55,630 nucleotides of DNA from a virus. The DNA is taken from IMG/VR virus record IMGVR_UViG_3300045988_032220, one strand, 5' to 3'. How positions within the stretch are numbered: the first letter of the stretch is position 1; every line of letters begins with the position of its first letter. Shown here piece after piece: positions 1 through 55,630 of this stretch. Made by a program: the position numbers and the translations under genes. Below the pieces are notes generated by a model that was given only the letters and a program-made list of their open reading frames with translations, was not told the DNA's origin and did no database searches.

Positions 1-81
1 ATGCCGTTTACTGCATCGGTCAGCTTCCCCAGCTCGTCCAGCCGGTGGGTGTTGCTCTGTGCACGGTTTTCGACCGCTGTC
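1..81. repeat. Left copy of 81-bp terminal direct repeat (identical to 55550-55630); circular-assembly overlap
   Basis: Base-for-base identity of atgccgtttactgcatcggtcagcttcccc...cggttttcgaccgctgtc at both window ends. Confidence 0.95.
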
Positions 82-110
82 AGGCGATGTTCCAGTTCCT
101 CGTCAGTCAT
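1..110 (-). CDS. XhlA-like lysis-associated membrane protein, N-terminal fragment (ATG at 110-108; continues at 55549..55342 in the circular molecule)
   Basis: ATG at 110-108 overlaps the holin stop (ATGACTGA). The frame stays open across the junction, giving about 105 aa: MTDEELEHRLTAVENRAQSNTHRLDELGKLTDAVNGMNTNIKL... Confidence 0.6.
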   Translation of the reverse strand, partial: MTDEELEHRLTAVENRAQSNTHRLDELGKLTDAVNG

Positions 111-498
111 TACGCTTGTTCTCCCCCACGTTACCGAAATGGGCCACAGTAGTGGTTTCTGCGGATTTCTTTGCCATGTAATCTTCGAGCTTCTTCTTGG
201 TAAAGTCGAACACAAGCTGCACGATCCAATCCAGCGTCCGCTCATTGATTGCCCAGTCCAGCCAGTCCGGGGTGTACCCACGCAGTACGGCAATGACATG
301 GGCTTTCTTTTCTGCACCCGCGCCACTGCCGAACTTTTCCTCTGCGTTGACGATCCACTTGTACACAGTCTTTGCGACCACAAGGCCGTAGCCCAGACGT
401 ACCGCCGCCAGCGCCGTGACCACAAGGCCGACCACCATGAAGATACAGGCCAGCCATTCAGGGAATGCCATCAGAAAAACTTTCAGAATGTTCTCCAT
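103..498 (-). CDS. Holin (LL-H-like, single N-terminal TM)
   Basis: 131 aa with hydrophobic N-terminus FLMAFPEWLACIFMVVGLVVTALAAV. Lies directly downstream of the endolysin and is translationally coupled to the XhlA-like gene. Confidence 0.7.
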   Translation of the reverse strand: MENILKVFLMAFPEWLACIFMVVGLVVTALAAVRLGYGLVVAKTVYKWIVNAEEKFGSGAGAEKKAHVIAVLRGYTPDWLDWAINERTLDWIVQLVFDFTKKKLEDYMAKKSAETTTVAHFGNVGENKRND

Positions 499-516
499 AC
501 TGTTTTCCTCCTACTT

Positions 517-939
517 TCAGCTCACCCACCGGCTCTTTGCCGCGCGGGTGTCGATATGTACCCAGCCGTGAGTACGGTCGGCGTGTCCTTCCTTCGGGTA
601 GCGGCCAATGCCGCCGCGGTTCGGCAGCAGGGTCTCGGCATATGCCGCGATCTGCTCCACCGTCACACCAGAAATCCAAATGTCAGCAGCCTTGCCGTAA
701 AGATGCTGAGAGAACTTCGCAGCATTCTTGATCGTGGCATTCTTGCTGGCCGTTCTGAAACCGCTGGTGATGTTCACCGGCTTCCCAAAGTGATTGCGGA
801 TTTTCTGAAGGATTTCCACCAGCTCCGAATCAATAAAGATCGGGTCGGTGTTATCCGAACAGCGGAACTCCCGCACCTTGAAAGACGGGGAGAGATTCTT
901 CTCGCCGTCCTTCGCCCACGAGTATGCGTTAATCGCCAT
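517..939 (-). CDS. Endolysin, peptidase M15 (VanY/YcbK-like zinc D,D- or L,D-peptidase)
   Basis: Zinc-ligand motifs SQHLYGKAADI (H-x3-G-x-A-x-D) and GWVHIDTR (H-x-D). 140 aa, in the lysis cassette. Confidence 0.85.
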   Translation of the reverse strand: MAINAYSWAKDGEKNLSPSFKVREFRCSDNTDPIFIDSELVEILQKIRNHFGKPVNITSGFRTASKNATIKNAAKFSQHLYGKAADIWISGVTVEQIAAYAETLLPNRGGIGRYPKEGHADRTHGWVHIDTRAAKSRWVS

Positions 940-1093
940 TATCGTTTTCTCCTTTCTGGCTCAACGCCATTTTGCAGCCGCTTGACCCACACTCAGCCAC
1001 CAGCACGGCAAACTCGCCGCGCTCTGCGGTCGTGTCCGCACCGCTGGTTTCCAGCCGGGTCAGCAGCCTTTCGCATAGATCAGGCCAACCCAT
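929..1093 (-). CDS. Small hypothetical protein (54 aa)
   Basis: Hand-translated ORF MGWPDLCERLLTRLETSGADTTAERGEF... It overlaps the endolysin start and has a weak RBS. Confidence 0.25.
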   Translation of the reverse strand: MGWPDLCERLLTRLETSGADTTAERGEFAVLVAECGSSGCKMALSQKGENDNGD

Positions 1094-1096
1094 CGG

Positions 1097-1273
1097 TTAG
1101 TCCTGCTCTTTCTGCTTTGCTGCCAGCAGACCGGTCAGCTCCGTGTAGTGCTCGTCGGTCAGCTTGCCAGCGGCATAGAAGATGTCGATCTTCTCAGCCA
1201 GACCGTCGATGGTGCCGCGCTGGATCATGCGCTTGCAGGTGCGATACAGAACCATTTCAGATGCTTTAGACAT
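1097..1273 (-). CDS. XkdX-like small phage protein (58 aa)
   Basis: Hand-translated MSKASEMVLYRTCKRMIQRGTIDGLAEKIDIFYAAGKLTDEHYTELTGLLAAKQKEQD. Strong RBS GGGAGGAAAAACATT-ATG. The G-x-(I/L)-T-x-E-x-Y-x-E-(I/L)-T-G motif resembles the XkdX family. Confidence 0.5.
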   Translation of the reverse strand: MSKASEMVLYRTCKRMIQRGTIDGLAEKIDIFYAAGKLTDEHYTELTGLLAAKQKEQD

Positions 1274-1290
1274 AATGTTTTTCCTCCCTA

Positions 1291-1509
1291 TCAGGTGTTA
1301 TCAGCGTTATCGGTATCGTCCGTATCGGAGACACCCAGCTCCAACATGGTGATGCGATATTCCTGATCGACCACCATTTCGTCCGTGTCACTCTGTGCAG
1401 CTTTCAGGGCCGCTACCGTTTCCAGCAGCTGTTCCCGTTCCTTCTGCTTCTTTTCTGCGGCTTCTTTCTCCGCCAGAGTGGGCAGGTCGTGTTTCTTCCA
1501 CTCAACCAT
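1291..1509 (-). CDS. Hypothetical acidic coiled-coil protein (72 aa)
   Basis: ORF in the late-operon orientation, between the DGR target and the XkdX-like gene. Confidence 0.55.
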   Translation of the reverse strand: MVEWKKHDLPTLAEKEAAEKKQKEREQLLETVAALKAAQSDTDEMVVDQEYRITMLELGVSDTDDTDNADNT

Positions 1510-1526
1510 TGCTCTGTTCTCCCTTC

Positions 1527-2783
1527 TTACTGGAATGCGCCGCTGATGGCTTCGATATAGCCGCCGGTGCCGGATGCACCGCGGCTGACGGAAACGCGGA
1601 AGTTGAACGCTGCGCCGTTGGTCGCCGTGCTGTTGGTGAACACAATGTTCACGCCCTTCTTGACTTCGACCGTTGCATCCTGCCAGACCGGCGACGGGTC
1701 GTTGGCGTTGTTCGTGACCTCGACCTTGAATGTGGCATCATCGGGGATGCTGCCGGTCACCTGCAAGACCGCCACGGTAATGTCACCGTCCACGGCCAGT
1801 GGGGTGGTCAGCGTCACGGTGGCGCTGGTAACGCTCTTGGTGAACGTAGCGCTGAGGCTGGTGCTTTCCTTGCCGTCGCTGGCCGTGATCTGGATGGTGT
1901 GGTTGCCGTTGAGGATGCGCCGGAAGCCGTCGGCGGTACTGCCCTGCCCGAAGGTCAGTGCAGTACCGCTTGCAACGCCGGTTCGGGTGGCGGTGGTCTT
2001 GCCGTCCAGCTTTTCGGTGACGGTCAGGGCATCGCCGTCGGCATCGGTAACGGTGTAGCCAAAGTTGAATGGCGCGTTCTTCTCTCCCAGATTCGTGGAG
2101 CTGGCGTTGATGGCCGGGGCAGTGTTGGTGCTGACCGTGCCGTCGTCAGAGACCACGAGTTCAGAGGGAAGTACAAAAGCGGGGCGAACACCGTAGGTGT
2201 AGTAGCAGTACCAGTAGTCGTTGGAACCATCAGACTTGACGCCCCAGACGGGGCTGCTGCTGCTGGTGTTCGGAGAGCGCAGCCACCATTCGGCAGCGCT
2301 GCTGCCGTTATAGGCGATACGCTTGCTGTTGCCGCCGGAGCCACTTCCGAAATAGTCCAGCTTTGCGCCATCTTTCGGGAAATAGCCGTTGTCGCTGGTC
2401 GTCCAGCCGACCTCGTAGCCAGACAGTAAGAACACTTTGGTGGAAAGACCATTCGCGCCAGTAGCAAGGCTGCCACCAGAGCCAGTGCCGTTCTGATACG
2501 GAATTTTCACCTGTTTGATTGCCGCCCGAATTTCGGAATCAACCAGATTATAGAAAGTGCTGTTCAGGTAGGAATGGATGCTGGAATCCTTATAGGAGTT
2601 GCTGTTACCGAACGTGCTAGTTGTGTAAATGTCCTTCATCACGACCCAGACACCGTTGCAGCTTGCATCATAGGCGCTGCTGGGCAAGCCCTGATGCACG
2701 ATGATGAAGTCTTTGGCCGCACCGTTGACCTTGATCTTGACGATACTGCCAACGGCCTTTGTGCTCAGTTTTACGTTTGCCAT
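1527..2783 (-). CDS. DGR target protein 1 (418 aa): N-terminal ligand-binding domain carrying VR1, followed by Ig-like/beta-rich C-terminal region
   Basis: Start ATG at 2783 is preceded by AAGGAGGTAACA; the ORF-track start at 2894 would overlap the RT. Contains VR1, encoding AAEWWLRSPNTSSSSPVWGVKSDGSNDYWYCYYTYGVRPA. Confidence 0.9.
   Translation of the reverse strand: MANVKLSTKAVGSIVKIKVNGAAKDFIIVHQGLPSSAYDASCNGVWVVMKDIYTTSTFGNSNSYKDSSIHSYLNSTFYNLVDSEIRAAIKQVKIPYQNGTGSGGSLATGANGLSTKVFLLSGYEVGWTTSDNGYFPKDGAKLDYFGSGSGGNSKRIAYNGSSAAEWWLRSPNTSSSSPVWGVKSDGSNDYWYCYYTYGVRPAFVLPSELVVSDDGTVSTNTAPAINASSTNLGEKNAPFNFGYTVTDADGDALTVTEKLDGKTTATRTGVASGTALTFGQGSTADGFRRILNGNHTIQITASDGKESTSLSATFTKSVTSATVTLTTPLAVDGDITVAVLQVTGSIPDDATFKVEVTNNANDPSPVWQDATVEVKKGVNIVFTNSTATNGAAFNFRVSVSRGASGTGGYIEAISGAFQ
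2178..2298 (-). repeat. DGR variable repeat VR1 (121 bp)
   Basis: Aligns without gaps to TR 4207-4327 (offset 2029). There are 12 mismatches, all at plus-strand T in TR (A on the coding strand). Confidence 0.93.
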
Positions 2784-2803
2784 TGTTACCTCCTTGCAAA
2801 AAA

Positions 2804-4033
2804 TCAGACCCACGGCAAAACGCCGATGGGCCTTGTATTCTGCGAGACGGCAACGGGCATAGCTTTGCGCTGCTTCTTGTAGATGCAGCGGCATTGCCGG
2901 GCGCGTCGCCGGTCTCGTGCGAGTTTATTCGAGTTGATTTTTCGGTGGATAGAAATTGTGCAGTTGAGCAATTTTTCCAGACGATCGGCGTACTGGCGGC
3001 GCAGTGCGTAGGTATCGCCGTGTGCAGCATGGGCATCCCATGCAAGGAAGCTACAAAGGATTTCTTCCTTTGTTACCTCACCCGCCGGGTATGCCTTTTC
3101 CCAATGCCTGATTTTGGCTTTCATCCGTTTGGCGCTGTCCCGACGCAGCTTTTGGACGACCGCGCCGGTTTCAGTCAGATACGAATGGAACCCCAGAAAA
3201 TCAATGCCGTTCCTCAGTGGGAAGATAGCCGTTTTCTGGTTCAGCTCCAAACCGTACTCGTCCATGAGCGCCCGCACATCCTTCAAGATGCACTGCAACT
3301 TCTGCTTGTCCGGGCAGATGATGTAAAAATCATCCATATACCGGCCATAGTATTTGATGCGGTACTTTTCTTTGATGATGTGGTCGAACTCATCCAAAAA
3401 CATGAGGGCGAAAAGCTGGCTGGTCTGATAACCCAGCGGCAGACCATCTTCCATCACGTCGATGTAGATGCAAAGCAGCTCGTAGATACGCGGGTCAACG
3501 CCGCGCTTGTCCAGAACCACCTTGAGCTTTCGTTTCAGCTTTTGGTGATTGATGCTGGCGAAGAAGTGCCGGACATCGCCTTTCAGCACCCAGCCGTCTG
3601 CGCCGCGCCCACTCCGGCTGTAGTAGTCCACCATGTGGGTTTTCAGGCGCATCAGGCCGTCGTCCGTGCCTTTGTCCTTCTGGCTGGCAAAGCTGTCCCG
3701 GATGAAGCTCTTGGTCAGGACTTCATACAGGATGTTATCTACCAGCGCGTGCAGCACCACTTTGTCCACGAATGCCGGTGCGTGTACAACGCGCTTCTTC
3801 GGCTCATAAACATAGAACACTTCAAAGCGGCTCGGCGTGTAGCATATCTGCTGCCGGATGTCCCCGCCCGGCTGCCGTACACTGCGGACGGCCAGCTTGC
3901 GGGACAGCTTTTCGGTACAGGCCAAAGCGCTGGCCTCATACTGGATCGTTTTGCTCTTACTGCGCTTTCCTTTTCGGGCTTCGAGGTACGCATTGTAAAG
4001 CGTCTCGAAGCTGCACAGTTCTTCGTATGTCAA
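2804..4033 (-). CDS. DGR-type reverse transcriptase (409 aa)
   Basis: YMDD box (YYGRYMDDFYII) and LGYQTSQ, which matches the (I/L)GxxxSQ signature typical of DGR RTs. Also IRDSFASQKDKGT. Located immediately downstream of TR. Confidence 0.95.
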   Translation of the reverse strand: MTYEELCSFETLYNAYLEARKGKRSKSKTIQYEASALACTEKLSRKLAVRSVRQPGGDIRQQICYTPSRFEVFYVYEPKKRVVHAPAFVDKVVLHALVDNILYEVLTKSFIRDSFASQKDKGTDDGLMRLKTHMVDYYSRSGRGADGWVLKGDVRHFFASINHQKLKRKLKVVLDKRGVDPRIYELLCIYIDVMEDGLPLGYQTSQLFALMFLDEFDHIIKEKYRIKYYGRYMDDFYIICPDKQKLQCILKDVRALMDEYGLELNQKTAIFPLRNGIDFLGFHSYLTETGAVVQKLRRDSAKRMKAKIRHWEKAYPAGEVTKEEILCSFLAWDAHAAHGDTYALRRQYADRLEKLLNCTISIHRKINSNKLARDRRRARQCRCIYKKQRKAMPVAVSQNTRPIGVLPWV

Positions 4034-4067
4034 ACTTGACCCTCCGCTGGTTCGCTGTTGCGGTAGT

Positions 4068-4137
4068 GGGCTGCATCCCCGCAGGGATGGCCCACCTCAG
4101 CGGGATGTGTTTATCACTTGCCTGCATCGGCAAGTGA
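4068..4137 (-). ncRNA. Structured TR-RT spacer of the DGR RNA (two strong hairpins)
   Basis: Perfect 9-bp stem tcacttgcc/ggcaagtga (4114-4122 / 4129-4137). Bulged 10-bp stem gggc..catccc/gggatg..gccc (4068-4093). Confidence 0.5.
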
Positions 4138-4206
4138 CGGGATACGGTTTCCTTTGGCTGTTGCACTGCTTTCGGCAAATGCCTACTCGTCTCGCAGATC
4201 AGCCGG

Positions 4207-4327
4207 AGCGGGGCGAACACCGTAGGTGTTGTTGTAGTTCCAGTTGTCGTTGGAACCATCAGACTTGACGTTCCAGACGTTGTTGCTGTTGTTGGTGTTC
4301 GGAGAGCGCAGCCACCATTCGGCAGCG
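4207..4327 (-). repeat. DGR template repeat TR (121 bp)
   Basis: Coding-strand translation AAEWWLRSPNTNNSNNVWNVKSDGSNDNWNYNNTYGVRPA with 11 AAC codons. It is the invariant partner of VR1 and VR2 and is not in a credible ORF. Confidence 0.93.
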
Positions 4328-4368
4328 TCAGAATATAAACCGTGCCCCTATTGCAAAACAGTTTCCTG

Positions 4369-4959
4369 TTATGCCGTTTTCTGCTCCTGCTGGGCAAAGA
4401 CGGCCCGAAGTGCTTTGACAAGCATTTCAAGCCGTTTCTTCTCTGCTTCCTGCCGGAGATTTTCTGCCCGGCCACGTTCAGACTTGAGCCACTTCATGGC
4501 CGGGTATTTTACATCCGTGATCTTCTTTGTCCAGATACCGGCTTTCTTGGTGCTGATGATACCATCCTCCGTGCAGAGGGTCAGATATTCTAGCAGCAGA
4601 GAACAGCCGTCCACGACCTCACCGATCTTTTCAATCCGCTTGTCGTACTCCGTGGCGAAGTTCACGTTGTTGGCCGCATGGGCATCCAGCAGAATCTTCT
4701 TAGCCGTTTCCCGGATGTCCCTGCCGTAGAGGTTGAAGGTGCTTTTCGTAAAGCCCTCTTTCTCCCTCACATCAAGGGCATGGACAGCGGTTGTGCAGAC
4801 CTGCTTCATTTCGCGGATGTCCTCAAGCGCAGCGGCTTTCTGAAATACCTTCCGGGCATCGCTCCGGCTGATGTCGTCCGAAACGATGCGGGTCGCCCTC
4901 TGGGTATACCTCAGCAGCTCCCGCGCTTTATTGCCAACCAGAAACGGTTGTTCAGCCAT
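4369..4959 (-). CDS. avd: Avd-like DGR accessory protein (196 aa, helical, basic C-terminus)
   Basis: Lies immediately upstream of TR on the same strand. Predicted helical with a basic tail (KWLKSERGRAENLRQEAEKKR). Larger than canonical Avd (about 120-130 aa). Confidence 0.55.
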   Translation of the reverse strand: MAEQPFLVGNKARELLRYTQRATRIVSDDISRSDARKVFQKAAALEDIREMKQVCTTAVHALDVREKEGFTKSTFNLYGRDIRETAKKILLDAHAANNVNFATEYDKRIEKIGEVVDGCSLLLEYLTLCTEDGIISTKKAGIWTKKITDVKYPAMKWLKSERGRAENLRQEAEKKRLEMLVKALRAVFAQQEQKTA

Positions 4960-4960
4960 A

Positions 4961-5353
4961 TCAGAACTCCACCCTCGCCTGATCTGCGTTCCACACGCCG
5001 GTGACGGTCAGGCCGTCAAGGCTGCTGAACGTGGCGCTGAACGGGTTCTTGGTGACGTTCGTGCCGAACTTCAACTCGATTGCCTTAATGCTGGCATTCA
5101 TCGCGGCCACGCTGGCGCGGATGTCGCCGTGTGCATTCTCTGCGGAGTTGTGGGCATCGACGGCAGAGCTGATTTTCTGGTCGGTCTGAGCCTTGGTGTA
5201 TGCGTCCACCGCCGGACGCTGCGATTCAGACAGCTTACCATCCGCATCCAGCGTTGCCACGCCGCCGGGGGCACCGGCCTGTTCTGTTTTCAGATAGCTG
5301 GATTCATCGTTCGACACGCCCGGCACGGCGACATTCACGTTTCCATATGCCAT
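4961..5353 (-). CDS. Tail-fibre-associated protein (130 aa)
   Basis: The motif GGVATLDADGKLSESQRP resembles a motif common in phage fibre proteins. Translationally coupled to the avd-like gene. Confidence 0.6.
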   Translation of the reverse strand: MAYGNVNVAVPGVSNDESSYLKTEQAGAPGGVATLDADGKLSESQRPAVDAYTKAQTDQKISSAVDAHNSAENAHGDIRASVAAMNASIKAIELKFGTNVTKNPFSATFSSLDGLTVTGVWNADQARVEF

Positions 5354-5356
5354 GTG

Positions 5357-5779
5357 TTAGTCCTCCTTTGGCTTTTCGCCCTGAATGATCCGGTACTCAG
5401 CAGTCAGCGCTTCCGCCGGGGCTTTCTTCGCCCAGATACAAATTTTCCCGGTCTGCGTTTCGCAGGTCTGGCAAACACCGCAGTCCATCGCGGCGGTCAA
5501 ACTGTTCGGCGACAAGATGATGTCTGCGCGATCGGTCGCCGTCACATCTGCGGCAGTGATGTCGTAACGCATGGGGTATTCCTCCCACGTTTCATCCTCC
5601 ACCCAGCCGTCTGCCTTGATCGTGACGGGTACAGAGGACAGCCGGTCAACCTTTGCCCTGTCCATTTCCTGCATTGCTTCCAGCGTAGCATTGGACAGCT
5701 CACTTGCCAGCCCTGCCGCATACTTCTTTGCTTCCTGCGCTACCAGTTTCAGGTGGGTTACGAGTGCGATAATATTCAT
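5357..5779 (-). CDS. Hypothetical structural-region protein (140 aa)
   Basis: ORF in the late operon between fibre-like genes. Confidence 0.6.
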   Translation of the reverse strand: MNIIALVTHLKLVAQEAKKYAAGLASELSNATLEAMQEMDRAKVDRLSSVPVTIKADGWVEDETWEEYPMRYDITAADVTATDRADIILSPNSLTAAMDCGVCQTCETQTGKICIWAKKAPAEALTAEYRIIQGEKPKED

Positions 5780-5863
5780 TCACGCTTGTCCTCCCTAAAA
5801 AAGCAGGCGAGACCGCCATGTGACGGTCTCGCCCCTCATACTTCTTTGGTAAGGTCAGTCAGC

Positions 5864-6709
5864 TTATGCGCCGAAAACCTCGGTCAGCATCGCGGTCACA
5901 TCGCTGTCGGATGCGACGGTGCCGTGGATCACATCGGACGGCTCAGTGTACACGGTGGTGTCCACGCCGTCGATGGTGATATGGCCGTTGGTCTCGCTGG
6001 CGGCGGTCTTGGTGGCACCAGCAGAAATGCCCTTCAGCTTTTCGCCCTCTGCATTGGTCATCAGACGCTTGCCGGTCTCAGCGGCCACGAAGTCGGCAGG
6101 CTTCTTGCCGGAATCGGTCATGTTGCCGCTTTCATCCAGAGCGGCGAAGTTGCCAGCGGTGGCGTTCTTCACCTTGTCGGCCTTGCCGCTGATGTCCACA
6201 TACAGACCATCGTCCTTCAGAACCAGGGCGTTGCCGGCAGCAGCGGAAACATTGACCTTGACATCCACCTCATAACCAGCGATGGTAACGGTGGTGGAAG
6301 CATCCTTGCCGGTGGCCTTGGCCTTGTAGGTATCGACCAGAGCGGACATATCGAGGAAGCTGTAGGAGCAGCTGTCAGGGTTCTGGCCCTTCACAGCCAG
6401 AACCATAACGGGCTTACCTGCCAGCTTGGGGTCGGTAGCGCCGGGGTAGGTCTCGGTGCTGAATGCGAACTTCTGCACGAAGGTGGTCTTAGCCTGATCG
6501 AGGAACAGCTCCTTCGGGAAGTCGAAGGTGAATGCCGCAGTACCGGACTTATCAGCGCTAGTGTAGAAGCTGACAGTGTTGCCGGAAACGCCCAGAGACT
6601 TAATGGCCTTGGAAACGTCGGTGTTGATGTTGTCGATCTCGGCCTTGGTCTTTTCGGCCAGAGCCTTCAGAGCAGCCAGACGGACGAGAGCATTTGCATT
6701 GTAAGCCAT
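5864..6709 (-). CDS. Tail-fibre-like protein (281 aa)
   Basis: Coiled-coil N-terminus and Gly/Thr/Ala-rich beta region. C-terminal motif ASDSDVTAMLTEVFGA is shared with neighbouring genes. Confidence 0.7.
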   Translation of the reverse strand: MAYNANALVRLAALKALAEKTKAEIDNINTDVSKAIKSLGVSGNTVSFYTSADKSGTAAFTFDFPKELFLDQAKTTFVQKFAFSTETYPGATDPKLAGKPVMVLAVKGQNPDSCSYSFLDMSALVDTYKAKATGKDASTTVTIAGYEVDVKVNVSAAAGNALVLKDDGLYVDISGKADKVKNATAGNFAALDESGNMTDSGKKPADFVAAETGKRLMTNAEGEKLKGISAGATKTAASETNGHITIDGVDTTVYTEPSDVIHGTVASDSDVTAMLTEVFGA

Positions 6710-6795
6710 AGTAAAATACCTCTTTCTTATTTGTTCATGATAAAATATCCGGCTGCCCAGACTTCCCGGACAGCCGGTCGATTACAGATTGTGCA

Positions 6796-7101
6796 TTACT
6801 CGCCGAAAATCTCAGTGAGCATTTCGTTCGCTTCGTCGTCCGAAGCAATGGTCACAGCGGCAGCGCCCAACGGGGCGAGGTCGCCTGCGGCGTTCTGAAT
6901 CACATACGGGGTAGCTACGCCGTCCACGATGACGGAAAGCAGCTGGCCGATGTAGGCAGTGGGATTGGTCTTTGCGTATGCCTGCGCGGTTTCCATGGAC
7001 GGCCACACGGCGGTCTCATCCAGTGCGAAAGCGTCCTGCCGCTTCATAGCCAACGGGAACTCCATGTCGGAATACTTTTTTGCGGTATTGTTCACAGCCA
7101 T
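6796..7101 (-). CDS. Hypothetical fibre-region protein (101 aa)
   Basis: C-terminal motif ASDDEANEMLTEIFGE is shared with neighbours. Confidence 0.6.
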   Translation of the reverse strand: MAVNNTAKKYSDMEFPLAMKRQDAFALDETAVWPSMETAQAYAKTNPTAYIGQLLSVIVDGVATPYVIQNAAGDLAPLGAAAVTIASDDEANEMLTEIFGE

Positions 7102-7115
7102 TGTTCAGCCCTCCT

Positions 7116-8549
7116 TTAACCCAGCGTGACCTTCAGCACTGCGGCGTTGCCATAGGCAACAGCAGGCTCAAAGACCCACACATTGTAGTCCTTGGCGGCA
7201 TAGCCGTTCGCACCCTCAACGGGAACAGCGGACTTGACAAAGGTGCTGGTGACATCTGCGTTCATTGCGGTCTCGTTGATGACCTTGGTCACGCCCTTTG
7301 CGGTCGCAATGCAGGCAATCGCCACACGCTGCGTACCGGCAGGCACGTTGATGGTCAGCGTACCGGCAGCATATGCCTTGCCAGTCTTGCCCAGTGCGCG
7401 GATGGCCGCACTGTCCAGAGCAGGCTTGCTGGTGGCCGCGCCGTAGAACACGTTGCGGAACGGGGTGTAGGCGGCGGTGTCTTTGGTCTTGCTACCTGCC
7501 GCAATGGCAACCGCCGGGCTGGATGCAGCACCGAGATTGTCCTTTGCGGTCACGCCTGCGCCGTGGGTGGCGGTGACGCGGTACTTCAGGCTGGACACGG
7601 CATTGTCGCCGCCTGCATCGCCGATGATGAAGCCAGCGCCGCCGTTGTTGTCAGAGCCAGCGGTCAGGGATGCAGCATCCACGGATGCAACCTGCGTGGT
7701 GGCGGCGTTGGTGATGCGCTCCACTTTGAAGTTGGTCGCTACAACACCGGTCGCCGGGCCGTACTGGTAGGAACCAGCATTCAGCGTTGCCCCGGAGTAG
7801 GCTGCAGCGGCCACCTTGGTGCCCGCCTCAACCGCACCGGCACCGGTCAGGGTAAAGGTTCCGATGGACGGCTGTGCGGTGATGGTGGGCTGCAGGCGCT
7901 TGGAGAAGATTTCGGTCAGGGCATCCATGACGCTCTTGCCCTTGGTCTGGAAAGTCGCCGTGCCGTTCTGGCTCTTAGTCAGGTTGCCGACCTGCGTATA
8001 GCCACCGGCCAGCGTGATGTTGTCCCGCAGGATCACCTTGTCGGCATCCACGCTGCCGGTCATTGCTGCCCATGCGGAACCATCATAGAAGTATGCGGAC
8101 TGCTCATAGGTAGAGCCGTCCACGGTGGTGGTCACGACAAAGACATCGCCCTTCTTGGGCTTTGCGTCCTTGTTCTGGTCGAAGTAGCCGGAGATCACGC
8201 TGTCGTCGGATGCGGACAGGTCAGCTTTGGTCGCGGCGTATACCGTGCCACCCAGACCACCAGAAACAGCTTCCAGCTGTTCCTTGGTGGCATAGCCGGA
8301 AAGGTCAACGGTGGTATCATCCAGCAGGACGACCGCACCTTCGACCTTTGCGTAGATGTCATAGTGCTGCGTCTTGTCATTCATGACCAGATACATCACA
8401 TTGTCCTGCGCTTCATCGACCGTCGGAATGGCTTCGGCCTTGCGGAAAGTGGCATGGCCCGCCTTGGAAATAGACTTGAGCCATTCCTGCTGCAGGCGTG
8501 CAGCGGTGGATTTGAGAGCTTCGAGGGTTACAAACTTGTTGTCTGCCAT
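7116..8549 (-). CDS. Tail-fibre / receptor-binding-like protein (477 aa)
   Basis: Long Ala/Gly/Thr-rich beta protein directly downstream of the collar-type fibre gene. Confidence 0.7.
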   Translation of the reverse strand: MADNKFVTLEALKSTAARLQQEWLKSISKAGHATFRKAEAIPTVDEAQDNVMYLVMNDKTQHYDIYAKVEGAVVLLDDTTVDLSGYATKEQLEAVSGGLGGTVYAATKADLSASDDSVISGYFDQNKDAKPKKGDVFVVTTTVDGSTYEQSAYFYDGSAWAAMTGSVDADKVILRDNITLAGGYTQVGNLTKSQNGTATFQTKGKSVMDALTEIFSKRLQPTITAQPSIGTFTLTGAGAVEAGTKVAAAAYSGATLNAGSYQYGPATGVVATNFKVERITNAATTQVASVDAASLTAGSDNNGGAGFIIGDAGGDNAVSSLKYRVTATHGAGVTAKDNLGAASSPAVAIAAGSKTKDTAAYTPFRNVFYGAATSKPALDSAAIRALGKTGKAYAAGTLTINVPAGTQRVAIACIATAKGVTKVINETAMNADVTSTFVKSAVPVEGANGYAAKDYNVWVFEPAVAYGNAAVLKVTLG

Positions 8550-8578
8550 ATAAGCCTCCTGTTATGCCGGTGATTCGT

Positions 8579-9691
8579 TCAACTTTCTGCGGGGAAGATT
8601 TCGTCCAGCATCTTATCCGTGTCCGCCGCAGATACGACTTCCTCCGGGGTGATGCCGCTGGTCGATACGGTGACTGTTCCGTCTGCCGTCACGGAAATAC
8701 CGGAACCAATCTTCACGCCGCCGAGCCGGGTCGCCGTTGCAACGGGCAGCACATAGGCGGAACCGCCGCCCGTTGTGCCTCCCGGTGCAAACAGCGCCAC
8801 CGTGGCGGACATATCCTCCGTCGGGATGTTCCTTGCCCAAAAGCGCAGGACACCGGCGAGAGCCTGCACCGTCGGACAAAGCCCGGCACGCTTTGCGACC
8901 TCAAGGGCCGCTTTATGTAAGGCAACACTGGGGAACATATCCTCCGTTACGCCGTCAACTGTGACATTGACAACGCACCGGAAGTCATCCATCCCCAGCA
9001 TTTCCTCGTCATCAGATTCCCGCTGCCAGTTCCAACCGTCTGCGGGGATCGTGATGTCCTTGATGATGGCAGCCCCGCCAGAGCTGCCCTGCTCCTGAAT
9101 AAGAGCTTTGACCTGTTCTTCGCTTACAACGTCCCCAGATTCCTTGAGGGATTCCATGGCGTTGCCGACGGCGGCGGTGATGGCCTCGGTATGGGCGGAA
9201 GCGTCTTTGTTGTGCTTCTCGACCTCTGCCCTGACCATCTTTGCGAGAGCCTGCATCTGCGGGTCTACGGTGATGCTGATATTGGCCTTGTTCGACACAG
9301 CAAGCAGCGCCGACAACTCAATTTCAAAATCACCGTTCACTTTTGTAGACGGAACTTCCACGCCGCGCTCATCCTGCATAATGAACAGGAGTGTTTCGGC
9401 ATCGTCGTTCAGTCTGCCGTAAACGCCCACCTGATGCATGATGTAGGTTTCATCTGCACCGGTGATCTGGATTTTTACCCGCCGGGCAGTTTCGCCGTTG
9501 CTTTCAACAGTTTCGATGTCCAGCAATTTCAGGTCATGTGTTTCGCCGCTTACCCCGGTTTCCTCCGAAAGGTCTGCGTCTGCCGTGCCGGTGCCGCTCA
9601 CAGCGCGGGTGATTACCAGCGCACCACCGGAGAGAGATTCCGACAGCAGGGCGGCACCGGCGGCGGTGTAGTTAGATTTTTCCCAACTCAC
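8579..9691 (-). CDS. Tail fibre protein with P2 gpH-like N-terminal collar domain (370 aa)
   Basis: N-terminus NYTAAGAALLSESLSGGALVITRAVSGTG...HQVGVYGRLNDDAETLLFIM resembles the tail-collar fibre N-domain. Follows the gpI-like gene. Confidence 0.8.
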   Translation of the reverse strand: MSWEKSNYTAAGAALLSESLSGGALVITRAVSGTGTADADLSEETGVSGETHDLKLLDIETVESNGETARRVKIQITGADETYIMHQVGVYGRLNDDAETLLFIMQDERGVEVPSTKVNGDFEIELSALLAVSNKANISITVDPQMQALAKMVRAEVEKHNKDASAHTEAITAAVGNAMESLKESGDVVSEEQVKALIQEQGSSGGAAIIKDITIPADGWNWQRESDDEEMLGMDDFRCVVNVTVDGVTEDMFPSVALHKAALEVAKRAGLCPTVQALAGVLRFWARNIPTEDMSATVALFAPGGTTGGGSAYVLPVATATRLGGVKIGSGISVTADGTVTVSTSGITPEEVVSAADTDKMLDEIFPAES

Positions 9692-10464
9692 GTTGTCTGT
9701 CCTCCAATAACAATGTTTATCGCCGTGTGCGACCGCTCAACAGTGCCCGCCGTAAAGGCTCGTGCTTTCACTGCCTTTGCTTCAACGGCACCGGGCAGCG
9801 CCACGGCAACCTGCATTTTCGATCTTCCGACCGCACCGGCAACATACGCCTTTGCGCCAACTTCCCGCGGCTTGATCCTACCGGGGACCTTTACGGTGCA
9901 GGATGTCGCCATGCCGCAGGGGACGGCGGCGATGTAGGCGGGCGATCTTTCATGCGGTTCGATGGTGTAGATGATGTGCTCAAGGTGAGCAGTGCAGCGT
10001 TTTGTGTAGCCCAGCAGCTTTTCCATTTCTGCTGCGGTGTGATATGTTTCCTGATCGTCGGTGATGTCAACATACAGTTTCCAGAATCCCGGTGTCCCCC
10101 CATACGAGAACCATTCCTCAATTCTGGCTTTTTTGTAAATTGTCTCCACCTGTTCACGAACAGCCTTTACCGTTCCTGCATAACGCTGGATTTCAATTGC
10201 GGTTCTTACGAGCTTACGCTTCGTCTCAATATCGGCGGCAGAATCGTACCATTCGATTTTGAGATAGATTGCCATTTGATCCAGCATTCCCTCGCTACAG
10301 TTATCCACATCCGAGAACGTCATGCCCGTTGCCAGATATTCCAGCATCCGGCCTTGAAGTTCCCCGTATACTGCAGACAGCACCTTTGCCCACGGCTGTT
10401 CAGCAACGACCCGCGGCAGTCCATCTGCAATTCTCGCGTCCTGCAGCTTAATCATCCTCGACAC
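9688..10464 (-). CDS. Baseplate/tail protein, P2 gpI-like (XkdU-like)
   Basis: 258 aa immediately after the baseplate J gene. Motif pattern QMAIYLKIEWYD...KRKLVRTAIEIQRYAGT. Confidence 0.7.
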   Translation of the reverse strand: MSRMIKLQDARIADGLPRVVAEQPWAKVLSAVYGELQGRMLEYLATGMTFSDVDNCSEGMLDQMAIYLKIEWYDSAADIETKRKLVRTAIEIQRYAGTVKAVREQVETIYKKARIEEWFSYGGTPGFWKLYVDITDDQETYHTAAEMEKLLGYTKRCTAHLEHIIYTIEPHERSPAYIAAVPCGMATSCTVKVPGRIKPREVGAKAYVAGAVGRSKMQVAVALPGAVEAKAVKARAFTAGTVERSHTAINIVIGGQTT

Positions 10465-11629
10465 CTCCGTAGATGATCGTCGGGGTTCCGCTCAGTTTTG
10501 GGATTTGCACTGTTGCTTTTTCCAAGTCCGAACCGCCTTCGACTACCATGTAAACCGGTTGTCTAAGCTCTACTCGTTTTACGCCAGCGACACGCAAGCG
10601 ATAAATCAATTCCATCGGGCTAATGTCTCTCCCGATGGAGCGCTGCCACTGCTGAAATTCCTCAACAGCTTTTGTAACGTTTTCCTGAACAATACTTGCG
10701 CCCTTCGCGTTGCCCGCTCCGATATAATAGGTAAAGTCAATTCCGTACTCCACTTCTTCCGGGGCCTTACAGATCACCTGATCTGTCATGGGGCGTCGAG
10801 CTTCGTTCATCAGATATGCTTGCATTTCGCTCATATCCTTTTCACTCGGCATCCTTCCGCCCGTCAGCATGAAAAAGATATACACTGTGCAAGGCTGGCT
10901 CCGTGGACTGACTGCAATTGCATTTTCCACATCAGAGCGGAAGCTCATTGCCCAATACTCGTAGGCGTCTCGCGGCCCTGCGCAACTATACGTTGTCGGT
11001 GACAGCCAAATCCGCCGGGTCAAGCTATCGTCGCTTTCCGCGTCTGCGCCGCCGCTGGATGTATCCACATTCTCCACTGCCGCAACATAAGGAATGGCGT
11101 CTACCAGCGTATCGACAACGCCGATTGGAACGTCGTTTCCGCTGGCTCCTACCACCTCGGCTTGCGCCAACACATCAACATAGGTCTCGCCAATGGCAAT
11201 CTGTGCATAGGCCGCTGTGGCAAAATAAATACCCGCGGCAGTTCTGACGCGGGTTCCCTGTGGAATCATTACAACTGTTTTTTGTTCAGCCGAAAGATTA
11301 AATCGGATTGTCACCGTTGCATAGGTTGCTTCATTCCGCTTCACGCCGAACGGAAGCCCCATATTATCCAGCGCTGCACCCGTTGCTGTTTTCAGCAAGG
11401 CGCAGCGGGTTCTTTTTTCTGCAACCTGCAGCACCATGTAATACAGCTCAGAAATACTTTTCAGCGTAAGAGTGATTGGGTCAGCACTGTGCAACGGCGG
11501 GGTTGTTCCGTTTACCGCTTTGTAATTTCGGGTGTAAATTTCTGTCACCAGATTATTTACATCCTCAAGCGTCATATTATCTGTGACGCTATACTCCGGG
11601 ATTTCGGCAAATTCAGCGATATTAGACAA
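10448..11629 (-). CDS. Baseplate J-like protein
   Basis: 393 aa at the canonical position between the gp25/W-like and gpI-like genes. Confidence 0.85.
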   Translation of the reverse strand: MSNIAEFAEIPEYSVTDNMTLEDVNNLVTEIYTRNYKAVNGTTPPLHSADPITLTLKSISELYYMVLQVAEKRTRCALLKTATGAALDNMGLPFGVKRNEATYATVTIRFNLSAEQKTVVMIPQGTRVRTAAGIYFATAAYAQIAIGETYVDVLAQAEVVGASGNDVPIGVVDTLVDAIPYVAAVENVDTSSGGADAESDDSLTRRIWLSPTTYSCAGPRDAYEYWAMSFRSDVENAIAVSPRSQPCTVYIFFMLTGGRMPSEKDMSEMQAYLMNEARRPMTDQVICKAPEEVEYGIDFTYYIGAGNAKGASIVQENVTKAVEEFQQWQRSIGRDISPMELIYRLRVAGVKRVELRQPVYMVVEGGSDLEKATVQIPKLSGTPTIIYGGVEDD

Positions 11630-11948
11630 TGTTTATCACCACCTTCGGTCGAATGTTCCCCTGCTGGCTTCGGCTGGTTTCATAGCTTACTTCCAGCACT
11701 TGTGCCCTCGGTTCGTACTTCTTTGTTTTTCGGATGATCTCTGCCGTGAGCTTCGCTTCGGCAGCTTCGGCTGGCAGGCTCAAGCAGTCCATGTTCAGGC
11801 CAAACTCCCGGTCAAGTGCCTGTTCACCTTCTCGGCTCCCATAAAGCGTCTTGAGACAGTTATATACATCCCGTTCTTCTGTGCTTTCGGACGGATTGAT
11901 CTCTACATCAATATCGCCCAGTATCAGCTTTTCCAGCTCACCGCTCAT
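11622..11948 (-). CDS. Baseplate wedge protein, gp25/GpW-like
   Basis: Start ATG at 11948 overlaps the upstream stop (ACATGA) and follows AAGGAG. About 108 aa, at the position before baseplate J. Confidence 0.7.
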   Translation of the reverse strand: MSGELEKLILGDIDVEINPSESTEERDVYNCLKTLYGSREGEQALDREFGLNMDCLSLPAEAAEAKLTAEIIRKTKKYEPRAQVLEVSYETSRSQQGNIRPKVVINIV

Positions 11949-12346
11949 GTGTACTCCTTTAGCGTCAAGGTCAGCTTTCCGCTTGTCAGTCCCCAGAACC
12001 GATGTACCGCGCCCCATTCATCCGCTACTTTTTCAAGCATAAACGGATTTTGAGAAACCGGCCTGTTGTTGATGATGAAGTAGTCTACTGCTCCGGCTTC
12101 GCACAAATCCATTAGGGCGTCAAAGACCTTTCGCGGATTTACTCCCAGCCTTGAACTAAGCGTAATGTTGAACTGATACTCTCGCAGGCCGGGACTTACA
12201 TATTCGCTTTTATCTTTTCCGCCGATCACGCTGTGCGTCGCCCAGTTGCTCGACGTACTTCCACTGATGTTGTCCGGCGTAAGAACTCGCCAACTTGATA
12301 CTGTAAACACCAGTCCAGCAAAGCTACCGATGCTGCCCCATGCCAT
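11945..12346 (-). CDS. P2 GpU-like tail protein
   Basis: Pattern matches P2 gpU: hydrophobic N-terminus, W...LxGxL-type core and a C-terminal L-T-L-x-L-K-E-Y type ending. RBS GAGGGGG lies 8 nt before the ATG at 12346. Confidence 0.6.
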   Translation of the reverse strand: MAWGSIGSFAGLVFTVSSWRVLTPDNISGSTSSNWATHSVIGGKDKSEYVSPGLREYQFNITLSSRLGVNPRKVFDALMDLCEAGAVDYFIINNRPVSQNPFMLEKVADEWGAVHRFWGLTSGKLTLTLKEYT

Positions 12347-12359
12347 AAAGAACACCCCC

Positions 12360-12977
12360 TCACTTTACCGGGACGCCGGTATTCCCCGAAACAGTATACG
12401 GGCCAGCTTTTGCCGACCCGTCATGTTCGTGCTTGTGATTCACAAGGCTTACGCCATTGATTTTGCAGTCGCCAGAGCCGCCCGAAATATTCACCGTTGC
12501 TCCTGTGATTTTCACCGTCGTTCCGGTAATTTCAATCGTTCCGCTCTGGCAAACCTTGACGGTCGAAGCCCCGACCTTGAAGGTCACGTCCCCACCAACA
12601 GTGAAGTCCAGATTTTTACCGATGGTCTCTTTTGCATTCCCGTCGATTTTTTCTTCATAGTCTCCGCTATCTCCATCGTATTGTTCAAAGGCTTTGCCCT
12701 TCTTATCGTTGTAGTCATACCGGTAACGTTGTTTCTTTCCACCGACCGGCTTGTTATCCTCATTCCAGAACGTTCCGATGCACGTTCCCATTTCCTGACT
12801 ATCGGAATTGTGGAGAACGCAAACCATAGCACCGACAACCGGCATCCGGTACAGCGCATTTGAAACCACACAGATTTCATCGGTCACAGAACCGTCCCGA
12901 TCTTCATATGCAACTTCAATTGTGCCATCCTCGTAATTCACTTTGGACACTGTGCCAATGCGAATGACGCTGCTCAT
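12360..12977 (-). CDS. Baseplate central spike, gpV/gp45-like
   Basis: N-terminus IRIGTVSKVNYEDGTIEVAYEDRDG. C-terminal beta-helix repeats VKVCQSGTIEITGTTVKITGATVNISG and an HKHEH metal-binding-like tip. Confidence 0.8.
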   Translation of the reverse strand: MSSVIRIGTVSKVNYEDGTIEVAYEDRDGSVTDEICVVSNALYRMPVVGAMVCVLHNSDSQEMGTCIGTFWNEDNKPVGGKKQRYRYDYNDKKGKAFEQYDGDSGDYEEKIDGNAKETIGKNLDFTVGGDVTFKVGASTVKVCQSGTIEITGTTVKITGATVNISGGSGDCKINGVSLVNHKHEHDGSAKAGPYTVSGNTGVPVK

Positions 12978-12981
12978 CGTG

Positions 12982-13980
12982 TCACCCTCCCACTCTGCTT
13001 GCTGAGACCTTCGTCACAAAACCGCCGGATTTATTCATGGTGTGCCCTACACTGTCCATGTAATATTTTCCGTCGATTTTCCCATATCCTTCCACGTCAA
13101 TACACTGCGTCGCGCAATATGTCAGGTTTCCCATAGTCGTAAAGGAAATGGTTGTAGCCGAATGGTTTTTGTTGTCGATAGCCGCCTGCAGCTGCCGTTT
13201 TGCGTCCGCTTCACTTGATGCATACTGGTTTAGCTTCAACATCCGGTCTGCCGTTCCGATTGTCACCTTGATATTCACTTTTTTCTTTTGGTTGGAATAA
13301 GTGAACTCGCCTCCGGTGTATGTTCCTGCCAGCGTTGTGTTCCAGCTCAACGAGCCGGGCACAATGTCAATCGGTTTTACCGTTGCTACCGAATCCTTTT
13401 TCTTGTACTTTTCACGGTCAAAAATCCAGATTTTGTTCCGGTATGTTTTGAGGATCAGCCCGTATGTGCTGCAAATTTTCTGCAAGAAAGAGCTGTCATT
13501 ATCGTCCTGTTCTTTCAGAGCGACGCTGACATCCTCTGCATCCATCTTGCATTCCAAGCCGTACCGCCCAGCAATGGTTTCTGCAATGCGTTTGATGCTC
13601 GTGTTCTTCCAAACCTGCTCTCTGTTTTTTTCATGAAAGCTCGTCCCGTTTGGCCGGGCGACCGCTCCAATCGTCAAAACATCCGGGCAGGCCGAAAAGC
13701 TCAGATCATCAACTACCAGCGTTCCACAATCCAAAACGGTTCTATCCCCCTGCACGATCCAGTTTGTCGTGCAGAGGGTCGGGTGCAGCACAGCTTCCTT
13801 GTCTGGCATCCACGAATCGATCCACTTGTGATCCATCGCGTTTACCTTAATAGAAAGGCTGTCACTCGAATCCGAACCGCTATCGGTGTATGTGAAGTTT
13901 TCCACATCTTTGCGGATGTCGCTTGAAATGTCCTTTCCGTCATATTCAAGCGTCAGGAACGCTTGACGTGGCGTAATCAT
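12982..13980 (-). CDS. P2 gpD-like tail protein (late control D family)
   Basis: 332 aa with a gpD-like N-terminus (FLTLEYDGKDISSDI). Lies after the LysM gpX-like gene. Confidence 0.8.
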   Translation of the reverse strand: MITPRQAFLTLEYDGKDISSDIRKDVENFTYTDSGSDSSDSLSIKVNAMDHKWIDSWMPDKEAVLHPTLCTTNWIVQGDRTVLDCGTLVVDDLSFSACPDVLTIGAVARPNGTSFHEKNREQVWKNTSIKRIAETIAGRYGLECKMDAEDVSVALKEQDDNDSSFLQKICSTYGLILKTYRNKIWIFDREKYKKKDSVATVKPIDIVPGSLSWNTTLAGTYTGGEFTYSNQKKKVNIKVTIGTADRMLKLNQYASSEADAKRQLQAAIDNKNHSATTISFTTMGNLTYCATQCIDVEGYGKIDGKYYMDSVGHTMNKSGGFVTKVSASRVGG

Positions 13981-13990
13981 CCCTCACACC

Positions 13991-14194
13991 TCACCTTTTC
14001 CAAGGCGGCAGACTTTCGTCTGTTTTTGCCTTAACTTCCACTTCCGGCGTGGCAAGCACCACCCCGGAATCAAACTTGTACACCTCGATATACTCCCGGT
14101 TGGCAGTCATCAGCACATCGGCTTTCAACTCCTCACCGTAGACAGTTTTTGCAATACCATCCCAAGTGTCACCGCTCTTTGTCGTGTAAGACAT
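13991..14194 (-). CDS. Tail protein X (LysM-like)
   Basis: 67 aa with YTTKSGDTWDGIAKTVYG (LysM-like). Directly after the tape measure gene, as in P2 X / PBSX XkdP. Confidence 0.75.
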   Translation of the reverse strand: MSYTTKSGDTWDGIAKTVYGEELKADVLMTANREYIEVYKFDSGVVLATPEVEVKAKTDESLPPWKR

Positions 14195-14206
14195 CAGGCC
14201 ACCTCC

Positions 14207-17200
14207 TTATGCATACCGGGTTCGATTGTTTTCTCGGTTGTATTTGTCCATAAAGGCTTTGAACTTTTCGTACTCGTCCTCCATAATCGAAGCAATCTGC
14301 TGGCGGTCTGCATCACCAGTGATTGTGATGTTCGGAGCAAATACAAACTGCGGAGAGCTTCCGCCGCTGCCGCCGGGTACAGGTGTATTCTGATATGCGC
14401 TCACCGGGATTTCGGACAGCGTGCGCCCGGTATCCCTCGGCGGCAGCACATAAAGCGGCGTTCCTGTGTCTGTAAGGACACCGTCCTGCCAGCTTGAAAG
14501 CACCGTGCCGCCGTTGTAGTTTTTGGCTGCTTCGGTCAGTGCAGTGGTTACAGGGCTGTCACTTCCGAGGTACTTGTTCAGCAGAAGCGGAGCAACATCA
14601 GCTGCAAGGCTGGTCGCCGCCAGTGCAAGCGAAGCGTCACCAGACATTGAGTTGTTGGCGACCGTCCATAGCATCGACAAAGCGTCGCCGGTGGTTCGGA
14701 TGCCATTGGAACGCAGTGCGTACTTACCGTATGCTTTGGAGAAATCAATCAGGTTGTCCAGTTTTTCCTTGCTTCCGTCGGTGAAACCGCCGTTTGCAAA
14801 ACACCGTACACCCGCCGCACGAGTTGCATCCTCGCCAGACACTCCCAGCATCCGGCCTGCACGCACCCAGTTTTCGACGTTGCTATCGTGAACACTAGGC
14901 TTGAAGCTGATAACCGCCTCTGTTCCAGCTTCGCCTGCAATGCTGACACCGTGAGTAAAACCGCCGTTCGCAAAGGCAGGCATTGCAACTTCTTTCAGGT
15001 TGAAGCCGAATTGTTTTCCACCGAGGGCGGGCACCCAATCAGGCACCGTAAAAGACAATTTGTTCAACGTGCCGATGATTGCATTCGCAACCGTAATCGT
15101 CACCGATACAATGCCCTTTATCAACCCGACGATGCCCTGAATAACCGGTTCAATCACCGGCAGTAGTCCGTGGATCACATCGACGACGAGCTTGATTGCG
15201 TTTATCAGGGTTGTGCCAACCAGACTGATAATCATGCTTATCAGCGGCGACACTGCGGGGAACAATTCGTTTACAGCGAAGCTCATAATATCAGCCAGCA
15301 GCGGCTTAATATGATTCACTCCGAGGTCTACGATCTGTCCAATCAGCCCTTTCACCGATTCGATAATCGGTATCACTGCCCCGAAGGTGGTTCCCAAGTC
15401 GTCGATACCGAAAATACTCTTTCCGCTCAAGCTCTGCTGGATGTTTTGCAGGTTTTCCAAAGAGAATGCATTGCTCACCGAATCTCGGACGTTGCCTGCA
15501 ATATCGTGGATTTTACTCGTAAATCCATCAAACATTGCCAGTCCCTTTTCGCCGAACACGTTCCCGACGATCTGGCGGATGTCCTCAAAGTGATCTCCCA
15601 GCAGACTGACCACTGCGATGATTCCACCGATTCCGGTAATCACCGGGCCGAAGGTGCCGAGCAATCCCATAAATGCACCGCCCAATTTACCGGCTATCGG
15701 GCCTACCGCCGTGTTGGCTAGGCTCAGTCCAGAACCAAGGAACTTGAATGTGTCCCCTGTTCCTTTCGCAATTCCCCCGCCAACGTTTAAGGCAAATTGT
15801 CCAGCTTTAGTAGATGCTGCGCGGCCTGCCAGATTTTTTACGCCGCCAATTGCCGTTCCTGCAATGTTTTTTGCTCCGCCCAGCAATCCTTGTCCAAAGC
15901 CCATAGCCTTTTGGCCCATGTTCCCTACAAAGCCGCCAAGTTGTGTACCGGCAACTTTTTGGCCGATCCACTTTCCAATGCCGACCGTGTTCTGAATAAA
16001 GTCTGTCCCCGCCAGATTTTTTGCAGACCTTGCAACTCTGGCTCCGTATTGCCCTATCGAACTGCCTTTCAACAGTCCGATTATTCCGCCGGAAGCTTGT
16101 GCTTGCTGAATGCTGCCAAACAGCGCACTCGTTGCCTTTGCCATCCCAGCAGGCGTCTTTGCCCCAAACAGCTTTTTGCTGTTCTGCATTCCAAGGACGC
16201 TACCAAGGATGGTGTTCTGCACTCTCTGCCCGAAGCTAGGATTGCTGCCCGCCGGAACAGCGCTGTTTGCCAGCTGTGTTCCAAGTTTTGCAGCCTGCCA
16301 CAGATTGCCAGCTTTTCCTGCACCAGACACGCCCTTCTGTACAAGCCCCACAGGGCTTTCCGCCCCGCTTGCAAACTTCGTCGCGCTGGATACCACCTGC
16401 AGGATTTGCGGTGCAAACCGCATTCCTGCCCATGCCGTGCCGATACCCGCGATGGTCGTAGCCACCTTATCGCCATTATTCAGCAGATACTCGATTACCT
16501 GCCTTACATGTTCTGCAATATCCGGCAGAGCGGCGCGGAGGTCATTCAGCTTTTCGATGCCAAACCCGGCTACATCTTTCAGCACCGGAAGGAAATTGTT
16601 TCCAACTTCAATGCGGACGGCCCGCCATGCGCTCCCAAGCATCGTCAGTACGGATTCAGAGGTTTCGCATTTCAGCATAAACTCCTTATACATACTGCCG
16701 TTATATTTGGAAGCATCACCTACATCGTCCAGTGTTTTTACAAACAAGCCAAGATTTCCAGTCAGTTTTGCGCCGCTCTCAATGGCCCACTGACCAAGCA
16801 ACGTTTTCAGGTATCCCACTTGTTTGTCTTTCGGCTGAGTACCGATAGCAGTAAACAAACTTTTCAACGCCGCCGGGGCGTCCTTTTGCATATCCTTCGC
16901 AAACTGTTCTGCAGTAAATCCCAACTGTTCAAAAGCTGCAGACTGCGCATCTGTAGCTTTTGAACCCATAGAAAGGTTCGTATACATCCGGCGGATGGAT
17001 GTTGCCACTTTGCCAGAATCAACGCCCATTGCCAGCAGTGCCGTAGAAAGCGCTGCCGTGCTCTGAACATCCATGCCAGCGATTTGACCCAGAGAGCCGG
17101 TGTCGTTTACGGTCTGGGCAATTTCAGCGGCGGTCGTTGCGTAGTGGGCACCCAGATAGTTGATCTGGTCTGCCAGCTCCATGACCTGATCGTGGTTCAC

Positions 17201-17710
17201 GTTGAATGCAACTTCCCACTTTGCCGCCCAGTCGCCCGCCTGATCCGCAGAAATATCCATGGCCGTGCCCATTTCGGCAACGTCTTTCAGGAACCCCTCG
17301 TCTATCAGGTCGTTCATGCTCTTGCCAGACTGACCAGCTGCAGCCGCCAGACGTGTCAGCTCTTTGGCGGTGTACGGAATTTGTGTGCTCAAGTCAAGAA
17401 TATCTTTCGACATTTCCGCATAAGCGTCCGTTTTGACCTTTCCGTTCGCGTCCGTCAGACCGCTAACGTACTTCGTCACATCAAGCATTTCGCTTTCAAA
17501 TGCAACTGCTTCTTTTGTTGCATCTACCAGCCCAGCCGTAATGCCGCTGGCTATGCCCACCGTTACTTTTGCGATATTCGCCGCCAGTTTCGATGCACCG
17601 TTCGCCATGCTGCTGAGTTGAGTATTCGCAGACTTTACAGCCTGCGTCAGCGAGTTGTCAACGTGACCGCCGATCAAAATAGAAAGCTCTAGGGTTTGAT
17701 TTTTTGCCAC
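14207..17710 (-). CDS. Tail tape measure protein (1167 aa; GTG start)
   Basis: Size and position fit. TP901-type core motif (YTAKELTRLAAAAGQSG) and Gly-rich TM-like repeats. Confidence 0.9.
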   Translation of the reverse strand: MAKNQTLELSILIGGHVDNSLTQAVKSANTQLSSMANGASKLAANIAKVTVGIASGITAGLVDATKEAVAFESEMLDVTKYVSGLTDANGKVKTDAYAEMSKDILDLSTQIPYTAKELTRLAAAAGQSGKSMNDLIDEGFLKDVAEMGTAMDISADQAGDWAAKWEVAFNVNHDQVMELADQINYLGAHYATTAAEIAQTVNDTGSLGQIAGMDVQSTAALSTALLAMGVDSGKVATSIRRMYTNLSMGSKATDAQSAAFEQLGFTAEQFAKDMQKDAPAALKSLFTAIGTQPKDKQVGYLKTLLGQWAIESGAKLTGNLGLFVKTLDDVGDASKYNGSMYKEFMLKCETSESVLTMLGSAWRAVRIEVGNNFLPVLKDVAGFGIEKLNDLRAALPDIAEHVRQVIEYLLNNGDKVATTIAGIGTAWAGMRFAPQILQVVSSATKFASGAESPVGLVQKGVSGAGKAGNLWQAAKLGTQLANSAVPAGSNPSFGQRVQNTILGSVLGMQNSKKLFGAKTPAGMAKATSALFGSIQQAQASGGIIGLLKGSSIGQYGARVARSAKNLAGTDFIQNTVGIGKWIGQKVAGTQLGGFVGNMGQKAMGFGQGLLGGAKNIAGTAIGGVKNLAGRAASTKAGQFALNVGGGIAKGTGDTFKFLGSGLSLANTAVGPIAGKLGGAFMGLLGTFGPVITGIGGIIAVVSLLGDHFEDIRQIVGNVFGEKGLAMFDGFTSKIHDIAGNVRDSVSNAFSLENLQNIQQSLSGKSIFGIDDLGTTFGAVIPIIESVKGLIGQIVDLGVNHIKPLLADIMSFAVNELFPAVSPLISMIISLVGTTLINAIKLVVDVIHGLLPVIEPVIQGIVGLIKGIVSVTITVANAIIGTLNKLSFTVPDWVPALGGKQFGFNLKEVAMPAFANGGFTHGVSIAGEAGTEAVISFKPSVHDSNVENWVRAGRMLGVSGEDATRAAGVRCFANGGFTDGSKEKLDNLIDFSKAYGKYALRSNGIRTTGDALSMLWTVANNSMSGDASLALAATSLAADVAPLLLNKYLGSDSPVTTALTEAAKNYNGGTVLSSWQDGVLTDTGTPLYVLPPRDTGRTLSEIPVSAYQNTPVPGGSGGSSPQFVFAPNITITGDADRQQIASIMEDEYEKFKAFMDKYNRENNRTRYA

Positions 17711-18503
17711 TCCTCCGCCACCTCCTCGTTGATCTCCACCAGCTCACGCACGGGCAGATTTAGGTAGAAATCCGCACTCGTGTGTGTAGCCGTGGCGAGG
17801 GCTATCGCCGCCTTTCTGATGGTTTTGTATCCGCCCTTTAGGCGAAAAAATCCTTGTGGTTCACTCCTGCGCGAAGCTGTACAGCCTCCGCCAGCGGCAG
17901 GCCGAGGAAGAATGCCACATCCTTACCGGTGGCCATAGATGCGATCAGGCAGCAGTAATAGTAGTTCAGGGTCTTTTCCGCTGCGCGAATATCTTCTTCC
18001 TCCATGCGGTTTTCCGCCTGACGGACGTTCATGCCGGTAAGGTTCGCCACGCCTGACAGGTCAACTTCGGTGTATTTTTCGCCCTTGTAGGTGTAGGGCT
18101 TGCCGAACTTCATGATGTGGCTGTGCTCGTCCTCGTCGCCATCTTCCTCTGCGGCGGCGCTACGGAGCGACGCCTGAACAGTCTGGCGAACCTTCTTGCT
18201 TGCGCCGATGGGAAGCAGCTGGAAAAACTCGATGGGGAGCTTCGTTGCGGCAGCGGCCAGAGCGTCGGTGTATGCAGTCGCAGTTTCAGGGGTAATCATC
18301 ACGGCCATTTCGCCCTCGTTGTACAGTTTCTTGATGATGAGCACCGCATCCTTGATGGTCAGATCATCCAGACCGGACAGGTCGATCTCGGTATACTCCT
18401 TATCATCAAACTTGTACGGGCGGGCCAACTCGATCAGCTTCGGGTTCTTCTTAACCTCAGCGGTCTTGTCCTGTTCTGCGACGGAAGAAACATTCTTTTC
18501 CAT
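17689..18503 (-). CDS. Tail assembly chaperone, -1 frameshift fusion product
   Basis: After slippage on T_TTT_TTC the -1 frame stays open for about 51 codons (FRLKGGYKTIRKAAIALATATHTSADFYLNLPVRELVEINEEVAEEWQKIKP). It ends at TAG 17691-17689, inside the tape measure start region. Confidence 0.6.
17838..18503 (-). CDS. Tail assembly chaperone (zero-frame product, 221 aa) with internal domain duplication
   Basis: Lies between the tube and tape measure genes. Two about 95-aa halves share PY-x-F/Y-x4-YTE(I/V)DLSG-x3-LT. Confidence 0.8.
   Translation of the reverse strand: MEKNVSSVAEQDKTAEVKKNPKLIELARPYKFDDKEYTEIDLSGLDDLTIKDAVLIIKKLYNEGEMAVMITPETATAYTDALAAAATKLPIEFFQLLPIGASKKVRQTVQASLRSAAAEEDGDEDEHSHIMKFGKPYTYKGEKYTEVDLSGVANLTGMNVRQAENRMEEEDIRAAEKTLNYYYCCLIASMATGKDVAFFLGLPLAEAVQLRAGVNHKDFFA
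17844..17850 (-). promoter_or_regulatory. Programmed -1 ribosomal frameshift slippery heptamer T_TTT_TTC
   Basis: Coding strand reads GAT TTT TTC GCC TAA, an X_XXY_YYZ heptamer 2 codons before the chaperone stop. Confidence 0.6.
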
Positions 18504-18579
18504 TGTGGTTTTCCTTTCTGTTCAGATATAAAAATTGACCGCCCCGGTCTTTCGGGGCGGTCGCTTCATTTCTTTGGCG

Positions 18580-19107
18580 TTAGATCAGCGCGGTAACGTC
18601 TGCCAGCATATCCTCGCCCTGAACGCGGTATACGCCGTTCAGCTTGTCGATGGCAATGATTTCCTCGCCGTCGTTCTCGATCATGATGTAGGTCAGTTCC
18701 AGCTTAACCTTGGCTTCCATGCCCTCGCCCGCCTTGATCTTGCCGGGAGTAAACTCCTTGACGCGGCCAACCTCAACGATGCGCAGGCCCTTATAGGCAT
18801 AGCCGAGGCTCTTATCCACCGCCTGCTGTGCAACGCGGAAGGTAAGGTTCACCTGACGCTTCGGAGAAAGGACGTTGACAAAGCTCGAATATACGAGGTT
18901 GAAGGAAACTTCCTGCTCGATGGATTCAAACTGGCCGATGTTCGGTGCGGAAATCTTACCGAGGATACCAGCGCCGGAAACGTCGATAGTCTCCGAGGTG
19001 ATCTGCGGCAGAGTGATTTCCGGTGCAGTGCCAATTGCTTTCACGCCGTCAATGTAAACGTTGAAGCTGTTGACGATTTCCGGGGTCAGATTCGTGTCCA
19101 GTGCCAT
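18580..19107 (-). CDS. Tail tube protein (P2 FII-like)
   Basis: 175 aa after the sheath gene, with N-terminus VNSFNVYIDGVKAIGTAPEITLP. Confidence 0.85.
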   Translation of the reverse strand: MALDTNLTPEIVNSFNVYIDGVKAIGTAPEITLPQITSETIDVSGAGILGKISAPNIGQFESIEQEVSFNLVYSSFVNVLSPKRQVNLTFRVAQQAVDKSLGYAYKGLRIVEVGRVKEFTPGKIKAGEGMEAKVKLELTYIMIENDGEEIIAIDKLNGVYRVQGEDMLADVTALI

Positions 19108-19128
19108 TGTTTATTCCTCCTTTCTGGG

Positions 19129-20577
19129 TTAGCCCGCCAGCGCGGTAGAAATCGCGTTGGGATCAAACTCCACAATTTCCTCGATGTCCTCCGCCGGATT
19201 AAACGGAGACATATACTTGTGGAACTTCACCGTGCCATTCAGCAGATCGGTCGTGGGGTTTTCGGATTCGATGTACTGCAGCTCATAGCGGGCGCAAATG
19301 CCACGGCTGACAAAGCTGTTGCCGCGCACGTTCTCGCTGTCAACCAGAGCCTCGATCAGGCGCTTGTTCAGCGGGTCGCTGACCTTCTGGAAATAGGTCT
19401 GGATGAAGGTGTTATCATCCCAGCAGAAGAACCTGCGGACGCTGAACCAGCGATCCTTCGGGTCAGTGTTGCCGGGATAACAGGCAGTGTTGTTGCCCCA
19501 CAGACGGAAGCCGTTCATGTTCAGCCACGTTGCAACGCCGAAGGAGTTGACCACATTGGCCTGCTCCTGATCCAGCAGAACTTCCGTTCCATCTTTCAGG
19601 CAGGCAGCAGAAATAGAGATAGGCTTGTTATCCGGGCTTACGTTGGGAATATCGCCGTTGTTCGCATCGGTCGCCACGGTCGCCGCAGCAGCCATTGCCG
19701 AACCCGCATAGATCACGTCGCCAACCTTTGCGTACAGCCACACAGCGTAGCAATTCGCACTGGTCACAGCCTGCTTTTCCTTCTGACGCTTCACGTCGTC
19801 ATACTTGGTTGCACCGGCAGTAGAGCTGTCGATGTCCACGATGCACACGCAGTTGAAAACACCGTTGATGTGGCTTGTCTTTGCCTGCAGGCCAGCCGAC
19901 ACCAGTGCATTCTCCGACCAGCCCGGAGCAAGCAGAATGCCGGGGGTCATGTTCAGCTTCGGGAAAATCTGGCGAATGACTTCCATGCCGCTCTCAACAC
20001 CATCTGCAGTAACCGCACCAACGATGTCTGCCGGGGTAACAGCAGTCGGGTCGATCTGGACACCGCTCACAGTCAGGCTCGTTGCGCTGTCGCCAGCACC
20101 GCCGGGGATCACCACGATGTTCACATAACCGTTATCGTCAAATGCTGCGGTGTAGTCCGTACCAGCCGCCAGCGGAGTTTCCTCTGCCTTAACGGTCAGC
20201 TTGTCCAGCAGGATGTCCTTTTCCTCCACCACTGCAACGCCGTCATTGACCTGCACAGTTTTTTCCGGCAGATTTTTCTTGTGCTTGTTGGGATCAAGCA
20301 CGTTAATCAGGATCATCGGCGACACGCCGACGACCTTGAAACTTGCGCCCATGCTCTGGCAGACGGTGTACTTCTCATAATCATCGTCGTAACCCACTGC
20401 GGCAGTTGCGCCTGCCAGCGTATTTGCCAGCATGGGGGTATTCGTGCAGTGATACGGATCACTTGCGCGGTTGATCGGCGCAGTGCCGATAACGACCTGC
20501 AGGCCAGCAGTTGCCGTCACGGGTGCCACGATACTGGTTCCCTGCTCGGCAACATAAACGCCATGCTTGTATGCCAT
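19129..20577 (-). CDS. Contractile tail sheath protein
   Basis: 482 aa with N-terminus MAYKHGVYVAEQGTS typical of sheath proteins. Followed by the tube gene. Confidence 0.9.
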   Translation of the reverse strand: MAYKHGVYVAEQGTSIVAPVTATAGLQVVIGTAPINRASDPYHCTNTPMLANTLAGATAAVGYDDDYEKYTVCQSMGASFKVVGVSPMILINVLDPNKHKKNLPEKTVQVNDGVAVVEEKDILLDKLTVKAEETPLAAGTDYTAAFDDNGYVNIVVIPGGAGDSATSLTVSGVQIDPTAVTPADIVGAVTADGVESGMEVIRQIFPKLNMTPGILLAPGWSENALVSAGLQAKTSHINGVFNCVCIVDIDSSTAGATKYDDVKRQKEKQAVTSANCYAVWLYAKVGDVIYAGSAMAAAATVATDANNGDIPNVSPDNKPISISAACLKDGTEVLLDQEQANVVNSFGVATWLNMNGFRLWGNNTACYPGNTDPKDRWFSVRRFFCWDDNTFIQTYFQKVSDPLNKRLIEALVDSENVRGNSFVSRGICARYELQYIESENPTTDLLNGTVKFHKYMSPFNPAEDIEEIVEFDPNAISTALAG

Positions 20578-20590
20578 GTTCTCTCCCTCC

Positions 20591-20887
20591 TTAGTTCAGT
20601 GCCGCTTTCACTGCGGCAAAAAGAATACCCGCGCTGCTCTTGGGGTTCTCAAGAGCCACGCGAGTATCTTTGAATTTATCAAGAGGCACCAGCAGGCCCC
20701 TTGCCATCGGTACGGCATCAAGGAAACGGTTCACCGCATCCGGCACCGCCTTACTGTCATGGTACACCGTGTACTGCTTCACCGTGTTTTTTACCGTCGG
20801 GCCGCAGTAAACCATCGGCCCATCCTTCTTGACCGGAGTTTCGGTCGCAGCCGCCTTTTCGGTCTGAGTATTTTTTGCATTGCTCAT
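20591..20887 (-). CDS. Hypothetical head-tail region protein (98 aa)
   Basis: ATG at 20887 overlaps the upstream stop (ATGA) and has RBS GAGGAA. Confidence 0.55.
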   Translation of the reverse strand: MSNAKNTQTEKAAATETPVKKDGPMVYCGPTVKNTVKQYTVYHDSKAVPDAVNRFLDAVPMARGLLVPLDKFKDTRVALENPKSSAGILFAAVKAALN

Positions 20888-21420
20888 ATAAGTTCCTCGA
20901 TTTCCGGGTTGTTTTCGCTGCTCATGCTCGGACAAGTAACATCCATCTGCACCGTAGCGAAGTAATACGGGCTTGTATCGTCCTGTTGAATTGCGCAGTC
21001 AATGGGAAGCAACACGTTGAAATAATCGCCAAAGATGTTGTAGACGCGGAAATGCTGTCCAATATCCTGCATGATGTTGTACAAATCCAGAACGGCGGGA
21101 GCTTTTTTATCCCGCACACCTTCCTCTTTGTTGCGAATAGGTGTCTGATATGTGCAAATAATCAGGCTCATGTCCACCATTTCAGGTTCTTCCATCTTAT
21201 CAATGCTCCAACCTGCTGCCTTGACCAGAATAAACGGAGCCGCTGCAGCCACCGTATCCACATCCTCGTCATTGCCGAAGTCGGTCGGAAATTCAAAATC
21301 GAAAATGTTGAGCGGCTTATTTTTGCCTTGACCACTGAATGTCTTTCCTGCAAAGAGCTTGTCCAGTTCTTCATGCAGCTTTTTCACAGCGTCAACCGGT
21401 GTGTAATTACTCGCTCTCAC
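20884..21420 (-). CDS. Putative tail completion / neck protein (178 aa)
   Basis: Called on position only. Confidence 0.55.
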   Translation of the reverse strand: MRASNYTPVDAVKKLHEELDKLFAGKTFSGQGKNKPLNIFDFEFPTDFGNDEDVDTVAAAAPFILVKAAGWSIDKMEEPEMVDMSLIICTYQTPIRNKEEGVRDKKAPAVLDLYNIMQDIGQHFRVYNIFGDYFNVLLPIDCAIQQDDTSPYYFATVQMDVTCPSMSSENNPEIEELI

Positions 21421-22100
21421 TTTGTTTTCCTCCCGGCCTGCGTCAGAATTTTGGATACTTCATGCTGCAGCCGTTCCTGCAAGATAATCTCGCTGTCCGG
21501 CTCGACTTCCTCTCTCCATACGGTGCTATGCATCGCACTGGCAGACGGGCTGGACATGGTGTAGAGTTTTTCTACGACGCCATTCTTACTGCGCCATCTG
21601 GTCGATTTCGGATTTGCCGCCGGACGACCGATCAACCTCTGCACCATGCCGACGTGCCCACTGTCAAACTTCACAAGAAAGCCCTTGCTTGCCTGTCCCA
21701 GCGCCGTATGTCCGCCGGTCAATGCTTCCATCGGCGATTTTTTCAAAACACGCGATGTGTGGAACTCCGGCGACAACACCCAGTCCCTTCCCATATGCGG
21801 AACAGACGGGTTCGACTGGAAGTCGCCCAGATCATTTCTCCGGCTGGAAATAAAAATCTCCGCCGTCGGGTTCTGCGTTGTCGCCCTGTTGCGAACTTTC
21901 AGCGCATTCAGGTGACGACGGCCAGCAGAATTGACAGCATACCGAAGCCGCGCTTGCCGGATCATCATGTTTTTGGCTCTCGTCGCAGTCTGGTTGACAG
22001 CGTTTTTCATGGCCCGCGGGGCCTTATCCCGCATATCTCCCAGTGCACGTTCCACTTCACCGATGTTCGGCACCTGCACGTCATAGATTGCCTTTGCCAT
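21417..22100 (-). CDS. Putative head-tail connector protein (227 aa)
   Basis: Called on position. The N-terminus is weakly HK97 gp10-like. Confidence 0.55.
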   Translation of the reverse strand: MAKAIYDVQVPNIGEVERALGDMRDKAPRAMKNAVNQTATRAKNMMIRQARLRYAVNSAGRRHLNALKVRNRATTQNPTAEIFISSRRNDLGDFQSNPSVPHMGRDWVLSPEFHTSRVLKKSPMEALTGGHTALGQASKGFLVKFDSGHVGMVQRLIGRPAANPKSTRWRSKNGVVEKLYTMSSPSASAMHSTVWREEVEPDSEIILQERLQHEVSKILTQAGRKTK

Positions 22101-22435
22101 TACTGCCGCACCCTCTCCAACGTGACCAGATACAGTCCATGCTCATTTTGACAGCTTTTTATCGTGTAGCTGATTCGGTCGTACTCCATCGGCTTTCCAA
22201 TCTTTGGAGCAGGGCCATAGTCAGCCGCCCGGATAAAGAACTGCTTTTGCGAGATGTACAAGCCTTGGTCAAAGTTTTGCTTGGCACCGGCTTCCCAGTG
22301 TGACTTGCGCTCTTTCAGTCCGGTTTCATACGGCACCACATCAAACGTTTCTCCGTCGATGGTATGCTGTTCTACAAACTCCTGAAAAAACACATCGTCA
22401 ATATCAGCCATTGCCATTTCCAAAAAGTCGGTCAT
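22100..22435 (-). CDS. Putative head-tail joining/adaptor protein (111 aa)
   Basis: Called on position and size. Confidence 0.55.
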   Translation of the reverse strand: MTDFLEMAMADIDDVFFQEFVEQHTIDGETFDVVPYETGLKERKSHWEAGAKQNFDQGLYISQKQFFIRAADYGPAPKIGKPMEYDRISYTIKSCQNEHGLYLVTLERVRQ

Positions 22436-22447
22436 GGTAATACCTGC

Positions 22448-22726
22448 TTACTCTGCTGCAGTCTTGCGGCCTTTTCTGCCGGGCTTTTCCTCGGCTTCGG
22501 ATGCTTCTTCCTGCGTTTCCACATCGTTGCTGTCGGCGTCAGCCTGCTCCACAATGGCCTTAGTTTCCGCATCCAGTTCCGCTTCAGCGGCAACGCCCAA
22601 TTTCACAAGGCGTTCCGCCTCTGCATCATCAACGCAAACGACCTCGCCCGCCAGAATCAGCTTCGTGGGTGCACCAGCTTTCGCCCGGAAGCCATAGCCG
22701 CCGGAAATGATCTGAACGACCTTCAT
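22448..22726 (-). CDS. Hypothetical protein after capsid gene (92 aa, acidic C-terminus)
   Basis: ORF in operon orientation. Confidence 0.5.
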   Translation of the reverse strand: MKVVQIISGGYGFRAKAGAPTKLILAGEVVCVDDAEAERLVKLGVAAEAELDAETKAIVEQADADSNDVETQEEASEAEEKPGRKGRKTAAE

Positions 22727-22743
22727 ATTCCTGCTCCTTTCTC

Positions 22744-23820
22744 TTAGCCCACAACGTCAGCTGCATAGATGTAGGGGCAGTAGGTCTTGGGTGCGGCCAG
22801 AGGACGGCAGCCCAGACGGAGCTTGCGGGTATCCTTGTCCTGATCCACAACCAGCTTTGCAACACGCTTTGCGGCATAGGTCGTGTAGTCGGTCTTGCCG
22901 TAGTCCATCTGAGTAATGGAGCCGTACATCATATGGCCGCAGTCCGGCGCAGTCACCATAGCTGCCGTAGCCGGGAAGTATCTGGCGCTCTTGCCGGTCT
23001 CGTCCTCATAGGTTTCGTCCACGCTGAACACGTTCAGCATGAAACCGCCGAAGTTTAGCGTACCCATAAACACAACGCCGTCGTACTGGGTGAGCTGCTG
23101 GCGAATCTCGCCTACGATGATGCCGCTGTTCTTATCGAGCAGCTGGCGGGTTCTTTCGTCAGTCAGGATGTAGTCGGCCACATCAGTGCCGAGAATCAGG
23201 TCTTTTGCAGGCAGACCACGAGCAGACAGCATACGGCACATGGCCTTAACGTCGCCCCAGAAGTCACCACCGTTCTCGTTCCACTTCTTGGAAGCGGTAT
23301 AGGTATGATCGCTGGTGCCGTCGTAGAACTTCACAACCAGAGAATCGCCCTTGGTTGCACCGTCGATGTACTCCTGCATAACGCAGCCGTTGCCGATCAT
23401 GGTTTCCGCCGCCATCCATTCCTCGCGGCGGGCAATGCGGTTTTCCATGTCGTTCATGTCGTCTGCCAGCAGGCGGGCGGCACGCTGTGCTTCATCCATG
23501 CCCGGATACAGAGCCTCACCGAAGCCACGCTTAGTCAGCTCGTCGAGGGTCAGCAGACGAGACGGGGCGATATAGGCGGGCTTATAGGAATGCACCTCAT
23601 AGCTCCGGCGACCAATGGGAATGTCGCCCGCTTTCTGATCCACGAATGCCGCCAGCTTACGGTCGCCGCTACGGTACTCGGTCAGAACTTCGTTCGCCTT
23701 GAAGATGTCACCTGCCCCGGTGGGGAAATAGCGATCCTTGAAAAAGCTGACCTTCGGGACAATTTCCTCGGAAATTGCCTGAAGGATAACATTATCAAAG
23801 AAGTTAATCAGAATTGCCAT
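22744..23820 (-). CDS. Major capsid protein, lambda gpE-like
   Basis: 358 aa following a gpD-like decoration gene. The whole module is colinear with lambda Nu1-A-W-B-C-D-E. Confidence 0.88.
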   Translation of the reverse strand: MAILINFFDNVILQAISEEIVPKVSFFKDRYFPTGAGDIFKANEVLTEYRSGDRKLAAFVDQKAGDIPIGRRSYEVHSYKPAYIAPSRLLTLDELTKRGFGEALYPGMDEAQRAARLLADDMNDMENRIARREEWMAAETMIGNGCVMQEYIDGATKGDSLVVKFYDGTSDHTYTASKKWNENGGDFWGDVKAMCRMLSARGLPAKDLILGTDVADYILTDERTRQLLDKNSGIIVGEIRQQLTQYDGVVFMGTLNFGGFMLNVFSVDETYEDETGKSARYFPATAAMVTAPDCGHMMYGSITQMDYGKTDYTTYAAKRVAKLVVDQDKDTRKLRLGCRPLAAPKTYCPYIYAADVVG

Positions 23821-23835
23821 TGAAACGTCCTCCTG

Positions 23836-24234
23836 TTACATTTCGACCACAGGCAGCAGAACGATGTCCCGCATCCGCAGTGCGTCTTTGTCTGCCTCGG
23901 TCATGGTGTAGCTGTCCTTGACGGTCAGCTTGTCCGGGTTGAAACAGCCTGCCAGATAGACTGCAACGGTTTCATCCATGCTGGCCTTCATAGTCACATC
24001 CTCAATCAGGATGCAGTCAGCGGTCAGAGTATCGCCGCCGGACGCCTCGGTTCCCAGAATGTGCAGCTTTCCATCCTTTGCGCTCTTGGCAAACACCGTG
24101 CCACGCACAAAGGTGGTTTCTGCTTCCGGGCCAGCAATCACGCCGGGGCCGACGCGCTTTTTCGGGTTCACGCCTGCGATCAGGCCGTCGTACTCAACCT
24201 CGCCCAGCTTTTCACTCAGCATTTTTTCAGCCAT
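23836..24234 (-). CDS. Head decoration protein, lambda gpD-like
   Basis: 132 aa between the protease and capsid genes. Confidence 0.75.
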   Translation of the reverse strand: MAEKMLSEKLGEVEYDGLIAGVNPKKRVGPGVIAGPEAETTFVRGTVFAKSAKDGKLHILGTEASGGDTLTADCILIEDVTMKASMDETVAVYLAGCFNPDKLTVKDSYTMTEADKDALRMRDIVLLPVVEM

Positions 24235-24237
24235 CGT

Positions 24238-25458
24238 TTAGCCCTCCTTCTTCGGGTGGAACAGGTTCTTGACCATCGCACGCTTTTCGGCGTCGGTCTG
24301 GTTCTTGTTCTTCGTGCCAGTGCCAGAGACACCGTCCGGGGCAGCACCGCCAACGCTGTTTGCGCCGCTGGTATCTGCATCATCTTCGGTATCATCCAGC
24401 AGTTTGTGGCCCTTCTTCTTTGCATCCAGCGCCGCACGGTAAGCAAGCTGCTCCGCAGAACAAGCCTTGTCACCATACTTTGCCTCGGCCACCAGATCGG
24501 ACGGGACTGCATCCGCGATCTCGTCAATGGCAGCCAAACGATCACGCTCCTGCTTCTGTGCCTCCGCATGGGCTTCGTCCACAATCTCTTTCACCAGATC
24601 AGGACAGCCGTTGCGCAGTTCATCTGCGTTCTTGAACTCCATGTCGTTACCTCCATCGTTCTTGTCCGGCTTTCCTGCCGGGTCAGTGTTATTTACAAAA
24701 CCCTCAGTCGTGGCAGGGGCCACCACGGCGCGGTTTCGTACAAATTCAGGGGCATCATCAAATGTGCCCGGAACGGCAATGCTGTTGACAAACAGCGCAC
24801 CATTCCTGTTTTCGATTTTTGCAGTCTGGTTGCTTTCCGTGATTTCGTCGATGAAGCCATTTTCTTTTGCTTCTGCCGCCGTCCACCACGATGTAGCGTC
24901 CATCCACGCCGCCACTTCTTCGACGGTGTGTCCTGTCTTTTTCGCATACTGGTTCAAGACATTGGTGCGCATCACGGTCAGTGCATCCATGAGCTGCTTC
25001 AAGCCCTCCATGTCCACAAACCCGTTCGGGTTTACCTTGATGGGGTGGATCATGTAGGTTGCATCCTCTGCCGCCTTGACCACTTTGCAATGGCTGGCGA
25101 CGATGGTCGCCGCGCTGGCACAGATACCTTCGATTTGCGCTGTCACCGTGCCAAGCCTGTTTTCCAACATTGCGCCAATGGCTTGTGCGGCCCAGACATC
25201 CCCGCCGCCGCTGCAAATACGGACAGTCAGGTCATCCATAGCCGGAATCGTCGCAAGGTCTGCGGCGAACGCCTGCGGGGTCACTTCATCACCCCACCAG
25301 CTCGTACGGCTAATATCACCGTAAAGCAGAAGTTCCGCCGTGCCGCCGGTCTCGGCTGCATTGCGGAACTCCCAAAACTTCTTGTTACTCGGACTTGCCG
25401 GGGTCGCCGCCGCTCCGTTGAGGAACAGCGGTTTGCTGTTGCACTTGTGCTCCCGCAA
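24238..25458 (-). CDS. Head maturation protease (ClpP/S14-like) with scaffold-like C-terminus; TTG start
   Basis: LLYGDI...ICSGGGDVWAAQAIGAML...EGICASAATIVA (ClpP-like). TTG start preceded by GGAGGTGG. Confidence 0.85.
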   Translation of the reverse strand: MREHKCNSKPLFLNGAAATPASPSNKKFWEFRNAAETGGTAELLLYGDISRTSWWGDEVTPQAFAADLATIPAMDDLTVRICSGGGDVWAAQAIGAMLENRLGTVTAQIEGICASAATIVASHCKVVKAAEDATYMIHPIKVNPNGFVDMEGLKQLMDALTVMRTNVLNQYAKKTGHTVEEVAAWMDATSWWTAAEAKENGFIDEITESNQTAKIENRNGALFVNSIAVPGTFDDAPEFVRNRAVVAPATTEGFVNNTDPAGKPDKNDGGNDMEFKNADELRNGCPDLVKEIVDEAHAEAQKQERDRLAAIDEIADAVPSDLVAEAKYGDKACSAEQLAYRAALDAKKKGHKLLDDTEDDADTSGANSVGGAAPDGVSGTGTKNKNQTDAEKRAMVKNLFHPKKEG

Positions 25459-27007
25459 TTTCGTCCACCTCCCGTTTCAGTGCGGCTTCGGCTTTCCGCT
25501 GCCGCATATTTGCCTCATAGCTTCCGCCCGTCATCTGAGCGGTTTCCTGTGCCGCCGTGGAGAATCCGCTGTTCACCCGCATCTGGGCTGCTTCGGCTTC
25601 ATCCTTGGGGTTCAGGTTTGTTCTTGCCGGGCCATTCCAGTTGCAGTTCATGTAGGCCGCTGCAACCGCCGGGTTTGTCAGGAAGCCCGGCGCTTTGATC
25701 CGTCCCTTGCACACGGCTTCCCGGAACCATGCCTCATAGACCGGCTGGCAGAAAGAATCCGCGAACCAGTCTCGGTGCATTCCCGTGGTTCTCCAAAATT
25801 CATTCAAAGCGCCGCGGGCTGCAGAATAGCTGGTGCTGAACTGCTTGTACAGCACCTCAGACGGAATTTCCAACGCCGCCGCCATCTGCTTTACAATGGC
25901 GTTCATGAACGCTTCAAACCCGGTCGTTGGGTGCTTCGGGTCTGCGAACTGCACTTCCTCTCCGGGGTTCAGGTCGATAAACGCGCCCGGTGCCAGCTCC
26001 ACACTGGTCTTATCAGGCGTATCTACCTGCACATCCGGGGGAAGCATTTCGCCAAACGGCACCTCGTCAGATTGATCCGACTTCTTGATAAACACTGTGA
26101 ACATCGCGGAGATCACCGCGGCTGTCAGCTCTGCGTCCGTAAAACGCCCAAGCTGTTTCAGGCTTTCCAGCACCGGTGCCAGCAGTGGTACGCCGCGCAG
26201 CTGACCGGCACGTTCGCGCTGCATCAGACAGAGAACATTCTGCCGCCCGGTCTTTTTGCCGTAGGCTTCCACTCTTGTCCAGTGCGAGGCCGTCAATCCC
26301 GTCACGCTGGTAGACGCCAGCGGGTGCCGGTCGCAAACCCAGTACGCAATGACCATGCCGTCTGCATCGGTTTCAACACCTTGCACGATCTTTTCAACAT
26401 GATGCTCGTTAATGTCCGTCGGCGAAAGGATGTCCATAAACGCAGGAGAACAAATGCGGTCGGCTTCGATGATCCGCACACGCAGGTCATACGGTACACC
26501 GGGCGTCTTTTTGTTCTGCAGGACTGCCCATGAATCACCATTCAGCAGAAATCCCGTAAATGCCAACTGCTGCAACATATAGAAATTGTCGATGCGGTCT
26601 GCATCACAGGTCGGCTTATTGGCCCACAGAGCAAATTCTCTTGCGATTTGTTCATTGATTTTCTGGGCTTCCTCGTCGGAAATACCCAAAAATGCGTTGT
26701 CGATCTGCGGTGTCGGTGTCAGACCGCCGCACACTACATTGGTGCGCATGGTCTTGATGGCACCGGTTGCCAGCGGGACGCCCATATAAGCGTCCCTGCT
26801 CCGCTCTCTCAGGACGCGAAGATTATCTTCGATGTCCTCTTTCGGGCTTCCACCGTGCCACATCCAGCCCCGCATAGATTTCTTGTGCAGACTTGCGCCA
26901 TAGTTGGAATATCCCGAATTGATTGCCCGTATTGCCGTCTGTGCGGCAACACGTTTTACTGCCCGCTCCGGGGCAATCGCCGTGAGCAGGGTATCGAAGA
27001 ATCCCAT
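25385..27007 (-). CDS. Portal protein, lambda family
   Basis: 540 aa between the gpW-like and protease genes. Confidence 0.9.
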   Translation of the reverse strand: MGFFDTLLTAIAPERAVKRVAAQTAIRAINSGYSNYGASLHKKSMRGWMWHGGSPKEDIEDNLRVLRERSRDAYMGVPLATGAIKTMRTNVVCGGLTPTPQIDNAFLGISDEEAQKINEQIAREFALWANKPTCDADRIDNFYMLQQLAFTGFLLNGDSWAVLQNKKTPGVPYDLRVRIIEADRICSPAFMDILSPTDINEHHVEKIVQGVETDADGMVIAYWVCDRHPLASTSVTGLTASHWTRVEAYGKKTGRQNVLCLMQRERAGQLRGVPLLAPVLESLKQLGRFTDAELTAAVISAMFTVFIKKSDQSDEVPFGEMLPPDVQVDTPDKTSVELAPGAFIDLNPGEEVQFADPKHPTTGFEAFMNAIVKQMAAALEIPSEVLYKQFSTSYSAARGALNEFWRTTGMHRDWFADSFCQPVYEAWFREAVCKGRIKAPGFLTNPAVAAAYMNCNWNGPARTNLNPKDEAEAAQMRVNSGFSTAAQETAQMTGGSYEANMRQRKAEAALKREVDEIAGAQVQQQTAVPQRSGGDPGKSE

Positions 27008-27019
27008 CTTCTACTCTCC

Positions 27020-27250
27020 TTACAGGTCACGCGGCACAAAATGCCCCATCCGGTTCCGTCCCTTTCTCTGCTGAGAAAGTTCCGTCACCTTGTTCGACCA
27101 ATAATCAATCCGCTTTCCAATCTGCGTCAGGTCTGCGTAGGTCAATGACCTGTTGCCGATCTGGTAGCTTTGCCCGTGTGTCACCTTTTCCTCGGCGGCA
27201 ATCCAAAGGTCAAGCTGTTTCTGTGCCGTTTCCAGCGTAATTCCTGCCAT
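27020..27250 (-). CDS. Head-tail joining protein gpW-like
   Basis: 76 aa immediately after TerL, with SYQIGNRSLTYADLTQI resembling the gpW core. Confidence 0.7.
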   Translation of the reverse strand: MAGITLETAQKQLDLWIAAEEKVTHGQSYQIGNRSLTYADLTQIGKRIDYWSNKVTELSQQRKGRNRMGHFVPRDL

Positions 27251-29110
27251 TTAGATACCTCCCGAAAGCTGACGACGGCCCCGTGATTTCTTGACCGGCT
27301 GGGCAGGCGTTCCGTCTGCATCCGGTTTTTTCAGCACAGGGCGAGAAATAGCAAGAGCCGCGGTTGCGTAATTGCGCAAATCCAGCGGCTCGTTTCGTTT
27401 ATGCTCTTTATCTTTGATTTCCCAGTATTCTTTCAAATGACCCTTGACGAACCGCACCACTTTCTTCTCAGCCGTTAGGCCCTTGAAGTATTCTTCGGTG
27501 TAGCCTGCTTCCTCATTTGACGGGAAGTGGCAGTAGTTCGGGCCGGGCGTCTTGACTTCCAAACGCTGATAGATGGTCGTTTTGCCAGCATCAACGCCCA
27601 GAATGAACAAGTCTGCCCGAACACGATTGTTCTTGGACGGGTTGCGGATAAACGGCACTCCTGCGCCGCCCATGCCCTTAATGGCAAAGATACGCCGGTT
27701 GAGCCGTTCCTTTGCAAACCGGTAAACTTCATCGGTGTGGTGTCCACCGGAATCAATGCAGGTCGCCAATAGCGGGTATGCCGTGCCGTCCGCCTTGTGC
27801 CATGTCCGAAGTAGGAAGTTGTCCAGATCGTCCCATACCTGATCCGAAAGCATATCGCCGAAGATTTTCTGGTAGCGAATGCCCCAGCTCTCTGTGCCCT
27901 CGCCCCAGCCGACCACTTCAACTTCAAAGCGATCATCCTGCACGTCAACACCAGCAGTGAGGTACAGAACATCGTCCGGCACTTCTGCGGCGTAGATTTC
28001 GCGGCGGTTGAACAGCTCGATGTCCTCCAACTGAATGCCGCGTTCCTCCCACGTCTCGCCCAGCTCTGTGTTCACCCAGACCTTCATTTGTTCCGGGTTG
28101 CCATGATCGAGGGCAATTTTCGCTTCGATGAACTTCGTCACGATCTCTTTCCAGCCAACAAAGGTTGAAGCCAGCGTGTTCAGGTGGAAGCCTCTGGATT
28201 CTGCACCGGGATTGGCGGCAACATACTTACCGTATTTTCCCTGCTCTTTCCAGCGGTATTCATTTGATACACAGCCGCATTCCCTGCAGACATATCCAAT
28301 TCCCTTGTCGAGGTCGTCTTTGTCGAACTTGACATTCTCCCAGAGGAACGGCTGGTATGCCCCACATTCCGGGCAAGGCACGTTCCATTCTTCTTGTGTA
28401 GAAAGTAGGTAGGCGTCCTCAATGCGGCTGTCTCCCTTGATGGTGGGCGTGCTGACCATTACGGTCTTGTAATCCCAAAAGGTCGTCTGGCGTTTCTTTG
28501 CCAGATCAAGCGGGTCGCCCTCCGTTCCGGCGCTCTTTGGGTAGCGGTCGATCTCGTCCGCCAGCAGCACTTTGATGGGGCGGCTGGCAAGGCTCGACGG
28601 GCTGTTTGCTCCAACGATGGTGATGTGCCCGCCGGGGAAGTTTTTCTTCATGACGGTATTTCCAGCGTACCGGCTTTTGGTGTCCACCAGACCGGTAAGC
28701 CGTGGCGTGTCCCGGATCATGGGGGCGATACGGTCTTTTGAGAGTGTCTGTCCCATGTCAAGGGTAGGCTGCATACACATCACCGGGCAGGGTGCATAGT
28801 CCATGTAGTAGCCCAGCGGATTTAGGATGAAAGCATCTGTCTTTCCGATCTGCGCCGCCGACATGACGACGACAGAACGGACGTGAGGATCACCGATGGC
28901 ATCCATGATAGCCCGCTGATACGGGGCTTTCTCGGTGTGCCACCGCCCCGGTTCTGCGCTGGATTCTGCGGACAACACCCGGTATCTGTCCGCCCACTGG
29001 CTGACTGTCAGGGGCGGCGGCGGGCGTAGTTTGCTTAGAACCTCGGCGAACAGTTCCACGGTCTGCGGTTCAAGTTTCACGATCCGTTTTTTCTTCACGT
29101 TTCGGTTCAC
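27251..29110 (-). CDS. terL: Terminase large subunit, GpA family
   Basis: 619 aa with MSAAQIGKTD (Walker A-like) and zinc ribbon CPECG...CRECGC. The start is either GTG at 29110 or GTG at 29098. Confidence 0.92.
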   Translation of the reverse strand: MNRNVKKKRIVKLEPQTVELFAEVLSKLRPPPPLTVSQWADRYRVLSAESSAEPGRWHTEKAPYQRAIMDAIGDPHVRSVVVMSAAQIGKTDAFILNPLGYYMDYAPCPVMCMQPTLDMGQTLSKDRIAPMIRDTPRLTGLVDTKSRYAGNTVMKKNFPGGHITIVGANSPSSLASRPIKVLLADEIDRYPKSAGTEGDPLDLAKKRQTTFWDYKTVMVSTPTIKGDSRIEDAYLLSTQEEWNVPCPECGAYQPFLWENVKFDKDDLDKGIGYVCRECGCVSNEYRWKEQGKYGKYVAANPGAESRGFHLNTLASTFVGWKEIVTKFIEAKIALDHGNPEQMKVWVNTELGETWEERGIQLEDIELFNRREIYAAEVPDDVLYLTAGVDVQDDRFEVEVVGWGEGTESWGIRYQKIFGDMLSDQVWDDLDNFLLRTWHKADGTAYPLLATCIDSGGHHTDEVYRFAKERLNRRIFAIKGMGGAGVPFIRNPSKNNRVRADLFILGVDAGKTTIYQRLEVKTPGPNYCHFPSNEEAGYTEEYFKGLTAEKKVVRFVKGHLKEYWEIKDKEHKRNEPLDLRNYATAALAISRPVLKKPDADGTPAQPVKKSRGRRQLSGGI

Positions 29111-29196
29111 CTCTTACGCAGGCTGGGAACATACACAGGATCAGCCTTTGGTGGATGCGTTTGCCCCACGGGCAGTGCTTGCAAGCGCCGCCGGGC

Positions 29197-29700
29197 TTAT
29201 CCGGTTTCTTCTCCGTCTTGTTCATCTTCTTCATCATCCTTTGGCGGCTGCAACGCCACCTGATAATTAGAAAATTCCTCCATAATCTCATAGAGGGAGC
29301 TTTGTAGTAAGTCCATGATCTTGCCCTCGTCACCGTCCAACTTGGCAATGTTTGCGGCCAGCTTGTTGGGCAGAGCAAGGAGCCTTGAGCGCAGGTTCAT
29401 AACAACAGTGGTCATGCCAACCGTAATGTCAGATTTCCGGTACAATTCTCCATTGCGAACCTTGTTTTCAGTTTCAGCGGCGATTCGCTTTTCCTTGGTC
29501 AGCTTCGCCCGTTCCTCGTTGAGGTCAGCTTTGCCGCCCTCGTCGCCCCGCAGGTAGTTGATGTACCGCCGGACACTGGAACGCAGGTCATACAGGCCGG
29601 GGGCCTTTTCTTCCAGCACGCCCTCGTCTCGGAGTTGCCGCACCCGGCGTTCGGACAGGTCGAGATACTGTGCAACGATCTTAGTCGTGTACAGTTTCAT
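29197..29700 (-). CDS. Nu1-like small terminase / DNA-packaging HTH protein
   Basis: N-terminal HTH YTTKIVAQYLDLSERRVRQLRDEGVL. Lies directly upstream of GpA-type TerL. Confidence 0.6.
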   Translation of the reverse strand: MKLYTTKIVAQYLDLSERRVRQLRDEGVLEEKAPGLYDLRSSVRRYINYLRGDEGGKADLNEERAKLTKEKRIAAETENKVRNGELYRKSDITVGMTTVVMNLRSRLLALPNKLAANIAKLDGDEGKIMDLLQSSLYEIMEEFSNYQVALQPPKDDEEDEQDGEETG

Positions 29701-30442
29701 CCTCTGTCCCTCCCTCCGGGTCTACATCCACCTCACCGGTCGCCCGCATCTTTGCAATGTCAAGGCGTTCCAGTTCCAGAGCATACCGTTTTTCAAATTC
29801 CTCCTGCTGACGGATTTGTGTGGTCAGGGAAATAATTCTGCCGGAAACCTTGTTCAGGGCCTCCCGCAGCTGGGTCACTCGAACAAAGGCACTATCCTTG
29901 TTATCCATGACCATCTTCTGCACGGCTCCGTCCGCCTGCTTCCCGTCTTTGTCCTTTCCCGGTTTTCGCATATCGGTGATGGATGCAGTGAACAGCTTTT
30001 CCGGGTCGCAGCTTTCATACTCTGCGATCCGCTCCATGATGTGCCGCTGCTGAATCCGAAGCAGCTTCAACTCATAAATGTTGTTCTCGTTTGCACCGGT
30101 CGGCATTTGATCCAGCCAGTCCCGTTCCTCTTGGCTCAAACGTTCAAGGTGAACCGTGCTATATGCACCGTCCTTCTCTGCGTTGGTGTTTCCGTTCGGC
30201 GCACCGCCACCGGGATTGCCCTTGGCATTCTTCTTGCCCCGGCTGTTTTTGTTTCCGGGCTGTCCCCCGCGCTTGCGCTCCACCGCATCGTCCCATTGGT
30301 CAATGCGTTTCCAGTTTCGGACGGTGCCGTATGTCACGCCCAGCTTTTCGGCAAGGTCTTTGAGATTCACTTTCTCGCCCGACCGCCGCCGCTTGATGTA
30401 CTCAGCCTTGGCGGTGTCGCGCTTGTCGTTCCGCTTCGGCAT
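29681..30442 (-). CDS. Terminase small subunit-like HTH protein (XtmA-like)
   Basis: RDTAKAEYIKRRRSGEKVNLKDLAEKLGVTYGTVRNWKRIDQWD is typical of Firmicutes phage TerS N-termini. Confidence 0.65.
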   Translation of the reverse strand: MPKRNDKRDTAKAEYIKRRRSGEKVNLKDLAEKLGVTYGTVRNWKRIDQWDDAVERKRGGQPGNKNSRGKKNAKGNPGGGAPNGNTNAEKDGAYSTVHLERLSQEERDWLDQMPTGANENNIYELKLLRIQQRHIMERIAEYESCDPEKLFTASITDMRKPGKDKDGKQADGAVQKMVMDNKDSAFVRVTQLREALNKVSGRIISLTTQIRQQEEFEKRYALELERLDIAKMRATGEVDVDPEGGTEDETVHD

Positions 30443-30478
30443 CCGGCATCACTCCTGCACCCCGTTTCCAAAATACAC

Positions 30479-30515
30479 GCAAAAGAAAAAGCCCCACGAC
30501 GGAATGTCATGGAGC
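30479..30515 (-). terminator. Intrinsic terminator in the late-operon leader
   Basis: Minus strand reads GCTCCATGAC-ATTCC-GTCGTGGGGC (10-bp stem with 2 G-U pairs) followed by TTTTTCTTTTG. Lies about 35 nt upstream of the first terminase-like gene. Confidence 0.6.
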
Positions 30516-30536
30516 TTCGCACCTATCACTGTACCG

Positions 30537-30545
30537 ATTATAGCA
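30537..30545 (-). promoter_or_regulatory. Candidate late promoter, extended -10 (TGcTATAAT)
   Basis: Minus strand reads cctGCTATAATcgg. The -35 is weak. Confidence 0.4.
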
Positions 30546-30699
30546 GGAAAAAGGCATCACGATACATCATTTTGAAAATTTTCTTCAAAAAATCCCCCTA
30601 AATTTTTTCAGACCCCCTTCCGGGGAAGGGCAAAAATCCGTTTATACCTAGAAAATTTTCGGGCTTTCGGACCCGTAAAGGATTGAAACGCCGCTCCCA

Positions 30700-31100
30700 G
30701 TACCTACGGGCGCGGGGGCGGGCGGGCCGTGGTCATCGGCCCGGCGCCGGGCGGCGGGCGCGGGGTCATTGCAAGAGGCGGCGCGGCGGGCCGGGCGGCG
30801 CCAGCGCGGCGGCGATCCGGCAGGTGGGCGGGGTCATCGGGCCAGCGATCCGCCCCAAAGCAGGCCGGGCGCGGCGTCATCGGGCAGGCGCGGCAAGGCG
30901 GCGGGCGGCGCTGGCTGCTGCAGGGCTGGCAGTGTGCAGGCGGTGCAGTAGGGCGCGGCGGGCTGCTGTATGCTGGCATAGGGCAGGCGGGCAGCGCTGG
31001 CATGGTATGCAGCAGGCCGGGCGGCGGGGTGCTGCCCGGTGCAGGTAGTTTGCGGCGGGCGCTGGCTGCTGCAGGCGGTGCAGTGTGAGCGGCCCGGCAG
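30700..31100. repeat. Extremely GC-rich, G-skewed non-coding repeat block
   Basis: Hand counts give 49/60 and 52/60 G+C in lines 30721-30780 and 30781-30840. Internal repeats are GGTCAT(C/T)G x4, GGCGCTGGCTGCTGCAGG x2 and GCAGGCGGTGCAGT x2. There is a G4 motif at 30708-30726. No credible ORF. Confidence 0.8.
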
Positions 31101-31107
31101 AGCGGGC

Positions 31108-31159
31108 AAAAAAGAAAAAAGCCGGGGCGGCGGCGCGTTGTGCGTCGGTCGTCCCGGCC
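31108..31159 (-). terminator. Intrinsic terminator downstream of the RHH gene (weaker in the + direction)
   Basis: Long imperfect GC hairpin (GCCGGG...CCCGGC, 31121-31158) followed on the minus strand by TTTTTTCTTTTTTG. Confidence 0.6.
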
Positions 31160-31316
31160 TTTTCTGCTGCTGTTGTCGCCCCGGTGCAGGGCTGTTTTTG
31201 CCGTTTGCCGGAGGGGTCAGATTCTTCACTTAACGGCATATCGCTGCAGTGGTAATGGTTAACTAGGCTATATGCCGCCCTAGTAACCCCCTATAGTCCC
31301 CCTTCTTCCCCGCTTT

Positions 31317-31562
31317 TCACGGTTTCACGGAATCGCCGCCCACGGAATCGGCCCCCGGCAAGTCGTCCAGCGTCAACGGCTGGCCCTCTTTTGCCATACG
31401 TTCCCGCACGGCTTGTAAAATATATCCTTGCAGGCTTTGCCCGGCAGCTGCGGCGGCGGCTTTTATTGCATTTGCTTCCGGTGTTAGCGGTTTCAAATTG
31501 ATTTGCGTGCATTTTGCGTTGTATTTGTCGTTGTTCAGTCTTTTTCTTGCTGATACAGCCAT
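31317..31562 (-). CDS. Ribbon-helix-helix (Arc/CopG-like) transcriptional regulator (81 aa)
   Basis: The pattern TQINLKPLTPEANAIKAAAAAAGQSLQGYILQAVRERMAKEG fits beta-alpha-alpha. Divergent from an operator-rich promoter region. Confidence 0.65.
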   Translation of the reverse strand: MAVSARKRLNNDKYNAKCTQINLKPLTPEANAIKAAAAAAGQSLQGYILQAVRERMAKEGQPLTLDDLPGADSVGGDSVKP

Positions 31563-31612
31563 AATATTACCCCTGTTTATTTTTATATATAAAATATAGC
31601 ATTTTCGCCGAA

Positions 31613-31745
31613 CCCTGTACAGTGTCAATTTGCACAAAGACACGGTACAGGGTTTTGTGCAAAACGTAGAAAGCACGGTACAGGGCTTGACAGTTCACCC
31701 TGTACCGTGCTACAGTAGTGCCACAGCAGGCGACACGGTACAGGG
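31613..31745. promoter_or_regulatory. Operator array: five copies of 12-bp site CACGGTACAGGG
   Basis: Direct copies at 31641-31652, 31674-31685 and 31734-31745. Inverted copies at 31698-31709 (perfect) and 31613-31624 (1 mismatch). Copies 31674 and 31698 form a perfect inverted repeat bracketing a -35 box. Confidence 0.65.
31687..31716 (+). promoter_or_regulatory. Candidate sigma-A promoter of the plus-strand cargo operon
   Basis: TTGACA (31687-31692), 18-nt spacer, TACAGT (31711-31716). The spacer contains an operator copy. Confidence 0.5.
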
Positions 31746-31780
31746 TTGCAAGCTGAATAAGCCGAAAGGAGAAAAGCCGC

Positions 31781-31888
31781 ATGAATAAGCACTTTTTCGA
31801 GCTGCCGAAAGCCGTCAAGCGTGCCGTTTGGGCCGCGCTCATGGCTGAATGGGCAAAGAAAAAAGCCGCCAACCGCACCACCGGTTGA
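31781..31888 (+). CDS. Small ORF (35 aa), first ORF after the promoter
   Basis: RBS AAAGGAGAAAAGCCGC-ATG. Hand-translated MNKHFFELPKAVKRAVWAALMAEWAKKKAANRTTG. Confidence 0.3.
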   Translation: MNKHFFELPKAVKRAVWAALMAEWAKKKAANRTTG

Positions 31889-32048
31889 CAGCTCGCAAGA
31901 TGGGATTTGAACAGCTCATCTTGCAATGATTTTACCAGTTTCCGCCGGTAAAGTCAAGCGGACACTTTGCAAGGGCTGCACCGCTCAACAAAGCAACCCA
32001 TGCCCACCACCCCGCCGGGGTGAATCAAAAACAAAGGAGATCGAGAAC

Positions 32049-32453
32049 ATGACCGCATTCGACAAGAAAGTAAACCAGATCGCCGCCCGCCACGGCTGGA
32101 ACATTTCCCCCGTGTCCGGCTGGTACATCCCCGCCTATTCCATCGTTCCGATGGATCGCAAAGAGCGCGACCAAATCACCGCCGCGCTGAACCGGTGCAA
32201 ATCGTTTCACGTTGACGTTCTGCAGGCTTTCAGCGCTTGCGCATGGACTTGCACAATCTTGATCCGCGACCGGGCCGAATGGGAAGCACTGCAGGAGCAC
32301 CAGCACACCGCCGATCTGATCCGCAACGCCTTTATTGAAGCGTACCACTTCAACGGCCACGACAGCCGCGGCGCGGTGAATGCCGCACGCCAGAAAGCCG
32401 CCGATCTCGACGCGCTGGACATCTTCAACGAGATTTACAGCATTCCGGCATGA
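32049..32453 (+). CDS. Hypothetical protein (134 aa)
   Basis: ATG at 32049 preceded by AAAGGAG. Same frame as ORF 31926..32453. Confidence 0.6.
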   Translation: MTAFDKKVNQIAARHGWNISPVSGWYIPAYSIVPMDRKERDQITAALNRCKSFHVDVLQAFSACAWTCTILIRDRAEWEALQEHQHTADLIRNAFIEAYHFNGHDSRGAVNAARQKAADLDALDIFNEIYSIPA

Positions 32454-32461
32454 ACGCCGCC

Positions 32462-32526
32462 CCGGATACCTTGACGGGCCGCACCACGAAAAGCGACCCG
32501 ATCCCACCACCCCGGAAGCATCCGGG
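32462..32526 (+). repeat. Intergenic repeat, type A copy 1 (core plus second hairpin)
   Basis: CCGGATACCTTGACGGGCCGCACCACGAAAAGCGACCCGATCCCA followed by CCCGGAAGCATCCGGG. Confidence 0.85.
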
Positions 32527-32571
32527 AGAAAGCCGAACACACACCACGAAAGCAAAAAGGAGATATGAACC

Positions 32572-32910
32572 ATGAAACGAATCATCACCGCCGCCGCTCT
32601 GGCCGCTGCCCTTTTGGCAGCCGCGCCCCGCGCCGCTGCTGTCTGCCCCTACACCGTCGGCCCGCTGGGCCGGTACATCGCCCCGGCCATTGTGCAGGGC
32701 ATGACCGCCACCGACGACGGGAACGCCGTTGAAGTCTGGTGCACCGACGCGCTGGACGGTGACGACTGGTTTTTTACCGTGGACAACAAAACCGAATTGA
32801 AGATTTACAGCCGTGTAAATCTGGTGATCGACGCCAACGGCACCCCGGACGACTACAGCGACGACAAAGTTATTGACGCCCTGTTTTGCAACGACTGCAC
32901 CGAAGATTGA
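32572..32910 (+). CDS. Secreted or lipoprotein-like small protein (112 aa)
   Basis: N-terminal signal-like sequence MKRIITAAALAAALLAAAPRAAAVC. Confidence 0.6.
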   Translation: MKRIITAAALAAALLAAAPRAAAVCPYTVGPLGRYIAPAIVQGMTATDDGNAVEVWCTDALDGDDWFFTVDNKTELKIYSRVNLVIDANGTPDDYSDDKVIDALFCNDCTED

Positions 32911-32924
32911 AAGGAGCGCACGAA

Positions 32925-33086
32925 ATGCATTACCAGATTGTTTACATGAAGCGGGGTTTTCCCCTCACCACATGGGCCAGCAGCGCCGAACGAGCGCACC
33001 AGCTGGCCGAACAGCTCCGCCGGGTTGGCTATTCCGTGGACGTGTGGCAGCACACCGAAAAGGGTTCACGGAAAACCGATCTTTGA
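32925..33086 (+). CDS. Hypothetical protein (53 aa)
   Basis: ATG preceded by GAAAGGAGCGCACGAA. Confidence 0.5.
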   Translation: MHYQIVYMKRGFPLTTWASSAERAHQLAEQLRRVGYSVDVWQHTEKGSRKTDL

Positions 33087-33091
33087 CCCCG

Positions 33092-33154
33092 CCGGACACC
33101 TTGACGGGCCGCACCGTAAAGCGACCCGATCCCACCACCCCGGAAACATCCGGG
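33092..33154 (+). repeat. Intergenic repeat, type A copy 2
   Basis: CCGGACACCTTGACGGGCCGCACCGTAAAGCGACCCGATCCCA followed by CCCGGAAACATCCGGG. Confidence 0.85.
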
Positions 33155-33193
33155 AGAAAGACGAACACGAGCCACGAACCGAAAGGAACGACC

Positions 33194-33448
33194 ATGAAGA
33201 AACTGAACGTTTACAGCGTGTATCTGGACGACGGGAAAGACGTTTTCCGCGTCACCGTCCCCGCCGCCAGCAAGAAAGACGCCGCCGAATACGTGCGGGG
33301 CAACGGCGACGTTGTGGCCATCAAACCCGCCGACCTGCAGGACATCGACCTTGACGCACTGGCCGACACGCTCAAGCGTGCCCAGTGGGGCCAGATGGAA
33401 ATTGACATCATCACCCGCGCCCTTGCCGCTTGCGGTCTGGATCGCTGA
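33194..33448 (+). CDS. Hypothetical protein (84 aa)
   Basis: ATG preceded by GAAAGGAACGACC. Confidence 0.6.
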   Translation: MKKLNVYSVYLDDGKDVFRVTVPAASKKDAAEYVRGNGDVVAIKPADLQDIDLDALADTLKRAQWGQMEIDIITRALAACGLDR

Positions 33449-33466
33449 ACGAAAGGAGCACGAACC

Positions 33467-33646
33467 ATGTTGACCAAATTAACCCCGATCGAGACCGCCA
33501 GCGAAATCATTTACCAGCGGCACATCATCCAGAAGTTGCGCCGGGAAATGAAATACACCCGCCGCCCCGATCTTGTACAAAACGGGATCGACCATGCCCG
33601 GCTTGCTCTGAAATGTGCATACCGCGGCTATATGTACACGATTTGA
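33467..33646 (+). CDS. Hypothetical protein (59 aa)
   Basis: Hand-translated MLTKLTPIETASEIIYQRHIIQKLRREMKYTRRPDLVQNGIDHARLALKCAYRGYMYTI with RBS GAAAGGAG. Confidence 0.45.
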   Translation: MLTKLTPIETASEIIYQRHIIQKLRREMKYTRRPDLVQNGIDHARLALKCAYRGYMYTI

Positions 33647-33652
33647 CCCCCG

Positions 33653-33714
33653 CCGGATACCTTGACGGGCCGCACCGTAAAGCGACCCGATCCCATCCAC
33701 CCGGCCCCGCCGGG
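33653..33714 (+). repeat. Intergenic repeat, type A copy 3
   Basis: CCGGATACCTTGACGGGCCGCACCGTAAAGCGACCCGATCCCA followed by CCCGGCCCCGCCGGG. Confidence 0.85.
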
Positions 33715-33750
33715 AAGAACCACAACAAAAAGCGAAAGGAAGTATTTACC

Positions 33751-34668
33751 ATGACGAACAATCAAATCATCCGCAACGAAGCCGCCCGGCTTGACCCCGC
33801 CACCCTGCACGCCATCGCCACCGCGCACCACACCCCGGACGAGATCGCCGCCATTGCCGCCGCTTGCAAGACCACCGACGAGAACGGCAACGAACAGCCC
33901 GCCACCGTGGCCGATGTCGAAATCATGCTTGCAGCCGACGAGCTGCACACGTTCGACCACTGGAAGAAAGAGGGTAAGAGCGTCAAAAAAGGCGAAAAGC
34001 ATCTTGTTTGCTGCTACCTCTGGAAGTACACCACGAAGCCCAGCAAAGAGCAGCGAGAAAAAGCAGCGGCAGAGGGTAAGGAAGCGGCCCCCGATCCGCA
34101 TTACTACCCCACGAAATCGCACTTGTTCAGCTGCTTACAGGTTGAAAGCAGCAAGCCCGCCCCGGCTGGCCGGTTTGGATCGACCGCCGCAATTATTGAG
34201 TATAACAAGAAGCTGGCAGCCGAACGGAAAGCGGCCAAAGCCGCAAAGGAAGCCGCCGAAAAGGCAAAGGCCGAAGCCCCCGCCCCGGTCATCATCGAAG
34301 AACACCACGAGTTGCCGGAACTGGTGCACGTCGATCCGCTGCCCACGAAAAAGGCCGCGGCAAAGAAGAAGCCCGCCGGGCCGAACATGAAAGAACTGAA
34401 AAACGCTTTCGTCAAGAACTATTCCCGCCTGTACCGGACCGACGACGACCACGAAAGCGGCGAGTTTTGCGACGCCGTGGACAAGTTCGACGAGTTGAGC
34501 GCCAACGATCCCCAGTTTGCCGCCACCGTCCAGAAGTTCAATAAATACATGGGCGACCTTATCAGCAGCGACCGCGAAGCCGCCGCGTTTGTAATGGCCC
34601 TTGACGATTTGGAAAAGGCAAAGATCCCCGAAATGGTTCCCAGTGTGCAGCAGCTTTGTTTTGCATAA
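33751..34668 (+). CDS. ArdC-N-like (ssDNA-binding/antirestriction-type) domain protein with Lys/Ala-rich linker (305 aa)
   Basis: LHTFDHWKKEGKSVKKGEKHLV resembles the TF-x-QW-x3-G-x-V-x-KGEK segment of ArdC-N/DUF1738. This is recollection only. Confidence 0.35.
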   Translation: MTNNQIIRNEAARLDPATLHAIATAHHTPDEIAAIAAACKTTDENGNEQPATVADVEIMLAADELHTFDHWKKEGKSVKKGEKHLVCCYLWKYTTKPSKEQREKAAAEGKEAAPDPHYYPTKSHLFSCLQVESSKPAPAGRFGSTAAIIEYNKKLAAERKAAKAAKEAAEKAKAEAPAPVIIEEHHELPELVHVDPLPTKKAAAKKKPAGPNMKELKNAFVKNYSRLYRTDDDHESGEFCDAVDKFDELSANDPQFAATVQKFNKYMGDLISSDREAAAFVMALDDLEKAKIPEMVPSVQQLCFA

Positions 34669-34675
34669 CACAAAA

Positions 34676-34742
34676 CGGACACCCCAGCAGGGCCGCACCG
34701 CTCAAAGCGGCCCCGCCCCACTTCCCACCGGCACCCCGCCGG
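34676..34742 (+). repeat. Intergenic repeat, type B copy 1
   Basis: CGGACACCCCAGCAGGGCCGCACCGCTCAAAGCGGCCCCGCCCCA with a perfect 7-bp stem GGGCCGC/GCGGCCC, followed by CCGGCACCCCGCCGG. Confidence 0.85.
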
Positions 34743-34788
34743 GGGATCGTCACGAAACACGAAAAACGAAAACAGGAGGCTTGAATTT

Positions 34789-35274
34789 ATGTCTTGCATG
34801 ATGCTTTCCCCCGCCCACATCGCCACCGTTGCGCACGGTCTGGCGTATCTGCTCAATCAATCCGAAATGTGCCAGCTTTCCGCCGCCGACGAATTGCGCG
34901 ACGCTCTGGGCGCTTGCAGATACCCGCACGATTTTCTGTATGACGACCGCCGAATCTACCCCGTTCTGTACCGGCACAACGAAGCCGCGTATGAAGGGCG
35001 CTATAAGGCAGAGCCGGACGAAACCGACGAAGTGCCAGCCATGCCGGACAATGTGCCGCACCTGCTGCACCGTCTGGACTACAACAAGCATTATTTTCTC
35101 GATGCTGATTTCTTCAAGTTCCTGAAGCTGCTTGACTGCTACATTTACCAGTGCGAAGAACAGGCCACGGCAGACACGAATTTACAGAAAGCGCTTGTAA
35201 AGACTTCAAACCACTTGTACGCATTCGCCGCCCAGCAGAATGCAGCGTACAACGCCGCGCCGTGGTGCATCTGA
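34789..35274 (+). CDS. Hypothetical protein (161 aa)
   Basis: RBS CAGGAGG. ORF is in operon orientation. Confidence 0.65.
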   Translation: MSCMMLSPAHIATVAHGLAYLLNQSEMCQLSAADELRDALGACRYPHDFLYDDRRIYPVLYRHNEAAYEGRYKAEPDETDEVPAMPDNVPHLLHRLDYNKHYFLDADFFKFLKLLDCYIYQCEEQATADTNLQKALVKTSNHLYAFAAQQNAAYNAAPWCI

Positions 35275-35280
35275 TCCGCG

Positions 35281-35333
35281 CCGGATACCTTGACGGGCCG
35301 CACCGTAAAGCGACCCGATCCCAGCCGAAAGGC
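35281..35333 (+). repeat. Intergenic repeat, type A copy 4
   Basis: CCGGATACCTTGACGGGCCGCACCGTAAAGCGACCCGATCCCA followed by GCCGAAAGGC. Confidence 0.85.
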
Positions 35334-35366
35334 ACAACACGAAACACGAAAAGGAGCAAACGAATT

Positions 35367-36287
35367 ATGACAACATACTATCCCATCAACGAAAATCTGG
35401 CCCGTGCTTCCCACGATATGCGCAGCATGAGCACCTACCCGGACGGCTACGCAACCAGAGAATACCGTGCCAGCGTGGACAAAGCCGCCGCTCTGGTCGA
35501 AGAAAAGAAGCAGAAAGTCAGCCCATACTATCACGAAAAGCTGGACGCGCTGCTTGACAGCTACGCCCGCCGCCTTGCACAGTGGACGGACGACCACAAC
35601 CGGAACGGTGCAAGCTGCCCCTCTGTGCTGGTGTGCGGTGCTGGTAACTTCCCGGTGCGAAAGAAGCAGAAGCAGAACGCCCGCGAGGATACGCTTTGGC
35701 ACGAATATGAAGAAATCGAAGCCATCTTGACGAAAATCAAGGCGGTTGGCACCGGCCCCGTTGATCTGGCCGACCCCCACGCCCGCGAACTGCTCACGGA
35801 TCAGCTGAACAAAGAGCAAGACCTGCTCGAATACTGCAAGGGTGCCAATGCCTATTACCGGAAGCACAAAACCTTGCGCGGCTATTCCAACATGAGCGAC
35901 GCGGCAGCCGATGCTCTCACCAACCCGGACGCCTTTTCAATGAGCCTGTACCGCAAGCCCTACGGTGATTTTGAGTTGACCAGCATCCGCGGCAAGATCA
36001 AGCGGATTCAGGCCCGCCTTGACGAACTCGACAAAGCGCAAGCCGCCGCTGCATCCGGCCCCGTTGAAGATCAGCACGACGGCTACACCTACCGCGAGAA
36101 CAACGAAATCATGCGCGTGCAATTCATCTTTCCCGGAAAGCCGGACGAAGAAACCCGCGCCATGCTCAAAGAGAACGGTTTCCGGTGGGCACCCAGTCAG
36201 GGCGCTTGGCAGCGCCAGCTTACCGCAAACGCCAAATATGCAGCGCACCGCGTCATGGAGTTTCTGGACGGCAACGAAAACGAATAA
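35367..36287 (+). CDS. DUF3560-like protein (306 aa)
   Basis: The C-terminal segment MRVQFIFPGKPDEETRAMLKENGFRWAPSQGAWQRQL matches the remembered DUF3560 signature (KP..R..LK..GFRW). That family is common on conjugative elements. Confidence 0.6.
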   Translation: MTTYYPINENLARASHDMRSMSTYPDGYATREYRASVDKAAALVEEKKQKVSPYYHEKLDALLDSYARRLAQWTDDHNRNGASCPSVLVCGAGNFPVRKKQKQNAREDTLWHEYEEIEAILTKIKAVGTGPVDLADPHARELLTDQLNKEQDLLEYCKGANAYYRKHKTLRGYSNMSDAAADALTNPDAFSMSLYRKPYGDFELTSIRGKIKRIQARLDELDKAQAAAASGPVEDQHDGYTYRENNEIMRVQFIFPGKPDEETRAMLKENGFRWAPSQGAWQRQLTANAKYAAHRVMEFLDGNENE

Positions 36288-36293
36288 TAAAAG

Positions 36294-36361
36294 CGGACAC
36301 CCCAGCAGGGCCGCACCGATTCAAAGCGGCCCCGCCCCATCTTCCCGGCATAAATGTCGGG
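36294..36361 (+). repeat. Intergenic repeat, type B copy 2
   Basis: CGGACACCCCAGCAGGGCCGCACCGATTCAAAGCGGCCCCGCCCCA followed by CCCGGCATAAATGTCGGG. Confidence 0.85.
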
Positions 36362-36393
36362 AACATCACGAAAACGAAAAGGAGCTATGAACC

Positions 36394-36651
36394 ATGACAG
36401 CCAAACAGCAAAGCACCGAATCCGGCGGCGGTCTGCGCACCGTCACCCTCACCGCTGACCAGTGGAACACCCTGTATTTCTACCTTCTCACTTCCACGAA
36501 GTACCGCAACGGCGAAATTGAAGCGTGGGAAAGGCTGGCCCTTGAAACGAACGAGGACGGTTCCCCAAAGTTCATCCACGCCGCCGACAATGCGCGTTAT
36601 CTCCGGGATCAGGAAAAGACGCTGCACGAAATCGCACAAAGCATCTGCTGA
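36394..36651 (+). CDS. Hypothetical protein (85 aa)
   Basis: RBS AAAAGGAG. Confidence 0.6.
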   Translation: MTAKQQSTESGGGLRTVTLTADQWNTLYFYLLTSTKYRNGEIEAWERLALETNEDGSPKFIHAADNARYLRDQEKTLHEIAQSIC

Positions 36652-36753
36652 CAACCCGACCCGCCGGGGAAAATAGGAGAATTGATTTCATTTTGTAGTC
36701 GGTTGAATGCCGCCCCACTGCCCGCCGGGGTGAATCACGAAAGGACGAAACGA

Positions 36754-36942
36754 ATGTACTACTTCATTTACTGCAAAGGCCCCAACGAAAAGCGCTTCAC
36801 GCTTTGCAATCCATGGAAAGGCACACGCGGCATGGGCAAAGTATATGCGCCGCGCTTCCTCAAGGATCAAGCCGACTATGCCGTTGCATGGATGGCCGAG
36901 CACAACCCCGGCTTTATCTTCCAGCGCCGCCCGGCACGCTGA
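36754..36942 (+). CDS. Hypothetical protein (62 aa)
   Basis: ATG preceded by CACGAAAGGACGAAACGA. Confidence 0.5.
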   Translation: MYYFIYCKGPNEKRFTLCNPWKGTRGMGKVYAPRFLKDQADYAVAWMAEHNPGFIFQRRPAR

Positions 36943-36973
36943 ACATCACCACCACGAAAAGGAGCAACGAACC

Positions 36974-37291
36974 ATGACAACCAACGAACGCTTTCTCTCA
37001 GTCCTGCATAGGATCACTTCCTGCCGCCACTTGGCCACCGTCAACATAACGATCTGGAACGGGCGCATTGAAGTCCGGCATACCGTTTTCGATGAAATGT
37101 ACATCCTGCGCAGCTTTCCCCTGCCCAACACCCACAACGAATATTGCGCCTACATGGCGGTTGCCTGCCGGTGTCTGTCCGACAAGCTGCTTTCGTGGGC
37201 AAGCGAGTACGACCACGGCAACGACGTTCTGAACAAGCAGTACGACACCGTGAACAAAGCCTTTCGCAAGCGCTTAGAGGAACAAGAATGA
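36974..37291 (+). CDS. Hypothetical protein (105 aa)
   Basis: ATG preceded by AAAAGGAGCAACGAACC. Confidence 0.6.
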   Translation: MTTNERFLSVLHRITSCRHLATVNITIWNGRIEVRHTVFDEMYILRSFPLPNTHNEYCAYMAVACRCLSDKLLSWASEYDHGNDVLNKQYDTVNKAFRKRLEEQE

Positions 37292-37514
37292 CCCGCGCCC
37301 CGGTTCCATGCCGGGGCATCTTGTGATATACTTTCACTAACGAAATTGGACTTTTTCATCACGAAAAGTTCAATTCCAACAACGAATTTGCAAAAAAGGG
37401 GGCATTTTTACGAACGAAGTCGAATTTTTTGCGCCTTGGCGTCTGGTTGCCAGTTTTTCCGACGGCACCCGCGCCACGTTCGACGGTCTGACCGAGGAGC
37501 AAGCCCACGCCGCA

Positions 37515-37772
37515 ATGGAAGCTGCCCAGACCGAGCACGGCGACATTGGCTATTGGAACCGTGTCACGGATGTAAACTATGAGGACGGCCAGTATTGCGG
37601 CACCCTGCAGGAACCGCCCACGGTTCATGTTGTGGATTTTTCCGGGTATGACGGGCCGCTGGACGAAAACGGCTTTCCTGTTGGCCTGCCGAACGAAATC
37701 GCCGAGTACATGAAGCAGCACGGCGAACCGCCCACCGTTCCAAAAATCATCATCAAGAAAAACGAACCATAA
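37515..37772 (+). CDS. Hypothetical protein (85 aa from ATG; frame open from 37341 with protein-like sequence, so the true start may be upstream and non-ATG)
   Basis: The upstream in-frame sequence FAPWRLVASFSDGTRATFDGLTEEQAHAA looks coding. AAAAAAGGGGG lies at 37392-37402. Confidence 0.55.
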   Translation: MEAAQTEHGDIGYWNRVTDVNYEDGQYCGTLQEPPTVHVVDFSGYDGPLDENGFPVGLPNEIAEYMKQHGEPPTVPKIIIKKNEP

Positions 37773-37778
37773 ACGCAC

Positions 37779-37821
37779 GAAATCCCTCGACGGAATTACC
37801 CGCCGGGGGATTTCTGTTTTT
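37779..37821 (+). terminator. Intrinsic terminator ending the plus-strand operon
   Basis: GAAATCCC (37779-37786) pairs with GGGATTTC (37807-37814), followed by TGTTTTT. Confidence 0.5.
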
Positions 37822-38020
37822 GACGATTCGCAAGTTTGTTTTTCTGAGCGGTTCGGAGGTTTCGCGGAAGCCCTTCATTCTGCACGCGCATAAATTCGCT
37901 TCATTCTCTACCCTATAGGGTCTTTCCGGCACGAATTAAGAACGCCGAAATTCGATTCTAAGACCCCGTTTTCGTAGATTTTCTATCAAAAATCAGGCAT
38001 AAGCCATTTTACGGTCCCTT

Positions 38021-38521
38021 TTAATCGCGCGCGTCATACGCGCGTGAGAGCAGTTCTTCGACCATCGGGACTTCATCCAGCATGGAACCCAGAACGACCA
38101 GCGCGAACTTTTCCCACCGCTGGGCTGTGATCTCTGTTTTTCTCAGTTCGCGGGCTATGGTTTTCCAGCCTTTTTGTAACGACGGATCACTGTAGACATA
38201 CCGCCCGCACAGGATCGTTTTGTAACGACTGTTCAGCCGGTCTAATTGCCCCCGGATCGTGGTCTGATCCGCACGGAGAACATCCTGCCGAACACGAAGT
38301 TCATTTTCCCGGCGCTGGCACTCCACATCATCGGCCAGTTTCACAGCCAGCGACGCGGTACTATCTCCCGGCGTGCTGCCGTGCGGCATACCGTCCATAG
38401 CAATGCCCTTGATGGGATTGTAGCGGTCTCGCAGTTCTGCCAGCTCAATGTTGACATCATCAAGCTGTGCTTCAATCCCGCCAAAGTAGCGCAAAATCAT
38501 TTTCGTTTCTTCTGCCTGCAT
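38021..38521 (-). CDS. Sigma-70 region-4-like / ArpU-RinA-type putative late transcription regulator (166 aa)
   Basis: The C-terminal segment ILCGRYVYSDPSLQKGWKTIARELRKTEITAQRWEKFALVVL resembles a region-4 HTH. It is the last gene of the early operon. Confidence 0.45.
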   Translation of the reverse strand: MQAEETKMILRYFGGIEAQLDDVNIELAELRDRYNPIKGIAMDGMPHGSTPGDSTASLAVKLADDVECQRRENELRVRQDVLRADQTTIRGQLDRLNSRYKTILCGRYVYSDPSLQKGWKTIARELRKTEITAQRWEKFALVVLGSMLDEVPMVEELLSRAYDARD

Positions 38522-38545
38522 TTTGCCCTCCTACGCTCCGTACCG

Positions 38546-39163
38546 TCAAAATTCTGTCGAGAAGATAGGCCCTGCACCGGGCACACGCGCAACCTCCGTA
38601 CTGCCGCCGGTCATCTGGGCGACACACCGGCCCAGTTTGGTATACGCCACATACTCCCCGTCTTTTGCCCATTCGAGGAACTGTTCATAGTTTTTTCTGG
38701 CTTCTTCCACGGTGCTGTTGATCTGGGCACGATCATAGCCCATAGAATCCAGCGCTTCGATGAAGAACCGGATCACGAGATCACCAGCGGCACGCCGTTC
38801 GGCCAGCGCGTCTTTTTCACGCTGTTTGCGCGGGTATTGTCCCGCCGGGAGGACAAACGGCTTATCCAGCATCGGTGCTGTGCGCTCTCTCAGCTTCTCG
38901 CGGGCTTTCGGCTGCCCATATGCGCTCATTTCAACCGTGTATACCTCTGCCCGGTGGTTCATTTCCGTGCAAAGCCGCTCCTGCTTGTCCCGGTTGAAAT
39001 CTAGCGTGTCATTGGCGGCGATCATGGTGCAGTAGCTCACCACCTCGCCAACGGCCTGCCGGTTCAGCGTCAGGTTCTTTCTGGTGTTTACCTTTTCGGC
39101 GCACCGGGCAAAGGCATTCTGTGCCATATGCATAGACACTGCCCTTGGGATTCCTCTGCTCAT
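38546..39163 (-). CDS. Hypothetical protein (205 aa)
   Basis: ORF in the early operon. Confidence 0.6.
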   Translation of the reverse strand: MSRGIPRAVSMHMAQNAFARCAEKVNTRKNLTLNRQAVGEVVSYCTMIAANDTLDFNRDKQERLCTEMNHRAEVYTVEMSAYGQPKAREKLRERTAPMLDKPFVLPAGQYPRKQREKDALAERRAAGDLVIRFFIEALDSMGYDRAQINSTVEEARKNYEQFLEWAKDGEYVAYTKLGRCVAQMTGGSTEVARVPGAGPIFSTEF

Positions 39164-39169
39164 GATGTT

Positions 39170-39679
39170 TCATCCTTTCCTTTCGGTCTGTTGGGCGCAC
39201 TTCTTCCATGCTTTGATTTCTGCTGCAGTATCAGGGGTAATGTGTTCCACAAAGCGCCAGCCCCGCGGCTCCGCCACAAGGTCGATGAACATACGGCGGC
39301 GGTGGATGTAATCGCGCTGCTGCCGCCGGGTGAATTTGCTTTTCACCTCTACAACCTCAACTGTGCCATCTGCATAAGTCAGCACAAAATCTGGGGTATA
39401 GTGCATCGCCGGTAGTTTCACATTGCCGTATTCTTTTTCGGGCAGCATGGTAAACCTGCGGTGCGATTCCACCTTCACGATCTCCCCGCGCTGGACTTTT
39501 GGCAGAATCATTCCCATGTAGTAGTCGTACTCGCCCCTGCTGTCAAACTCCCGTCCTGTTATCTTGGCGGCTGCAGCCACGGCTTCCAGCGTCGGTGCTT
39601 TTGCTCTGCATCTGGCCGCAATCTGTGCTTCCGCCTGTGCCCGATACTTTGGTGGCAGGTCAGAAAGTTCCATCCTCAT
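39170..39679 (-). CDS. DUF1064-like PD-(D/E)xK nuclease (169 aa)
   Basis: FDSRGEYDYY...YTPDFVLTYADGTVEVVEVKSK. The ORF-track N-terminal extension overlaps the Rep gene, so the start is set at ATG 39679. Confidence 0.65.
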   Translation of the reverse strand: MRMELSDLPPKYRAQAEAQIAARCRAKAPTLEAVAAAAKITGREFDSRGEYDYYMGMILPKVQRGEIVKVESHRRFTMLPEKEYGNVKLPAMHYTPDFVLTYADGTVEVVEVKSKFTRRQQRDYIHRRRMFIDLVAEPRGWRFVEHITPDTAAEIKAWKKCAQQTERKG

Positions 39680-39681
39680 AC

Positions 39682-40515
39682 TCAAGGCCGGTTCCTCCTG
39701 TTCTGCTGCATCCCAGTCTCTTTGCGATATAGGCGCACGATCAGGTGCCGGGTGTTGTTGCCGGTGATTATGGGTTCGCAGTAGTGCAGGGTGTATCCGG
39801 GGTACATCTTCTCCCAGAATGCACGATCTTCCAGACGGTTCTCGCAAACATCTTTCAGCTTGGTGCGGCTCATTTTCCCATCGTTCGGGCGGGGCATTTT
39901 CGGCGGTTTCAGCCCGCGGCTCTGCCGCCAATGGCGCTTGCACCTCACATTCTTCATGATGTACTTTGCAAGGCTCGTGATGTAGCCATGATCGAAGTGT
40001 AGAGGTTCGCAACGGGCCATTCCGCGCCCGCTCCACGCTTCCTCTACCATTTCACGGGTCAGACCGTAAACGCGCTGCATAATGACATGGTGATGGTGCT
40101 TTCCCACCCACACCCCGTCAACATACGTCGAGTATTCATGCACGACGATCCACTTCGGGTGCCGAATGTCTTTTTTATCGCACATCCGGTATAGCTTTTT
40201 CATGGCGGCGGAAAAATCCTTATCCACACGCTTTGTGTCCGCCGGGTCGGGCCGGTGTTCATCGTCATAGGTGTATGTAACAGAATAATCGCTCTTGTGG
40301 AAGTTGCGCTGAACCAACAGCTCTAAATACCGTCCACTTTTTCGCAAATTGTACGCTTCCTTCGCAATGGAGCTTGCCAGCTCTTTTTTCTTGCGGGTGC
40401 TGGCCTTGTGCTGCTGTTCCGTGATCTCGAAAAAATCCACCTGCATGGTGTCAGCCGTGGCATAGTCTTTGCCGCAGATAAATTTTTGCTCTCGTACTCT
40501 GAATCCCGCGGTCAT
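39682..40515 (-). CDS. HUH-type rolling-circle replication initiator (Rep)
   Basis: HUH-like GKHHHHVIM and Tyr motif SLAKYIMKN. ATG at 40515 is preceded by AAGGAGG; the alternative is GTG at 40542. Confidence 0.65.
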   Translation of the reverse strand: MTAGFRVREQKFICGKDYATADTMQVDFFEITEQQHKASTRKKKELASSIAKEAYNLRKSGRYLELLVQRNFHKSDYSVTYTYDDEHRPDPADTKRVDKDFSAAMKKLYRMCDKKDIRHPKWIVVHEYSTYVDGVWVGKHHHHVIMQRVYGLTREMVEEAWSGRGMARCEPLHFDHGYITSLAKYIMKNVRCKRHWRQSRGLKPPKMPRPNDGKMSRTKLKDVCENRLEDRAFWEKMYPGYTLHYCEPIITGNNTRHLIVRLYRKETGMQQNRRNRP

Positions 40516-40828
40516 ACTCTCCACGTCCTCCTTTCCGTACACGTCATGGAATTTTCTGAATCTTGAACCACAAACACGAGAAGGGAACGATGCAGAGGAA
40601 CAACACCGGGCCGCGTTCCCTACGATCCTGCTTCCGGCAAGCCATCAGAACGCTGCCCTCGTTTTCCCTCTGCACTCCCTTTCCCCGCCGGGGGAAAGCT
40701 CCTGTTTTTCTCTGATTTCTCAGAATGTCCCTTAGTTTAGCTCCGATATACAAGCCCCTTGCCGCCTCGTCAGGGCGGCAATTTAACGACGGACGCTCTT
40801 TATATATAAGGTAAAGGGCTTGTCTTGC

Positions 40829-40981
40829 TTATTTCAGCAGGGCGAATTTGAACCAATCCGGCAGGTCGGATGCTGCAATAAAATACTTTACCACCAGCAC
40901 CACGGCAAGAATAATCACCGGTGCCAGCAGGTACAGCCAGCCGATAGCGTAAGCGCCGAACTCACTTTTCTTCTTTTTCAT
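40829..40981 (-). CDS. Small membrane protein (50 aa)
   Basis: MKKKKSEFGAYAIGWLYLLAPVIILAVVLVVKYFIAASDL has a single TM segment. Confidence 0.4.
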   Translation of the reverse strand: MKKKKSEFGAYAIGWLYLLAPVIILAVVLVVKYFIAASDLPDWFKFALLK

Positions 40982-41117
40982 CACTATCTTCCCTTCCTTC
41001 CCACACAGGGCAGCTATCTTCCGGGTCTGTGAAATCCGCCCGATGCTCAGAATTTCCATTGAAGCACACCCATGAAAAGTTATCATGCCATGCGCAGGTG
41101 AAACACTCTTTTTCCAT
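40962..41117 (-). CDS. Small Cys-rich protein (51 aa)
   Basis: Hand-translated MEKECFTCAWHDNFSWVCFNGNSEHRADFTDPEDSCPVWEGREDSDEKEEK. Its ATG overlaps the upstream stop (TGATG). Confidence 0.4.
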   Translation of the reverse strand: MEKECFTCAWHDNFSWVCFNGNSEHRADFTDPEDSCPVWEGREDSDEKEEK

Positions 41118-41581
41118 CACTCACGTTCCTCCCAGTTCCAGCAGGAAGCTTCCCGGCCTGTCACAGGCTGAGAATGATGTTTGTTGAAACACGTCCCGTC
41201 CCGCAAATGCCACCTGCAAAATTCACAGCTTTTGTGTAAAGTGACTTTTGCGCCGCACTCTGGGCAGTGCTTAAACGTGTACTCGCAAAGTTCTTTCTCC
41301 CCGTCGTCCGGGTCGATTTTGATTTGCTTCCAGTCCTCAACGTGAATGCCGCACTTGTGGCAAATAAATTCGTCGCAGTCTACGTAGTCCCGGTTCTCGT
41401 TGTATGTCAGCGGTTGCAGGCTCTCCGGGGCAATGGTCGGTTCGGCATTCAAACTGCCCTCGATCATCTGCACTACACTGGTTTTGATTTTCCCGTGTGT
41501 CAGCTCCCCTTTCAGTGCATACTCTATGTTCTTGAGCACCTGCATGAAATGGTTTGCATCAACCAGACGTTTTTCTTCCAT
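41117..41581 (-). CDS. Zinc-ribbon containing hypothetical protein (154 aa)
   Basis: CHKCG...CPECG...CEFC motifs. Confidence 0.6.
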   Translation of the reverse strand: MEEKRLVDANHFMQVLKNIEYALKGELTHGKIKTSVVQMIEGSLNAEPTIAPESLQPLTYNENRDYVDCDEFICHKCGIHVEDWKQIKIDPDDGEKELCEYTFKHCPECGAKVTLHKSCEFCRWHLRDGTCFNKHHSQPVTGREASCWNWEERE

Positions 41582-41804
41582 TTTCTTTTCCCGCTTTCTT
41601 TCTGGGCGTTCGCTTCTTCTTGGGCAAATCCGGTATTGTTACCACAACATCCCTTTGTTTCTCCATTTCCGCCGGGATTGCCTCAACCAGACTTTTGAAT
41701 TTTTGCAAGGTTTGAACCTCCGTCGCCGCGAAAATGAACTGCGCCAGTTCTTCCGGTGTTCCCTGCTGGACGGAATGACCGTCCGGGTATGTTGTGATCG
41801 TCAT
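41559..41804 (-). CDS. Hypothetical protein (81 aa)
   Basis: ORF in operon. Confidence 0.5.
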   Translation of the reverse strand: MTITTYPDGHSVQQGTPEELAQFIFAATEVQTLQKFKSLVEAIPAEMEKQRDVVVTIPDLPKKKRTPRKKAGKENGRKTSG

Positions 41805-42292
41805 TTTTCTTCGCCTTTCAGTTTCAGTTCCACTTTCGGCATGGGCTGATCCGAACGGTTCATCGGTTCATAGAAATCGACCCACTGTCCACCCTCCGGG
41901 AAGTCGTGCCACGCAAGCGCGTACCGGATCGTCAGCCAAACGGTTTCTGCTCTGTATGCTTCTTTCATGGTTGTGTCGATAGATGCAGGCGGAACATTCT
42001 GTCTCCAAAGTGCGTCCATGCCCTGCCGCATCTGGTTACGAAGCCGCATACACTTGAGAAAATCCGCTTCGTGGTCTTTATGAAACTGCTTTCGTTCTTC
42101 GGTCGTGTGACACTGCTTTTCCATCTTGTCCACATAATCCCAGCAGCAAACCTCATTGGTGAAGTCCTCAAACTGGCCCATGCGGAACCGGAGGTATTCT
42201 TCGCACGCCTGCTTCACGGCCTGTGCTGTCTCCCGGCTCATGGTGATGGTCACGGCCTCAACCTCTGCCGGGGTCTTATTTTTTGTTACCAT
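41801..42292 (-). CDS. Hypothetical protein (163 aa)
   Basis: ORF in operon. Confidence 0.6.
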   Translation of the reverse strand: MVTKNKTPAEVEAVTITMSRETAQAVKQACEEYLRFRMGQFEDFTNEVCCWDYVDKMEKQCHTTEERKQFHKDHEADFLKCMRLRNQMRQGMDALWRQNVPPASIDTTMKEAYRAETVWLTIRYALAWHDFPEGGQWVDFYEPMNRSDQPMPKVELKLKGEEK

Positions 42293-42301
42293 TCTGTCAC
42301 C

Positions 42302-42694
42302 TCAGCAAATCCTGACAGCCGGGGCACCGTAGCCATCCCGTACCAGAACCCCCTCTTTTTCCGTAAAAAACATTGTCGTCTTGAACGGAAAGTTTGCTCT
42401 GTCGATGCCAGCTTCGGCGGCAGCATCGGCCAGCATTTTGCACGGGCCGTAATCACTCCCGATGGAAAAGCCGAAAGTTTGAATGCTTTTCGCGTATTCC
42501 TCAATGCTTTTTGCCAATGCCGCCTTGAATGTGTTCAGCTGATCCAGCGTAACGCTCTGTCGCATCGTATCCGCAAGGAAGCACACTGCAACAGAGGTAA
42601 AGCTATCGTCTCCGTTGCTATGCGGCTGGTGATCCATCAGCTTTCCAGCCCACCAGCTGACTGCCTTTTCAATATCATCCTTTGCCAAAATCAT
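42302..42694 (-). CDS. Hypothetical protein (130 aa)
   Basis: ORF in operon. Confidence 0.6.
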   Translation of the reverse strand: MILAKDDIEKAVSWWAGKLMDHQPHSNGDDSFTSVAVCFLADTMRQSVTLDQLNTFKAALAKSIEEYAKSIQTFGFSIGSDYGPCKMLADAAAEAGIDRANFPFKTTMFFTEKEGVLVRDGYGAPAVRIC

Positions 42695-43077
42695 ACCTTT
42701 TCCCCGCCTTTCTTTTTCAGAGGTTCAGGCACCGTTTCATAATCCGGAACCTTGCCGCCCGGCCAGTCGTGCCGCTGGCTGCGTTCGTATTTCTTGACCA
42801 TTGCGGCCAGCTGAATAGCTTCCACCGCTGCGTGGATTGCCACATCATAAATGAGATTCAGGTGCTCCCGCTTCATGGGTTCGTTTCTCTTGACATCTCG
42901 CCACAGCCGGATTGTCAAGCCAAAGTGGAGCTTCCGCACCTCGTCTATCAGTTCGTCCAGTTCTTCCCGGATCACCGCATACCCTTCATGCGGACTTGCG
43001 AACATCCGAAAGCGGCGGTTTGCTGCCGCCAGCTCCTTCTTTGCCAGAGCACGGACATCTTTTGTGATAACGTCCAT
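42691..43077 (-). CDS. Hypothetical protein, possibly all-alpha MazG-like NTP pyrophosphohydrolase (128 aa)
   Basis: SPHEGYAVIREELDELIDEV resembles the MazG-type EExxE region. The resemblance is weak. Confidence 0.3.
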   Translation of the reverse strand: MDVITKDVRALAKKELAAANRRFRMFASPHEGYAVIREELDELIDEVRKLHFGLTIRLWRDVKRNEPMKREHLNLIYDVAIHAAVEAIQLAAMVKKYERSQRHDWPGGKVPDYETVPEPLKKKGGEKV

Positions 43078-43079
43078 GG

Positions 43080-43727
43080 TTATTCCTCCGCCCGGCTCTT
43101 GATTTCAGCCAGCAGATCATCCAATGGAACATCGGCGAGGCAAAACCCGGCTTCTCCTTCATCCTCGGTAGAGACCCAGAGTGTAGAGGGAAAGTACAAA
43201 GCGGGGCGAACACCGCAGGTGTTGTTGAAGTTCCAGAGGACGCTGGAACCATCAGACTTGACGAACCAGACGAGGCTGCTGCTGAGGGTGTTCGGAGAGC
43301 AATTCGGCGTACCGTAAGGCGTCGCCAACCACCACGGCGTATCTACCTTCGGGATCAGCCGCCAATACTTTCCATACTGACGCAGGGTCAACAGGCCGAT
43401 TCTGTATTCAACGGTTCCGTATTCGGTCTGTCCGGTTGTGTCCTGCAGGTCGATCTTGAACGGAATAAAAGTATCCAGCGGCGTACCCTTCTCGGTAAAC
43501 TCTGCCAGACAGTTACCCAGATACTTCATAACATCGCTCCGGCGCAGATCGTTGGGACACTCCGGGTCGTCACCATCACGGAACGGCATTTTCGTCCAAA
43601 TGTTCTTTGCCAGCACAAGGCAACCGTGTTCGTCTGCATCCAGCTTCACAAACTCCTTGCCCAGCGCCTTGAAGATTCCGCCGTTCTTCACATTGCCCAA
43701 TGTCGTGCTTTTCAAAATCTTGCTCAT
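43080..43727 (-). CDS. DGR target protein 2 (215 aa), early-region paralog of the VR-bearing domain
   Basis: Contains VR2, encoding SPNTLSSSLVWFVKSDGSSVLWNFNNTCGVRPA. Shares the WWL...GVRPA(L/F) scaffold with target 1. Confidence 0.85.
   Translation of the reverse strand: MSKILKSTTLGNVKNGGIFKALGKEFVKLDADEHGCLVLAKNIWTKMPFRDGDDPECPNDLRRSDVMKYLGNCLAEFTEKGTPLDTFIPFKIDLQDTTGQTEYGTVEYRIGLLTLRQYGKYWRLIPKVDTPWWLATPYGTPNCSPNTLSSSLVWFVKSDGSSVLWNFNNTCGVRPALYFPSTLWVSTEDEGEAGFCLADVPLDDLLAEIKSRAEE
43200..43300 (-). repeat. DGR variable repeat VR2 (101 bp, remote)
   Basis: Aligns without gaps to TR 4207-4307. There are 14 mismatches, all at plus-strand T in TR (A on the coding strand). Confidence 0.9.
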
Positions 43728-43745
43728 GGTCGTTTCTCCTTCTTA

Positions 43746-44387
43746 TTACTCCTGCTGCTCGGAATCCTTTTCGGCGTTCAAATCATCGAACGTCTGTTCC
43801 GATTCTTCCTGTTCACCGATGTGAGTTTCTGCCAGCATTGCAACCAGTTCTTGCAGCTTTGCTTCTGCGTAGTCCGGTACCGTATATGCCATAACGGCGG
43901 CTCGTACCCTCATGCCGTTCTTCACGACATAATAAACCGTTCCGTCGGTTTGTTTTCTCTGGTAATAGCGGATAAAACCGTTATTCTTAATTTCATCCTC
44001 CAGCGGCGCAAGGTGCGACTGACAGATAATGCCGACCATGTGGCGATCCTCGGTCACAAGCGGGATAAGGATTTCTCCACTGCAGTAAATACCGATGCCC
44101 AGTTTCTTCACTTCGACTTCATCCTTAATTGTGTCGTCAAGATTGAAACCCTGAAAATCAATTTTGTATGCACAGTCGAAGTCGTTGTAAACCACCTTTT
44201 CGATCATGGTATCCTCGCTGATTCCCAGCATAGCGCCCATCTGGTTGCGGTTCAGCGGACGCGGGAAACCGGTAGCGCAGTAAATCGCCGACGCAGTTCC
44301 AATGTAGAAATCATCACTCTCGTCGTTATGGAAAACATTGCAGACAAGCTGCCGCTTGACCATCTTTGTCAGCCCTGAAAGTTTCAT
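43746..44387 (-). CDS. Hypothetical protein (213 aa)
   Basis: ORF in operon. Confidence 0.6.
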   Translation of the reverse strand: MKLSGLTKMVKRQLVCNVFHNDESDDFYIGTASAIYCATGFPRPLNRNQMGAMLGISEDTMIEKVVYNDFDCAYKIDFQGFNLDDTIKDEVEVKKLGIGIYCSGEILIPLVTEDRHMVGIICQSHLAPLEDEIKNNGFIRYYQRKQTDGTVYYVVKNGMRVRAAVMAYTVPDYAEAKLQELVAMLAETHIGEQEESEQTFDDLNAEKDSEQQE

Positions 44388-44590
44388 CTTCTGACCACCT
44401 CCACGTCCGGTTTTTCCGTTTCCCTAAACCTCGGATAAAAGGTCATTGCGCACATCCGTGCCTCACGGAGTGCTGCATCTGAGCTTTTTGCGTCCAGCTT
44501 GTACGGTAGCTGCATCTTGTTTTTCGTGTAGCTGTCAATGCCGAACAGCATGATGCTGAACTTTGCCATTTTCTGCTCCTTTCTGCTCAT
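44384..44590 (-). CDS. Hypothetical protein (68 aa)
   Basis: ORF. RBS AGAAAGGAG lies upstream of the internal ATG MAKFS. Confidence 0.5.
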   Translation of the reverse strand: MSRKEQKMAKFSIMLFGIDSYTKNKMQLPYKLDAKSSDAALREARMCAMTFYPRFRETEKPDVEVVRR

Positions 44591-44647
44591 TTTCTTTCGG
44601 TGGGCACTTCCGGGCTTGAACCGGGCGGGGCCTATTCCCTATGCTCA

Positions 44648-44679
44648 TATAAAAAGGAGCCGCCGCTCTGGGCGGCTCC
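44648..44679 (-). terminator. Intrinsic terminator after the SPFH gene
   Basis: Minus strand reads GGAGCCGCC-CAGAGC-GGCGGCTCC (perfect 9-bp stem) followed by TTTTTATAT. Confidence 0.7.
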
Positions 44680-44685
44680 AAAAGA

Positions 44686-45621
44686 TCAGTTGATGCCGTT
44701 GATAATGGGGATGCTGTTACCGTCGCCAACATAGGCAGGCAGTTCACCGTTCCAGCGGGATTCCACGTCGGTGATCTTGTAGTATTCCAGCAGGTTGCTG
44801 TTCAGACTGTCGTTCAAGGCGCGGTTTGCTTCCGCCTTTTTCTCTGCAACGTACAACTCTGCGTCCGCTGCAACCTTAGACTTTTCCGCTTCCGCATTGG
44901 CTGCGATCAGGTCAGCGTCCGCCGTGGCCTGTGCTTCGACACGGCGCTTGTCGGCGTCAGTCTCGGCTTTTTCCTTTTCCTGCTGGGCCTTGACCTTTGC
45001 TTCCACCGCATCGGTAAAGGTATCAGTGAAGTCAAAATTGGTTACGCTGATATACTGCAGGTCGATGTTGTACTGTGCCAGCACTTCCCGCAGTTTCGTG
45101 TCCATCTGGGAAGCGACTGCATCCCGGTTAGAAATCAGGCTGCTTGCATCGTAGTGGGCAACTACAGCTTTCACCGTTTCAAGGATACGGGGAGTAATCA
45201 GGGTGTCCTCATACTTTTTGCCGACCTCTTTGTAGATGGTCATTGCATTTGCCTGATTGATCCGGTAGCCAACCGCCACACTGGTGGAGACTTCCTGAAT
45301 GTCAGAACTGAACGCTGACAAGTCCATGCTCATTTCCTGAACACGGTTATCCATCTTCACGATGGACTGCCACGGGGCCTTGAACACCACACCTGCGTCC
45401 TTCGTGCCATCCTCGACTTTGCCAAAGGTTGTGACGATGCCGGTATAACCGGTAGGAACATAGGACACACAGGAAATGCCGATAAAAATGACGGCCACCA
45501 CCGCCGGGATGATTGCAGCTCTTTTTGCATCATCCGAGAAAATCAGGACTGCCAGCGCAATCAGTGCAAACAGTGCGCCGATAATAAAAAGAATCATGTT
45601 TCCTCGCTTTCGCTCATGCAT
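44686..45621 (-). CDS. SPFH/band-7 (stomatin-prohibitin-like) membrane protein
   Basis: N-terminal TM segments, then YTGIVTTFGKVE...VFKAPWQSIVKMDNRVQ and a long Ala/Glu/Lys coiled coil. The start may be the internal ATG at 45597. Confidence 0.8.
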   Translation of the reverse strand: MHERKRGNMILFIIGALFALIALAVLIFSDDAKRAAIIPAVVAVIFIGISCVSYVPTGYTGIVTTFGKVEDGTKDAGVVFKAPWQSIVKMDNRVQEMSMDLSAFSSDIQEVSTSVAVGYRINQANAMTIYKEVGKKYEDTLITPRILETVKAVVAHYDASSLISNRDAVASQMDTKLREVLAQYNIDLQYISVTNFDFTDTFTDAVEAKVKAQQEKEKAETDADKRRVEAQATADADLIAANAEAEKSKVAADAELYVAEKKAEANRALNDSLNSNLLEYYKITDVESRWNGELPAYVGDGNSIPIINGIN

Positions 45622-45691
45622 TTATGTACGGGCGAAAGCTACGGTGGGGTCTGATCGTGGGAGGTTCGGTTTCCACCATCTTCCTCTCATG

Positions 45692-45949
45692 TTACTCGTC
45701 CTTTCTTTTCTTGAAGTCTATAAAGCACTCCTTTTCATCTATCGCAAATTCATCAGCATTCCACGATTCCTTGCAATCCAAGCAATATGCCGTCTGGCAT
45801 TCAACCGGCCCAGAAGAGCTTTTGGTTCTTTTCTTCAGGAGTTTTCCTCTTTTCCCAAGCAACTGATCGTAAGAGAATGCCCAATGATCTGACACAATAA
45901 TTTGTCCGCCGCAGACCGGGCAGGCTTTACATTTCGCTCCCTCGTGCAT
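45692..45949 (-). CDS. Zinc-ribbon protein (85 aa)
   Basis: CKACPVCG ... CLDC motifs. Translationally adjacent to the radical-SAM gene. Confidence 0.6.
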   Translation of the reverse strand: MHEGAKCKACPVCGGQIIVSDHWAFSYDQLLGKRGKLLKKRTKSSSGPVECQTAYCLDCKESWNADEFAIDEKECFIDFKKRKDE

Positions 45950-45950
45950 C

Positions 45951-46664
45951 CTATTCCTCCGTGAAAATATCGGTATACTTCGTGTACACCTTTCCGTTAT
46001 GAAAGTAGATGTTATAATCGCGCTGGGTAATGTACCACCAGAGCTTCTTGTGATACTCCGTCAGCAAATCGTGGAGGTGGTAGGTTTCCTTGTAGTTTTC
46101 ATCTACCCGCTGGCGGAAAGAAAGTTCGTCAATCTCTTTGCTGCCCGCCACATAACCGGCGATGAAAAGCACATCCTGTTCGGTCATATTGTCGTCAACG
46201 ACAAATACCACGCGGACGATCTCACCGAACTTTCTCTTGATGTGGAAAAGATCGTCGAATTTATGGACGTGGTACACCACCCGTTCAAACCAATTAAGCG
46301 GGAAGTCTTGCACTTCCGGGCTATCCGGGAGATAGCTCGTGTGCATTTCCAACTTGACGTTTCGCCGCTCTGCCGTGTGGAAAAGACCCTCGTAGAATGA
46401 CCAATGATCTTTCCACTGGAACAGCGGATCGCCACCACCGGACACCGAAACCCACTCCGGCCTTTCCTTGCAGAGCACCTTGTTGAGCGGTTCCTGTGTG
46501 CTGAAATTGTCTGTTTCGCTCATTTTCAGCCCATTGTTTCTTACGATGCACTCCGGGCAGGTGTAATGACAGCCAAAGTTCGTAATGATGCTGACATACT
46601 TTCCGGGGTTTGCGTTGACGCTACACATCGGCATAACTGCTTTTTCATTTTTCATCTTGTTCAC
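45951..46664 (-). CDS. Radical SAM domain protein (237 aa)
   Basis: CX3CX2C cluster motif (FGCHYTCPEC) and GGGDPL (GGEP-like SAM motif). Confidence 0.75.
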   Translation of the reverse strand: MNKMKNEKAVMPMCSVNANPGKYVSIITNFGCHYTCPECIVRNNGLKMSETDNFSTQEPLNKVLCKERPEWVSVSGGGDPLFQWKDHWSFYEGLFHTAERRNVKLEMHTSYLPDSPEVQDFPLNWFERVVYHVHKFDDLFHIKRKFGEIVRVVFVVDDNMTEQDVLFIAGYVAGSKEIDELSFRQRVDENYKETYHLHDLLTEYHKKLWWYITQRDYNIYFHNGKVYTKYTDIFTEE

Positions 46665-47213
46665 CTATTTCATTGCCCCATGCGTCCCATCCGGGCGACC
46701 GCTGGCGGGCAAAAAGTTCTATCCTCGGCACGTCACCCAGCAGTTCTACAATCCGCCGTCTTGTTTCTTCCGGCTTCTTGCTATGTTCCTCTACCGGGGA
46801 CTCTATAACTTGATGTACTGCATGGCTCTTGATCTGCGCCGCTGGTTTGAATCCGGGCGTTACTCCCAGCAGACAAATCTCGGCGTTCGCTCGTGTATAC
46901 GCTCCCATGCCCCAAAAGTTTGTGTTGCTCTTCCGGTTCTTCTTGATCCACACAAAGGCACAGGTCTTATACTCGAACCCCCATGCTTCCATGACGCGCA
47001 GGGCATCGGCTATCTGTGGGAATGTCGCCCACATGAAGCACACCGACCCCCCCCCGCAAGGTTTTTAACCGGCAGGGCGCATATATCATCCGTCGTCATG
47101 GTGTTATAATGCTGCGCGGCATTGCCCCGGCTCTTTGGGCCGGTTCCACACTGGCGATATGACCACGGAGGATCAGCATAGATCGCGGCGTATTTTTTAT
47201 CTGGCAAATTCAT
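46645..47213 (-). pseudogene. MT-A70-family N6-adenine DNA methyltransferase split by a frameshift in a G9 tract
   Basis: The N-terminal ORF carries the DPPW motif (IYADPPWSY). The C-terminal ORF carries FMWATFPQIADALRVMEAWGFEYKT. The two join in frame if the tract were G10 or G7. Confidence 0.75.
47047..47055 (-). repeat. Homopolymer G9 (C9 on + strand) at the methyltransferase frameshift point
   Basis: Counted directly: ccga-ccccccccc-gcaag. Confidence 0.9.
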
Positions 47214-47575
47214 TTGTTTTTCCTCTGGTAGCAGGTGGCACTCCGCAGGATGCAGGTCGTGTCCGCGATCACTGCTTTGTCGTCCCAGTATTCATCTGCT
47301 CCAACTTTGCGGGAATCGCCGCCCCACGCTTCGATCCACTCCGGCAAGCTCTGATTCACGGTATCAAAGTTCAGGCCCCACTCTTTGCAGGCTGCAATAG
47401 CCGCGTCCAGTTCCTTGCCCGCCCTGCAAGTCCACAGGATCAGACCAGCACCCGCCGCTTGTTCTTTCTTGGCTTCCTCGATAACGTGCCAGTTTGGTTC
47501 CCCAATCTCCGGGTATTTGCTCTGGCAAATGCACCCGTCAAAATCAATGGCTATCGCTCTGCGCATTTCGTCCAC
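47210..47575 (-). CDS. HAD-superfamily phosphatase-like protein (121 aa)
   Basis: DxD motif in AIAIDFDGCIC, and LILWTCR. Confidence 0.55.
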   Translation of the reverse strand: MDEMRRAIAIDFDGCICQSKYPEIGEPNWHVIEEAKKEQAAGAGLILWTCRAGKELDAAIAACKEWGLNFDTVNQSLPEWIEAWGGDSRKVGADEYWDDKAVIADTTCILRSATCYQRKNK

Positions 47576-47783
47576 CCTTTCTTTTTCTGTTCAGTTCAGC
47601 AAGGTACTGTTTCCGAACATGGATTGCGATGTGCTGCGGCAAGTAATTGCGGTAAATCTGCGCACAGCCCTGAAACTTGTAGGCGTTGTGCGCGATTATC
47701 AGAACTCTTATCCCCAGCATCCTTTCTTTTTCCCGCGCTTCCATCATGCCGTGGATCATTTTTGCATAATCTTCGTCTTTCAT
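47544..47783 (-). CDS. Hypothetical protein (79 aa)
   Basis: ATG at 47783 preceded by GGAGGGCAGAGA. Confidence 0.45.
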   Translation of the reverse strand: MKDEDYAKMIHGMMEAREKERMLGIRVLIIAHNAYKFQGCAQIYRNYLPQHIAIHVRKQYLAELNRKRKGGRNAQSDSH

Positions 47784-47794
47784 TCTCTGCCCTC

Positions 47795-48445
47795 CTATCC
47801 CCATTGTTCGGACATTGCATTTGCAACACCTGTAAATGTTTTTGCTCTGCTCTTGGCTCGGTCGGTTGTGAACATTCCTTTGTACTGTTGTCCATGCTTT
47901 TTGCTGTAAGAGCCAGACGGACACCACGTTGCAATCGGTGTCACAATGTCTGTTGGAAACAACGGCGGCAAGTTTTTCAGCCAAAGGCAAGTCTTTTTGC
48001 TGTACGGGTGTCCATACTCATACGGCTGTATAGTTTGCGTGTATTGCGGCAAACAGAACACGCGACTTGGGATTGGGTTTTCTATGCAAATCTGCGGAAC
48101 ATCTGCCCACCAGAAGCGCATAAAAAGATCGCGGCCCTCAATTCCTTTCATGACGCGATCTGCTTGAAGCACATGGCCTTTCCATAGGTGTCTTGCTCCC
48201 GCGTTGCTCAGGTATGTACAAGGCGGGTGCGCAATGAGCAAATCCCACGCATCAATGTAATGTCCCTTGTCGTTCATTGTGACGATTTGCCCCCCCCGCA
48301 GAGCGGTTACAGCATCGCCCAGAATGTGCCACTCCGGGTGTCCGCCGGATGGCTCTTGAATATCACATGAGTATGCTTCATGCCCCCTGCGCCGAAAAGC
48401 CTTGCACACTTCTTGGCTTTCCTCGCAGGCTATGAGAACTTTCAT
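47795..48445 (-). CDS. Short phage-type C5-cytosine methyltransferase-like protein (216 aa)
   Basis: Catalytic-type IAHPPCTYLS (PC motif) and CIENP (ENV-like) motifs. Contains an in-frame G8 tract. Confidence 0.5.
   Translation of the reverse strand: MKVLIACEESQEVCKAFRRRGHEAYSCDIQEPSGGHPEWHILGDAVTALRGGQIVTMNDKGHYIDAWDLLIAHPPCTYLSNAGARHLWKGHVLQADRVMKGIEGRDLFMRFWWADVPQICIENPIPSRVFCLPQYTQTIQPYEYGHPYSKKTCLWLKNLPPLFPTDIVTPIATWCPSGSYSKKHGQQYKGMFTTDRAKSRAKTFTGVANAMSEQWG
48290..48297 (-). repeat. Homopolymer G8 (C8 on + strand) inside the C5-MTase-like gene (currently in frame)
   Basis: Counted directly: tttg-cccccccc-gcag. Confidence 0.9.
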
Positions 48446-48456
48446 TGCTCACCCTC

Positions 48457-48744
48457 CTATATCGGCACGTGGCGTATCTCAATGCTGCTTGCATAATATT
48501 CTGTAACCTCGCATTCCAGTTGCTTCACCATGCTTTCCAGCCATTCTTTTTGTTTCTGTGGATCATGTAGCTTGCGAAGCTCAATTTGATCTCTCATTGA
48601 GATCTTCGTATTGGCTATAACTCGCCCCATCCTCAACGAAACAAGGACTTCGCCTGTATTTTTCGACCTTAAAACTTGCGTTTGATAGCCTACGCGCTGA
48701 TATTGTTTAAGAACATCTTCAAGAATTTCTTCAAGACCGTTCAC
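48457..48744 (-). CDS. Hypothetical protein (95 aa, GTG start overlapping upstream stop)
   Basis: GTGA start/stop overlap with the 3D-domain gene. Confidence 0.5.
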   Translation of the reverse strand: MNGLEEILEDVLKQYQRVGYQTQVLRSKNTGEVLVSLRMGRVIANTKISMRDQIELRKLHDPQKQKEWLESMVKQLECEVTEYYASSIEIRHVPI

Positions 48745-49277
48745 TTGTCCACCTCTCGGATGATCCACACTCGATGCTCACCGTACCCGCTCCACGCCAG
48801 CGCGTTCTCATGGGTATCAACAGCAACATCAAGGTGCGTTCCCTGCACTCCCGCGCCCTTGTCCTGCACAATGCGGATTCCTACGCCCTCAATGTACAAA
48901 ACCGTGCCATACGGAAAGATCGTCTGATCCGCCGCCACGGTTACGCCCGCCTGTATTGGCTGGCCGCTGGCTGTGATTCCGTGACCCTCCCCGCAAATAT
49001 GCGGGTACTGCTCGGTGCAGTATGCCGTACACAAGAATGTACCCGCCTCTGCCAGTTCAATTTTTCCGTCTGTCGTTTTGTCAAGACGAATCTGCAGAGA
49101 ATCAATAACTTCTTCGTCCTCTACAGCCCGGTCGATCCAGTTCTGTGCACGGCTTGCGTAAATATCCCGCTGGGTCTCAAGGTCTGCAATACGGCTTTTC
49201 AGCACGCCGACCTTTGCGCTGTTGACGATCTCAGCCGCGAAGAACAATACCAGAATCGCTTTCATTTTCCGTGTCAT
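48741..49277 (-). CDS. 3D-domain (RlpA/MltA-like double-psi beta-barrel) cell-wall-active protein with N-terminal signal anchor
   Basis: CTAYCTEQ...GITASG...GVTVAADQTIFPYGTVLYIEGVGIRIVQDKG is typical of the 3D domain. Confidence 0.65.
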   Translation of the reverse strand: MTRKMKAILVLFFAAEIVNSAKVGVLKSRIADLETQRDIYASRAQNWIDRAVEDEEVIDSLQIRLDKTTDGKIELAEAGTFLCTAYCTEQYPHICGEGHGITASGQPIQAGVTVAADQTIFPYGTVLYIEGVGIRIVQDKGAGVQGTHLDVAVDTHENALAWSGYGEHRVWIIREVDK

Positions 49278-49296
49278 TTCTACACCTCGCTGTCGG

Positions 49297-49536
49297 TCAT
49301 CTTTCTTCCCTGTACTTCATGCCGAGAAAGTCCGCGACGCCAAAACTTCCATCTTCGCAGCAATGCGTTTCATGCATAAGCGGTTGGTTTTCAAGTTTTG
49401 TCGGTGGCTCAATCCCGCTGGCGGCAAGCGCTGCATTAGCCATTGCTTTCCGAGCTGTCCATTCGTCACCAGTTCCGCCGTTGGTGAATGTTTTCCCGCA
49501 CAGCCTGCACCTGAACGTCATGTAGTGTCCCTTCAT
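49297..49536 (-). CDS. Small Cys-containing protein (79 aa)
   Basis: FRCRLCGKTF ... HCCEDG. Confidence 0.5.
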   Translation of the reverse strand: MKGHYMTFRCRLCGKTFTNGGTGDEWTARKAMANAALAASGIEPPTKLENQPLMHETHCCEDGSFGVADFLGMKYREER

Positions 49537-49562
49537 TACTTTTTCCCTTCTTTTATTTCTTG

Positions 49563-49639
49563 CACGGGTGGCCGGAATCGAACCGGCTTGCCTGCCGATG
49601 GGGGATCAGAACGGCGGACAACTTCCTTGCTACACCCGC
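49563..49639 (-). ncRNA. tRNA-like element with aberrant 14-nt anticodon loop
   Basis: Minus strand reads GCGGGTG-TA-GCAAGGAAGTTGT-C-CGCCG-TTCTGATCCCCCAT-CGGCA-GGCAA-GCCGG-TTCGATT-CCGGC-CACCCGT-G. It has a 7-bp acceptor stem (G1-U72) and a perfect T-arm with a TTCGATT loop, but no canonical anticodon arm. Confidence 0.45.
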
Positions 49640-49848
49640 ATATCAGAACCCACCGCGCAAGAGAGCAGCGCGGCGGGCCGGTCTTTGTCAAGCAGACCTT
49701 CCACCTTTGGCTTGGGTGGATCGGACAAGGCATTTCTTCGCTCATGCGGCGTGCACGCCCAAATCGGTTTCCGCACCGTCATGCGGGCGTAGCTTGGCAG
49801 AAAGGCAGCGTGGTCTTGCACCAGCTTACACGGGAGAAACGCCGCCAT
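49630..49848 (-). CDS. Possible small protein (72 aa); overlaps the 5' end of the tRNA-like element
   Basis: ATG preceded by GAGGGTGCCGT, and GC3-rich codons. The alternative is that the region is non-coding structured RNA. Confidence 0.3.
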   Translation of the reverse strand: MAAFLPCKLVQDHAAFLPSYARMTVRKPIWACTPHERRNALSDPPKPKVEGLLDKDRPAALLSCAVGSDMRV

Positions 49849-50214
49849 ACGGCACCCTCTGCCCCTGCCGGTGCGCCAAATTATGGACAAACGCACCGGC
49901 TTCCATGAATACCTGCAGCAAAGCGGCGCGGGCGGGGTGCGGCCCCGCAGGCGGCTTTTCCTTGCGTCGTTTCAAGGATCAGCCCCGCGCCATATAAAAG
50001 CCGCCGCGCTGACGCGGTGCGTGGCGGCTCATTTACACCTTAGATGTTTTTGTATCAGCAGCACCCTTGGTCTTTTCGTAACGTTCACAGTTCGTGTCAT
50101 ATCCACTGCACGGCGCACACCGCTTGTGGGTGATCTCGAACGTATGCCTGCACTGTTCATTTTTGTGCAGGGCTTTTTCGGTGGGACTTCTGTTATGTAT
50201 CTTCATTTACAGCC

Positions 50215-50781
50215 TCAAAAAGGAACTTCGTCGTAGTGGGTGGCGATCATATCTGCAAAGTGCAGACACAGGGCTTCCGGGTAGCGGTCATAAACGGCGC
50301 TGAGCGTTCCCCAGTCCTGCTTTCCGCTGTAGGCGCCCATGTGCCAGCGGATCGCCACGATCTCCCGCGCCGTCAGCTTGATATACTGCTGTGCCATAAT
50401 GACGCTTCCTTCTCCGTGGCCCACCAGACCGGCGTCAAAATATTCGTACTCACCGTTTCCCTTATCGCGGTACTGGCCCACCTTGCAATAATCATGCAGG
50501 AGCGCCGCTGCAAGAACTTCATTCCGGTGGCACTTTTTGAAAGCGTGATTTGCCCTGCACAATTCCATTGCCGCCTCTGCCACGCAGACCGAGTGCTCAC
50601 ACAGCCCGCCGGGATGGTTGGAATGGTGCTTGATGCTGGCAGGCTTTTCAAAGAATCCCAAAGCCACCATCTGCTGCCAAAGGTTTTCAGCGCCCGGACG
50701 GTCAGCAAGGCCGCTCTCCGCCCAGAGAACCTCGAACTTTTCTTTCGGCTTCATGTCCTCGTACAGTTTTTCGTTATCCAT
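50215..50781 (-). CDS. HD-domain phosphohydrolase
   Basis: HSNHPGGLCEHS ... LLHDYCK ... GHGEGS motifs. Confidence 0.75.
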   Translation of the reverse strand: MDNEKLYEDMKPKEKFEVLWAESGLADRPGAENLWQQMVALGFFEKPASIKHHSNHPGGLCEHSVCVAEAAMELCRANHAFKKCHRNEVLAAALLHDYCKVGQYRDKGNGEYEYFDAGLVGHGEGSVIMAQQYIKLTAREIVAIRWHMGAYSGKQDWGTLSAVYDRYPEALCLHFADMIATHYDEVPF

Positions 50782-51034
50782 GGTTCGGCTCCTTTTGTTT
50801 CAAAAATTCTTCCCGGCCTGCCGGGTATCTTGTCGGTCTGTCGAAAATCTCCGGGTGCTTTTCGAGCATATCCAAAAGCATCTCCCGCATGGACGCCGCC
50901 ACAAAGGGCGTAAATTCACTGCTCACACTCCCCCGCCTTTCTGCCTGTATTTCTGGCAGCGGGTTTTGTTTTCGTTCCTCCCGCCATTGGAACCGCCTTG
51001 TGTTAGTCCTCCGGTTCAAAGAACATTGCCACAA
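50774..51034 (-). CDS. Hypothetical small protein (start uncertain)
   Basis: ORF in operon. A possible internal GTG start lies at 50926. Confidence 0.4.
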   Translation of the reverse strand: MWQCSLNRRTNTRRFQWREERKQNPLPEIQAERRGSVSSEFTPFVAASMREMLLDMLEKHPEIFDRPTRYPAGREEFLKQKEPNHG

Positions 51035-51299
51035 AGGCTTTCAGCTGGCTCACCGCCGCTTCTTTTTCAGCTTCCGTCTTGGCCGTCTTTTCTGCCCAGC
51101 AGTCCTTGACCATTTCATTGATGATCTCAAACATGCTGTCTTTCAGGTCTGACAGATTTTTCTCGTCGTCGGCTACCTCCATAAGGACACGGGCCACAAT
51201 AAGCTCTGCCGCCGTCATCATGCCAACCGAACCGCCGTGAATGCTGACTTCCAGACCATCAGCCGTCCCCACGGCCATAATTTCCACATTGCAGTTCAT
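51003..51299 (-). CDS. Hypothetical protein (98 aa), paralog of the upstream gene
   Basis: RBS GGGGGG. The N-terminal pattern is shared with 51317..51664. Confidence 0.55.
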   Translation of the reverse strand: MNCNVEIMAVGTADGLEVSIHGGSVGMMTAAELIVARVLMEVADDEKNLSDLKDSMFEIINEMVKDCWAEKTAKTEAEKEAAVSQLKAFVAMFFEPED

Positions 51300-51316
51300 G
51301 CTTTGTCCCCCCAAGG

Positions 51317-51664
51317 TCAACCGTTCTGCAGTTTGTTAGCCAGCGCCACAACGAAGTCCTTGAAGCCCGGCTCCGTTTCTGCGAACTGCCGGGCCATGCG
51401 GAACCCCACCGTCTCGCCAACGGGAGGCTTTTCCTTCTTCTCTGCCGGGGCCGCCTTTCCCTGTGCTTCCAAATCTTTCTGCACTGCATCAGGAATTTTC
51501 TCCTGAATCTTCTTGATGACGTACGGACGAATCGGTTCGGGAACCTCCGCCACAACGCTGCCCACGATCTGAATTGTCAAATCCAGCAGATCAAGTCCGT
51601 TGCCCTTGAACTCGACCTTTGCGCCATCGTCCGTGGCTTCCCCATGAATGAATGCGTATGCCAT
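51317..51664 (-). CDS. Hypothetical protein (115 aa)
   Basis: ATG at 51664 preceded by AAAGGA. Confidence 0.55.
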   Translation of the reverse strand: MAYAFIHGEATDDGAKVEFKGNGLDLLDLTIQIVGSVVAEVPEPIRPYVIKKIQEKIPDAVQKDLEAQGKAAPAEKKEKPPVGETVGFRMARQFAETEPGFKDFVVALANKLQNG

Positions 51665-51829
51665 ACTTTTTGTCCTTTCTGCTTGCAGGTGAATCTTCGG
51701 ATATGGAGGTGCGCCCCGGAGTTGGCGCCGGGCAGCAGGGCTTGACGCTCCCCGCCTGCACTGGCCGCACCATATAAAGGCGGTGTCGGACATACCGCCT
51801 GCCCATGCGGGCCGCTCTGGCGTGTTCTT

Positions 51830-52015
51830 TCAGCCCTTGCCAGATAAGGCTTCATCTCGCCGACGCCGCCGTTCTTCGCACTGACGGCGGATGATCTCTT
51901 TTCCCTTGCGAATACGCTCGGTTTCTTCAAATCTCCACCTGCCGTAGGACAGCCCCGCGGCGTCGGCCTGCCGGACATCCAGCATCAGCTTGTCCGGCTT
52001 CATCTTTTCGGCCAT
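51830..52015 (-). CDS. Hypothetical basic protein (61 aa)
   Basis: ORF with RBS GAGGG. Confidence 0.45.
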   Translation of the reverse strand: MAEKMKPDKLMLDVRQADAAGLSYGRWRFEETERIRKGKEIIRRQCEERRRRRDEALSGKG

Positions 52016-52039
52016 TTGCTCATACCCTCGTGTTCCTTG

Positions 52040-52069
52040 TTGTGCTTGTACTCCCCGCCGTGCTATAAT
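52040..52069 (+). promoter_or_regulatory. Candidate promoter (extended -10 TGcTATAAT) for the small plus-strand gene
   Basis: TTGTGC, 18-nt spacer, TATAAT (52064-52069) with an upstream TG. Confidence 0.45.
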
Positions 52070-52101
52070 TTGAACATATAAAATGGGGAGGGGGTGAATT
52101 T

Positions 52102-52311
52102 ATGAAATACTACTTTGTCGATCTTCGCGCACTACCCATATCTGAACGTATAGCAGCTTGTAAGAAAATGGAACAGTACGCATGGGAAGTCTTTGAAAAG
52201 GTTGGAACATCCGGCCTTGAATCCGCAGAGGTTTGCTGGACATCGCCAGAGGACTTTGAATCTTCTCCTTGTTTTCCTCAAGGATGCAAATGCACGCTTC
52301 TGGGAAACTGA
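52102..52311 (+). CDS. Small plus-strand moron-like gene (69 aa) embedded antisense in the early operon
   Basis: Strong RBS GGGGAGGGGG 7 nt before the ATG. It has its own promoter-like element and is AT-richer than its surroundings. Confidence 0.4.
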   Translation: MKYYFVDLRALPISERIAACKKMEQYAWEVFEKVGTSGLESAEVCWTSPEDFESSPCFPQGCKCTLLGN

Positions 52312-52313
52312 TC

Positions 52314-52598
52314 TTACGTCTTTGTGGCGGCGTGTGTAATAAGCAACGCCGCCGGAAAGTCCGGGTCGTAGTTGAACTCGATCCGGGCTTTTGCTTTATG
52401 GTCAACAAACCTCATGAATGCCCCGATGTCCCCCAACTTCTGAAACGCTTCTTCCTTGCGCCATACACCGATCCCGACGCCGTTGCAACGAACTTCTTCC
52501 GGCTTGTAGCCGTAATGTTTCAGAACTTCGTCCGGGTCGATTTCATCAAACGTCTTTTTGTTCAGCGCTTCTACAATGTGTTCAGGTTTCAGCGTCAT
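52314..52598 (-). CDS. Hypothetical protein (94 aa)
   Basis: ATG at 52598 preceded by AGGAGGG. Confidence 0.55.
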   Translation of the reverse strand: MTLKPEHIVEALNKKTFDEIDPDEVLKHYGYKPEEVRCNGVGIGVWRKEEAFQKLGDIGAFMRFVDHKAKARIEFNYDPDFPAALLITHAATKT

Positions 52599-52833
52599 GT
52601 GCTCCGCCCTCCTGCCTTTCGGATTCCTGTGCGGCGCTTTCCCTCTGCACAATCTCAGCAATCGGAATATTCAGAACCACCGACAGACCGCCCGCAAGGG
52701 ACAAGTCCATCCGCTTCTGACGCTCTCCGGTTTCGACCATCTGATAATACTGCCGCGAGATTCCAATGCGGTTTGCAACATCCTGTTGCGTAAGACCGGC
52801 CTTTTCGCGGGCTTCAATAAGGTATTCTCTCAC
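52582..52833 (-). CDS. XRE-family HTH regulator, Cro-like (83 aa, GTG start)
   Basis: AREKAGLTQQDVANRIGISRQYYQMVETG (HTH). GTG at 52833 preceded by AGGGAGGGAG. Confidence 0.75.
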   Translation of the reverse strand: MREYLIEAREKAGLTQQDVANRIGISRQYYQMVETGERQKRMDLSLAGGLSVVLNIPIAEIVQRESAAQESERQEGGAHDAET

Positions 52834-52851
52834 CTGTTCTCTCCCTCCCTT

Positions 52852-52980
52852 GCAACGTGTCGTTGCTATCATAATAGCTTTGCTCCTTTCAAATGTCAAC
52901 AATACGTTGCATTTTCAGCGTATTGCACAGTTTCTTCGCAACATTTTGTTTCCTCTGTTGAAAAAGCAACAATCAGTTGC
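52852..52980. promoter_or_regulatory. Lysogeny-switch operators: three GCAAC-N5-GTTGC-type palindromes
   Basis: GCAACGTGTCGTTGC at 52852-52866, TCAACAATACGTTGC at 52896-52910 and GCAACAATCAGTTGC at 52966-52980. Confidence 0.65.
52871..52899 (-). promoter_or_regulatory. Early lytic promoter (minus strand)
   Basis: Minus strand has TTGACA (52899-52894), a 17-nt spacer and TATTAT (52876-52871). Confidence 0.65.
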
Positions 52981-52986
52981 TATAAT
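52958..52986 (+). promoter_or_regulatory. Repressor/maintenance promoter (plus strand)
   Basis: TTGAAA (52958-52963), 17-nt spacer, TATAAT (52981-52986). The spacer is operator 3. Confidence 0.65.
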
Positions 52987-53007
52987 AAAGTAAAAGGGGG
53001 ATGCTCA

Positions 53008-53316
53008 ATGGAAAATCTGACTATCATCCGTAAAGAATCTCACGCTACCCAGCAGGAAGTCGCTGACTATCTCGGTATTTCTCGTCAAGCATACGGCAAC
53101 TATGAATCCGGCAAGCGTGAACCGGACTATGAAACGCTCTTAAAGCTCGGTGAATACTTCAATTGCAGCATCGACTATCTTCTTGGAAGCAGCCGTGGTG
53201 TTCGTTATCCCCTTCTCTCGGAGTTTGAGCGTAGCCTATTGGAGCAATATCGAAGCGCGACACCTGCCATTCAGAGCGCAGTTTGCAAACTTCTTGATCT
53301 CAATGGTGAGGCTTGA
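53008..53316 (+). CDS. XRE-family HTH regulator, CI-like repressor candidate (102 aa)
   Basis: ATQQEVADYLGISRQAYGNYESGKREP (HTH). RBS AAAAGGGGG. Divergent from the Cro-like gene and co-oriented with the integrase. Confidence 0.75.
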   Translation: MENLTIIRKESHATQQEVADYLGISRQAYGNYESGKREPDYETLLKLGEYFNCSIDYLLGSSRGVRYPLLSEFERSLLEQYRSATPAIQSAVCKLLDLNGEA

Positions 53317-53326
53317 TAGAATCCAT

Positions 53327-53357
53327 GAGGTTCCCCTGTCAATACAGGGGAACCTCC
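53327..53357 (+). terminator. Perfect 13-bp hairpin after the repressor gene (no clear U tract)
   Basis: GAGGTTCCCCTGT-caata-ACAGGGGAACCTC. Confidence 0.35.
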
Positions 53358-53400
53358 GCGTGCTACACTCTGTTGCTTACATATCCAGTGTAGCACGCGG
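53356..53400. other. Perfect 14-bp inverted repeat with 17-bp spacer; candidate attP core for the serine integrase (or second terminator hairpin)
   Basis: CCGCGTGCTACACT-ctgttgcttacatatcc-AGTGTAGCACGCGG, about 245 bp upstream of the integrase gene. Confidence 0.35.
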
Positions 53401-53487
53401 AGCCGCCATCTTTTCCAAAGTCAATTCGCCTTTTTACTCCACAATTTTACGTTGATTATCTTTTATTCTTCATTTTCGTAAAATTTG

Positions 53488-53526
53488 CAAAAAGAAAAAG
53501 CCCGCCGGGCCGAAGCCTGACGGGCT
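53488..53526 (-). terminator. Minus-oriented intrinsic terminator in the AT-rich int-upstream region
   Basis: AGCCCG...CGGGCT hairpin followed on the minus strand by TTTTTCTTTTTG. Confidence 0.4.
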
Positions 53527-53644
53527 ATAGATGAAACTGTATTTATATAATTCAGCAGCGATTTATGATTTTTCGTCTCACACGTTGCGCTTTCGTCTAA
53601 TCTGCGGGTTAAATGAGACGATTACTTGAAAGGACGCTCAAGGT

Positions 53645-55258
53645 ATGGCAAAAAGAAAATTCAACAAGGGCGGCGAGGTTCGGCTGGTCGCCTATTACAG
53701 ATACAGCGGCGGCAGCGGGCAGACTGAGCAATCCATTGAGGGCCAGCGCCGGGACTGCGAGACCTACGCCCGCCTGCACAATATGACCATCCAGAAAGAA
53801 TATGTGGATCGTCACATCAGCGGCAAGACCGATGATCGTGCGGCATTCCAACAAATGATTGCTGACAGCGACAAGGGCGCATTCGATATGGTAATCTGCT
53901 GGAAAACAGACCGCTTCGCCCGGAACCGCTATGATTCTGCCGTGTACAAGAAGCGCCTGCGCGACAACGGTGTTGAGATCGTCTACGCCGCTGAATCCAA
54001 CATTGCCGGTGCGGAAGGTATCATCATTGAGGGCGTGATGGAAGCGCTGGCCGAATACTACTCCGCCGAGCTGGCCGAGAAGATGCGCCGCGGCATGAGG
54101 GAAAGCGCTCTCAAAGGGCAAGCCATCAGCCGTTGCCGCGCCCTTGGCCTGAAAACGGACGAGCGCAAACGGTTCGTCATTGATGAAAAGACCGCACCCA
54201 CTGTGCGCTTTATCTTTGAGCATTACGCCGCCGGGGAATCTGCCATGTCTATTGTTGAACAGCTCAACACTAAAGGACTGCGCACCAGTCAGGGCAACCC
54301 CTTCAACAAGAGCAGCATTCCCCGGATCATCCAGAACGAAGCCTACCGCGGCGTGTATGTCAGTAAATCGTATGACGTGCGCATTGAAGGAGCCATTCCG
54401 GCCATTATCGACAATGAACTTTGGGAGAGGGCACAAACCATGTTGAAATTGAACCGTCAGCTCAAGGCAAAGAATGAACCGAAAGCGGACTATATCCTGT
54501 CCGGCAAGCTTTACTGTTCCTGCGGTTCCCTTATGCGCGGCATGAGCGGGCACAGTGCCACCGGCGAGGTCTACCGCTACTACACCTGCCCCAACAAGGA
54601 CTGCCGCCTGCGGAACATCCCGAAGGACGATCTGGAAGGAAAAGTCATGCAGTCCATCGTGGATCACCTCTTGCAGCCGGAATCTATGGAAGCACTGGCC
54701 GAAGCTATGGTCGAGGTGCAAAAGGCCGACGCTGAAAAGCCCAATGCCGAACGTGTAGCCATCGAACAGAGCCTTGCCGATGTCCGCCGCCGCAGTAAAA
54801 ACATTTTGGACGCCATTGAAAACGGCACCGCCAATGCGCAGCTGTGTGCCCGTCTGGATGATCTGACCGAACAGGAGCAGACCTTGAGCTTCCAGCTTTC
54901 TTCTCTGGAAAAGGAGAAGCCTGTTGTGTTCACAAAAGAGCAGTACCTTTTCCTGCTGGAACAGTTCTTGATGGAGCCGTCCGAGCGCACACCGGAGTAT
55001 GGTCGCCGTCTTGTTAACACTTTCGTAACAAGTATGGTAGTTAGCGACCGTGAACTGGTTATCAATTTTAATGTTTCTGACGAAACCGTTAACAAAAACA
55101 AAAAAACATCCCAGACAAACTTACAAAAAGAAAGTTCGTCTGGGATGCGTCTGGTCCACCTTGCACATCAACAAGCGAACTATTCCCTTTATGCGGCTTC
55201 CGGCTACTTTTCACTGGTTGAACACCAATTTTCGGCCCGTTTGTGGCGCACCGCATAA
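53645..55258 (+). CDS. int: Large serine recombinase (integrase)
   Basis: N-terminal resolvase catalytic region VAYYRYSGGSGQTEQSIEGQRRD. Also a recombinase domain, a zinc ribbon (CSCGS...YYTCPNKDC) and a coiled coil. Confidence 0.9.
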   Translation: MAKRKFNKGGEVRLVAYYRYSGGSGQTEQSIEGQRRDCETYARLHNMTIQKEYVDRHISGKTDDRAAFQQMIADSDKGAFDMVICWKTDRFARNRYDSAVYKKRLRDNGVEIVYAAESNIAGAEGIIIEGVMEALAEYYSAELAEKMRRGMRESALKGQAISRCRALGLKTDERKRFVIDEKTAPTVRFIFEHYAAGESAMSIVEQLNTKGLRTSQGNPFNKSSIPRIIQNEAYRGVYVSKSYDVRIEGAIPAIIDNELWERAQTMLKLNRQLKAKNEPKADYILSGKLYCSCGSLMRGMSGHSATGEVYRYYTCPNKDCRLRNIPKDDLEGKVMQSIVDHLLQPESMEALAEAMVEVQKADAEKPNAERVAIEQSLADVRRRSKNILDAIENGTANAQLCARLDDLTEQEQTLSFQLSSLEKEKPVVFTKEQYLFLLEQFLMEPSERTPEYGRRLVNTFVTSMVVSDRELVINFNVSDETVNKNKKTSQTNLQKESSSGMRLVHLAHQQANYSLYAASGYFSLVEHQFSARLWRTA

Positions 55259-55285
55259 TCTGTAATTATTTTGTAATCTTTGTGC

Positions 55286-55334
55286 AAACAAAAAATGCCC
55301 CGCCAGCAATCCGTCAGGATGCCAGCGGGGCATT
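55286..55334 (-). terminator. Intrinsic terminator ending the late/lysis operon (also placed to stop int transcription)
   Basis: AATGCCCCGC (55294-55303) pairs with GCGGGGCATT (55325-55334). Followed on the minus strand by TTTTTTGTTTG. Confidence 0.65.
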
Positions 55335-55341
55335 GCTTTAC

Positions 55342-55630
55342 TTAGTGGAGATACCTTGCCAATTCAGATGCAACAAAGCCTGCGATCACTGCCGCAATGA
55401 CTGCCCACCAGAGTTTGTTTCCAAATACTCCGGGGGCTTTTTCCAGCGCGGTCAAGCGGTCGTCCTGCTTCTTGTTCTGTGCCGTCACAACTTCAAGGCT
55501 CCGGTTTGTGGTTTCGAGTTGCTGGATGGTCAACTTGATATTGGTGTTCATGCCGTTTACTGCATCGGTCAGCTTCCCCAGCTCGTCCAGCCGGTGGGTG
55601 TTGCTCTGTGCACGGTTTTCGACCGCTGTC
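55342..55630 (-). CDS. XhlA-like lysis-associated membrane protein (C-terminal 95 codons in this copy; 5' end continues at 82-110 after circularisation)
   Basis: Coiled-coil N-terminal half and a C-terminal TM segment (LWWAVIAAVIAGFVASELA). Lies downstream of the holin, like PBSX xhlA-xhlB-xlyA-type cassettes. Confidence 0.6.
   Translation of the reverse strand, partial: TAVENRAQSNTHRLDELGKLTDAVNGMNTNIKLTIQQLETTNRSLEVVTAQNKKQDDRLTALEKAPGVFGNKLWWAVIAAVIAGFVASELARYLH
55550..55630. repeat. Right copy of 81-bp terminal direct repeat (identical to 1-81)
   Basis: Same as above; an ORF reads in frame through the junction. Confidence 0.95.

Follow-up and report, generated by a model that had tools for sequence, protein, structure and literature searches.

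Evidence for a complete two-target diversity-generating retroelement in a Toutatisvirus-like Faecalibacterium phage

We analysed a 55,630-nucleotide stretch of viral DNA (IMG/VR record IMGVR_UViG_3300045988_032220; hereafter the window) and conclude with high confidence that it comes from a temperate Toutatisvirus-like Faecalibacterium phage and contains a complete diversity-generating retroelement (DGR). The cassette at 1527–4959 supplies a single template for two targets, the second of which lies elsewhere in the window. The original prediction of a complete element was borne out: the reverse transcriptase (RT), the Avd-like protein and the adenine-only pair of template repeat (TR) and VR are all intact, and the VRs differ among relatives. 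Read along the minus strand, which carries both targets and both VRs, the order is avd, TR, RT and target 1. The features of the element and of the window ends are as follows.

1–81, strand not given: terminal overlap, identical to 55550–55630 (81/81 in a blastn comparison of the window ends)
1527–2783, minus strand: target 1, 418 aa, with an N-terminal DUF6273 domain containing VR1 and then two predicted beta-sandwich (Ig/PKD/FN3-like) domains, the 'tentaclin' architecture
2178–2298, minus strand: VR1, residues 162–202 of target 1, with 12/12 mismatches on TR adenines
2804–4033, minus strand: DGR RT of 409 aa that starts at TTG and contains LGYQTSQ and YMDD
4034–4206, minus strand: structured spacer RNA, 173 nt, from TR to RT
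4207–4327, minus strand: TR, non-coding, with 33 adenines and, when read in frame with the VR, 11 AAC codons
4369–4959, minus strand: avd-like accessory gene, 196 aa, matching phrog_3206 'Avd protein of DGR' (E 1.3e-30)
43080–43727, minus strand: target 2, 215 aa, with weak DUF6273 similarity, in an early/regulatory gene block
43200–43300, minus strand: VR2, matching the 3' 101 nt of TR, residues 143–176 of target 2

The window represents a complete genome, circular or terminally redundant, with a length of about 55.5 kb. Positions 31000–55630 share 96% nucleotide identity with FP_Toutatis over 72% of their length, and the DGR/lysis region is syntenic with that of FP_Toutatis at 80% identity; this nucleotide similarity and synteny would place the phage in the genus Toutatisvirus. 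Given the terminal overlap, the circular distance between TR and VR2 is about 16.5 kb across the junction.

TR and VR1 form a single direct repeat of 121 nt with 90% identity and no gaps, as recovered both by a repeat search and by our own alignment. The mismatches predicted at plus-strand T positions 4230, 4233, 4235, 4239, 4245, 4271, 4272, 4280, 4281, 4283, 4289 and 4292 reappeared as the same set on realignment. Every one of them is an A in the coding (minus) strand of TR, and the non-adenine substitutions that would have counted against the prediction are absent from the TR/VR1 pair. With 33 adenines in 121 nt, the chance of 12 random mismatches all falling on A is 3.0e-8. The coding-strand translation given for TR, AAEWWLRSPNTNNSNNVWNVKSDGSNDNWNYNNTYGVRPA, and its count of AAC codons are also right. 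An in-frame TAG lies eight codons upstream of TR, so TR is not translated, while both VRs are in frame within their ORFs. The TR adenines are almost confined to codon positions 1 and 2, which would allow about 1e19 protein variants, and the risk of a stop is limited to one codon (AAG).

VR2 was found by tblastn and blastn searches of the window with target 1 and TR. All 14 of its mismatches with TR fall on TR adenines (P = 5e-9), and sensitive blastn/tblastn searches of the whole window with TR and target yielded no VR beyond VR1 and VR2. VR2 lies outside 1527–4959, the interval of the original prediction. Target 2 matches phrog_9958 (E 4e-78) and has no NCBIfam match. Its similarity to DUF6273 rests on three observations: PF19789 is precomputed on 3 of the 120 target 2 homologues listed, target 2 is 32–36% identical to target 1 in a joint alignment, and the small target of phage Lelie has published Pfam matches (PMC11792537).

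We then compared the repeats between genomes, the nearest substitute for the read mapping proposed earlier. The 54 related viral contigs carry 7 distinct TRs versus 54 distinct VR1s, and the mismatches between TR and VR1 number 858 at A sites and 19 at non-A sites. The exact TR of the window occurs in six genomes, among which 27 of the 33 A columns vary versus 1 of the 88 non-A columns. In five other contigs TR is identical and the flanks are 98–99% identical, and VR1 is different in each, which points to recent activity in this sub-lineage. VR2 behaves similarly: all 24 related loci have distinct VR2s, with 318 differences at A sites and 17 at non-A positions, the latter following the cognate TR type. 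Among 120 natural homologues of target 1, mean column entropy is 1.20 bits in VR1 versus 0.23 outside; for target 2 the values are 1.34 bits in VR2 versus 0.11 outside. TR is thus conserved while the VRs vary, and the comparison between genomes supports unidirectional diversification at the population level.

The RT ORF contains both motifs that had been predicted for it, which correspond to the (I/L/V)GxxxSQ and YxDD signatures of the DGR clade and suggest membership in it. It matches RVT_1 (E 7e-19) and phrog_1423 (E 1.5e-122). Its closest solved relative is the BPP-1 enzyme bRT (8ub7_A, taken as bRT from 100% chain identity to BPP-1 brt) at E 2.6e-26, with group II intron RTs at about 1e-7; in pairwise comparison with bRT it shows 29% identity (E 2e-34).

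The accessory protein shares its PHROG family with BPP-1 Avd, which scores E 8.8e-29 against phrog_3206. The AF2 model of the Avd-like protein is a helical bundle (pLDDT 74.6), and its best fold matches are the 23S-rRNA-IVS four-helix bundles 2rld and 2gsc (probability 1.0, target TM up to 0.85, at E values of only 0.1–0.4). The protein has no Pfam or NCBIfam match; searches of the PDB with the protein and with a 17-sequence profile returned nothing, and the comparison of that profile with bAvd by hhalign was negative; the homologue set is too shallow (Neff 1.6). The identification of an Avd-type accessory protein adjoining TR comes from the shared PHROG profile and, weakly, from the generic helical fold.

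The spacer between TR and RT has a conserved RNA structure supported by covariation. Helices lie at approximately 4156–4204, 4113–4138 and 4065–4096, with an invariant CAAAGG at about 4151–4156. RNAalifold on 10 distinct relatives gave 38 spacer pairs; 97.4% of cells are paired, and compensatory changes occur in 15 pairs versus 0–2 in slid controls (0/500 shuffles). An Rfam scan of the cassette found no family match. By analogy with BPP-1 work (PMC6182149), the spacer may serve as scaffold and primer in cDNA synthesis.

Hairpins or cruciforms 3' of VR1 and VR2 were no better than those of shuffled sequence (fold z-scores +1.6 and +0.5). TR and VR1 are identical over their 3' 24 nt, up to a GC-rich end reading CGCCCCGCT, which leaves no IMH/IMH* differences between them. 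The BPP-1 type of IMH/IMH* difference with a 3' hairpin is thus absent here; it is a feature specific to BPP-1 and not a defining trait of DGRs generally.

The most likely start codon of target 1 is the ATG at 2783, which is preceded by AGGAGG; the longest ORF would start at 2894 and overlap the RT. PF19789 (DUF6273) covers aa 43–207 (E 1.6e-36), and VR1 falls within this N-terminal domain, as in tentaclins. VR1 had been correctly assigned to the gene downstream of the RT, and its position needs correction: it lies mid-gene, at the C-terminal end of DUF6273, rather than at the gene's 3' end. Our AF2 model, built from a 46-sequence alignment mixing large and small targets, has a mean pLDDT of 61, falling below 50 over residues 122–198, the DUF6273/VR region; the C-type-lectin fold of this domain therefore rests on published models. 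The same low-confidence model places beta-sandwich segments at aa 224–316 and 336–417, and Foldseek returned PKD/FN3 matches to the C-terminal half only (target TM 0.6–0.7, E 2e-3 to 2e-2), which gives moderate support for at least one Ig-like domain following DUF6273.

The adenine pattern bears directly on whether the repeat could be an ordinary duplication or gene-conversion tract beside an unrelated RT from a group II intron, a retron or a defence system. NCBIfam does list group II, retron and DRT models among its matches to the RT, but these are weak and partial and all score far below their cut-offs (TIGR04416 at 95.7 versus 300 bits, retron St85 at 49 versus 235). The cassette contains no maturase or intron RNA, and mismatches confined to adenines at two loci and recurring in the 54 relatives do not fit simple duplication. 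Adenine specificity together with the affinity of the RT to bRT refutes this reading, whose probability we regard as negligible. It is unlikely, though less remote, that this genome carries the cassette as a fossil, with VRs diversified in an ancestor and an element that has since become silent or conditionally inactive. In reads of the cultured relative Lelie, Gulyaeva et al. found no peak of VR variation (PMC11792537), and Egorov et al. described Toutatisvirus genomes that have both targets and lack the DGR. Against such silence, every component (RT, avd, TR and spacer) is intact here, the catalytic motifs are present, and the five contigs with the window's TR and nearly identical flanks each carry their own VR1.

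What the targets do allows for other readings even if the retroelement is active. Target 1 could be a Hoc-like capsid decoration adhesin for mucus or glycans and not a tail receptor-binding protein, so that the DGR would tune retention of virions in the gut instead of host range; we consider this possible but doubtful. The idea was raised by Cornuault et al. and Baykov et al., and it draws on the match of target 1 to phrog_10993, 'Hoc-like head decoration' (E 6e-130), and on the Ig/PKD/FN3-like domains of its C-terminal half. The location of the gene, between tail-fibre-like genes and the lysis cassette, argues the other way, as does the only solved sequence relative, PDB 31he (aa 176–339, E 2.3e-6), which is named 'Tail fiber protein'; T4 Hoc, moreover, is without an N-terminal lectin domain (PMC10743442). 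For target 2, there is a slim chance that receptor binding by the virion is not its role. The protein might instead be a lectin-like binder that works inside the cell or is expressed in lysogens, such as an adaptable factor in anti-defence or superinfection, diversified alongside the virion adhesin. This suggestion arises because no signal peptide was seen in target 2 by inspection and because the gene sits among early/regulatory genes outside the structural module; its neighbours are genes of unknown function or a transcriptional regulator.

Our preferred reading remains a complete DGR with two targets, and its mechanism would follow the BPP-1 paradigm. A transcript running from the 3' end of avd through TR and the structured spacer would be bound by an RT–Avd complex, and the RT would copy TR into cDNA faithfully except for misincorporation opposite adenines. 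By mutagenic retrohoming, the cDNA would then replace the homologous VR, both at VR1, 2 kb downstream in the tentaclin-like gene, and at VR2 in the small DUF6273-related gene on the far side of the genome junction. The RNA intermediate and the homing step in this scheme, like the ligand-binding role of the targets, are carried over from BPP-1. The outcome would be continual variation of two C-type-lectin-like domains, probably on their ligand-binding face, and the most plausible role of the diversified domains would be adsorption to the surfaces of the host or the gut.

Comparison with known systems identifies the cassette as an allelic variant of the DGR of Faecalibacterium Toutatisvirus, represented by FP_Toutatis, Lelie and a 173-genome iLund4u cluster. 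The likeness extends to the order avd, TR, RT and DUF6273 + Ig target, to the location between the tail genes and the lysis/integrase end, to an RT of 409 aa in both, and to a small DUF6273-related core gene, about 17 kb distant, that holds a second VR. In contrast to Toutatis and Lelie, the cassette reaches only about 80% nucleotide identity with theirs and its TR differs at about 15% of positions; this window-type TR is common to MT835569 and several IMG/VR contigs. With BPP-1 the cassette shares a homologous RT, an accessory protein in the same PHROG as bAvd, a TR that lies between avd and RT and is rich in AAC, adenine-only mismatches and a structured spacer downstream of TR. The predicted departure from the BPP-1 arrangement (mtd/VR, avd, TR, brt) holds: the target is downstream of the RT and not upstream of avd. 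Further differences from BPP-1 are the presence of two targets, one of them remote, a variable domain that is N-terminal in target 1 and followed by Ig-like domains, an Avd-like protein of 196 aa versus 128 aa, and the lack of a hairpin after the VRs; a target 1 profile showed no similarity to Mtd detectable by hhalign. Target 1 resembles the tentaclins of gut phages nd4 and nd12 (Baykov et al. 2023, PMC10743442) in having an N-terminal DUF6273 with a VR followed by Ig-like domains and in being paired with a second, small DUF6273-only target. It is shorter than the nd4 and nd12 proteins (418 aa versus 569–579 aa), with approximately two beta-sandwich domains versus three.

The cassette is already known, having been described at least four times, and the avd–TR–RT–target order, the DUF6273 + Ig-like target and the distant second VR are all published. 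The DGR with both targets appears in the study of Lelie (PMC11792537) and in that of iLund4u (bioRxiv 10.1101/2024.10.15.618418); partial descriptions were given by Cornuault et al. (PMC5883640) and by Baykov et al. (PMC10743442), the last of which lists the FP_Toutatis group among tentaclin-carrying phages. The original interpretation of the element stands, whereas its significance was overstated, since both the placement of the target downstream of the RT and the Toutatisvirus cassette itself had been reported; the second target was not included in that account.

Gut phages commonly carry DGRs, and this cassette matters little as a discovery; its practical value lies in annotation. Two hypervariable stretches are now marked that will break up assemblies and make strain diversity look greater than it is. 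Were target 2 to prove a non-virion protein, the novelty would lie in a DGR that serves a phage function outside the virion structure. For Toutatisvirus, the cassette adds a second TR allele and a covariation-supported model of a spacer RNA that has no Rfam family.

A repeat search identified a single long direct repeat within the first 8 kb of the window, pairing 2178-2298 with 4207-4327 (121 nt, 90% identity, ungapped). Base-by-base comparison returned exactly 12 mismatches; at all 12 the upstream copy, the template repeat (TR), has an adenine on the coding (minus) strand where the downstream copy, the first variable repeat (VR1), has a different base. The TR contains 33 adenines in 121 nt, and the probability that 12 random mismatches would all fall on A is 3.0e-8. 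The original prediction of a diversity-generating retroelement (DGR) had listed the 12 positions on the plus strand; all were reproduced as TR adenines of the coding strand, with no non-adenine substitution among them, and the proposed in-frame TR translation and its 11 AAC codons were both correct on recount. By codon position, 15 TR adenines lie at position 1, 17 at position 2 and 1 at position 3. A single TR codon, AAG, risks a stop through an A-to-N change, and the computed number of possible protein variants from TR mutagenesis is about 1e19. This codon (4264-4266) corresponds to Lys183 of target 1, where mutagenesis of A can yield TAG; the Toutatis-type TR carries AAC in place of the AAG of the window-type TR.

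Every gene of the cassette is encoded on the minus strand; the order is avd-like gene, TR, spacer, reverse transcriptase (RT) gene and target 1. These features, the adjoining endolysin gene and a remote second target are as follows:

4959..4369, minus strand: avd-like gene, 196 aa
4327..4207, minus strand: TR, upstream copy of the repeat
Between TR and RT, minus strand: spacer, 173 nt
4033..2804, minus strand: RT, TTG start, 409 aa
2783..1527, minus strand: target 1, ATG start at 2783
517-939: peptidase_M15 endolysin, on the downstream side of the cassette
43727..43080, minus strand: target 2, 215-aa ORF

The longest ORF for target 1, with its start at 2894, would overlap the RT gene. The start codon ATG at 2783 has AGGAGG just before it and agrees with both the gene called in an ENA assembly and the Toutatis gene model. 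Flanking genes on both sides agree with the predicted placement between tail-fibre and lysis genes, with tail-fibre-like genes upstream and small lysis-cassette genes joining the endolysin downstream. In minus-strand order, the target 1 gene, with VR1 inside it, sits 3' of the RT; this differs from the mtd-avd-TR-brt order of Bordetella phage BPP-1, and such a departure from BPP-1 is not unusual.

The RT carries RVT_1 and matches phrog_1423 at E 1.5e-122. Its best match among all PDB sequences was 8ub7_A (E 2.6e-26), which is BPP-1 Brt (100% identity), whereas Cas6-RT-Cas1, retron-type and group II RTs in the PDB scored more weakly (1e-8 to 1e-6). Direct comparison with Brt gave 29% identity over 343 residues (E 2e-34), in an alignment that pairs LPLGYQTSQLFA with IPIGSLTSQLFA as well as the YMDD boxes of both proteins. 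NCBIfam models of group II intron maturase, retron, Abi and DRT RTs all fell far under cut-off against the RT. Judged by these similarity scores, the enzyme does not appear to group with group II or retron RTs, the outcome that would have counted against the predicted DGR.

Among PHROG profiles, the product of the avd-like gene (196 aa) hits phrog_3206, 'Avd protein of DGR', at E 1.3e-30, and authentic BPP-1 Avd (bAvd) matches the same profile at E 8.8e-29. Its AF2 model is an all-helical bundle (pLDDT 74.6) whose best fold matches, 2rld and 2gsc, had probability 1.0 but weak E-values of 0.1-0.4; we take both to be 23S-rRNA-intervening-sequence-type four-helix bundles, the family that includes Avd. 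We accept the protein as an Avd homologue, with the caveat that Pfam, NCBIfam, PDB sequence search and hhalign against bAvd returned nothing. It is about 70 residues longer than bAvd, and Avd was not detected in Toutatis by Cornuault et al. (PMC5883640).

The 173-nt TR-RT spacer is conserved across clades, as far as RTs at 67% identity. RNAalifold predicted 38 pairs in 7 helices, with 97.4% of cells paired, and an invariant CAAAGG follows the first helix. Compensatory double changes occur at 15 pairs; sliding the partners by 1-3 columns leaves 0-2 such pairs, and the observed values were reached in 0 of 500 shuffles. An Rfam scan assigned the spacer to no family. The BPP-1 spacer acts as scaffold for the bRT-Avd complex and provides the priming adenosine (PMC6182149; bioRxiv 10.1101/2023.10.23.563531); by analogy, we infer that the window's spacer would have the same scaffold and priming role. 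No stable hairpin was found 3' of VR1 or VR2, the repeat of target 2, so the BPP-1 cruciform feature is absent.

Target 1 carries DUF6273 (PF19789) at residues 43-207 (E 1.6e-36). VR1 codes for residues 162-202 and therefore sits at the domain's C-terminal end, midway along the protein. For the C-terminal half, the PHROG match is phrog_10993, 'Hoc-like head decoration', and a profile search retrieved the solved 'Tail fiber protein' 31he (E 2.3e-6), the match covering residues 176-339. The AF2 model was poor (pLDDT 61), falling below 50 in the DUF6273/VR region, too low to confirm a C-type-lectin fold there; the better-modelled C-terminal half gave predicted PKD, FN3 and Ig-like domain fold matches. 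An identical protein is encoded on a 56.8-kb ENA metagenome scaffold.

A sensitive TR search located a third copy, VR2, at 43200-43300, whose 101 nt correspond to the 3' 101 nt of the TR, a stretch that holds 31 TR adenines. All 14 of its mismatches fall on TR adenines (P = 5e-9), and its distance from the TR is about 16.5 kb across the genome junction. Target 2 matches phrog_9958 and, weakly, DUF6273-type phrogs, and had no NCBIfam match. Among its 120 listed homologues only 3 had PF19789 precomputed; in alignment with target 1 it shows 32-36% identity. The sequences just 3' of VR1 and VR2, FVLPSELVV and LYFPSTLWV, are similar to each other and unlike the TR flank, which defines a homology boundary, ...GGTGTTCGCCCCGCT, common to both VRs. 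The N-terminus of target 2 shows no hydrophobic signal by eye. Its surrounding genes (41117-45621) are small and of unknown or regulatory function, including one PHROG transcriptional regulator and one prohibitin/stomatin-like membrane protein, and lie outside the structural module.

Scanning IMG/VR with the RT yielded 268 relatives, and 80 loci were retained. Both repeats were complete in 54 loci, the window included (51 from IMG/VR and 3 GenBank phage records), and these contained 7 distinct TRs against 54 distinct VR1s, with 858 summed mismatches on TR adenines and 19 elsewhere. Six genomes share the window's exact TR; their adjoining spacer is 98-99% identical, and among their VR1s 27 of 33 A columns are variable versus 1 of 88 non-A columns. 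VR2 was distinct in 24 of 24 loci, with 318 A-site and 17 non-A differences, and each VR2 agrees at its non-A positions with one of two TR types, the window-type or the Toutatis-type, the pattern expected from repeated overwriting of the VRs by the cognate TR. In the proteins, mean column entropy over 120 natural homologues of each target was 1.20 bits inside versus 0.23 bits outside the VR for target 1, and 1.34 versus 0.11 for target 2, with sharp peaks that coincide exactly with the VRs in both families. This between-genome comparison shows, at the lineage level, a DGR that is active now or was so recently. The substitutions fixed at TR adenines are strongly skewed (A>G 566, 66%; A>T 239, 28%; A>C 53, 6%), for which a misincorporation bias of the RT, selection on the Ser, Gly, Asp and Tyr residues encoded, or both could be responsible.

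The first 81 nt of the window (1-81) exactly repeat the last 81 (55550-55630), indicating that the window is a complete phage genome, circular or terminally redundant, of about 55.5 kb; host flanks are absent, and the genome is opened within the region of the lysis cassette. The source metagenome is ENA assembly ERZ28661269 (sample SAMEA3664649). Seven plus-strand copies of the Rfam RNA motif RAGATH-5 (RF02685, typed as ribozyme) occupy 31958-36346, at 31958, 32462, 33092, 33653, 34675, 35281 and 36293, with intervals of about 0.5-1.6 kb; they score 58-69 bits, above the gathering threshold of 50. Opposite AT skew in this interval suggests plus-strand genes. A 537-aa plus-strand ORF (53645-55258) holds the same position as the large serine recombinase (integrase) of the Faecalibacterium phages FP_Toutatis and Lelie and, matched by position, would fit a temperate lifestyle.

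The cassette shares 95% identity with the unannotated scaffold MT835569 and about 80% with FP_Toutatis and Lelie. FP_Toutatis also matches window 31000-55630 at 96% identity over 72% of that length, and its TR is about 85% identical to the window's. The 50-aa 'DUF6273 domain-containing protein' in the annotation of FP_Toutatis (gp80, 5526-5678 of its locus) is the non-coding TR, and some gene callers fuse avd and TR into 256-aa proteins carrying PF19789 in relatives (P0061, P0066); these annotations are artefacts, because the TR mimics target coding sequence.

TR/VR pairs were reported for Toutatis by Cornuault et al. 2018 (PMC5883640), and two VRs with DUF6273 targets for Lelie by Gulyaeva et al. 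2024 (PMC11792537). In 173 Toutatisvirus genomes, Egorov et al. 2024 described Avd, TR, RT and a 'Hoc-like' VR1 gene, with a second VR about 17.5 kb off in a core DUF6273 gene (bioRxiv 10.1101/2024.10.15.618418), which is exactly the layout of the window. Taken together, the repeat observation is confirmed and the DGR interpretation supported: this is a textbook DGR serving two targets, part of an already described system, and its cassette is an allelic variant of the Toutatisvirus DGR. What the small remote target, encoded in a block of non-structural genes, does biologically may be of some interest.

What the first reader, a model, noticed from the sequence alone, without database searches (positions are those of the whole stretch)
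32455..36365. Six-member family of intergenic hairpin repeats separating the genes of the plus-strand operon (cassette-like organisation)
Right after six stop codons lies a conserved 43-46-nt element. There are four type-A copies (32462, 33092, 33653, 35281) reading CCGGAyACCTTGACGGGCCGCACC(G/ACG)(T)AAAGCGACCCGATCCCA. There are two type-B copies (34676, 36294) reading CGGACACCCCAGCAGGGCCGCACCG(C/A)T(T)CAAAGCGGCCCCGCCCCA. Both types share the core GGGCCGCACC...AAAGCG(A/G)CCC, which folds as a 7-bp stem. The stem is perfect in type B and has one C-A mismatch in type A. Each copy is followed by a second small GC hairpin of variable sequence (CCCGGA..TCCGGG, CCCGGC..GCCGGG and similar), then by the next gene's leader. 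The 10-mer GGGCCGCACC also occurs once on the minus strand, at 49936-49945. The units between repeats are whole genes of about 160-920 bp, so this is not a CRISPR array. No U tracts follow, so they are not classical terminators. Possible roles are RNA processing or stability sites, antiterminator or protein-binding sites, or recombination boundaries of mobile gene cassettes (attC-like).
Basis: seen in the sequence. Interest (0 to 1): 0.65.

Follow-up and report, generated by a model that had tools for sequence, protein, structure and literature searches.

The report
RAGATH-5 RNA pseudoknots between phage genes
The repeats are seven copies of a catalogued RNA motif of unknown function (RAGATH-5) that sit between the genes of one operon in a Faecalibacterium prophage, fold into a compact knot-like shape, and occupy the same slots that self-cutting RNAs occupy in related phages, so they most likely mark where the long messenger RNA is processed.

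Summary
The window is about 97% identical to Faecalibacterium phage FP_Toutatis. Published reviews say the function of RAGATH-5 is unknown.

Three results came from 234 distinct copies found in related phage contigs:
- **Fold.** The motif is more than a hairpin. The 5' CGG pairs with the loop CCG, and two linker pyrimidines covary in parallel register with two purines of the stem's 3' strand (95% complementary). That fits an H-type pseudoknot with major-groove base triples.
- **Position.** It begins 6-9 nt after the upstream stop codon and is usually followed by a variable hairpin 0-4 nt after an invariant CCCA.
- **Substitution.** At junctions next to the same gene families, related phages carry a twister-sister or hammerhead ribozyme instead.

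Best reading: an intercistronic RNA processing or insulating element. It is not an integron attC site, a terminator or a host REP element. Gene modules do shuffle at these sites. The mechanism is inferred, not shown.

The parts
31687..31716 (+). Promoter-like site (TTGACA, 18 nt, TACAGT with an upstream TG) for the plus-strand operon. It is flanked by operator-like ACGGTACAGGG repeats at 31600-31750.
   Evidence: (family D13, inverted repeats I3 and I20). This is a consensus match only; function is inferred.
31959..32006 (+). CGG 31959-31961; linker pyrimidines UU 31966-31967; P1 31971-32002; tail CCCA 32003-32006.
   Evidence: Rfam 58.9 bits; own model 64.2 bits; coordinates. It lies about 70 nt after the small ORF 31781-31888, in the leader of the gene that starts at 32049.
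32008..32022 (+). Hairpin 2 of copy 1 (CACCCC GCC GGGGUG).
32463..32506 (+). RAGATH-5 copy 2 (type A). Linker CU pairs in register with GA of the stem. Its loop reads ACCA instead of ACCG.
   Evidence: Rfam 66.6 bits. Stop codon at 32451-32453, 9 nt before the CGG.
32511..32526 (+). Hairpin 2 of copy 2 (CCCGGA AGCA UCCGGG).
33093..33134 (+). RAGATH-5 copy 3 (type A).
   Evidence: Rfam 69.4 bits. Stop codon at 33084-33086.
33139..33154 (+). Hairpin 2 of copy 3 (CCCGGA AACA UCCGGG).
33654..33695 (+). RAGATH-5 copy 4 (type A).
   Evidence: Rfam 66.0 bits. Stop codon at 33644-33646.
33696..33718 (+). Hairpin 2 of copy 4 (core CCCGGC CCC GCCGGG).
34676..34720 (+). RAGATH-5 copy 5 (type B). Linker CC pairs in register with GG of the stem.
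   Evidence: Rfam 69.3 bits. Stop codon at 34666-34668.
34723..34746 (+). Hairpin 2 of copy 5.
   Evidence: z = -2.9 for the whole unit.
35282..35323 (+). RAGATH-5 copy 6 (type A).
   Evidence: Rfam 58.0 bits. Stop codon at 35272-35274.
35324..35333 (+). Hairpin 2 of copy 6 (GCC GAAA GGC), starting directly after the CCCA tail.
36294..36339 (+). RAGATH-5 copy 7 (type B).
   Evidence: Rfam 65.3 bits. Double stop codon at 36285-36290.
36342..36363 (+). Hairpin 2 of copy 7 (contains a G.U pair).
   Evidence: z = -3.4 for the whole unit.
36700..36750 (+). Remnant of an eighth unit. It keeps a tail, hairpin 2 and leader resembling those of copy 1, but has no pseudoknot core.
   Evidence: (family D5: 31997-32040, 33692-33735, 36707-36750) and the sequence. 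No covariance-model hit.

Best explanation
The repeats are seven copies of the RNA motif RAGATH-5 (Rfam RF02685). They are transcribed as part of the polycistronic mRNA of an accessory operon that runs opposite to its neighbours in a Toutatis-like Faecalibacterium prophage.

**Fold (supported by covariation).** Each copy folds as an H-type pseudoknot. A 9-10 layer GC-rich stem (P1) carries a loop whose CCG pairs with the CGG at the 5' edge of the motif. The linker between them runs down the major groove of P1. There, two pyrimidines form base triples (C.G-C or U.A-U type) with two purines of the stem's 3' strand. An invariant CCCA tail follows the stem. In most copies a variable hairpin starts 0-4 nt after it.

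**Position (shown).** The motif starts 6-9 nt after the stop codon of one cistron. That is just outside the reach of a terminating ribosome. It lies about 40-65 nt before the next start codon.

**Function (inferred).** It acts as intercistronic punctuation, doing the job that twister-sister and hammerhead self-cleaving ribozymes do at equivalent junctions in related phages. Most likely it directs scission of the operon transcript. Because the non-ribozyme RAGATH motifs as a group were reported not to cleave in vitro, a host or phage ribonuclease that recognises the fold is more likely than self-cleavage. Scission would leave a pseudoknot at the new 3' end and a hairpin at the new 5' end. Each gene module would then be expressed independently of its neighbours.

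**By-product (shown as a pattern).** The repeated 45-70 nt units mark the points at which gene modules are exchanged between phages.
For: **Identity.**
- All 7 copies match RF02685 over the full model at 58-69 bits against a gathering score of 50.
- The window is 96.8% identical to FP_Toutatis across the array.
- Phage Lelie, at about 82% identity, also has 7 copies after successive genes.

**Fold.**
- The two strongest covariations in the whole motif run in parallel register. Column 13 with 38 gives UA 101, CG 44, 1 other. Column 12 with 37 gives CG 83, UA 62, UG 1.
- Counted as pairs they are 99.6% complementary. 0 of 500 shuffles reach that percentage or the covariation score. The signal collapses when partners are slid by 1-3 columns.
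- In a set anchored only on the 3' half, 234 distinct copies give CU/GA 93, UU/AA 65, UC/AG 33 and CC/GG 32, which is 95% complementary.
- The pseudoknot pair between column 5 and column 29 gives CG 211, GC 4, UA 1 and UG 6, against 12 mismatches. The 5' GGA is present in 234 of 235 distinct copies.
- P1 shows compensatory changes at 5 of its 8 counted pairs.
- Parallel register is what the pseudoknot topology requires of the linker.

**Position.**
- The spacer from stop codon to motif has its mode at 7 nt, and is 6-9 nt at 294 of 473 places, with no 3-nt periodicity.
- Hairpin 2 is present in 117 of 147 distinct tails strongly and in 12 weakly.

**Substitution by ribozymes.**
- Twister-sister (74-87 bits) and hammerhead type II occur inside the same arrays on the same strand.
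- After the orthologous upstream gene ending ...AYY[VF]RVA*, the junction holds RAGATH-5 in 2 loci, twister-sister in 6 and hammerhead in 2.
- The identical downstream gene MEIIKQYRDG... is preceded by RAGATH-5 in L096, twister-sister in L050 and hammerhead in L121.
- Homologues of three window genes (33751, 34789, 35367) are preceded by twister-sister in other phages.

**Literature.** Ribozymes in such positions have been proposed to process polycistronic transcripts (PMC6765202).

**Module shuffling.**
Against: - No RNA-end data exist for these phages, so scission is inferred only from positional equivalence.
- The review PMC6765202 states that the additional RAGATH structures did not cleave in experiments. 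I could not read the original paper to see how RAGATH-5 itself was tested.
- No candidate nuclease could be identified.
- In one phage group a single copy lies at the end of a gene and just before a strong promoter-like site (L116, L024). There it is a 3' element rather than a spacer between two cistrons of one mRNA.
- About 12% of copies lack hairpin 2.
- Support for the 3-bp pseudoknot helix rests on few compensatory sequences. Its invariant GG could instead pair with the invariant CC of the tail.
- The sequences are related, so shuffle tests overstate independence. Against that, all four complementary combinations are common, and 16 of 38 orthologous junctions hold more than one.
Confidence: 0.55

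Rival explanations
1. Structural roadblock or insulator without cleavage. The triplex-stabilised pseudoknot is a mechanical barrier placed just past the stop codon. It would stop 5'-to-3' machines (RNase J, or ribosomes that fail to terminate or that scan on) or 3'-to-5' exonucleases. That would set the stability of each cistron and uncouple translation of neighbours.
For: - The motif is a compact H-type pseudoknot with linker-to-stem triples. From general knowledge, this architecture gives frameshift-stimulating and telomerase pseudoknots their mechanical stability.
- Spacing from the stop codon has a sharp mode at 7 nt.
- The phage carries an HD-domain gene at 50215-50781. Its Toutatis counterpart is annotated as a YhaM-like 3'-5' exoribonuclease.
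- The non-ribozyme RAGATH motifs were reported not to self-cleave.
Against: - The elements that replace it at equivalent junctions are catalytically intact self-cleaving ribozymes with high model scores. Their only known activity is scission, not blocking.
- The very strong sequence conservation, including an invariant single-stranded CCCA tail, exceeds what a purely mechanical block needs.
- No known exonuclease-resistant RNA family matches, even at E<=10.
Confidence: 0.18
2. A new class of self-cleaving ribozyme that is inactive under the conditions tried so far, for example because it needs hairpin 2, flanking sequence, low pH for C+ triples, or a cofactor.
For: - It is interchangeable with twister-sister and hammerhead ribozymes at equivalent junctions.
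- It has many invariant unpaired nucleotides and a pseudoknotted core, as small ribozymes do.
- Conservation ends exactly at a C-A step, 0-4 nt before a hairpin.
- The review notes that some of these motifs may be ribozymes that were not active in the conditions tested.
Against: - The non-ribozyme RAGATH motifs as a group were reported not to cleave, and the functions of 33 of them were still called unknown in 2024.
- It has no resemblance to any ribozyme model in Rfam.
- The Rfam type label 'ribozyme' is not evidence of activity.
Confidence: 0.12
3. Binding site for a phage or host RNA-binding protein that regulates translation or stability of the adjacent cistrons. This would be an operator repeated before each gene, comparable to the pseudoknot in the phage T4 gene 32 leader.
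For: - High sequence conservation together with a conserved fold.
- The element sits upstream of an unstructured A/C-rich leader and ribosome-binding site.
- One copy lies in the 5' leader of the first long gene.
Against: - No partner protein was identified.
- The distance to the start codon is loose, 38-99 nt for the 10th-90th percentile, while the distance to the upstream stop is tight.
- Self-cleaving ribozymes replace it at equivalent junctions, which is hard to reconcile with a protein operator.
- In one group of phage contigs a single copy occurs, in a different gene context.
Confidence: 0.1
4. A DNA-level recombination site that bounds mobile gene cassettes, attC-like or a hot spot for homologous exchange, as its primary function.
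For: - Gene units between copies are shuffled. The same downstream gene family follows up to 6 different upstream gene families.
- Identity between the window and Toutatis resumes exactly at copy 2 (32460). Identity with L064 resumes at copy 4 (33644).
Against: - No attC core sites and no tyrosine integrase, only a large serine recombinase.
- The conserved features are RNA-like: G.U pairs, a pseudoknot and parallel-register triples on the coding strand.
- Position is tied to stop codons.
- Unrelated ribozyme sequences occupy equivalent slots, so the slot rather than the sequence is conserved. Exchange at repeats is better seen as a consequence.
Confidence: 0.04

Closest known systems
RAGATH-5 RNA motif (Rfam RF02685; from the 2015 search for RNAs near genes associated with twister and hammerhead ribozymes)
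   Same: It is this family. All 7 copies give full-length matches above the curated threshold. The genomic neighbourhood is the same as that of twister-sister and hammerhead ribozymes.
   Different: Nothing differs in kind. The covariance model's structure line shows only the hairpin. The pseudoknot, the two parallel-register triples, the stop-codon spacing and hairpin 2 are additions from this analysis. I could not read the original description to check whether any of them was already drawn.
Twister-sister and type II hammerhead self-cleaving ribozymes in phage operons
   Same: They occupy the same slot: 0-5 nt after a stop codon, before an A/C-rich leader and ribosome-binding site, on the same strand, in the same arrays, and next to the same gene families.
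   Different: There is no sequence or structure similarity. Self-cleavage is not shown for RAGATH-5 and is reported negative for the non-ribozyme RAGATH motifs as a group.
RNase III processing sites between the early genes of phage T7 (general knowledge)
   Same: A repeated, conserved RNA structure between successive cistrons of a phage operon, proposed to cut the polycistronic mRNA and leave stabilising structures at the new ends.
   Different: T7 sites are long, roughly 20-bp irregular hairpins cut by RNase III. Here the stem has 9-10 layers and is pseudoknotted, so it is too short for RNase III. The nuclease, if any, is unknown.
H-type pseudoknots with major-groove triples, such as the SAM-II riboswitch, the telomerase RNA pseudoknot and luteovirus frameshifting pseudoknots (general knowledge)
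   Same: The same topology is inferred. Loop 1 lies in the deep groove of stem 2 and makes pyrimidine-purine-pyrimidine triples. An A-rich loop 3 is present. The motif sits 6-9 nt downstream of the codon in the ribosomal A site.
   Different: No match to any of those families. There is no slippery sequence, no consistent reading frame and no conserved extension, so it is not a recoding signal. Seven copies per operon make a ligand sensor unlikely.
Promoter-early stem-loop (PeSL) units that flank shuffled genes in T4-type phages (general knowledge)
   Same: Short repeated regulatory units at the borders of small accessory genes in a hyperplastic region. Gene modules are exchanged at them.
   Different: PeSLs are promoter-plus-terminator DNA units. 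These are internal to one transcript and are RNA pseudoknots.
Integron attC sites
   Same: Imperfect repeats directly after the stop codons of successive, co-oriented small genes.
   Different: No core sites, no IntI integrase, RNA-type covariation, and replaceable by ribozymes.

Membership tests
RAGATH-5 (Rfam RF02685) | Score at or above the curated gathering threshold (50 bits) with the family covariance model | tested here: met
   Seven matches at 58.0-69.4 bits, E from 2e-09 to 5.4e-07 for the whole window.
RAGATH-5 (Rfam RF02685) | Full-length match to the consensus (model positions 1-53), including the conserved CGGA, GCACCG, AAAGC and CCCCA blocks | tested here: met
   All seven alignments run 1-53 of 53.
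RAGATH-5 (Rfam RF02685) | Intergenic location in neighbourhoods shared with twister or hammerhead-type ribozymes | tested here: met
   Twister-sister and hammerhead II occur in the same arrays of related phage contigs, next to the same gene families.
Self-cleaving ribozyme (any known class) | Match to a known ribozyme model (hammerhead, twister, twister-sister, pistol, hatchet, HDV, hairpin and others) | tested here: not met
   Scanning one copy with flanks against all Rfam families at E<=10 returns only RAGATH-5.
Self-cleaving ribozyme (any known class) | Site-specific self-scission of the transcript | not testable with these tools
   The literature reports that the extra RAGATH structures did not cleave in experiments and that their functions are unknown (PMC6765202; PMC11061315).
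H-type pseudoknot with major-groove triples (structural class) | Hairpin-loop nucleotides pair with a strand outside the hairpin, supported by compensatory change | tested here: met
   CGG pairs with CCG. The variable pair gives CG 211, GC 4, UA 1 and UG 6 against 12 mismatches. The other two pairs are invariant. Support is modest.
H-type pseudoknot with major-groove triples (structural class) | Linker nucleotides covary with stem purines in parallel register | tested here: met
   99.6% complementary; 0 of 500 shuffles reach that percentage or the covariation score; lost on sliding. 223 of 234 distinct copies are complementary at both positions. The antiparallel register fails for the two classes CU/GA and UC/AG, which total 126 of 234 copies (counts).
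Integron attC site | Core sites RYYYAAC ... GTTRRRY at the ends of the repeat | tested here: not met
   No GTTRRRY within any of the seven units. One chance RYYYAAC.
Integron attC site | Adjacent IntI-type tyrosine integrase and attI | tested here: not met
   The only recombinase is a large serine recombinase at 53645-55258. The Toutatis annotation shows none near the array.
Intrinsic terminator | GC-rich hairpin followed by a U tract | tested here: not met
   No + strand terminator-like site coincides with any copy. The sequences downstream are A/C-rich.
REP/BIME-like host repeats | Dispersed through host chromosomal intergenic regions, independent of phage | tested here: not met
   A scan of one genome per species finds the motif only in Faecalibacterium, Gemmiger and related Oscillospiraceae or Clostridiales records, plus one 3.9-kb contig binned to Muribaculaceae. 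In most of these records it occurs as clusters of 2-9 copies within 8 kb. It is abundant in viral contigs.
Recoding signal (-1 frameshift or stop-codon readthrough stimulator) | Pseudoknot 5-9 nt downstream of the recoding site | tested here: met
   Spacer mode 7 nt; 6-9 nt at 294 of 473 places.
Recoding signal (-1 frameshift or stop-codon readthrough stimulator) | Slippery sequence or a conserved in-frame extension beyond the stop | tested here: not met
   Spacers show no 3-nt periodicity. Extensions in the window are 0, 5, 6, 31, 35 and 201 codons in different frames of the motif. The sequences before the stops are unrelated.
tRNA-like element or RNase P substrate | Helix of about 12 stacked pairs ending in an unpaired NCCA | tested here: inconclusive
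   CCCA is near-invariant directly after the outermost pair, and the P1 and pseudoknot helices would stack to 12-13 layers. However, ARAGORN finds no tRNA in the window, and tRNA genes do not substitute for the motif in related arrays. Cleavage by RNase P cannot be tested here.
Type III toxin-antitoxin RNA repeats (ToxI-like) | Head-to-tail tandem repeats of a pseudoknot-forming unit next to an endoribonuclease toxin gene | tested here: not met
   The window copies start about 500-1630 nt apart and are separated by one or two genes. No toxin-like gene appears among the operon proteins.

The most novel reading that the evidence does not exclude
RAGATH-5 is a previously unrecognised kind of mRNA punctuation mark. 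It would be a triplex-stabilised pseudoknot whose stacked helices end in an invariant NCCA-like tail. Either a cellular enzyme cuts it (RNase P acting on a tRNA acceptor-arm mimic is the most concrete candidate), or it is a new self-cleaving ribozyme class that was missed in vitro. In both cases phages would use it interchangeably with twister-sister and hammerhead ribozymes to insulate shuffled gene cassettes from one another.
Probability: 0.25. Interest if true: 0.8.

Novelty: already known. Interest (0 to 1): 0.5.

Why it matters
The biological role of the many self-cleaving ribozymes and RAGATH motifs found near phage genes is a recognised open question (PMC6765202).

This locus offers a tractable test case. 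A cultivable host-phage pair exists (F. prausnitzii with Toutatis or Lelie). One operon carries seven copies of a motif of unknown function. Related phages carry a proven ribozyme at equivalent junctions.

If RAGATH-5 directs scission, it would show that phages use different RNA devices interchangeably to punctuate accessory-gene operons. It would also explain how freely shuffled gene modules keep context-independent expression.

The inferred pseudoknot with base triples gives concrete mutations to test. If confirmed, it would refine the family's structural model.

Tried and rejected
- **Other Rfam families.** Ribozymes, riboswitch pseudoknots and exonuclease-resistant RNAs were scanned over one copy at E<=10. 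None matched.
- **Alternative closing helix.** RNAfold predicts GGAY pairing with RYCC for type A copies. It performs no better than shuffles, with A.C mismatches in 93 of 116 sequences.
- **Antiparallel pairing of the two linker pyrimidines.** This fails for the CU/GA and UC/AG classes, 126 of 234 copies (counts).
- **HDV-like fold.** No complement to the would-be P2 strand exists downstream (my own reading).
- **tRNA punctuation.** There are no tRNAs in the window and none inside related arrays. It is kept only as a lead because of the CCCA tail.
- **Recoding signal.** No frame consistency and no slippery site.
- **attC site, terminator, REP element, ToxI-like repeat.** See the membership tests.
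- **Does the motif travel with the upstream or the downstream gene?** Subtype is about equally associated with both: conditional entropy 0.73 against 0.89 bits, with shuffled controls at 1.39 and 1.35. This was not informative.
- **The original 2015 paper.** It could not be retrieved. No open paper mentions 'RAGATH-5' by name. Papers on Toutatis do not discuss the repeats.
- **Not used.** The protein homology search, structure prediction and metagenome scan were not used, because the question concerned an RNA element.

Full report
**1. The observation**

The shared 10-mer GGGCCGCACC occurs seven times exactly. Within one mismatch it occurs 18 times against 5.85 +/- 2.25 expected.

A seventh, more diverged copy lies at 31958-32013. 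The minus-strand 10-mer at 49936 is not a copy: a covariance-model search of the whole window at E<=0.1 returns only the seven plus-strand copies. Each of the six original copies begins 5-9 nt after a stop codon. Each is followed by a variable GC hairpin and no U tract.

**2. What the element is**

A scan against Rfam places all seven copies in family RF02685, RAGATH-5. The matches are full length, 58.0-69.4 bits against a gathering score of 50. No other family matches a copy, even at E<=10.

RAGATH motifs came from a 2015 search for conserved RNAs near genes associated with twister and hammerhead ribozymes. I could not retrieve that paper. No open paper mentions RAGATH-5 by name. A 2019 review states that the additional structures from that search 'did not cleave in experiments' and that their functions are unknown (PMC6765202). 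A 2024 paper still counts 33 RAGATH motifs as having unknown function (PMC11061315). Rfam's type label 'ribozyme' for this family is therefore not evidence of catalysis.

**3. Where the element sits**

- The window is 96.8% identical to Faecalibacterium phage FP_Toutatis over 32460-38200. The operon proteins match Toutatis-derived PHROG families end to end.
- In Toutatis the array lies in gp36-gp48. These 13 co-oriented genes run opposite to the flanking replication and structural modules. They sit between the Q-like antiterminator gene and the small terminase gene.
- In the window the operon has its own promoter-like site (31687-31716), set among operator-like repeats. A 35-codon ORF follows, and then copy 1 lies in the leader of the gene at 32049.
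- Closely spaced gene pairs (32910/32925 and 33448/33467) have no element between them. The copies therefore delimit units of one or two genes.
- The operon encodes small proteins of unknown function. One has a weak ArdC-N (anti-restriction) match that falls below Pfam's gathering score (21.2 against 22.6 bits). One belongs to a PHROG family annotated as primase.
- The prophage's only recombinase is a large serine recombinase.

**4. Relatives**

Phage Lelie, about 82% identical, also has seven copies after successive genes. Pattern scans of viral contigs, followed by a covariance model built from 15 copies, gave 143, 55 and 276 matches in three searches.

To avoid ascertainment bias on the 5' half, I re-collected copies with patterns anchored only on the 3' half. 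This gave 234 distinct copies at 494 places. In a scan of one genome per species, the motif appears only in Faecalibacterium species, Gemmiger gallinarum and related Oscillospiraceae or Clostridiales assemblies, plus one 3.9-kb contig binned to Muribaculaceae. In most of these records it occurs as phage-like clusters.

**5. Structure**

The Rfam structure line shows only the hairpin P1. Mutual information over 146 distinct copies shows that the two strongest covariations in the motif are not in P1. They link two pyrimidines of the 5' single strand, seven and eight nucleotides after the CGG, to two purines of P1's 3' strand.

| Column pair | Counts |
|---|---|
| 12 with 37 | CG 83, UA 62, UG 1 |
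| 13 with 38 | UA 101, CG 44, 1 other |

The register is parallel: 12 goes with 37 and 13 with 38. An ordinary helix is therefore excluded, and the antiparallel alternative fails for 126 of 234 copies (counts). Counted as pairs they are 99.6% complementary. No shuffle out of 500 reaches that percentage or the covariation score, and the signal vanishes when partners are slid. In the unbiased set the four complementary classes are CU/GA 93, UU/AA 65, UC/AG 33 and CC/GG 32.

Position 37 is also Watson-Crick paired within P1 (C-G 82, U-A 57). The three positions therefore change together as C.G-C and U.A-U, the classic major-groove triples. At the next layer the P1 'pair' is a C.A mismatch in most copies, while the linker U complements the A.

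Separately, the invariant 5' CGG can pair with the invariant loop CCG. The one variable pair gives CG 211, GC 4, UA 1 and UG 6 against 12 mismatches. Together these features define an H-type pseudoknot whose first loop must run down the deep groove of P1, parallel to P1's 3' strand. That is exactly the register observed, so the two lines of evidence agree. The A-rich end of the hairpin loop (AAA, invariant) is in the position of loop 3.

G.U pairs occur on the coding strand. This feature, like the triples, makes sense only for RNA of that strand.

A near-invariant CCCA follows the outermost P1 pair, and conservation stops after its A. The fold does not explain it. RNAfold proposes a GGAY/RYCC closing helix for some copies, but this has no covariation support. 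Pairing of the invariant GG with the tail CC cannot be excluded.

**6. Position relative to genes**

Over 473 places with a callable upstream ORF, the distance from the stop codon to the first pseudoknot nucleotide has its mode at 7 nt. It is 6-9 nt at 294 places, with no 3-nt periodicity. The distance to the next start codon is loose, with a median of 52 nt and a 10th-90th percentile range of 38-99 nt.

Hairpin 2 is strong in 117 and weak in 12 of 147 distinct tails. It varies by compensating changes and starts 0-4 nt after the CCCA. There is no slippery sequence and no consistent reading frame through the motif. The geometry resembles that of a frameshift or readthrough stimulator, but the motif is not a recoding signal. 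The simplest reading is that the fold must stay intact while a ribosome terminates just upstream.

**7. The key comparative result**

In related contigs the same arrays contain twister-sister ribozymes (74-87 bits) and type II hammerheads on the same strand. One contig has four twister-sisters and one RAGATH-5. These ribozymes start 0-5 nt after a stop codon and precede the same kind of A/C-rich leader.

Clustering the flanking proteins shows substitution at orthologous junctions:
- The upstream gene ending ...AYY[VF]RVA* is followed by RAGATH-5 in 2 loci, twister-sister in 6 and hammerhead in 2.
- An identical downstream gene and leader (MEIIKQYRDG...) is preceded by RAGATH-5 in L096, twister-sister in L050 and hammerhead in L121.
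- Homologues of the window genes at 33751, 34789 and 35367 are preceded by twister-sister in other phages.
- The gene-family pair U14 to D1 holds RAGATH-5 in four loci and twister-sister in one.

The slot is therefore conserved while the device in it changes. Because the only known activity of the substitutes is self-scission, the slot most likely serves scission of the operon transcript. This idea has already been raised for bacterial hammerhead and twister ribozymes. It remains an inference, because no RNA ends were available.

**8. Mechanism proposed**

What is shown or well supported:
- family identity;
- the pseudoknot and triple covariation;
- stop-codon spacing;
- hairpin 2;
- substitution by ribozymes;
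- module shuffling.

What is inferred:
- The element directs a cut, more likely by a nuclease that recognises the fold than by itself, given the negative in vitro reports.
- A cut near the CCCA would leave the pseudoknot as a 3' cap on the upstream message. The hairpin would then lie within four nucleotides of the new 5' end of the downstream message. From general knowledge, this arrangement stabilises bacterial mRNAs. It also parallels the hairpins that hammerhead cleavage leaves at both new ends.
- A more speculative lead: P1 and the pseudoknot helix would stack to 12-13 layers ending in an unpaired NCCA, like a tRNA acceptor arm. That would suit RNase P. However, no tRNA detector recognises the motif, and tRNAs never replace it in related arrays.

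**9. Cassette-like organisation**

The same downstream gene family follows up to six different upstream families. Nucleotide identity between the window and Toutatis is lost over 32105-32459 and resumes exactly at copy 2. Identity with contig L064 resumes at 33644, the stop codon before copy 4. A remnant of an eighth unit, lacking the pseudoknot, lies at 36700-36750.

The evidence argues against an integron-like mechanism: there are no core sites and no IntI, and the conservation is of RNA type. It favours ordinary recombination between repeated units. An RNA insulator at each border would make shuffled modules function in any context. That is a rationale, not a result. The motif subtype is not tied more to the downstream than to the upstream gene.

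**10. Limits**

- The sequences are related, so shuffle statistics overstate independence. Against this, all four complementary classes are common, and 16 of 38 orthologous junctions carry more than one class.
- ORF calls were mechanical.
- In one phage group a single copy lies at the end of a gene and just before a strong promoter-like site. There the element may act as a 3' end element.
- I could not check whether the original authors had already drawn the pseudoknot.

**11. Verdict**

The finding is real and is a rediscovery of a catalogued RNA family whose function is still unknown. It is not attC, REP, CRISPR or a terminator. The analysis adds a specific structural model and junction-level evidence that the motif is interchangeable with self-cleaving ribozymes. 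That makes the processing or insulator hypothesis directly testable in a cultivable phage-host system.

Noticed in passing
window 36700-36750: The 3' half of a repeat unit (tail, hairpin 2 and leader, resembling copy 1) is present without the pseudoknot core. It looks like a decayed or recombined eighth unit in the 102-nt gap between the genes ending at 36651 and starting at 36754.
   Followed up: partly
window 31600-31750: Four operator-like copies of ACGGTACAGGG, in direct and inverted orientation, surround a TTGACA-18-TACAGT promoter-like site, with divergent promoter-like sites on the minus strand. This is probably the regulatory switch of the accessory operon. A 35-codon ORF (31781-31888) and a hairpin (31897-31926) precede copy 1.
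   Followed up: partly
window 50215-50781 (minus strand): An HD-domain protein gene. The Toutatis counterpart (gp11) is annotated as a YhaM-like 3'-5' exoribonuclease. A phage-borne RNA exonuclease could be relevant to RNA elements that protect transcript ends.
   Followed up: partly
L054 (IMGVR_UViG_3300010163_001721), minus strand, 1171-4476: An array of four twister-sister ribozymes after successive genes, with a single RAGATH-5 copy (1536-1597) among them. It mirrors the window's array.
   Followed up: partly
L053 about 7235-7275, L062 about 11770-11810; also L037 and L058: A recurrent sequence, CCGCCGCCCAGGGTAAAGGGCAGAAAG, follows some RAGATH-5 copies just before the next start codon. It may be another small structured element.
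   Followed up: no
L116 (oriented) 1575-1720; L024 (oriented) 5231-5375: In one large group of phage contigs a single RAGATH-5 copy lies at the end of a small gene. A short hairpin, an A/T palindrome and a strong promoter-like site (TTGCAA, spacer, TGNTATAAT-like) follow. Here the motif can sit at the 3' end of a transcription unit.
   Followed up: partly
window 34666-35274: Reading through the TAA at 34666-34668 would stay in frame through copy 5 and into the next gene (201 codons). The other copies show no such continuity, so this is probably chance.
   Followed up: yes
window 32105-32459: The gene between copies 1 and 2 has no nucleotide-level match in FP_Toutatis, while both flanks are about 97% identical. 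This points to a recent allele replacement whose right-hand breakpoint is at the start of copy 2.
   Followed up: partly

Follow-up and report, generated by a model that had tools for sequence, protein, structure and literature searches.

The single DGR of a circular, Toutatis-like Faecalibacterium phage very probably, as judged from its sequence and those of its relatives, has a functional second target that is not adjacent to it: besides VR1 in the neighbouring tentaclin-type gene (target 1), it appears to serve VR2, which lies in a gene of the early/replication block (target 2). An earlier sequence-only reading of the window, the 55,630-nt stretch of viral DNA analysed here (IMG/VR record IMGVR_UViG_3300045988_032220), had proposed such a genuine, non-adjacent second target, and this is borne out by the restriction of mismatches to TR adenines, by the variation among relatives and by the way in which VR2 follows the TR resident in each genome. 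The novelty that it implied does not hold, as the same gene was reported in 2024 as the second VR target of FP_Toutatis (bioRxiv 10.1101/2024.10.15.618418) and of phage Lelie (PMC11792537). The second VR of this phage genus is thus already published and the role of the protein is what remains; here we tentatively prefer, at a little short of an even chance, a cytoplasmic ligand binder expressed with the early genes over a canonical tail receptor-binding protein. The additions made here are an A-restricted match between FP_Brigit gp06 and the Brigit TR, and the early/replication siting of small DUF6273 genes across the lineages examined.

Positions 1–81 of the window recur exactly at its other end, and this terminal direct repeat closes the genome to a circle of 55,549 bp. 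The TR and VR2, which the linear window sets 38.9 kb apart, are therefore separated by only 16.5 kb (16,456 nt) the short way round, and the distance of 39 kb given in the sequence-only reading is an artefact of the point at which the circle was cut. The window carries one DGR that serves both targets, with an RT, an Avd and, between RT and Avd, an AAC-rich TR (Table 1). A perfect stem-loop in the spacer between TR and RT, TCACTTGCC-GATGCA-GGCAAGTGA, possibly belongs to the DGR RNA. Target 1 passes the Pfam threshold for DUF6273 (125.9 bits, E 1.9e-36), matches phrog_10993 (E 1e-129) and resembles, in its C-terminal part, the "tail fiber protein" of PDB 31he (E 5.6e-5); its residues 76–251 also match phrog_9958 (E 1.7e-14), the family that target 2 matches over its full length (E 4e-78).

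Table 1. Features of the window relevant to the two DGR targets, in order of position on the linear 55,630-nt stretch.
Feature	Position	Strand	Basis or remark
Target 1 (N-terminal DUF6273, then C-terminal Ig-like/tail-fibre-like domains; "tentaclin"/Hoc-like type)	1527..2783	-	Pfam, phrog_10993 and PDB 31he matches
VR1	2178..2298	-	12/12 mismatches at TR adenines over 4207-4307; 4308-4327 same as TR
DGR reverse transcriptase	2804..4033	-	Pfam RVT_1 E 7e-19; phrog_1423 E 1.5e-122
Stem-loop, perfect 9-bp stem and 6-nt loop	4114..4137	-	in TR-RT spacer
TR	4207..4327	-	4207-4307 serves VR2, 4207-4327 serves VR1; in-frame translation RSPNTNNSNNVWNVKSDGSNDNWNYNNTYGVRPA; AAC-rich
Avd-type DGR accessory protein	4369..4959	-	phrog_3206 "Avd protein of DGR" E 1.3e-30
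Target 2 gene, 215-aa stand-alone DUF6273 (C-type-lectin-like) protein	43080..43727	-	ORF and translation; ortholog of FP_Toutatis gp24 and Lelie orf58
VR2 3' flank, alike to VR1 3' flank and unlike TR	43165..43199	-	repeat family D1, alignments; encodes conserved (A)LYFPSTLWVS
VR2 (target 2 codons 143-176, TR adenines in 19 of them)	43200..43300	-	14/14 mismatches at TR adenines
Strong terminator-like hairpin (9-bp stem, 8 G-C pairs, T-run)	44656..44679	-	consensus match only
Promoter-like site TTGACA-17-TATTAT (11/12 matches)	52871..52899	-	consensus match only
Divergent promoter-like site facing 52871-52899	52958-52986	+	consensus match only
Exact 81-bp copy of 1-81	55550..55630	+	marks circular or terminally redundant assembly; repeat family D4

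The alignment on which the sequence-only reading was built is reproduced in full. VR2 matches the TR without gaps over 101 nt, with all 14 mismatches at adenines of the TR coding strand; VR1 and VR2 together place 26 of 26 substitutions at TR adenines, and nine variable positions (4235, 4245, 4271, 4272, 4280, 4281, 4283, 4289 and 4292) are common to both. This span of the TR contains 31 adenines in its 101 nt, and VR2 is the same as the TR at all 70 remaining positions; the chance of adenine-only mismatches is 5e-9 for VR2, 1e-7 for VR1 and, for all 26 drawn with replacement, 5e-14. Three copies, the TR, VR1 and VR2, are the only sequences in the window that match the TR at >=60% identity. 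The repeat limits proposed earlier stand for VR2, where homology stops sharply at 4307, and need correction for VR1, whose homology extends 20 nt further 5'. On the 3' side VR1 and VR2 remain alike for about 35 nt in which the TR is unlike them, and over the 136 nt of repeat family D1 the identity of VR1 is 82% with VR2 and 75% with the TR. Read in the frame of VR2, 19 TR codons contain adenines, which occupy first and second codon positions (AAY design), so that mutagenesis never makes a stop codon.

A TR-like stretch in target 2 could in principle have arisen by ordinary paralogy or gene conversion between the two DUF6273 genes instead of by retrohoming, as both proteins carry the DUF6273 C-terminal motif and the 3' flanks of the two VRs are similar. 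This explanation can hardly be right, and we reject it because the substitutions occur solely at adenines (P ~5e-9). The identity outside adenines is 100% over 101 nt to a TR that is non-coding, and it is abrupt at both edges, whilst the remainder of the two target genes is not alignable by BLASTP; the A-restricted pattern is, furthermore, found again in Toutatis, Lelie and Brigit.

Evidence for the rewriting of VR2 comes from comparison across related genomes and contigs. VR2 is unique in each of 39 related genes whose flanks are 82–98% identical, with an entropy over these relatives of 1.23 bits at TR-A columns versus 0.19 at other columns, and 137 related proteins have 137 unique VR peptides between them, as against only 57 unique sequences outside the VR. 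The TR of the window has 15 differences from that of Lelie and Toutatis, 12 of them non-adenine. When VR2 is compared with its own TR, 14/14 (window), 13/13 and 15/16 mismatches are at adenines in these three genomes, whereas comparison with the foreign TR gives 22–29 scattered mismatches; outside adenines VR2 agrees with the TR type of its own genome, also where the flanks are 98% identical. The 121-nt TR is identical in seven of the nine IMG/VR contigs that match a TR-specific 33-mer. One contig, IMGVR_UViG_3300045988_031957, is identical to the window at 121/121 TR positions and has a VR2 unlike that of the window, with 11/11 mismatches at adenines; it terminates within VR2, and several further IMG/VR contigs break within the target 2 gene, at residues 135–167. 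The contigs of three relatives (L003, L028 and L040), whose VR2 is of the window type or similar to it, were not recovered by the exact 33-mer TR search; their TRs may differ by one base or be located outside the assembled part.

These sequence comparisons indicate that the lineage still uses VR2 as a target. It is improbable that VR2 of this genome is a fossil, that is, a former target no longer rewritten owing, for example, to inactive cis elements or an inactive RT. Reads from cultured Lelie lysate are without a variation peak at either VR (PMC11792537), some Toutatisvirus genomes retain both targets without a DGR (bioRxiv 2024.10.15.618418), and the canonical downstream hairpin was not found at VR1 or VR2, all of which would suit a fossil. 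A fossil would, however, keep the old TR type or gain non-adenine changes, and VR2 instead fits the resident type at 70/70 non-adenine sites, even though this type differs at 12 such sites from the one in genomes whose flanks are 98% identical. The RT, the Avd and the TR are, moreover, intact, and a contig with an identical TR has another VR2.

The 3' flank that VR2 has in common with VR1 is a candidate IMH-type directionality element. An IMH is made up of a GC-rich block with its flanking sequence, is located at the VR 3' end and differs from the IMH* of the TR. A GC-rich block, GGTGTTCGCCCCGCT, is common to the TR and both VRs, and in the adjoining ~35 nt VR1 and VR2 are identical at 24 of 35 positions in an ungapped manual count. 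This stretch encodes a conserved peptide, so that constraint at the DNA level and at the protein level are inseparable in it, and the similarity of the flanks could stem from the protein motif RPA(L/F)xxPSxL instead of from a DNA element. When the 136 nt beginning 16 nt before the VR 3' end were folded, no stable hairpin or cruciform was obtained 3' of the VRs (z-scores of DNA folding downstream of +0.43 for VR2 and +0.27 for VR1). A hairpin or cruciform downstream of the VR is a feature of BPP-1 and is not universal.

In the mechanism that we propose, the late-module Avd-TR-RT cassette (2804–4959, minus strand) would make adenine-mutagenised cDNA from the TR transcript, and this cDNA would replace VR1, in the tentaclin-type target next to the cassette, as well as VR2, 16.5 kb off on the circle. 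Entry at the 3' side would proceed via the common GC-rich block and the ~35-nt flank of both VRs, which is absent from the TR, and the 5' junction at VR2 would have to resolve inside only 8 nt of homology, GCTCTCCG. The outcome would be the rewriting of 19 codons on the β-hairpin surface of a stand-alone DUF6273 protein. Should target 2 be an early-expressed cytoplasmic binder, each new variant would be tried in the infection that follows.

Target 2 is 90–91% identical to its Lelie and Toutatis orthologs (tblastn). The WWL...SPNT...VW.VKSDGS...GVRPA motif that the sequence-only reading had recognised in both targets is confirmed by BLASTP, at 53% identity over residues 132–191. The direct match of target 2 to Pfam DUF6273 (PF19789) reaches 18.4 bits (E 0.002), covers the C-terminal 41 model positions only and lies below the 23.5-bit gathering threshold; most homologs of target 2 carry a precomputed PF19789 match, and RefSeq calls the Toutatis ortholog DUF6273. 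A phmmer search with target 2 gave no match among PDB sequences at E up to 10, and the family profile finds the N-terminal DUF6273 domain of PDB 9qa6 (hmmsearch E 8.9e-9). This entry is the ThomasA IgA protease of Thomasclavelia ramosa (PMC12402451), which has the motif WWLRTP...GVRPAFYLDS in common with target 2 and is the only solved structure found by both the family profile and the AF2 model; it differs in that the domain belongs to a secreted, sortase-anchored bacterial protease, for which DGR diversification is not reported.

The AF2 model of target 2, built on an alignment of diverse homologs (A5; pLDDT 90.1), consists of one domain and a C-terminal helix (residues 202–214), which is amphipathic and stands behind a disordered acidic linker. 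A first model from a shallow alignment of four subfamilies (A2) reached a pLDDT of 58.6, and its Foldseek matches to HIT proteins and kinases (E >1) were discarded as meaningless. With the A5 model, Foldseek finds DUF6273 proteins (E 1e-8) and DUF1566 proteins (E 7e-5), and it also aligns the model with 9qa6 in its N-terminal domain (E 2.7e-5, probability 1.00, TMq 0.52). Matches to C-type lectins are weak (LOX-1 and CLEC9A, TMt ~0.45, E ~0.5); the C-lec fold is assigned in published AF2/AF3 analyses (bioRxiv 2024.10.15.618418; PMC10743442). VR2 occupies residues 143–176 of 215, within the C-type-lectin-like domain and near the C-terminus, and in the model its 19 codons map to a β-hairpin surface. 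In a hydropathy scan neither target 2 nor any of 117 family representatives had an N-terminal signal peptide or transmembrane segment: three of the representatives have a 12-residue window above 2.0 in the first 45 residues, which in two cases covers the conserved first β-strands (G..F.VLD), and one has a 19-residue window above 1.8. The secreted binder suggested earlier is unlikely because of this absence of a signal sequence.

Target 2 does lie outside the virion module, as had been noted from the sequence, in a leftward block of early and replication genes. The genes around it, which include methylase, regulator and replication genes, are tightly packed; its four immediate neighbours have no Pfam domain and belong to PHROGs "unknown function" families only. 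A good Shine-Dalgarno sequence (AAGGAG) precedes the target 2 gene, whose stop is followed after 2 nt by the start codon of the next gene. The putative promoter at 52871–52899 is likely to start the leftward early operon that holds target 2, and the terminator-like hairpin is situated between an SPFH gene and the sub-operon of target 2. Homologous small DUF6273 genes are found in early/replication modules in each lineage whose gene context can be judged, namely in Toutatis-, Brigit- and nd4-like phages, where they bear a VR, and in two further metagenomic phage lineages. If target 2 does act early and inside the cell, such a design would be recurrent. Fusions to DUF3310 occur within the family, as do isolated ones to Dam and Rep domains.

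Several known systems resemble the one described here. A catalogue from 2017 already lists prophage DGRs with a second target that is not adjacent (PMC5758913). FP_Toutatis gp24 (YP_009797461) and Lelie orf58 (XAI97696) are orthologs of target 2 set in an early region of 97–98% nucleotide identity, and gene order, VR codons and the cassette layout (Avd-TR-RT-large target) are all the same, with a TR-VR2 distance of 17,480 nt reported for Toutatis versus the 16,456 nt of the window. In contrast, the DGR cassette of the window is only ~80% identical to theirs, its TR is of a different type and its VR2 is rewritten to it. Neither of the two papers gives comparative evidence of VR2 activity or discusses the early-module siting. 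In Roseburia phage Shimadzu, which is likewise a temperate gut Firmicutes phage with one DGR, a VR in an RT-adjacent tail gene and VR2 in the function-unknown orf43/44, both VRs were rewritten in sequencing reads, in vitro and in mice (bioRxiv 10.1101/575076).

Equivalent small second targets are also described for the gut phages nd4 and nd12 (Baykov et al. 2023, PMC10743442). Like target 2, nd4_tgt2 and nd12_tgt2 (234 and 294 aa) consist of a single DUF6273/C-lec domain with short flanking helices, have a VR at the 3' end that is shorter than VR1 and accompany a tentaclin-type first target; their tblastn identity to target 2 is ~30% (E 3e-13 and 4e-8). Target 2 has the features of the tgt2 type, to which the small targets of Lelie and CP11 also belong, namely a length of ~200–300 aa, a single DUF6273 domain, a 3' VR and a tentaclin-type partner on the same TR. 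nd4_tgt2 adjoins replication genes, and the neighbours of nd12_tgt2 are unannotated. These phages differ in belonging to myovirus lineages and in their C-terminal extensions, and nd12_tgt2 has an N-terminal DUF3310 domain that target 2 lacks.

The sequence-only reading took target 2 for a non-virion protein, as its gene position would suggest. An alternative, possible and on the doubtful side, is that target 2 serves in receptor binding or adhesion as a virion-associated protein, similar in function to Mtd of BPP-1 and encoded outside the structural module, which would dock through its conserved C-terminal helix or a partner protein and leave the DGR mechanism unchanged. Mtd (PDB 1YU0) also adopts a C-type-lectin-type fold, bears its VR close to the C-terminus and is likewise diversified by an Avd-TR-RT cassette with an AAC-rich TR; the DUF6273 fold of target 2 displays its VR on a surface hairpin, an arrangement seen in known adhesins too (PMC10743442). 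The same TR supplies the clearly virion-type target 1, a different VR2 in each related genome fits an arms race over a surface ligand that varies, and helix 202–214, with the motif P.DDLL.EI..R that also occurs in Brigit gp06 (31% identical to target 2), could act as a docking peptide. DUF6273 elsewhere occurs in extracellular or virion adhesins, including tentaclins, BFVD tail-fibre-like proteins and the N-terminus of the secreted IgA protease, and a receptor-binding role was favoured by all three earlier papers. However, in the lineages examined the homologs lie in early/replication modules and not in the tail module, and the domains fused to family members (DUF3310, and singly Dam and Rep) are non-virion domains. 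Mtd itself is a 381-aa protein with an N-terminal β-prism and β-sandwich for tail-fibre attachment, encoded beside the cassette in the tail module, whereas target 2 is a single domain from an early-module gene, without a β-prism, β-sandwich or Ig-like anchor; it has no sequence match to Mtd, which is also absent from its best 50 Foldseek PDB matches. No paper mentioning DUF6273, Toutatis or Shimadzu was found to report on the small target by proteomics of virions or by expression measurements.

We retain the early-expressed cytoplasmic ligand binder as the preferred reading. A more specific form of it, in which target 2 is non-virion, early and cytoplasmic and its DGR-randomised surface binds a variable intracellular or host ligand, such as a defence or takeover target, is rather unlikely as it stands. 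In this form, variants would be written at the late stage of an infection and put to use at the early stage of the following one. Lelie was spontaneously induced from a cultured strain, Faecalibacterium sp. L2-61 (PMC11792537), and the role of the protein is therefore directly testable.

A second VR by itself adds nothing new to DGR biology: phage DGRs with two targets, this very gene included, have been published before. The puzzle is that several unrelated lineages of gut phages encode, among their early/replication genes, a DGR-diversified, signal-less, single-domain lectin-like protein. Should this prove to be an adhesin of the virion, genes for receptor-binding accessories can lie at a distance from the tail module and would then be missed by structural-module annotation and by surveys that consider RT-adjacent targets only (for example PMC8144416). 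With an intracellular role, target 2 would be the first phage DGR target to act within the cell, and phage DGRs would gain a second arena beyond adsorption.

The core of the DGR template repeat (TR) is present in exactly three copies in an ungapped whole-window scan (repeat family D1), at 2171 (VR1, inside target 1), 4200 (TR) and 43193 (VR2, inside target 2, the gene for a 215-aa protein). Compared on the coding (minus) strand with TR 4207-4307, VR2 has 14 mismatches, 14/14 at TR adenines, and VR1 has 12 against the same segment, so that 26 of 26 differences are at TR adenines, with nine variable positions common to both repeats, as the sequence-only reading had proposed. Adenine makes up 31 of the 101 nt of the TR segment, and the chance of 14/14 falling on A is 5e-9. 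The VR1-TR match holds over the span given earlier, 4207-4307, but identity reaches 20 nt further 5', to 4327; the homology of VR2 to the TR ends abruptly at 4307. Both target proteins indeed contain the scaffold WWL..SPNT..VW.VKSDGS..GVRPA, with 53% identity over residues 132-191 (BLASTP), and BLASTP aligned nothing else between them outside these residues.

TR, VR1 and VR2 have GGTGTTCGCCCCGCT in common at their 3' ends, beyond which the VRs run TT(T)GTACTT(T)CCCTCT..ACTC..GGTCTCT and the TR runs CCGGCTGATCTGCGAGACGAG; the ~35 nt 3' of VR1 and VR2 are alike between the VRs and unlike the TR. This would be the arrangement expected for IMH, a candidate directionality element 3' of the VR, versus IMH*, its TR counterpart. 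Because this sequence also codes for the conserved peptide RPA(L/F)xxPSxLxVS, constraint on DNA and constraint on protein are inseparable here. DNA folding found no stable hairpin downstream of VR1 or VR2. The spacer from the TR to the start of the RT contains a perfect stem-loop (9-bp stem, 6-nt loop), which may belong to the structured DGR RNA that serves in priming. On the 5' side, GCTCTCCG is all that VR2 and TR have in common before they diverge. The first adenine beyond this block varies among relatives (A in 7, T in 19, C in 11 and G in 2), implying that the 5' junction must often resolve within <=8 nt.

Features of the phage genome and of FP_Brigit discussed in the text
Feature	Position	Strand	Details
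Target 1	1527-2783	-	DUF6273, E 2e-36; C-terminal part matches 'Hoc-like' phrog_10993 and a PDB tail-fibre protein
VR1	2178-2298	-	inside target 1
RT	2804-4033	-	RVT_1, E 7e-19; phrog_1423, E 1.5e-122
Stem-loop	4114-4137	-	
TR	4207-4327	-	between Avd and RT
Avd	4369-4959	-	phrog_3206, E 1e-30
RAGATH-5 copies	31958-32013, 32462-32513, 33092-33141, 33653-33702	+	
RAGATH-5 copies	34675-34727, 35281-35330, 36293-36346	+	
Target 2	43080-43727	-	215 aa
VR2	43200-43300	-	codons 143-176 of target 2
Strong intrinsic-terminator-like hairpin	44656-44679	-	GGAGCCGCC-CAGAGC-GGCGGCTCC then T-run
Divergent promoter-like pair	52871-52986		adjoins serine integrase
Serine integrase	53645-55258		
FP_Brigit VR	gp06 gene positions 427-498		
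FP_Brigit TR	L052 near + coordinate 6932		

An exact 81-bp terminal direct repeat (bases 1-81 and 55550-55630) shows that the record is a complete phage genome, circular or terminally redundant, of 55,549 bp. On a circle every long distance in the window has a shorter complement, and the ~39 kb earlier said to separate TR and VR2 is thus 38.9 kb on the linear window but only 16.5 kb the other way round. At the nucleotide level, the early region (40000-45640) matches Faecalibacterium phage Lelie (PP479942) with 98% identity and FP_Toutatis (NC_047915) with 97%, and the DGR cassette with target 1 (1400-5000; minus-strand order Avd, TR, RT, target 1) is ~80% identical to Lelie/FP_Toutatis and 95% to the unannotated virome scaffold MT835569. 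These values indicate a mosaic genome, in which the cassette was apparently exchanged at the tail-to-integrase hotspot of Egorov and Atkinson (bioRxiv 2024.10.15.618418), after which VR2 was converted to the type of the new TR. In target 1, residues 190-344 (VR end into the C-terminal half) match a PDB chain named 'tail fiber protein' (31he_AAA, E 5.6e-5), so the PHROG label 'Hoc-like head decoration' may mislead and target 1 may be tail-associated.

The most telling test of VR2 as a live target exploits this mosaicism. Fifteen positions separate the TR of the window from that of Lelie/Toutatis, and 12 of these are not adenines (as with AAGTCTGATGGTTCC in the window versus AACACCGATGGCTCC). 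Compared with the TR of its own genome, VR2 has 14/14 mismatches at A in the window, and 13/13 and 15/16 in the other two genomes; against the other TR type there are 22-29 mismatches, scattered across all four bases. Judged by these patterns, each genome's VR2 follows its resident TR. A VR2 scaffold of the window type is found where the flanks are 97% (locus L002), 89% (L040) and 82% (L028) identical, with a close variant in L003, whose flank is 98% identical; VR2 content therefore tracks the cassette and not the gene phylogeny.

Relatives of the 215-aa protein were collected from 45 IMG/VR loci, Lelie and Toutatis. VR2 is different in every one of the 39 aligned full-length genes and the remainder of the gene is conserved, mean column entropy within VR2 being 1.23 bits at window-TR adenine columns versus 0.19 at other VR columns. 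Likewise, 137 related 215-aa proteins contain 137 different VR peptides and only 57 different sequences outside the VR. A TR-specific 33-mer recovered nine IMG/VR contigs, seven with a 121/121 identical TR. One contig with an identical TR and the target-2 gene, IMGVR_UViG_3300045988_031957, has a VR2 unlike that of the window, with 11/11 mismatches at A, and terminates inside it. Several others (L037, L038, L041, L043, L044) begin or end within target 2, inside VR2 at residues ~135-167, as do predicted proteins (P0241-P0252), and many truncated cluster representatives stop at the same place, probably owing to assembly breakage at a hypervariable site. The 90%-identity clusters of the family hold thousands of distinct members (for example, P0050, 9,787; P0122, 33,878). 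Taken at the level of the lineage and not of the sampled population, the comparisons argue that retrohoming into VR2 is repeated and recent. Lelie in culture was reported without read-level VR variation (PMC11792537).

Target 2 is embedded in a minus-strand block (~52.4-38.0 kb) that encodes an HD phosphohydrolase, a peptidase/3D-like protein, DNA methyltransferases, an SPFH/prohibitin protein and unknowns, then target 2, followed by unknowns, a transcriptional regulator, a replication initiation protein, a resolvase-type endonuclease and a late-regulator-like protein, in agreement with the Toutatis annotation. It has a good Shine-Dalgarno, starts 18 nt downstream of the preceding stop and ends 2 nt before the next start codon. 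The terminator-like hairpin lies within the block, just upstream of the target-2 sub-operon, which suggests that expression of target 2 may need read-through or antitermination. Gene content, hairpin and promoter-like pair bear out the placement in an early, non-structural operon. Elsewhere, in the plus-strand block at 31.9-37.8 kb, seven copies of RAGATH-5 (RF02685, typed 'ribozyme'; repeat families D2 and D5) score 58-69 bits against an Rfam gathering cut-off of 50; each occupies an intergenic leader, with a start codon following some 40-90 nt downstream, and this structured RNA precedes nearly every gene of that operon.

The protein matches phrog_9958 (unknown function) end to end (E 4e-78) and falls below the Pfam DUF6273 threshold (18.4 bits, cut-off 23.5). 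An AF2 model built from a diverse alignment (pLDDT 90.1, pTM 0.81) is a single globular alpha/beta domain, in which VR-encoded residues 143-176 form strands close to the C-terminus, followed by a disordered acidic linker (191-194) and a terminal helix (202-214). In Foldseek, the model resembles 9qa6, the IgA peptidase of T. ramosa, in its N-terminal DUF6273 domain (E 2.7e-5, probability 1.0); the family profile also matches 9qa6 by sequence (E 9e-9). Weaker matches are the C-type lectin-like domains of LOX-1, CLEC9A and echicetin (TMt ~0.45), and BFVD yields phage proteins with DUF6273 (E 1e-8) as well as DUF1566 proteins (E 7e-5). Hydropathy detects no signal peptide or transmembrane segment in target 2 or in 117 family representatives, making the secreted form suggested earlier unlikely.

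Clustered at 50% identity, the family is large, with 600 clusters (E up to 1e-3), most of them of 180-250 aa. FP_Brigit gp06 (L051, NC_047909, 3948-4559), 31% identical to target 2, belongs to the Brigit early operon, directly behind the HTH regulators and ahead of exonuclease, RecT and replisome organiser genes. It contains a 72-nt match to the Brigit TR with 7/7 mismatches at adenines (P = 2e-5); this A-restricted VR is a new detail, the original description naming only the Hoc-like target (PMC5883640). The 'CP11' prophage (PMC11792537) may resemble Brigit in type. As with target 2, the small second target nd4_tgt2 has an early placement, adjoining DNA polymerase III, SSB and DnaC genes, and more distant homologs are flanked by methylase/MazG genes on one side and DUF551/RecU/SSB genes on the other, or are surrounded by small early genes. 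DUF3310 fusions are occasional in the family (6 of 54), and Dam, a Rep domain, an esterase and a few further domains occur as fusion partners in single cases; some of these fusions could be products of gene calling. Small DUF6273 proteins with an N-terminal DUF3310, a phage domain of unknown function, include P0126, P0129, P0155, P0163, P0186, others and L056 (phage nd12) 2803-3687. Two distant small homologs, P0403 (L058/L059) and P0415 (L060/L061), are identical on 16 and 10 contigs respectively, with no visible hypervariability and no RT called within 10 kb. The DUF6273 scaffold may be older than DGR targeting, with a function independent of diversification.

Many phage-associated DGRs have one adjacent and one non-adjacent target in the same prophage (Wu et al., PMC5758913), and both VRs of Roseburia phage Shimadzu are rewritten at read level (Cornuault et al., bioRxiv 10.1101/575076). 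Phages nd4 and nd12 each carry a tentaclin and a small DUF6273 'tgt2' (Baykov et al., PMC10743442, where the words 'early' and 'replication' are never used). The Faecalibacterium prophage paper (PMC11792537) reported two VRs in Lelie, as well as the large/small DUF6273 target pair, and Egorov and Atkinson (bioRxiv 2024.10.15.618418) placed a second VR gene of FP_Toutatis 17,480 nt from the TR, this gene being core (98.8% of 173 genomes) and the DGR present in 68%. A second DGR target was thus already known for this genus. We found no tests in these publications of where the small target protein acts, a receptor-binding protein being their authors' guess. The data support a real trans DGR target in the early region, and the position of its gene would make a non-virion protein plausible. 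Novelty is low, and the remaining interest lies in a lectin-like protein, DGR-diversified and signal-less, whose gene recurs in early modules.
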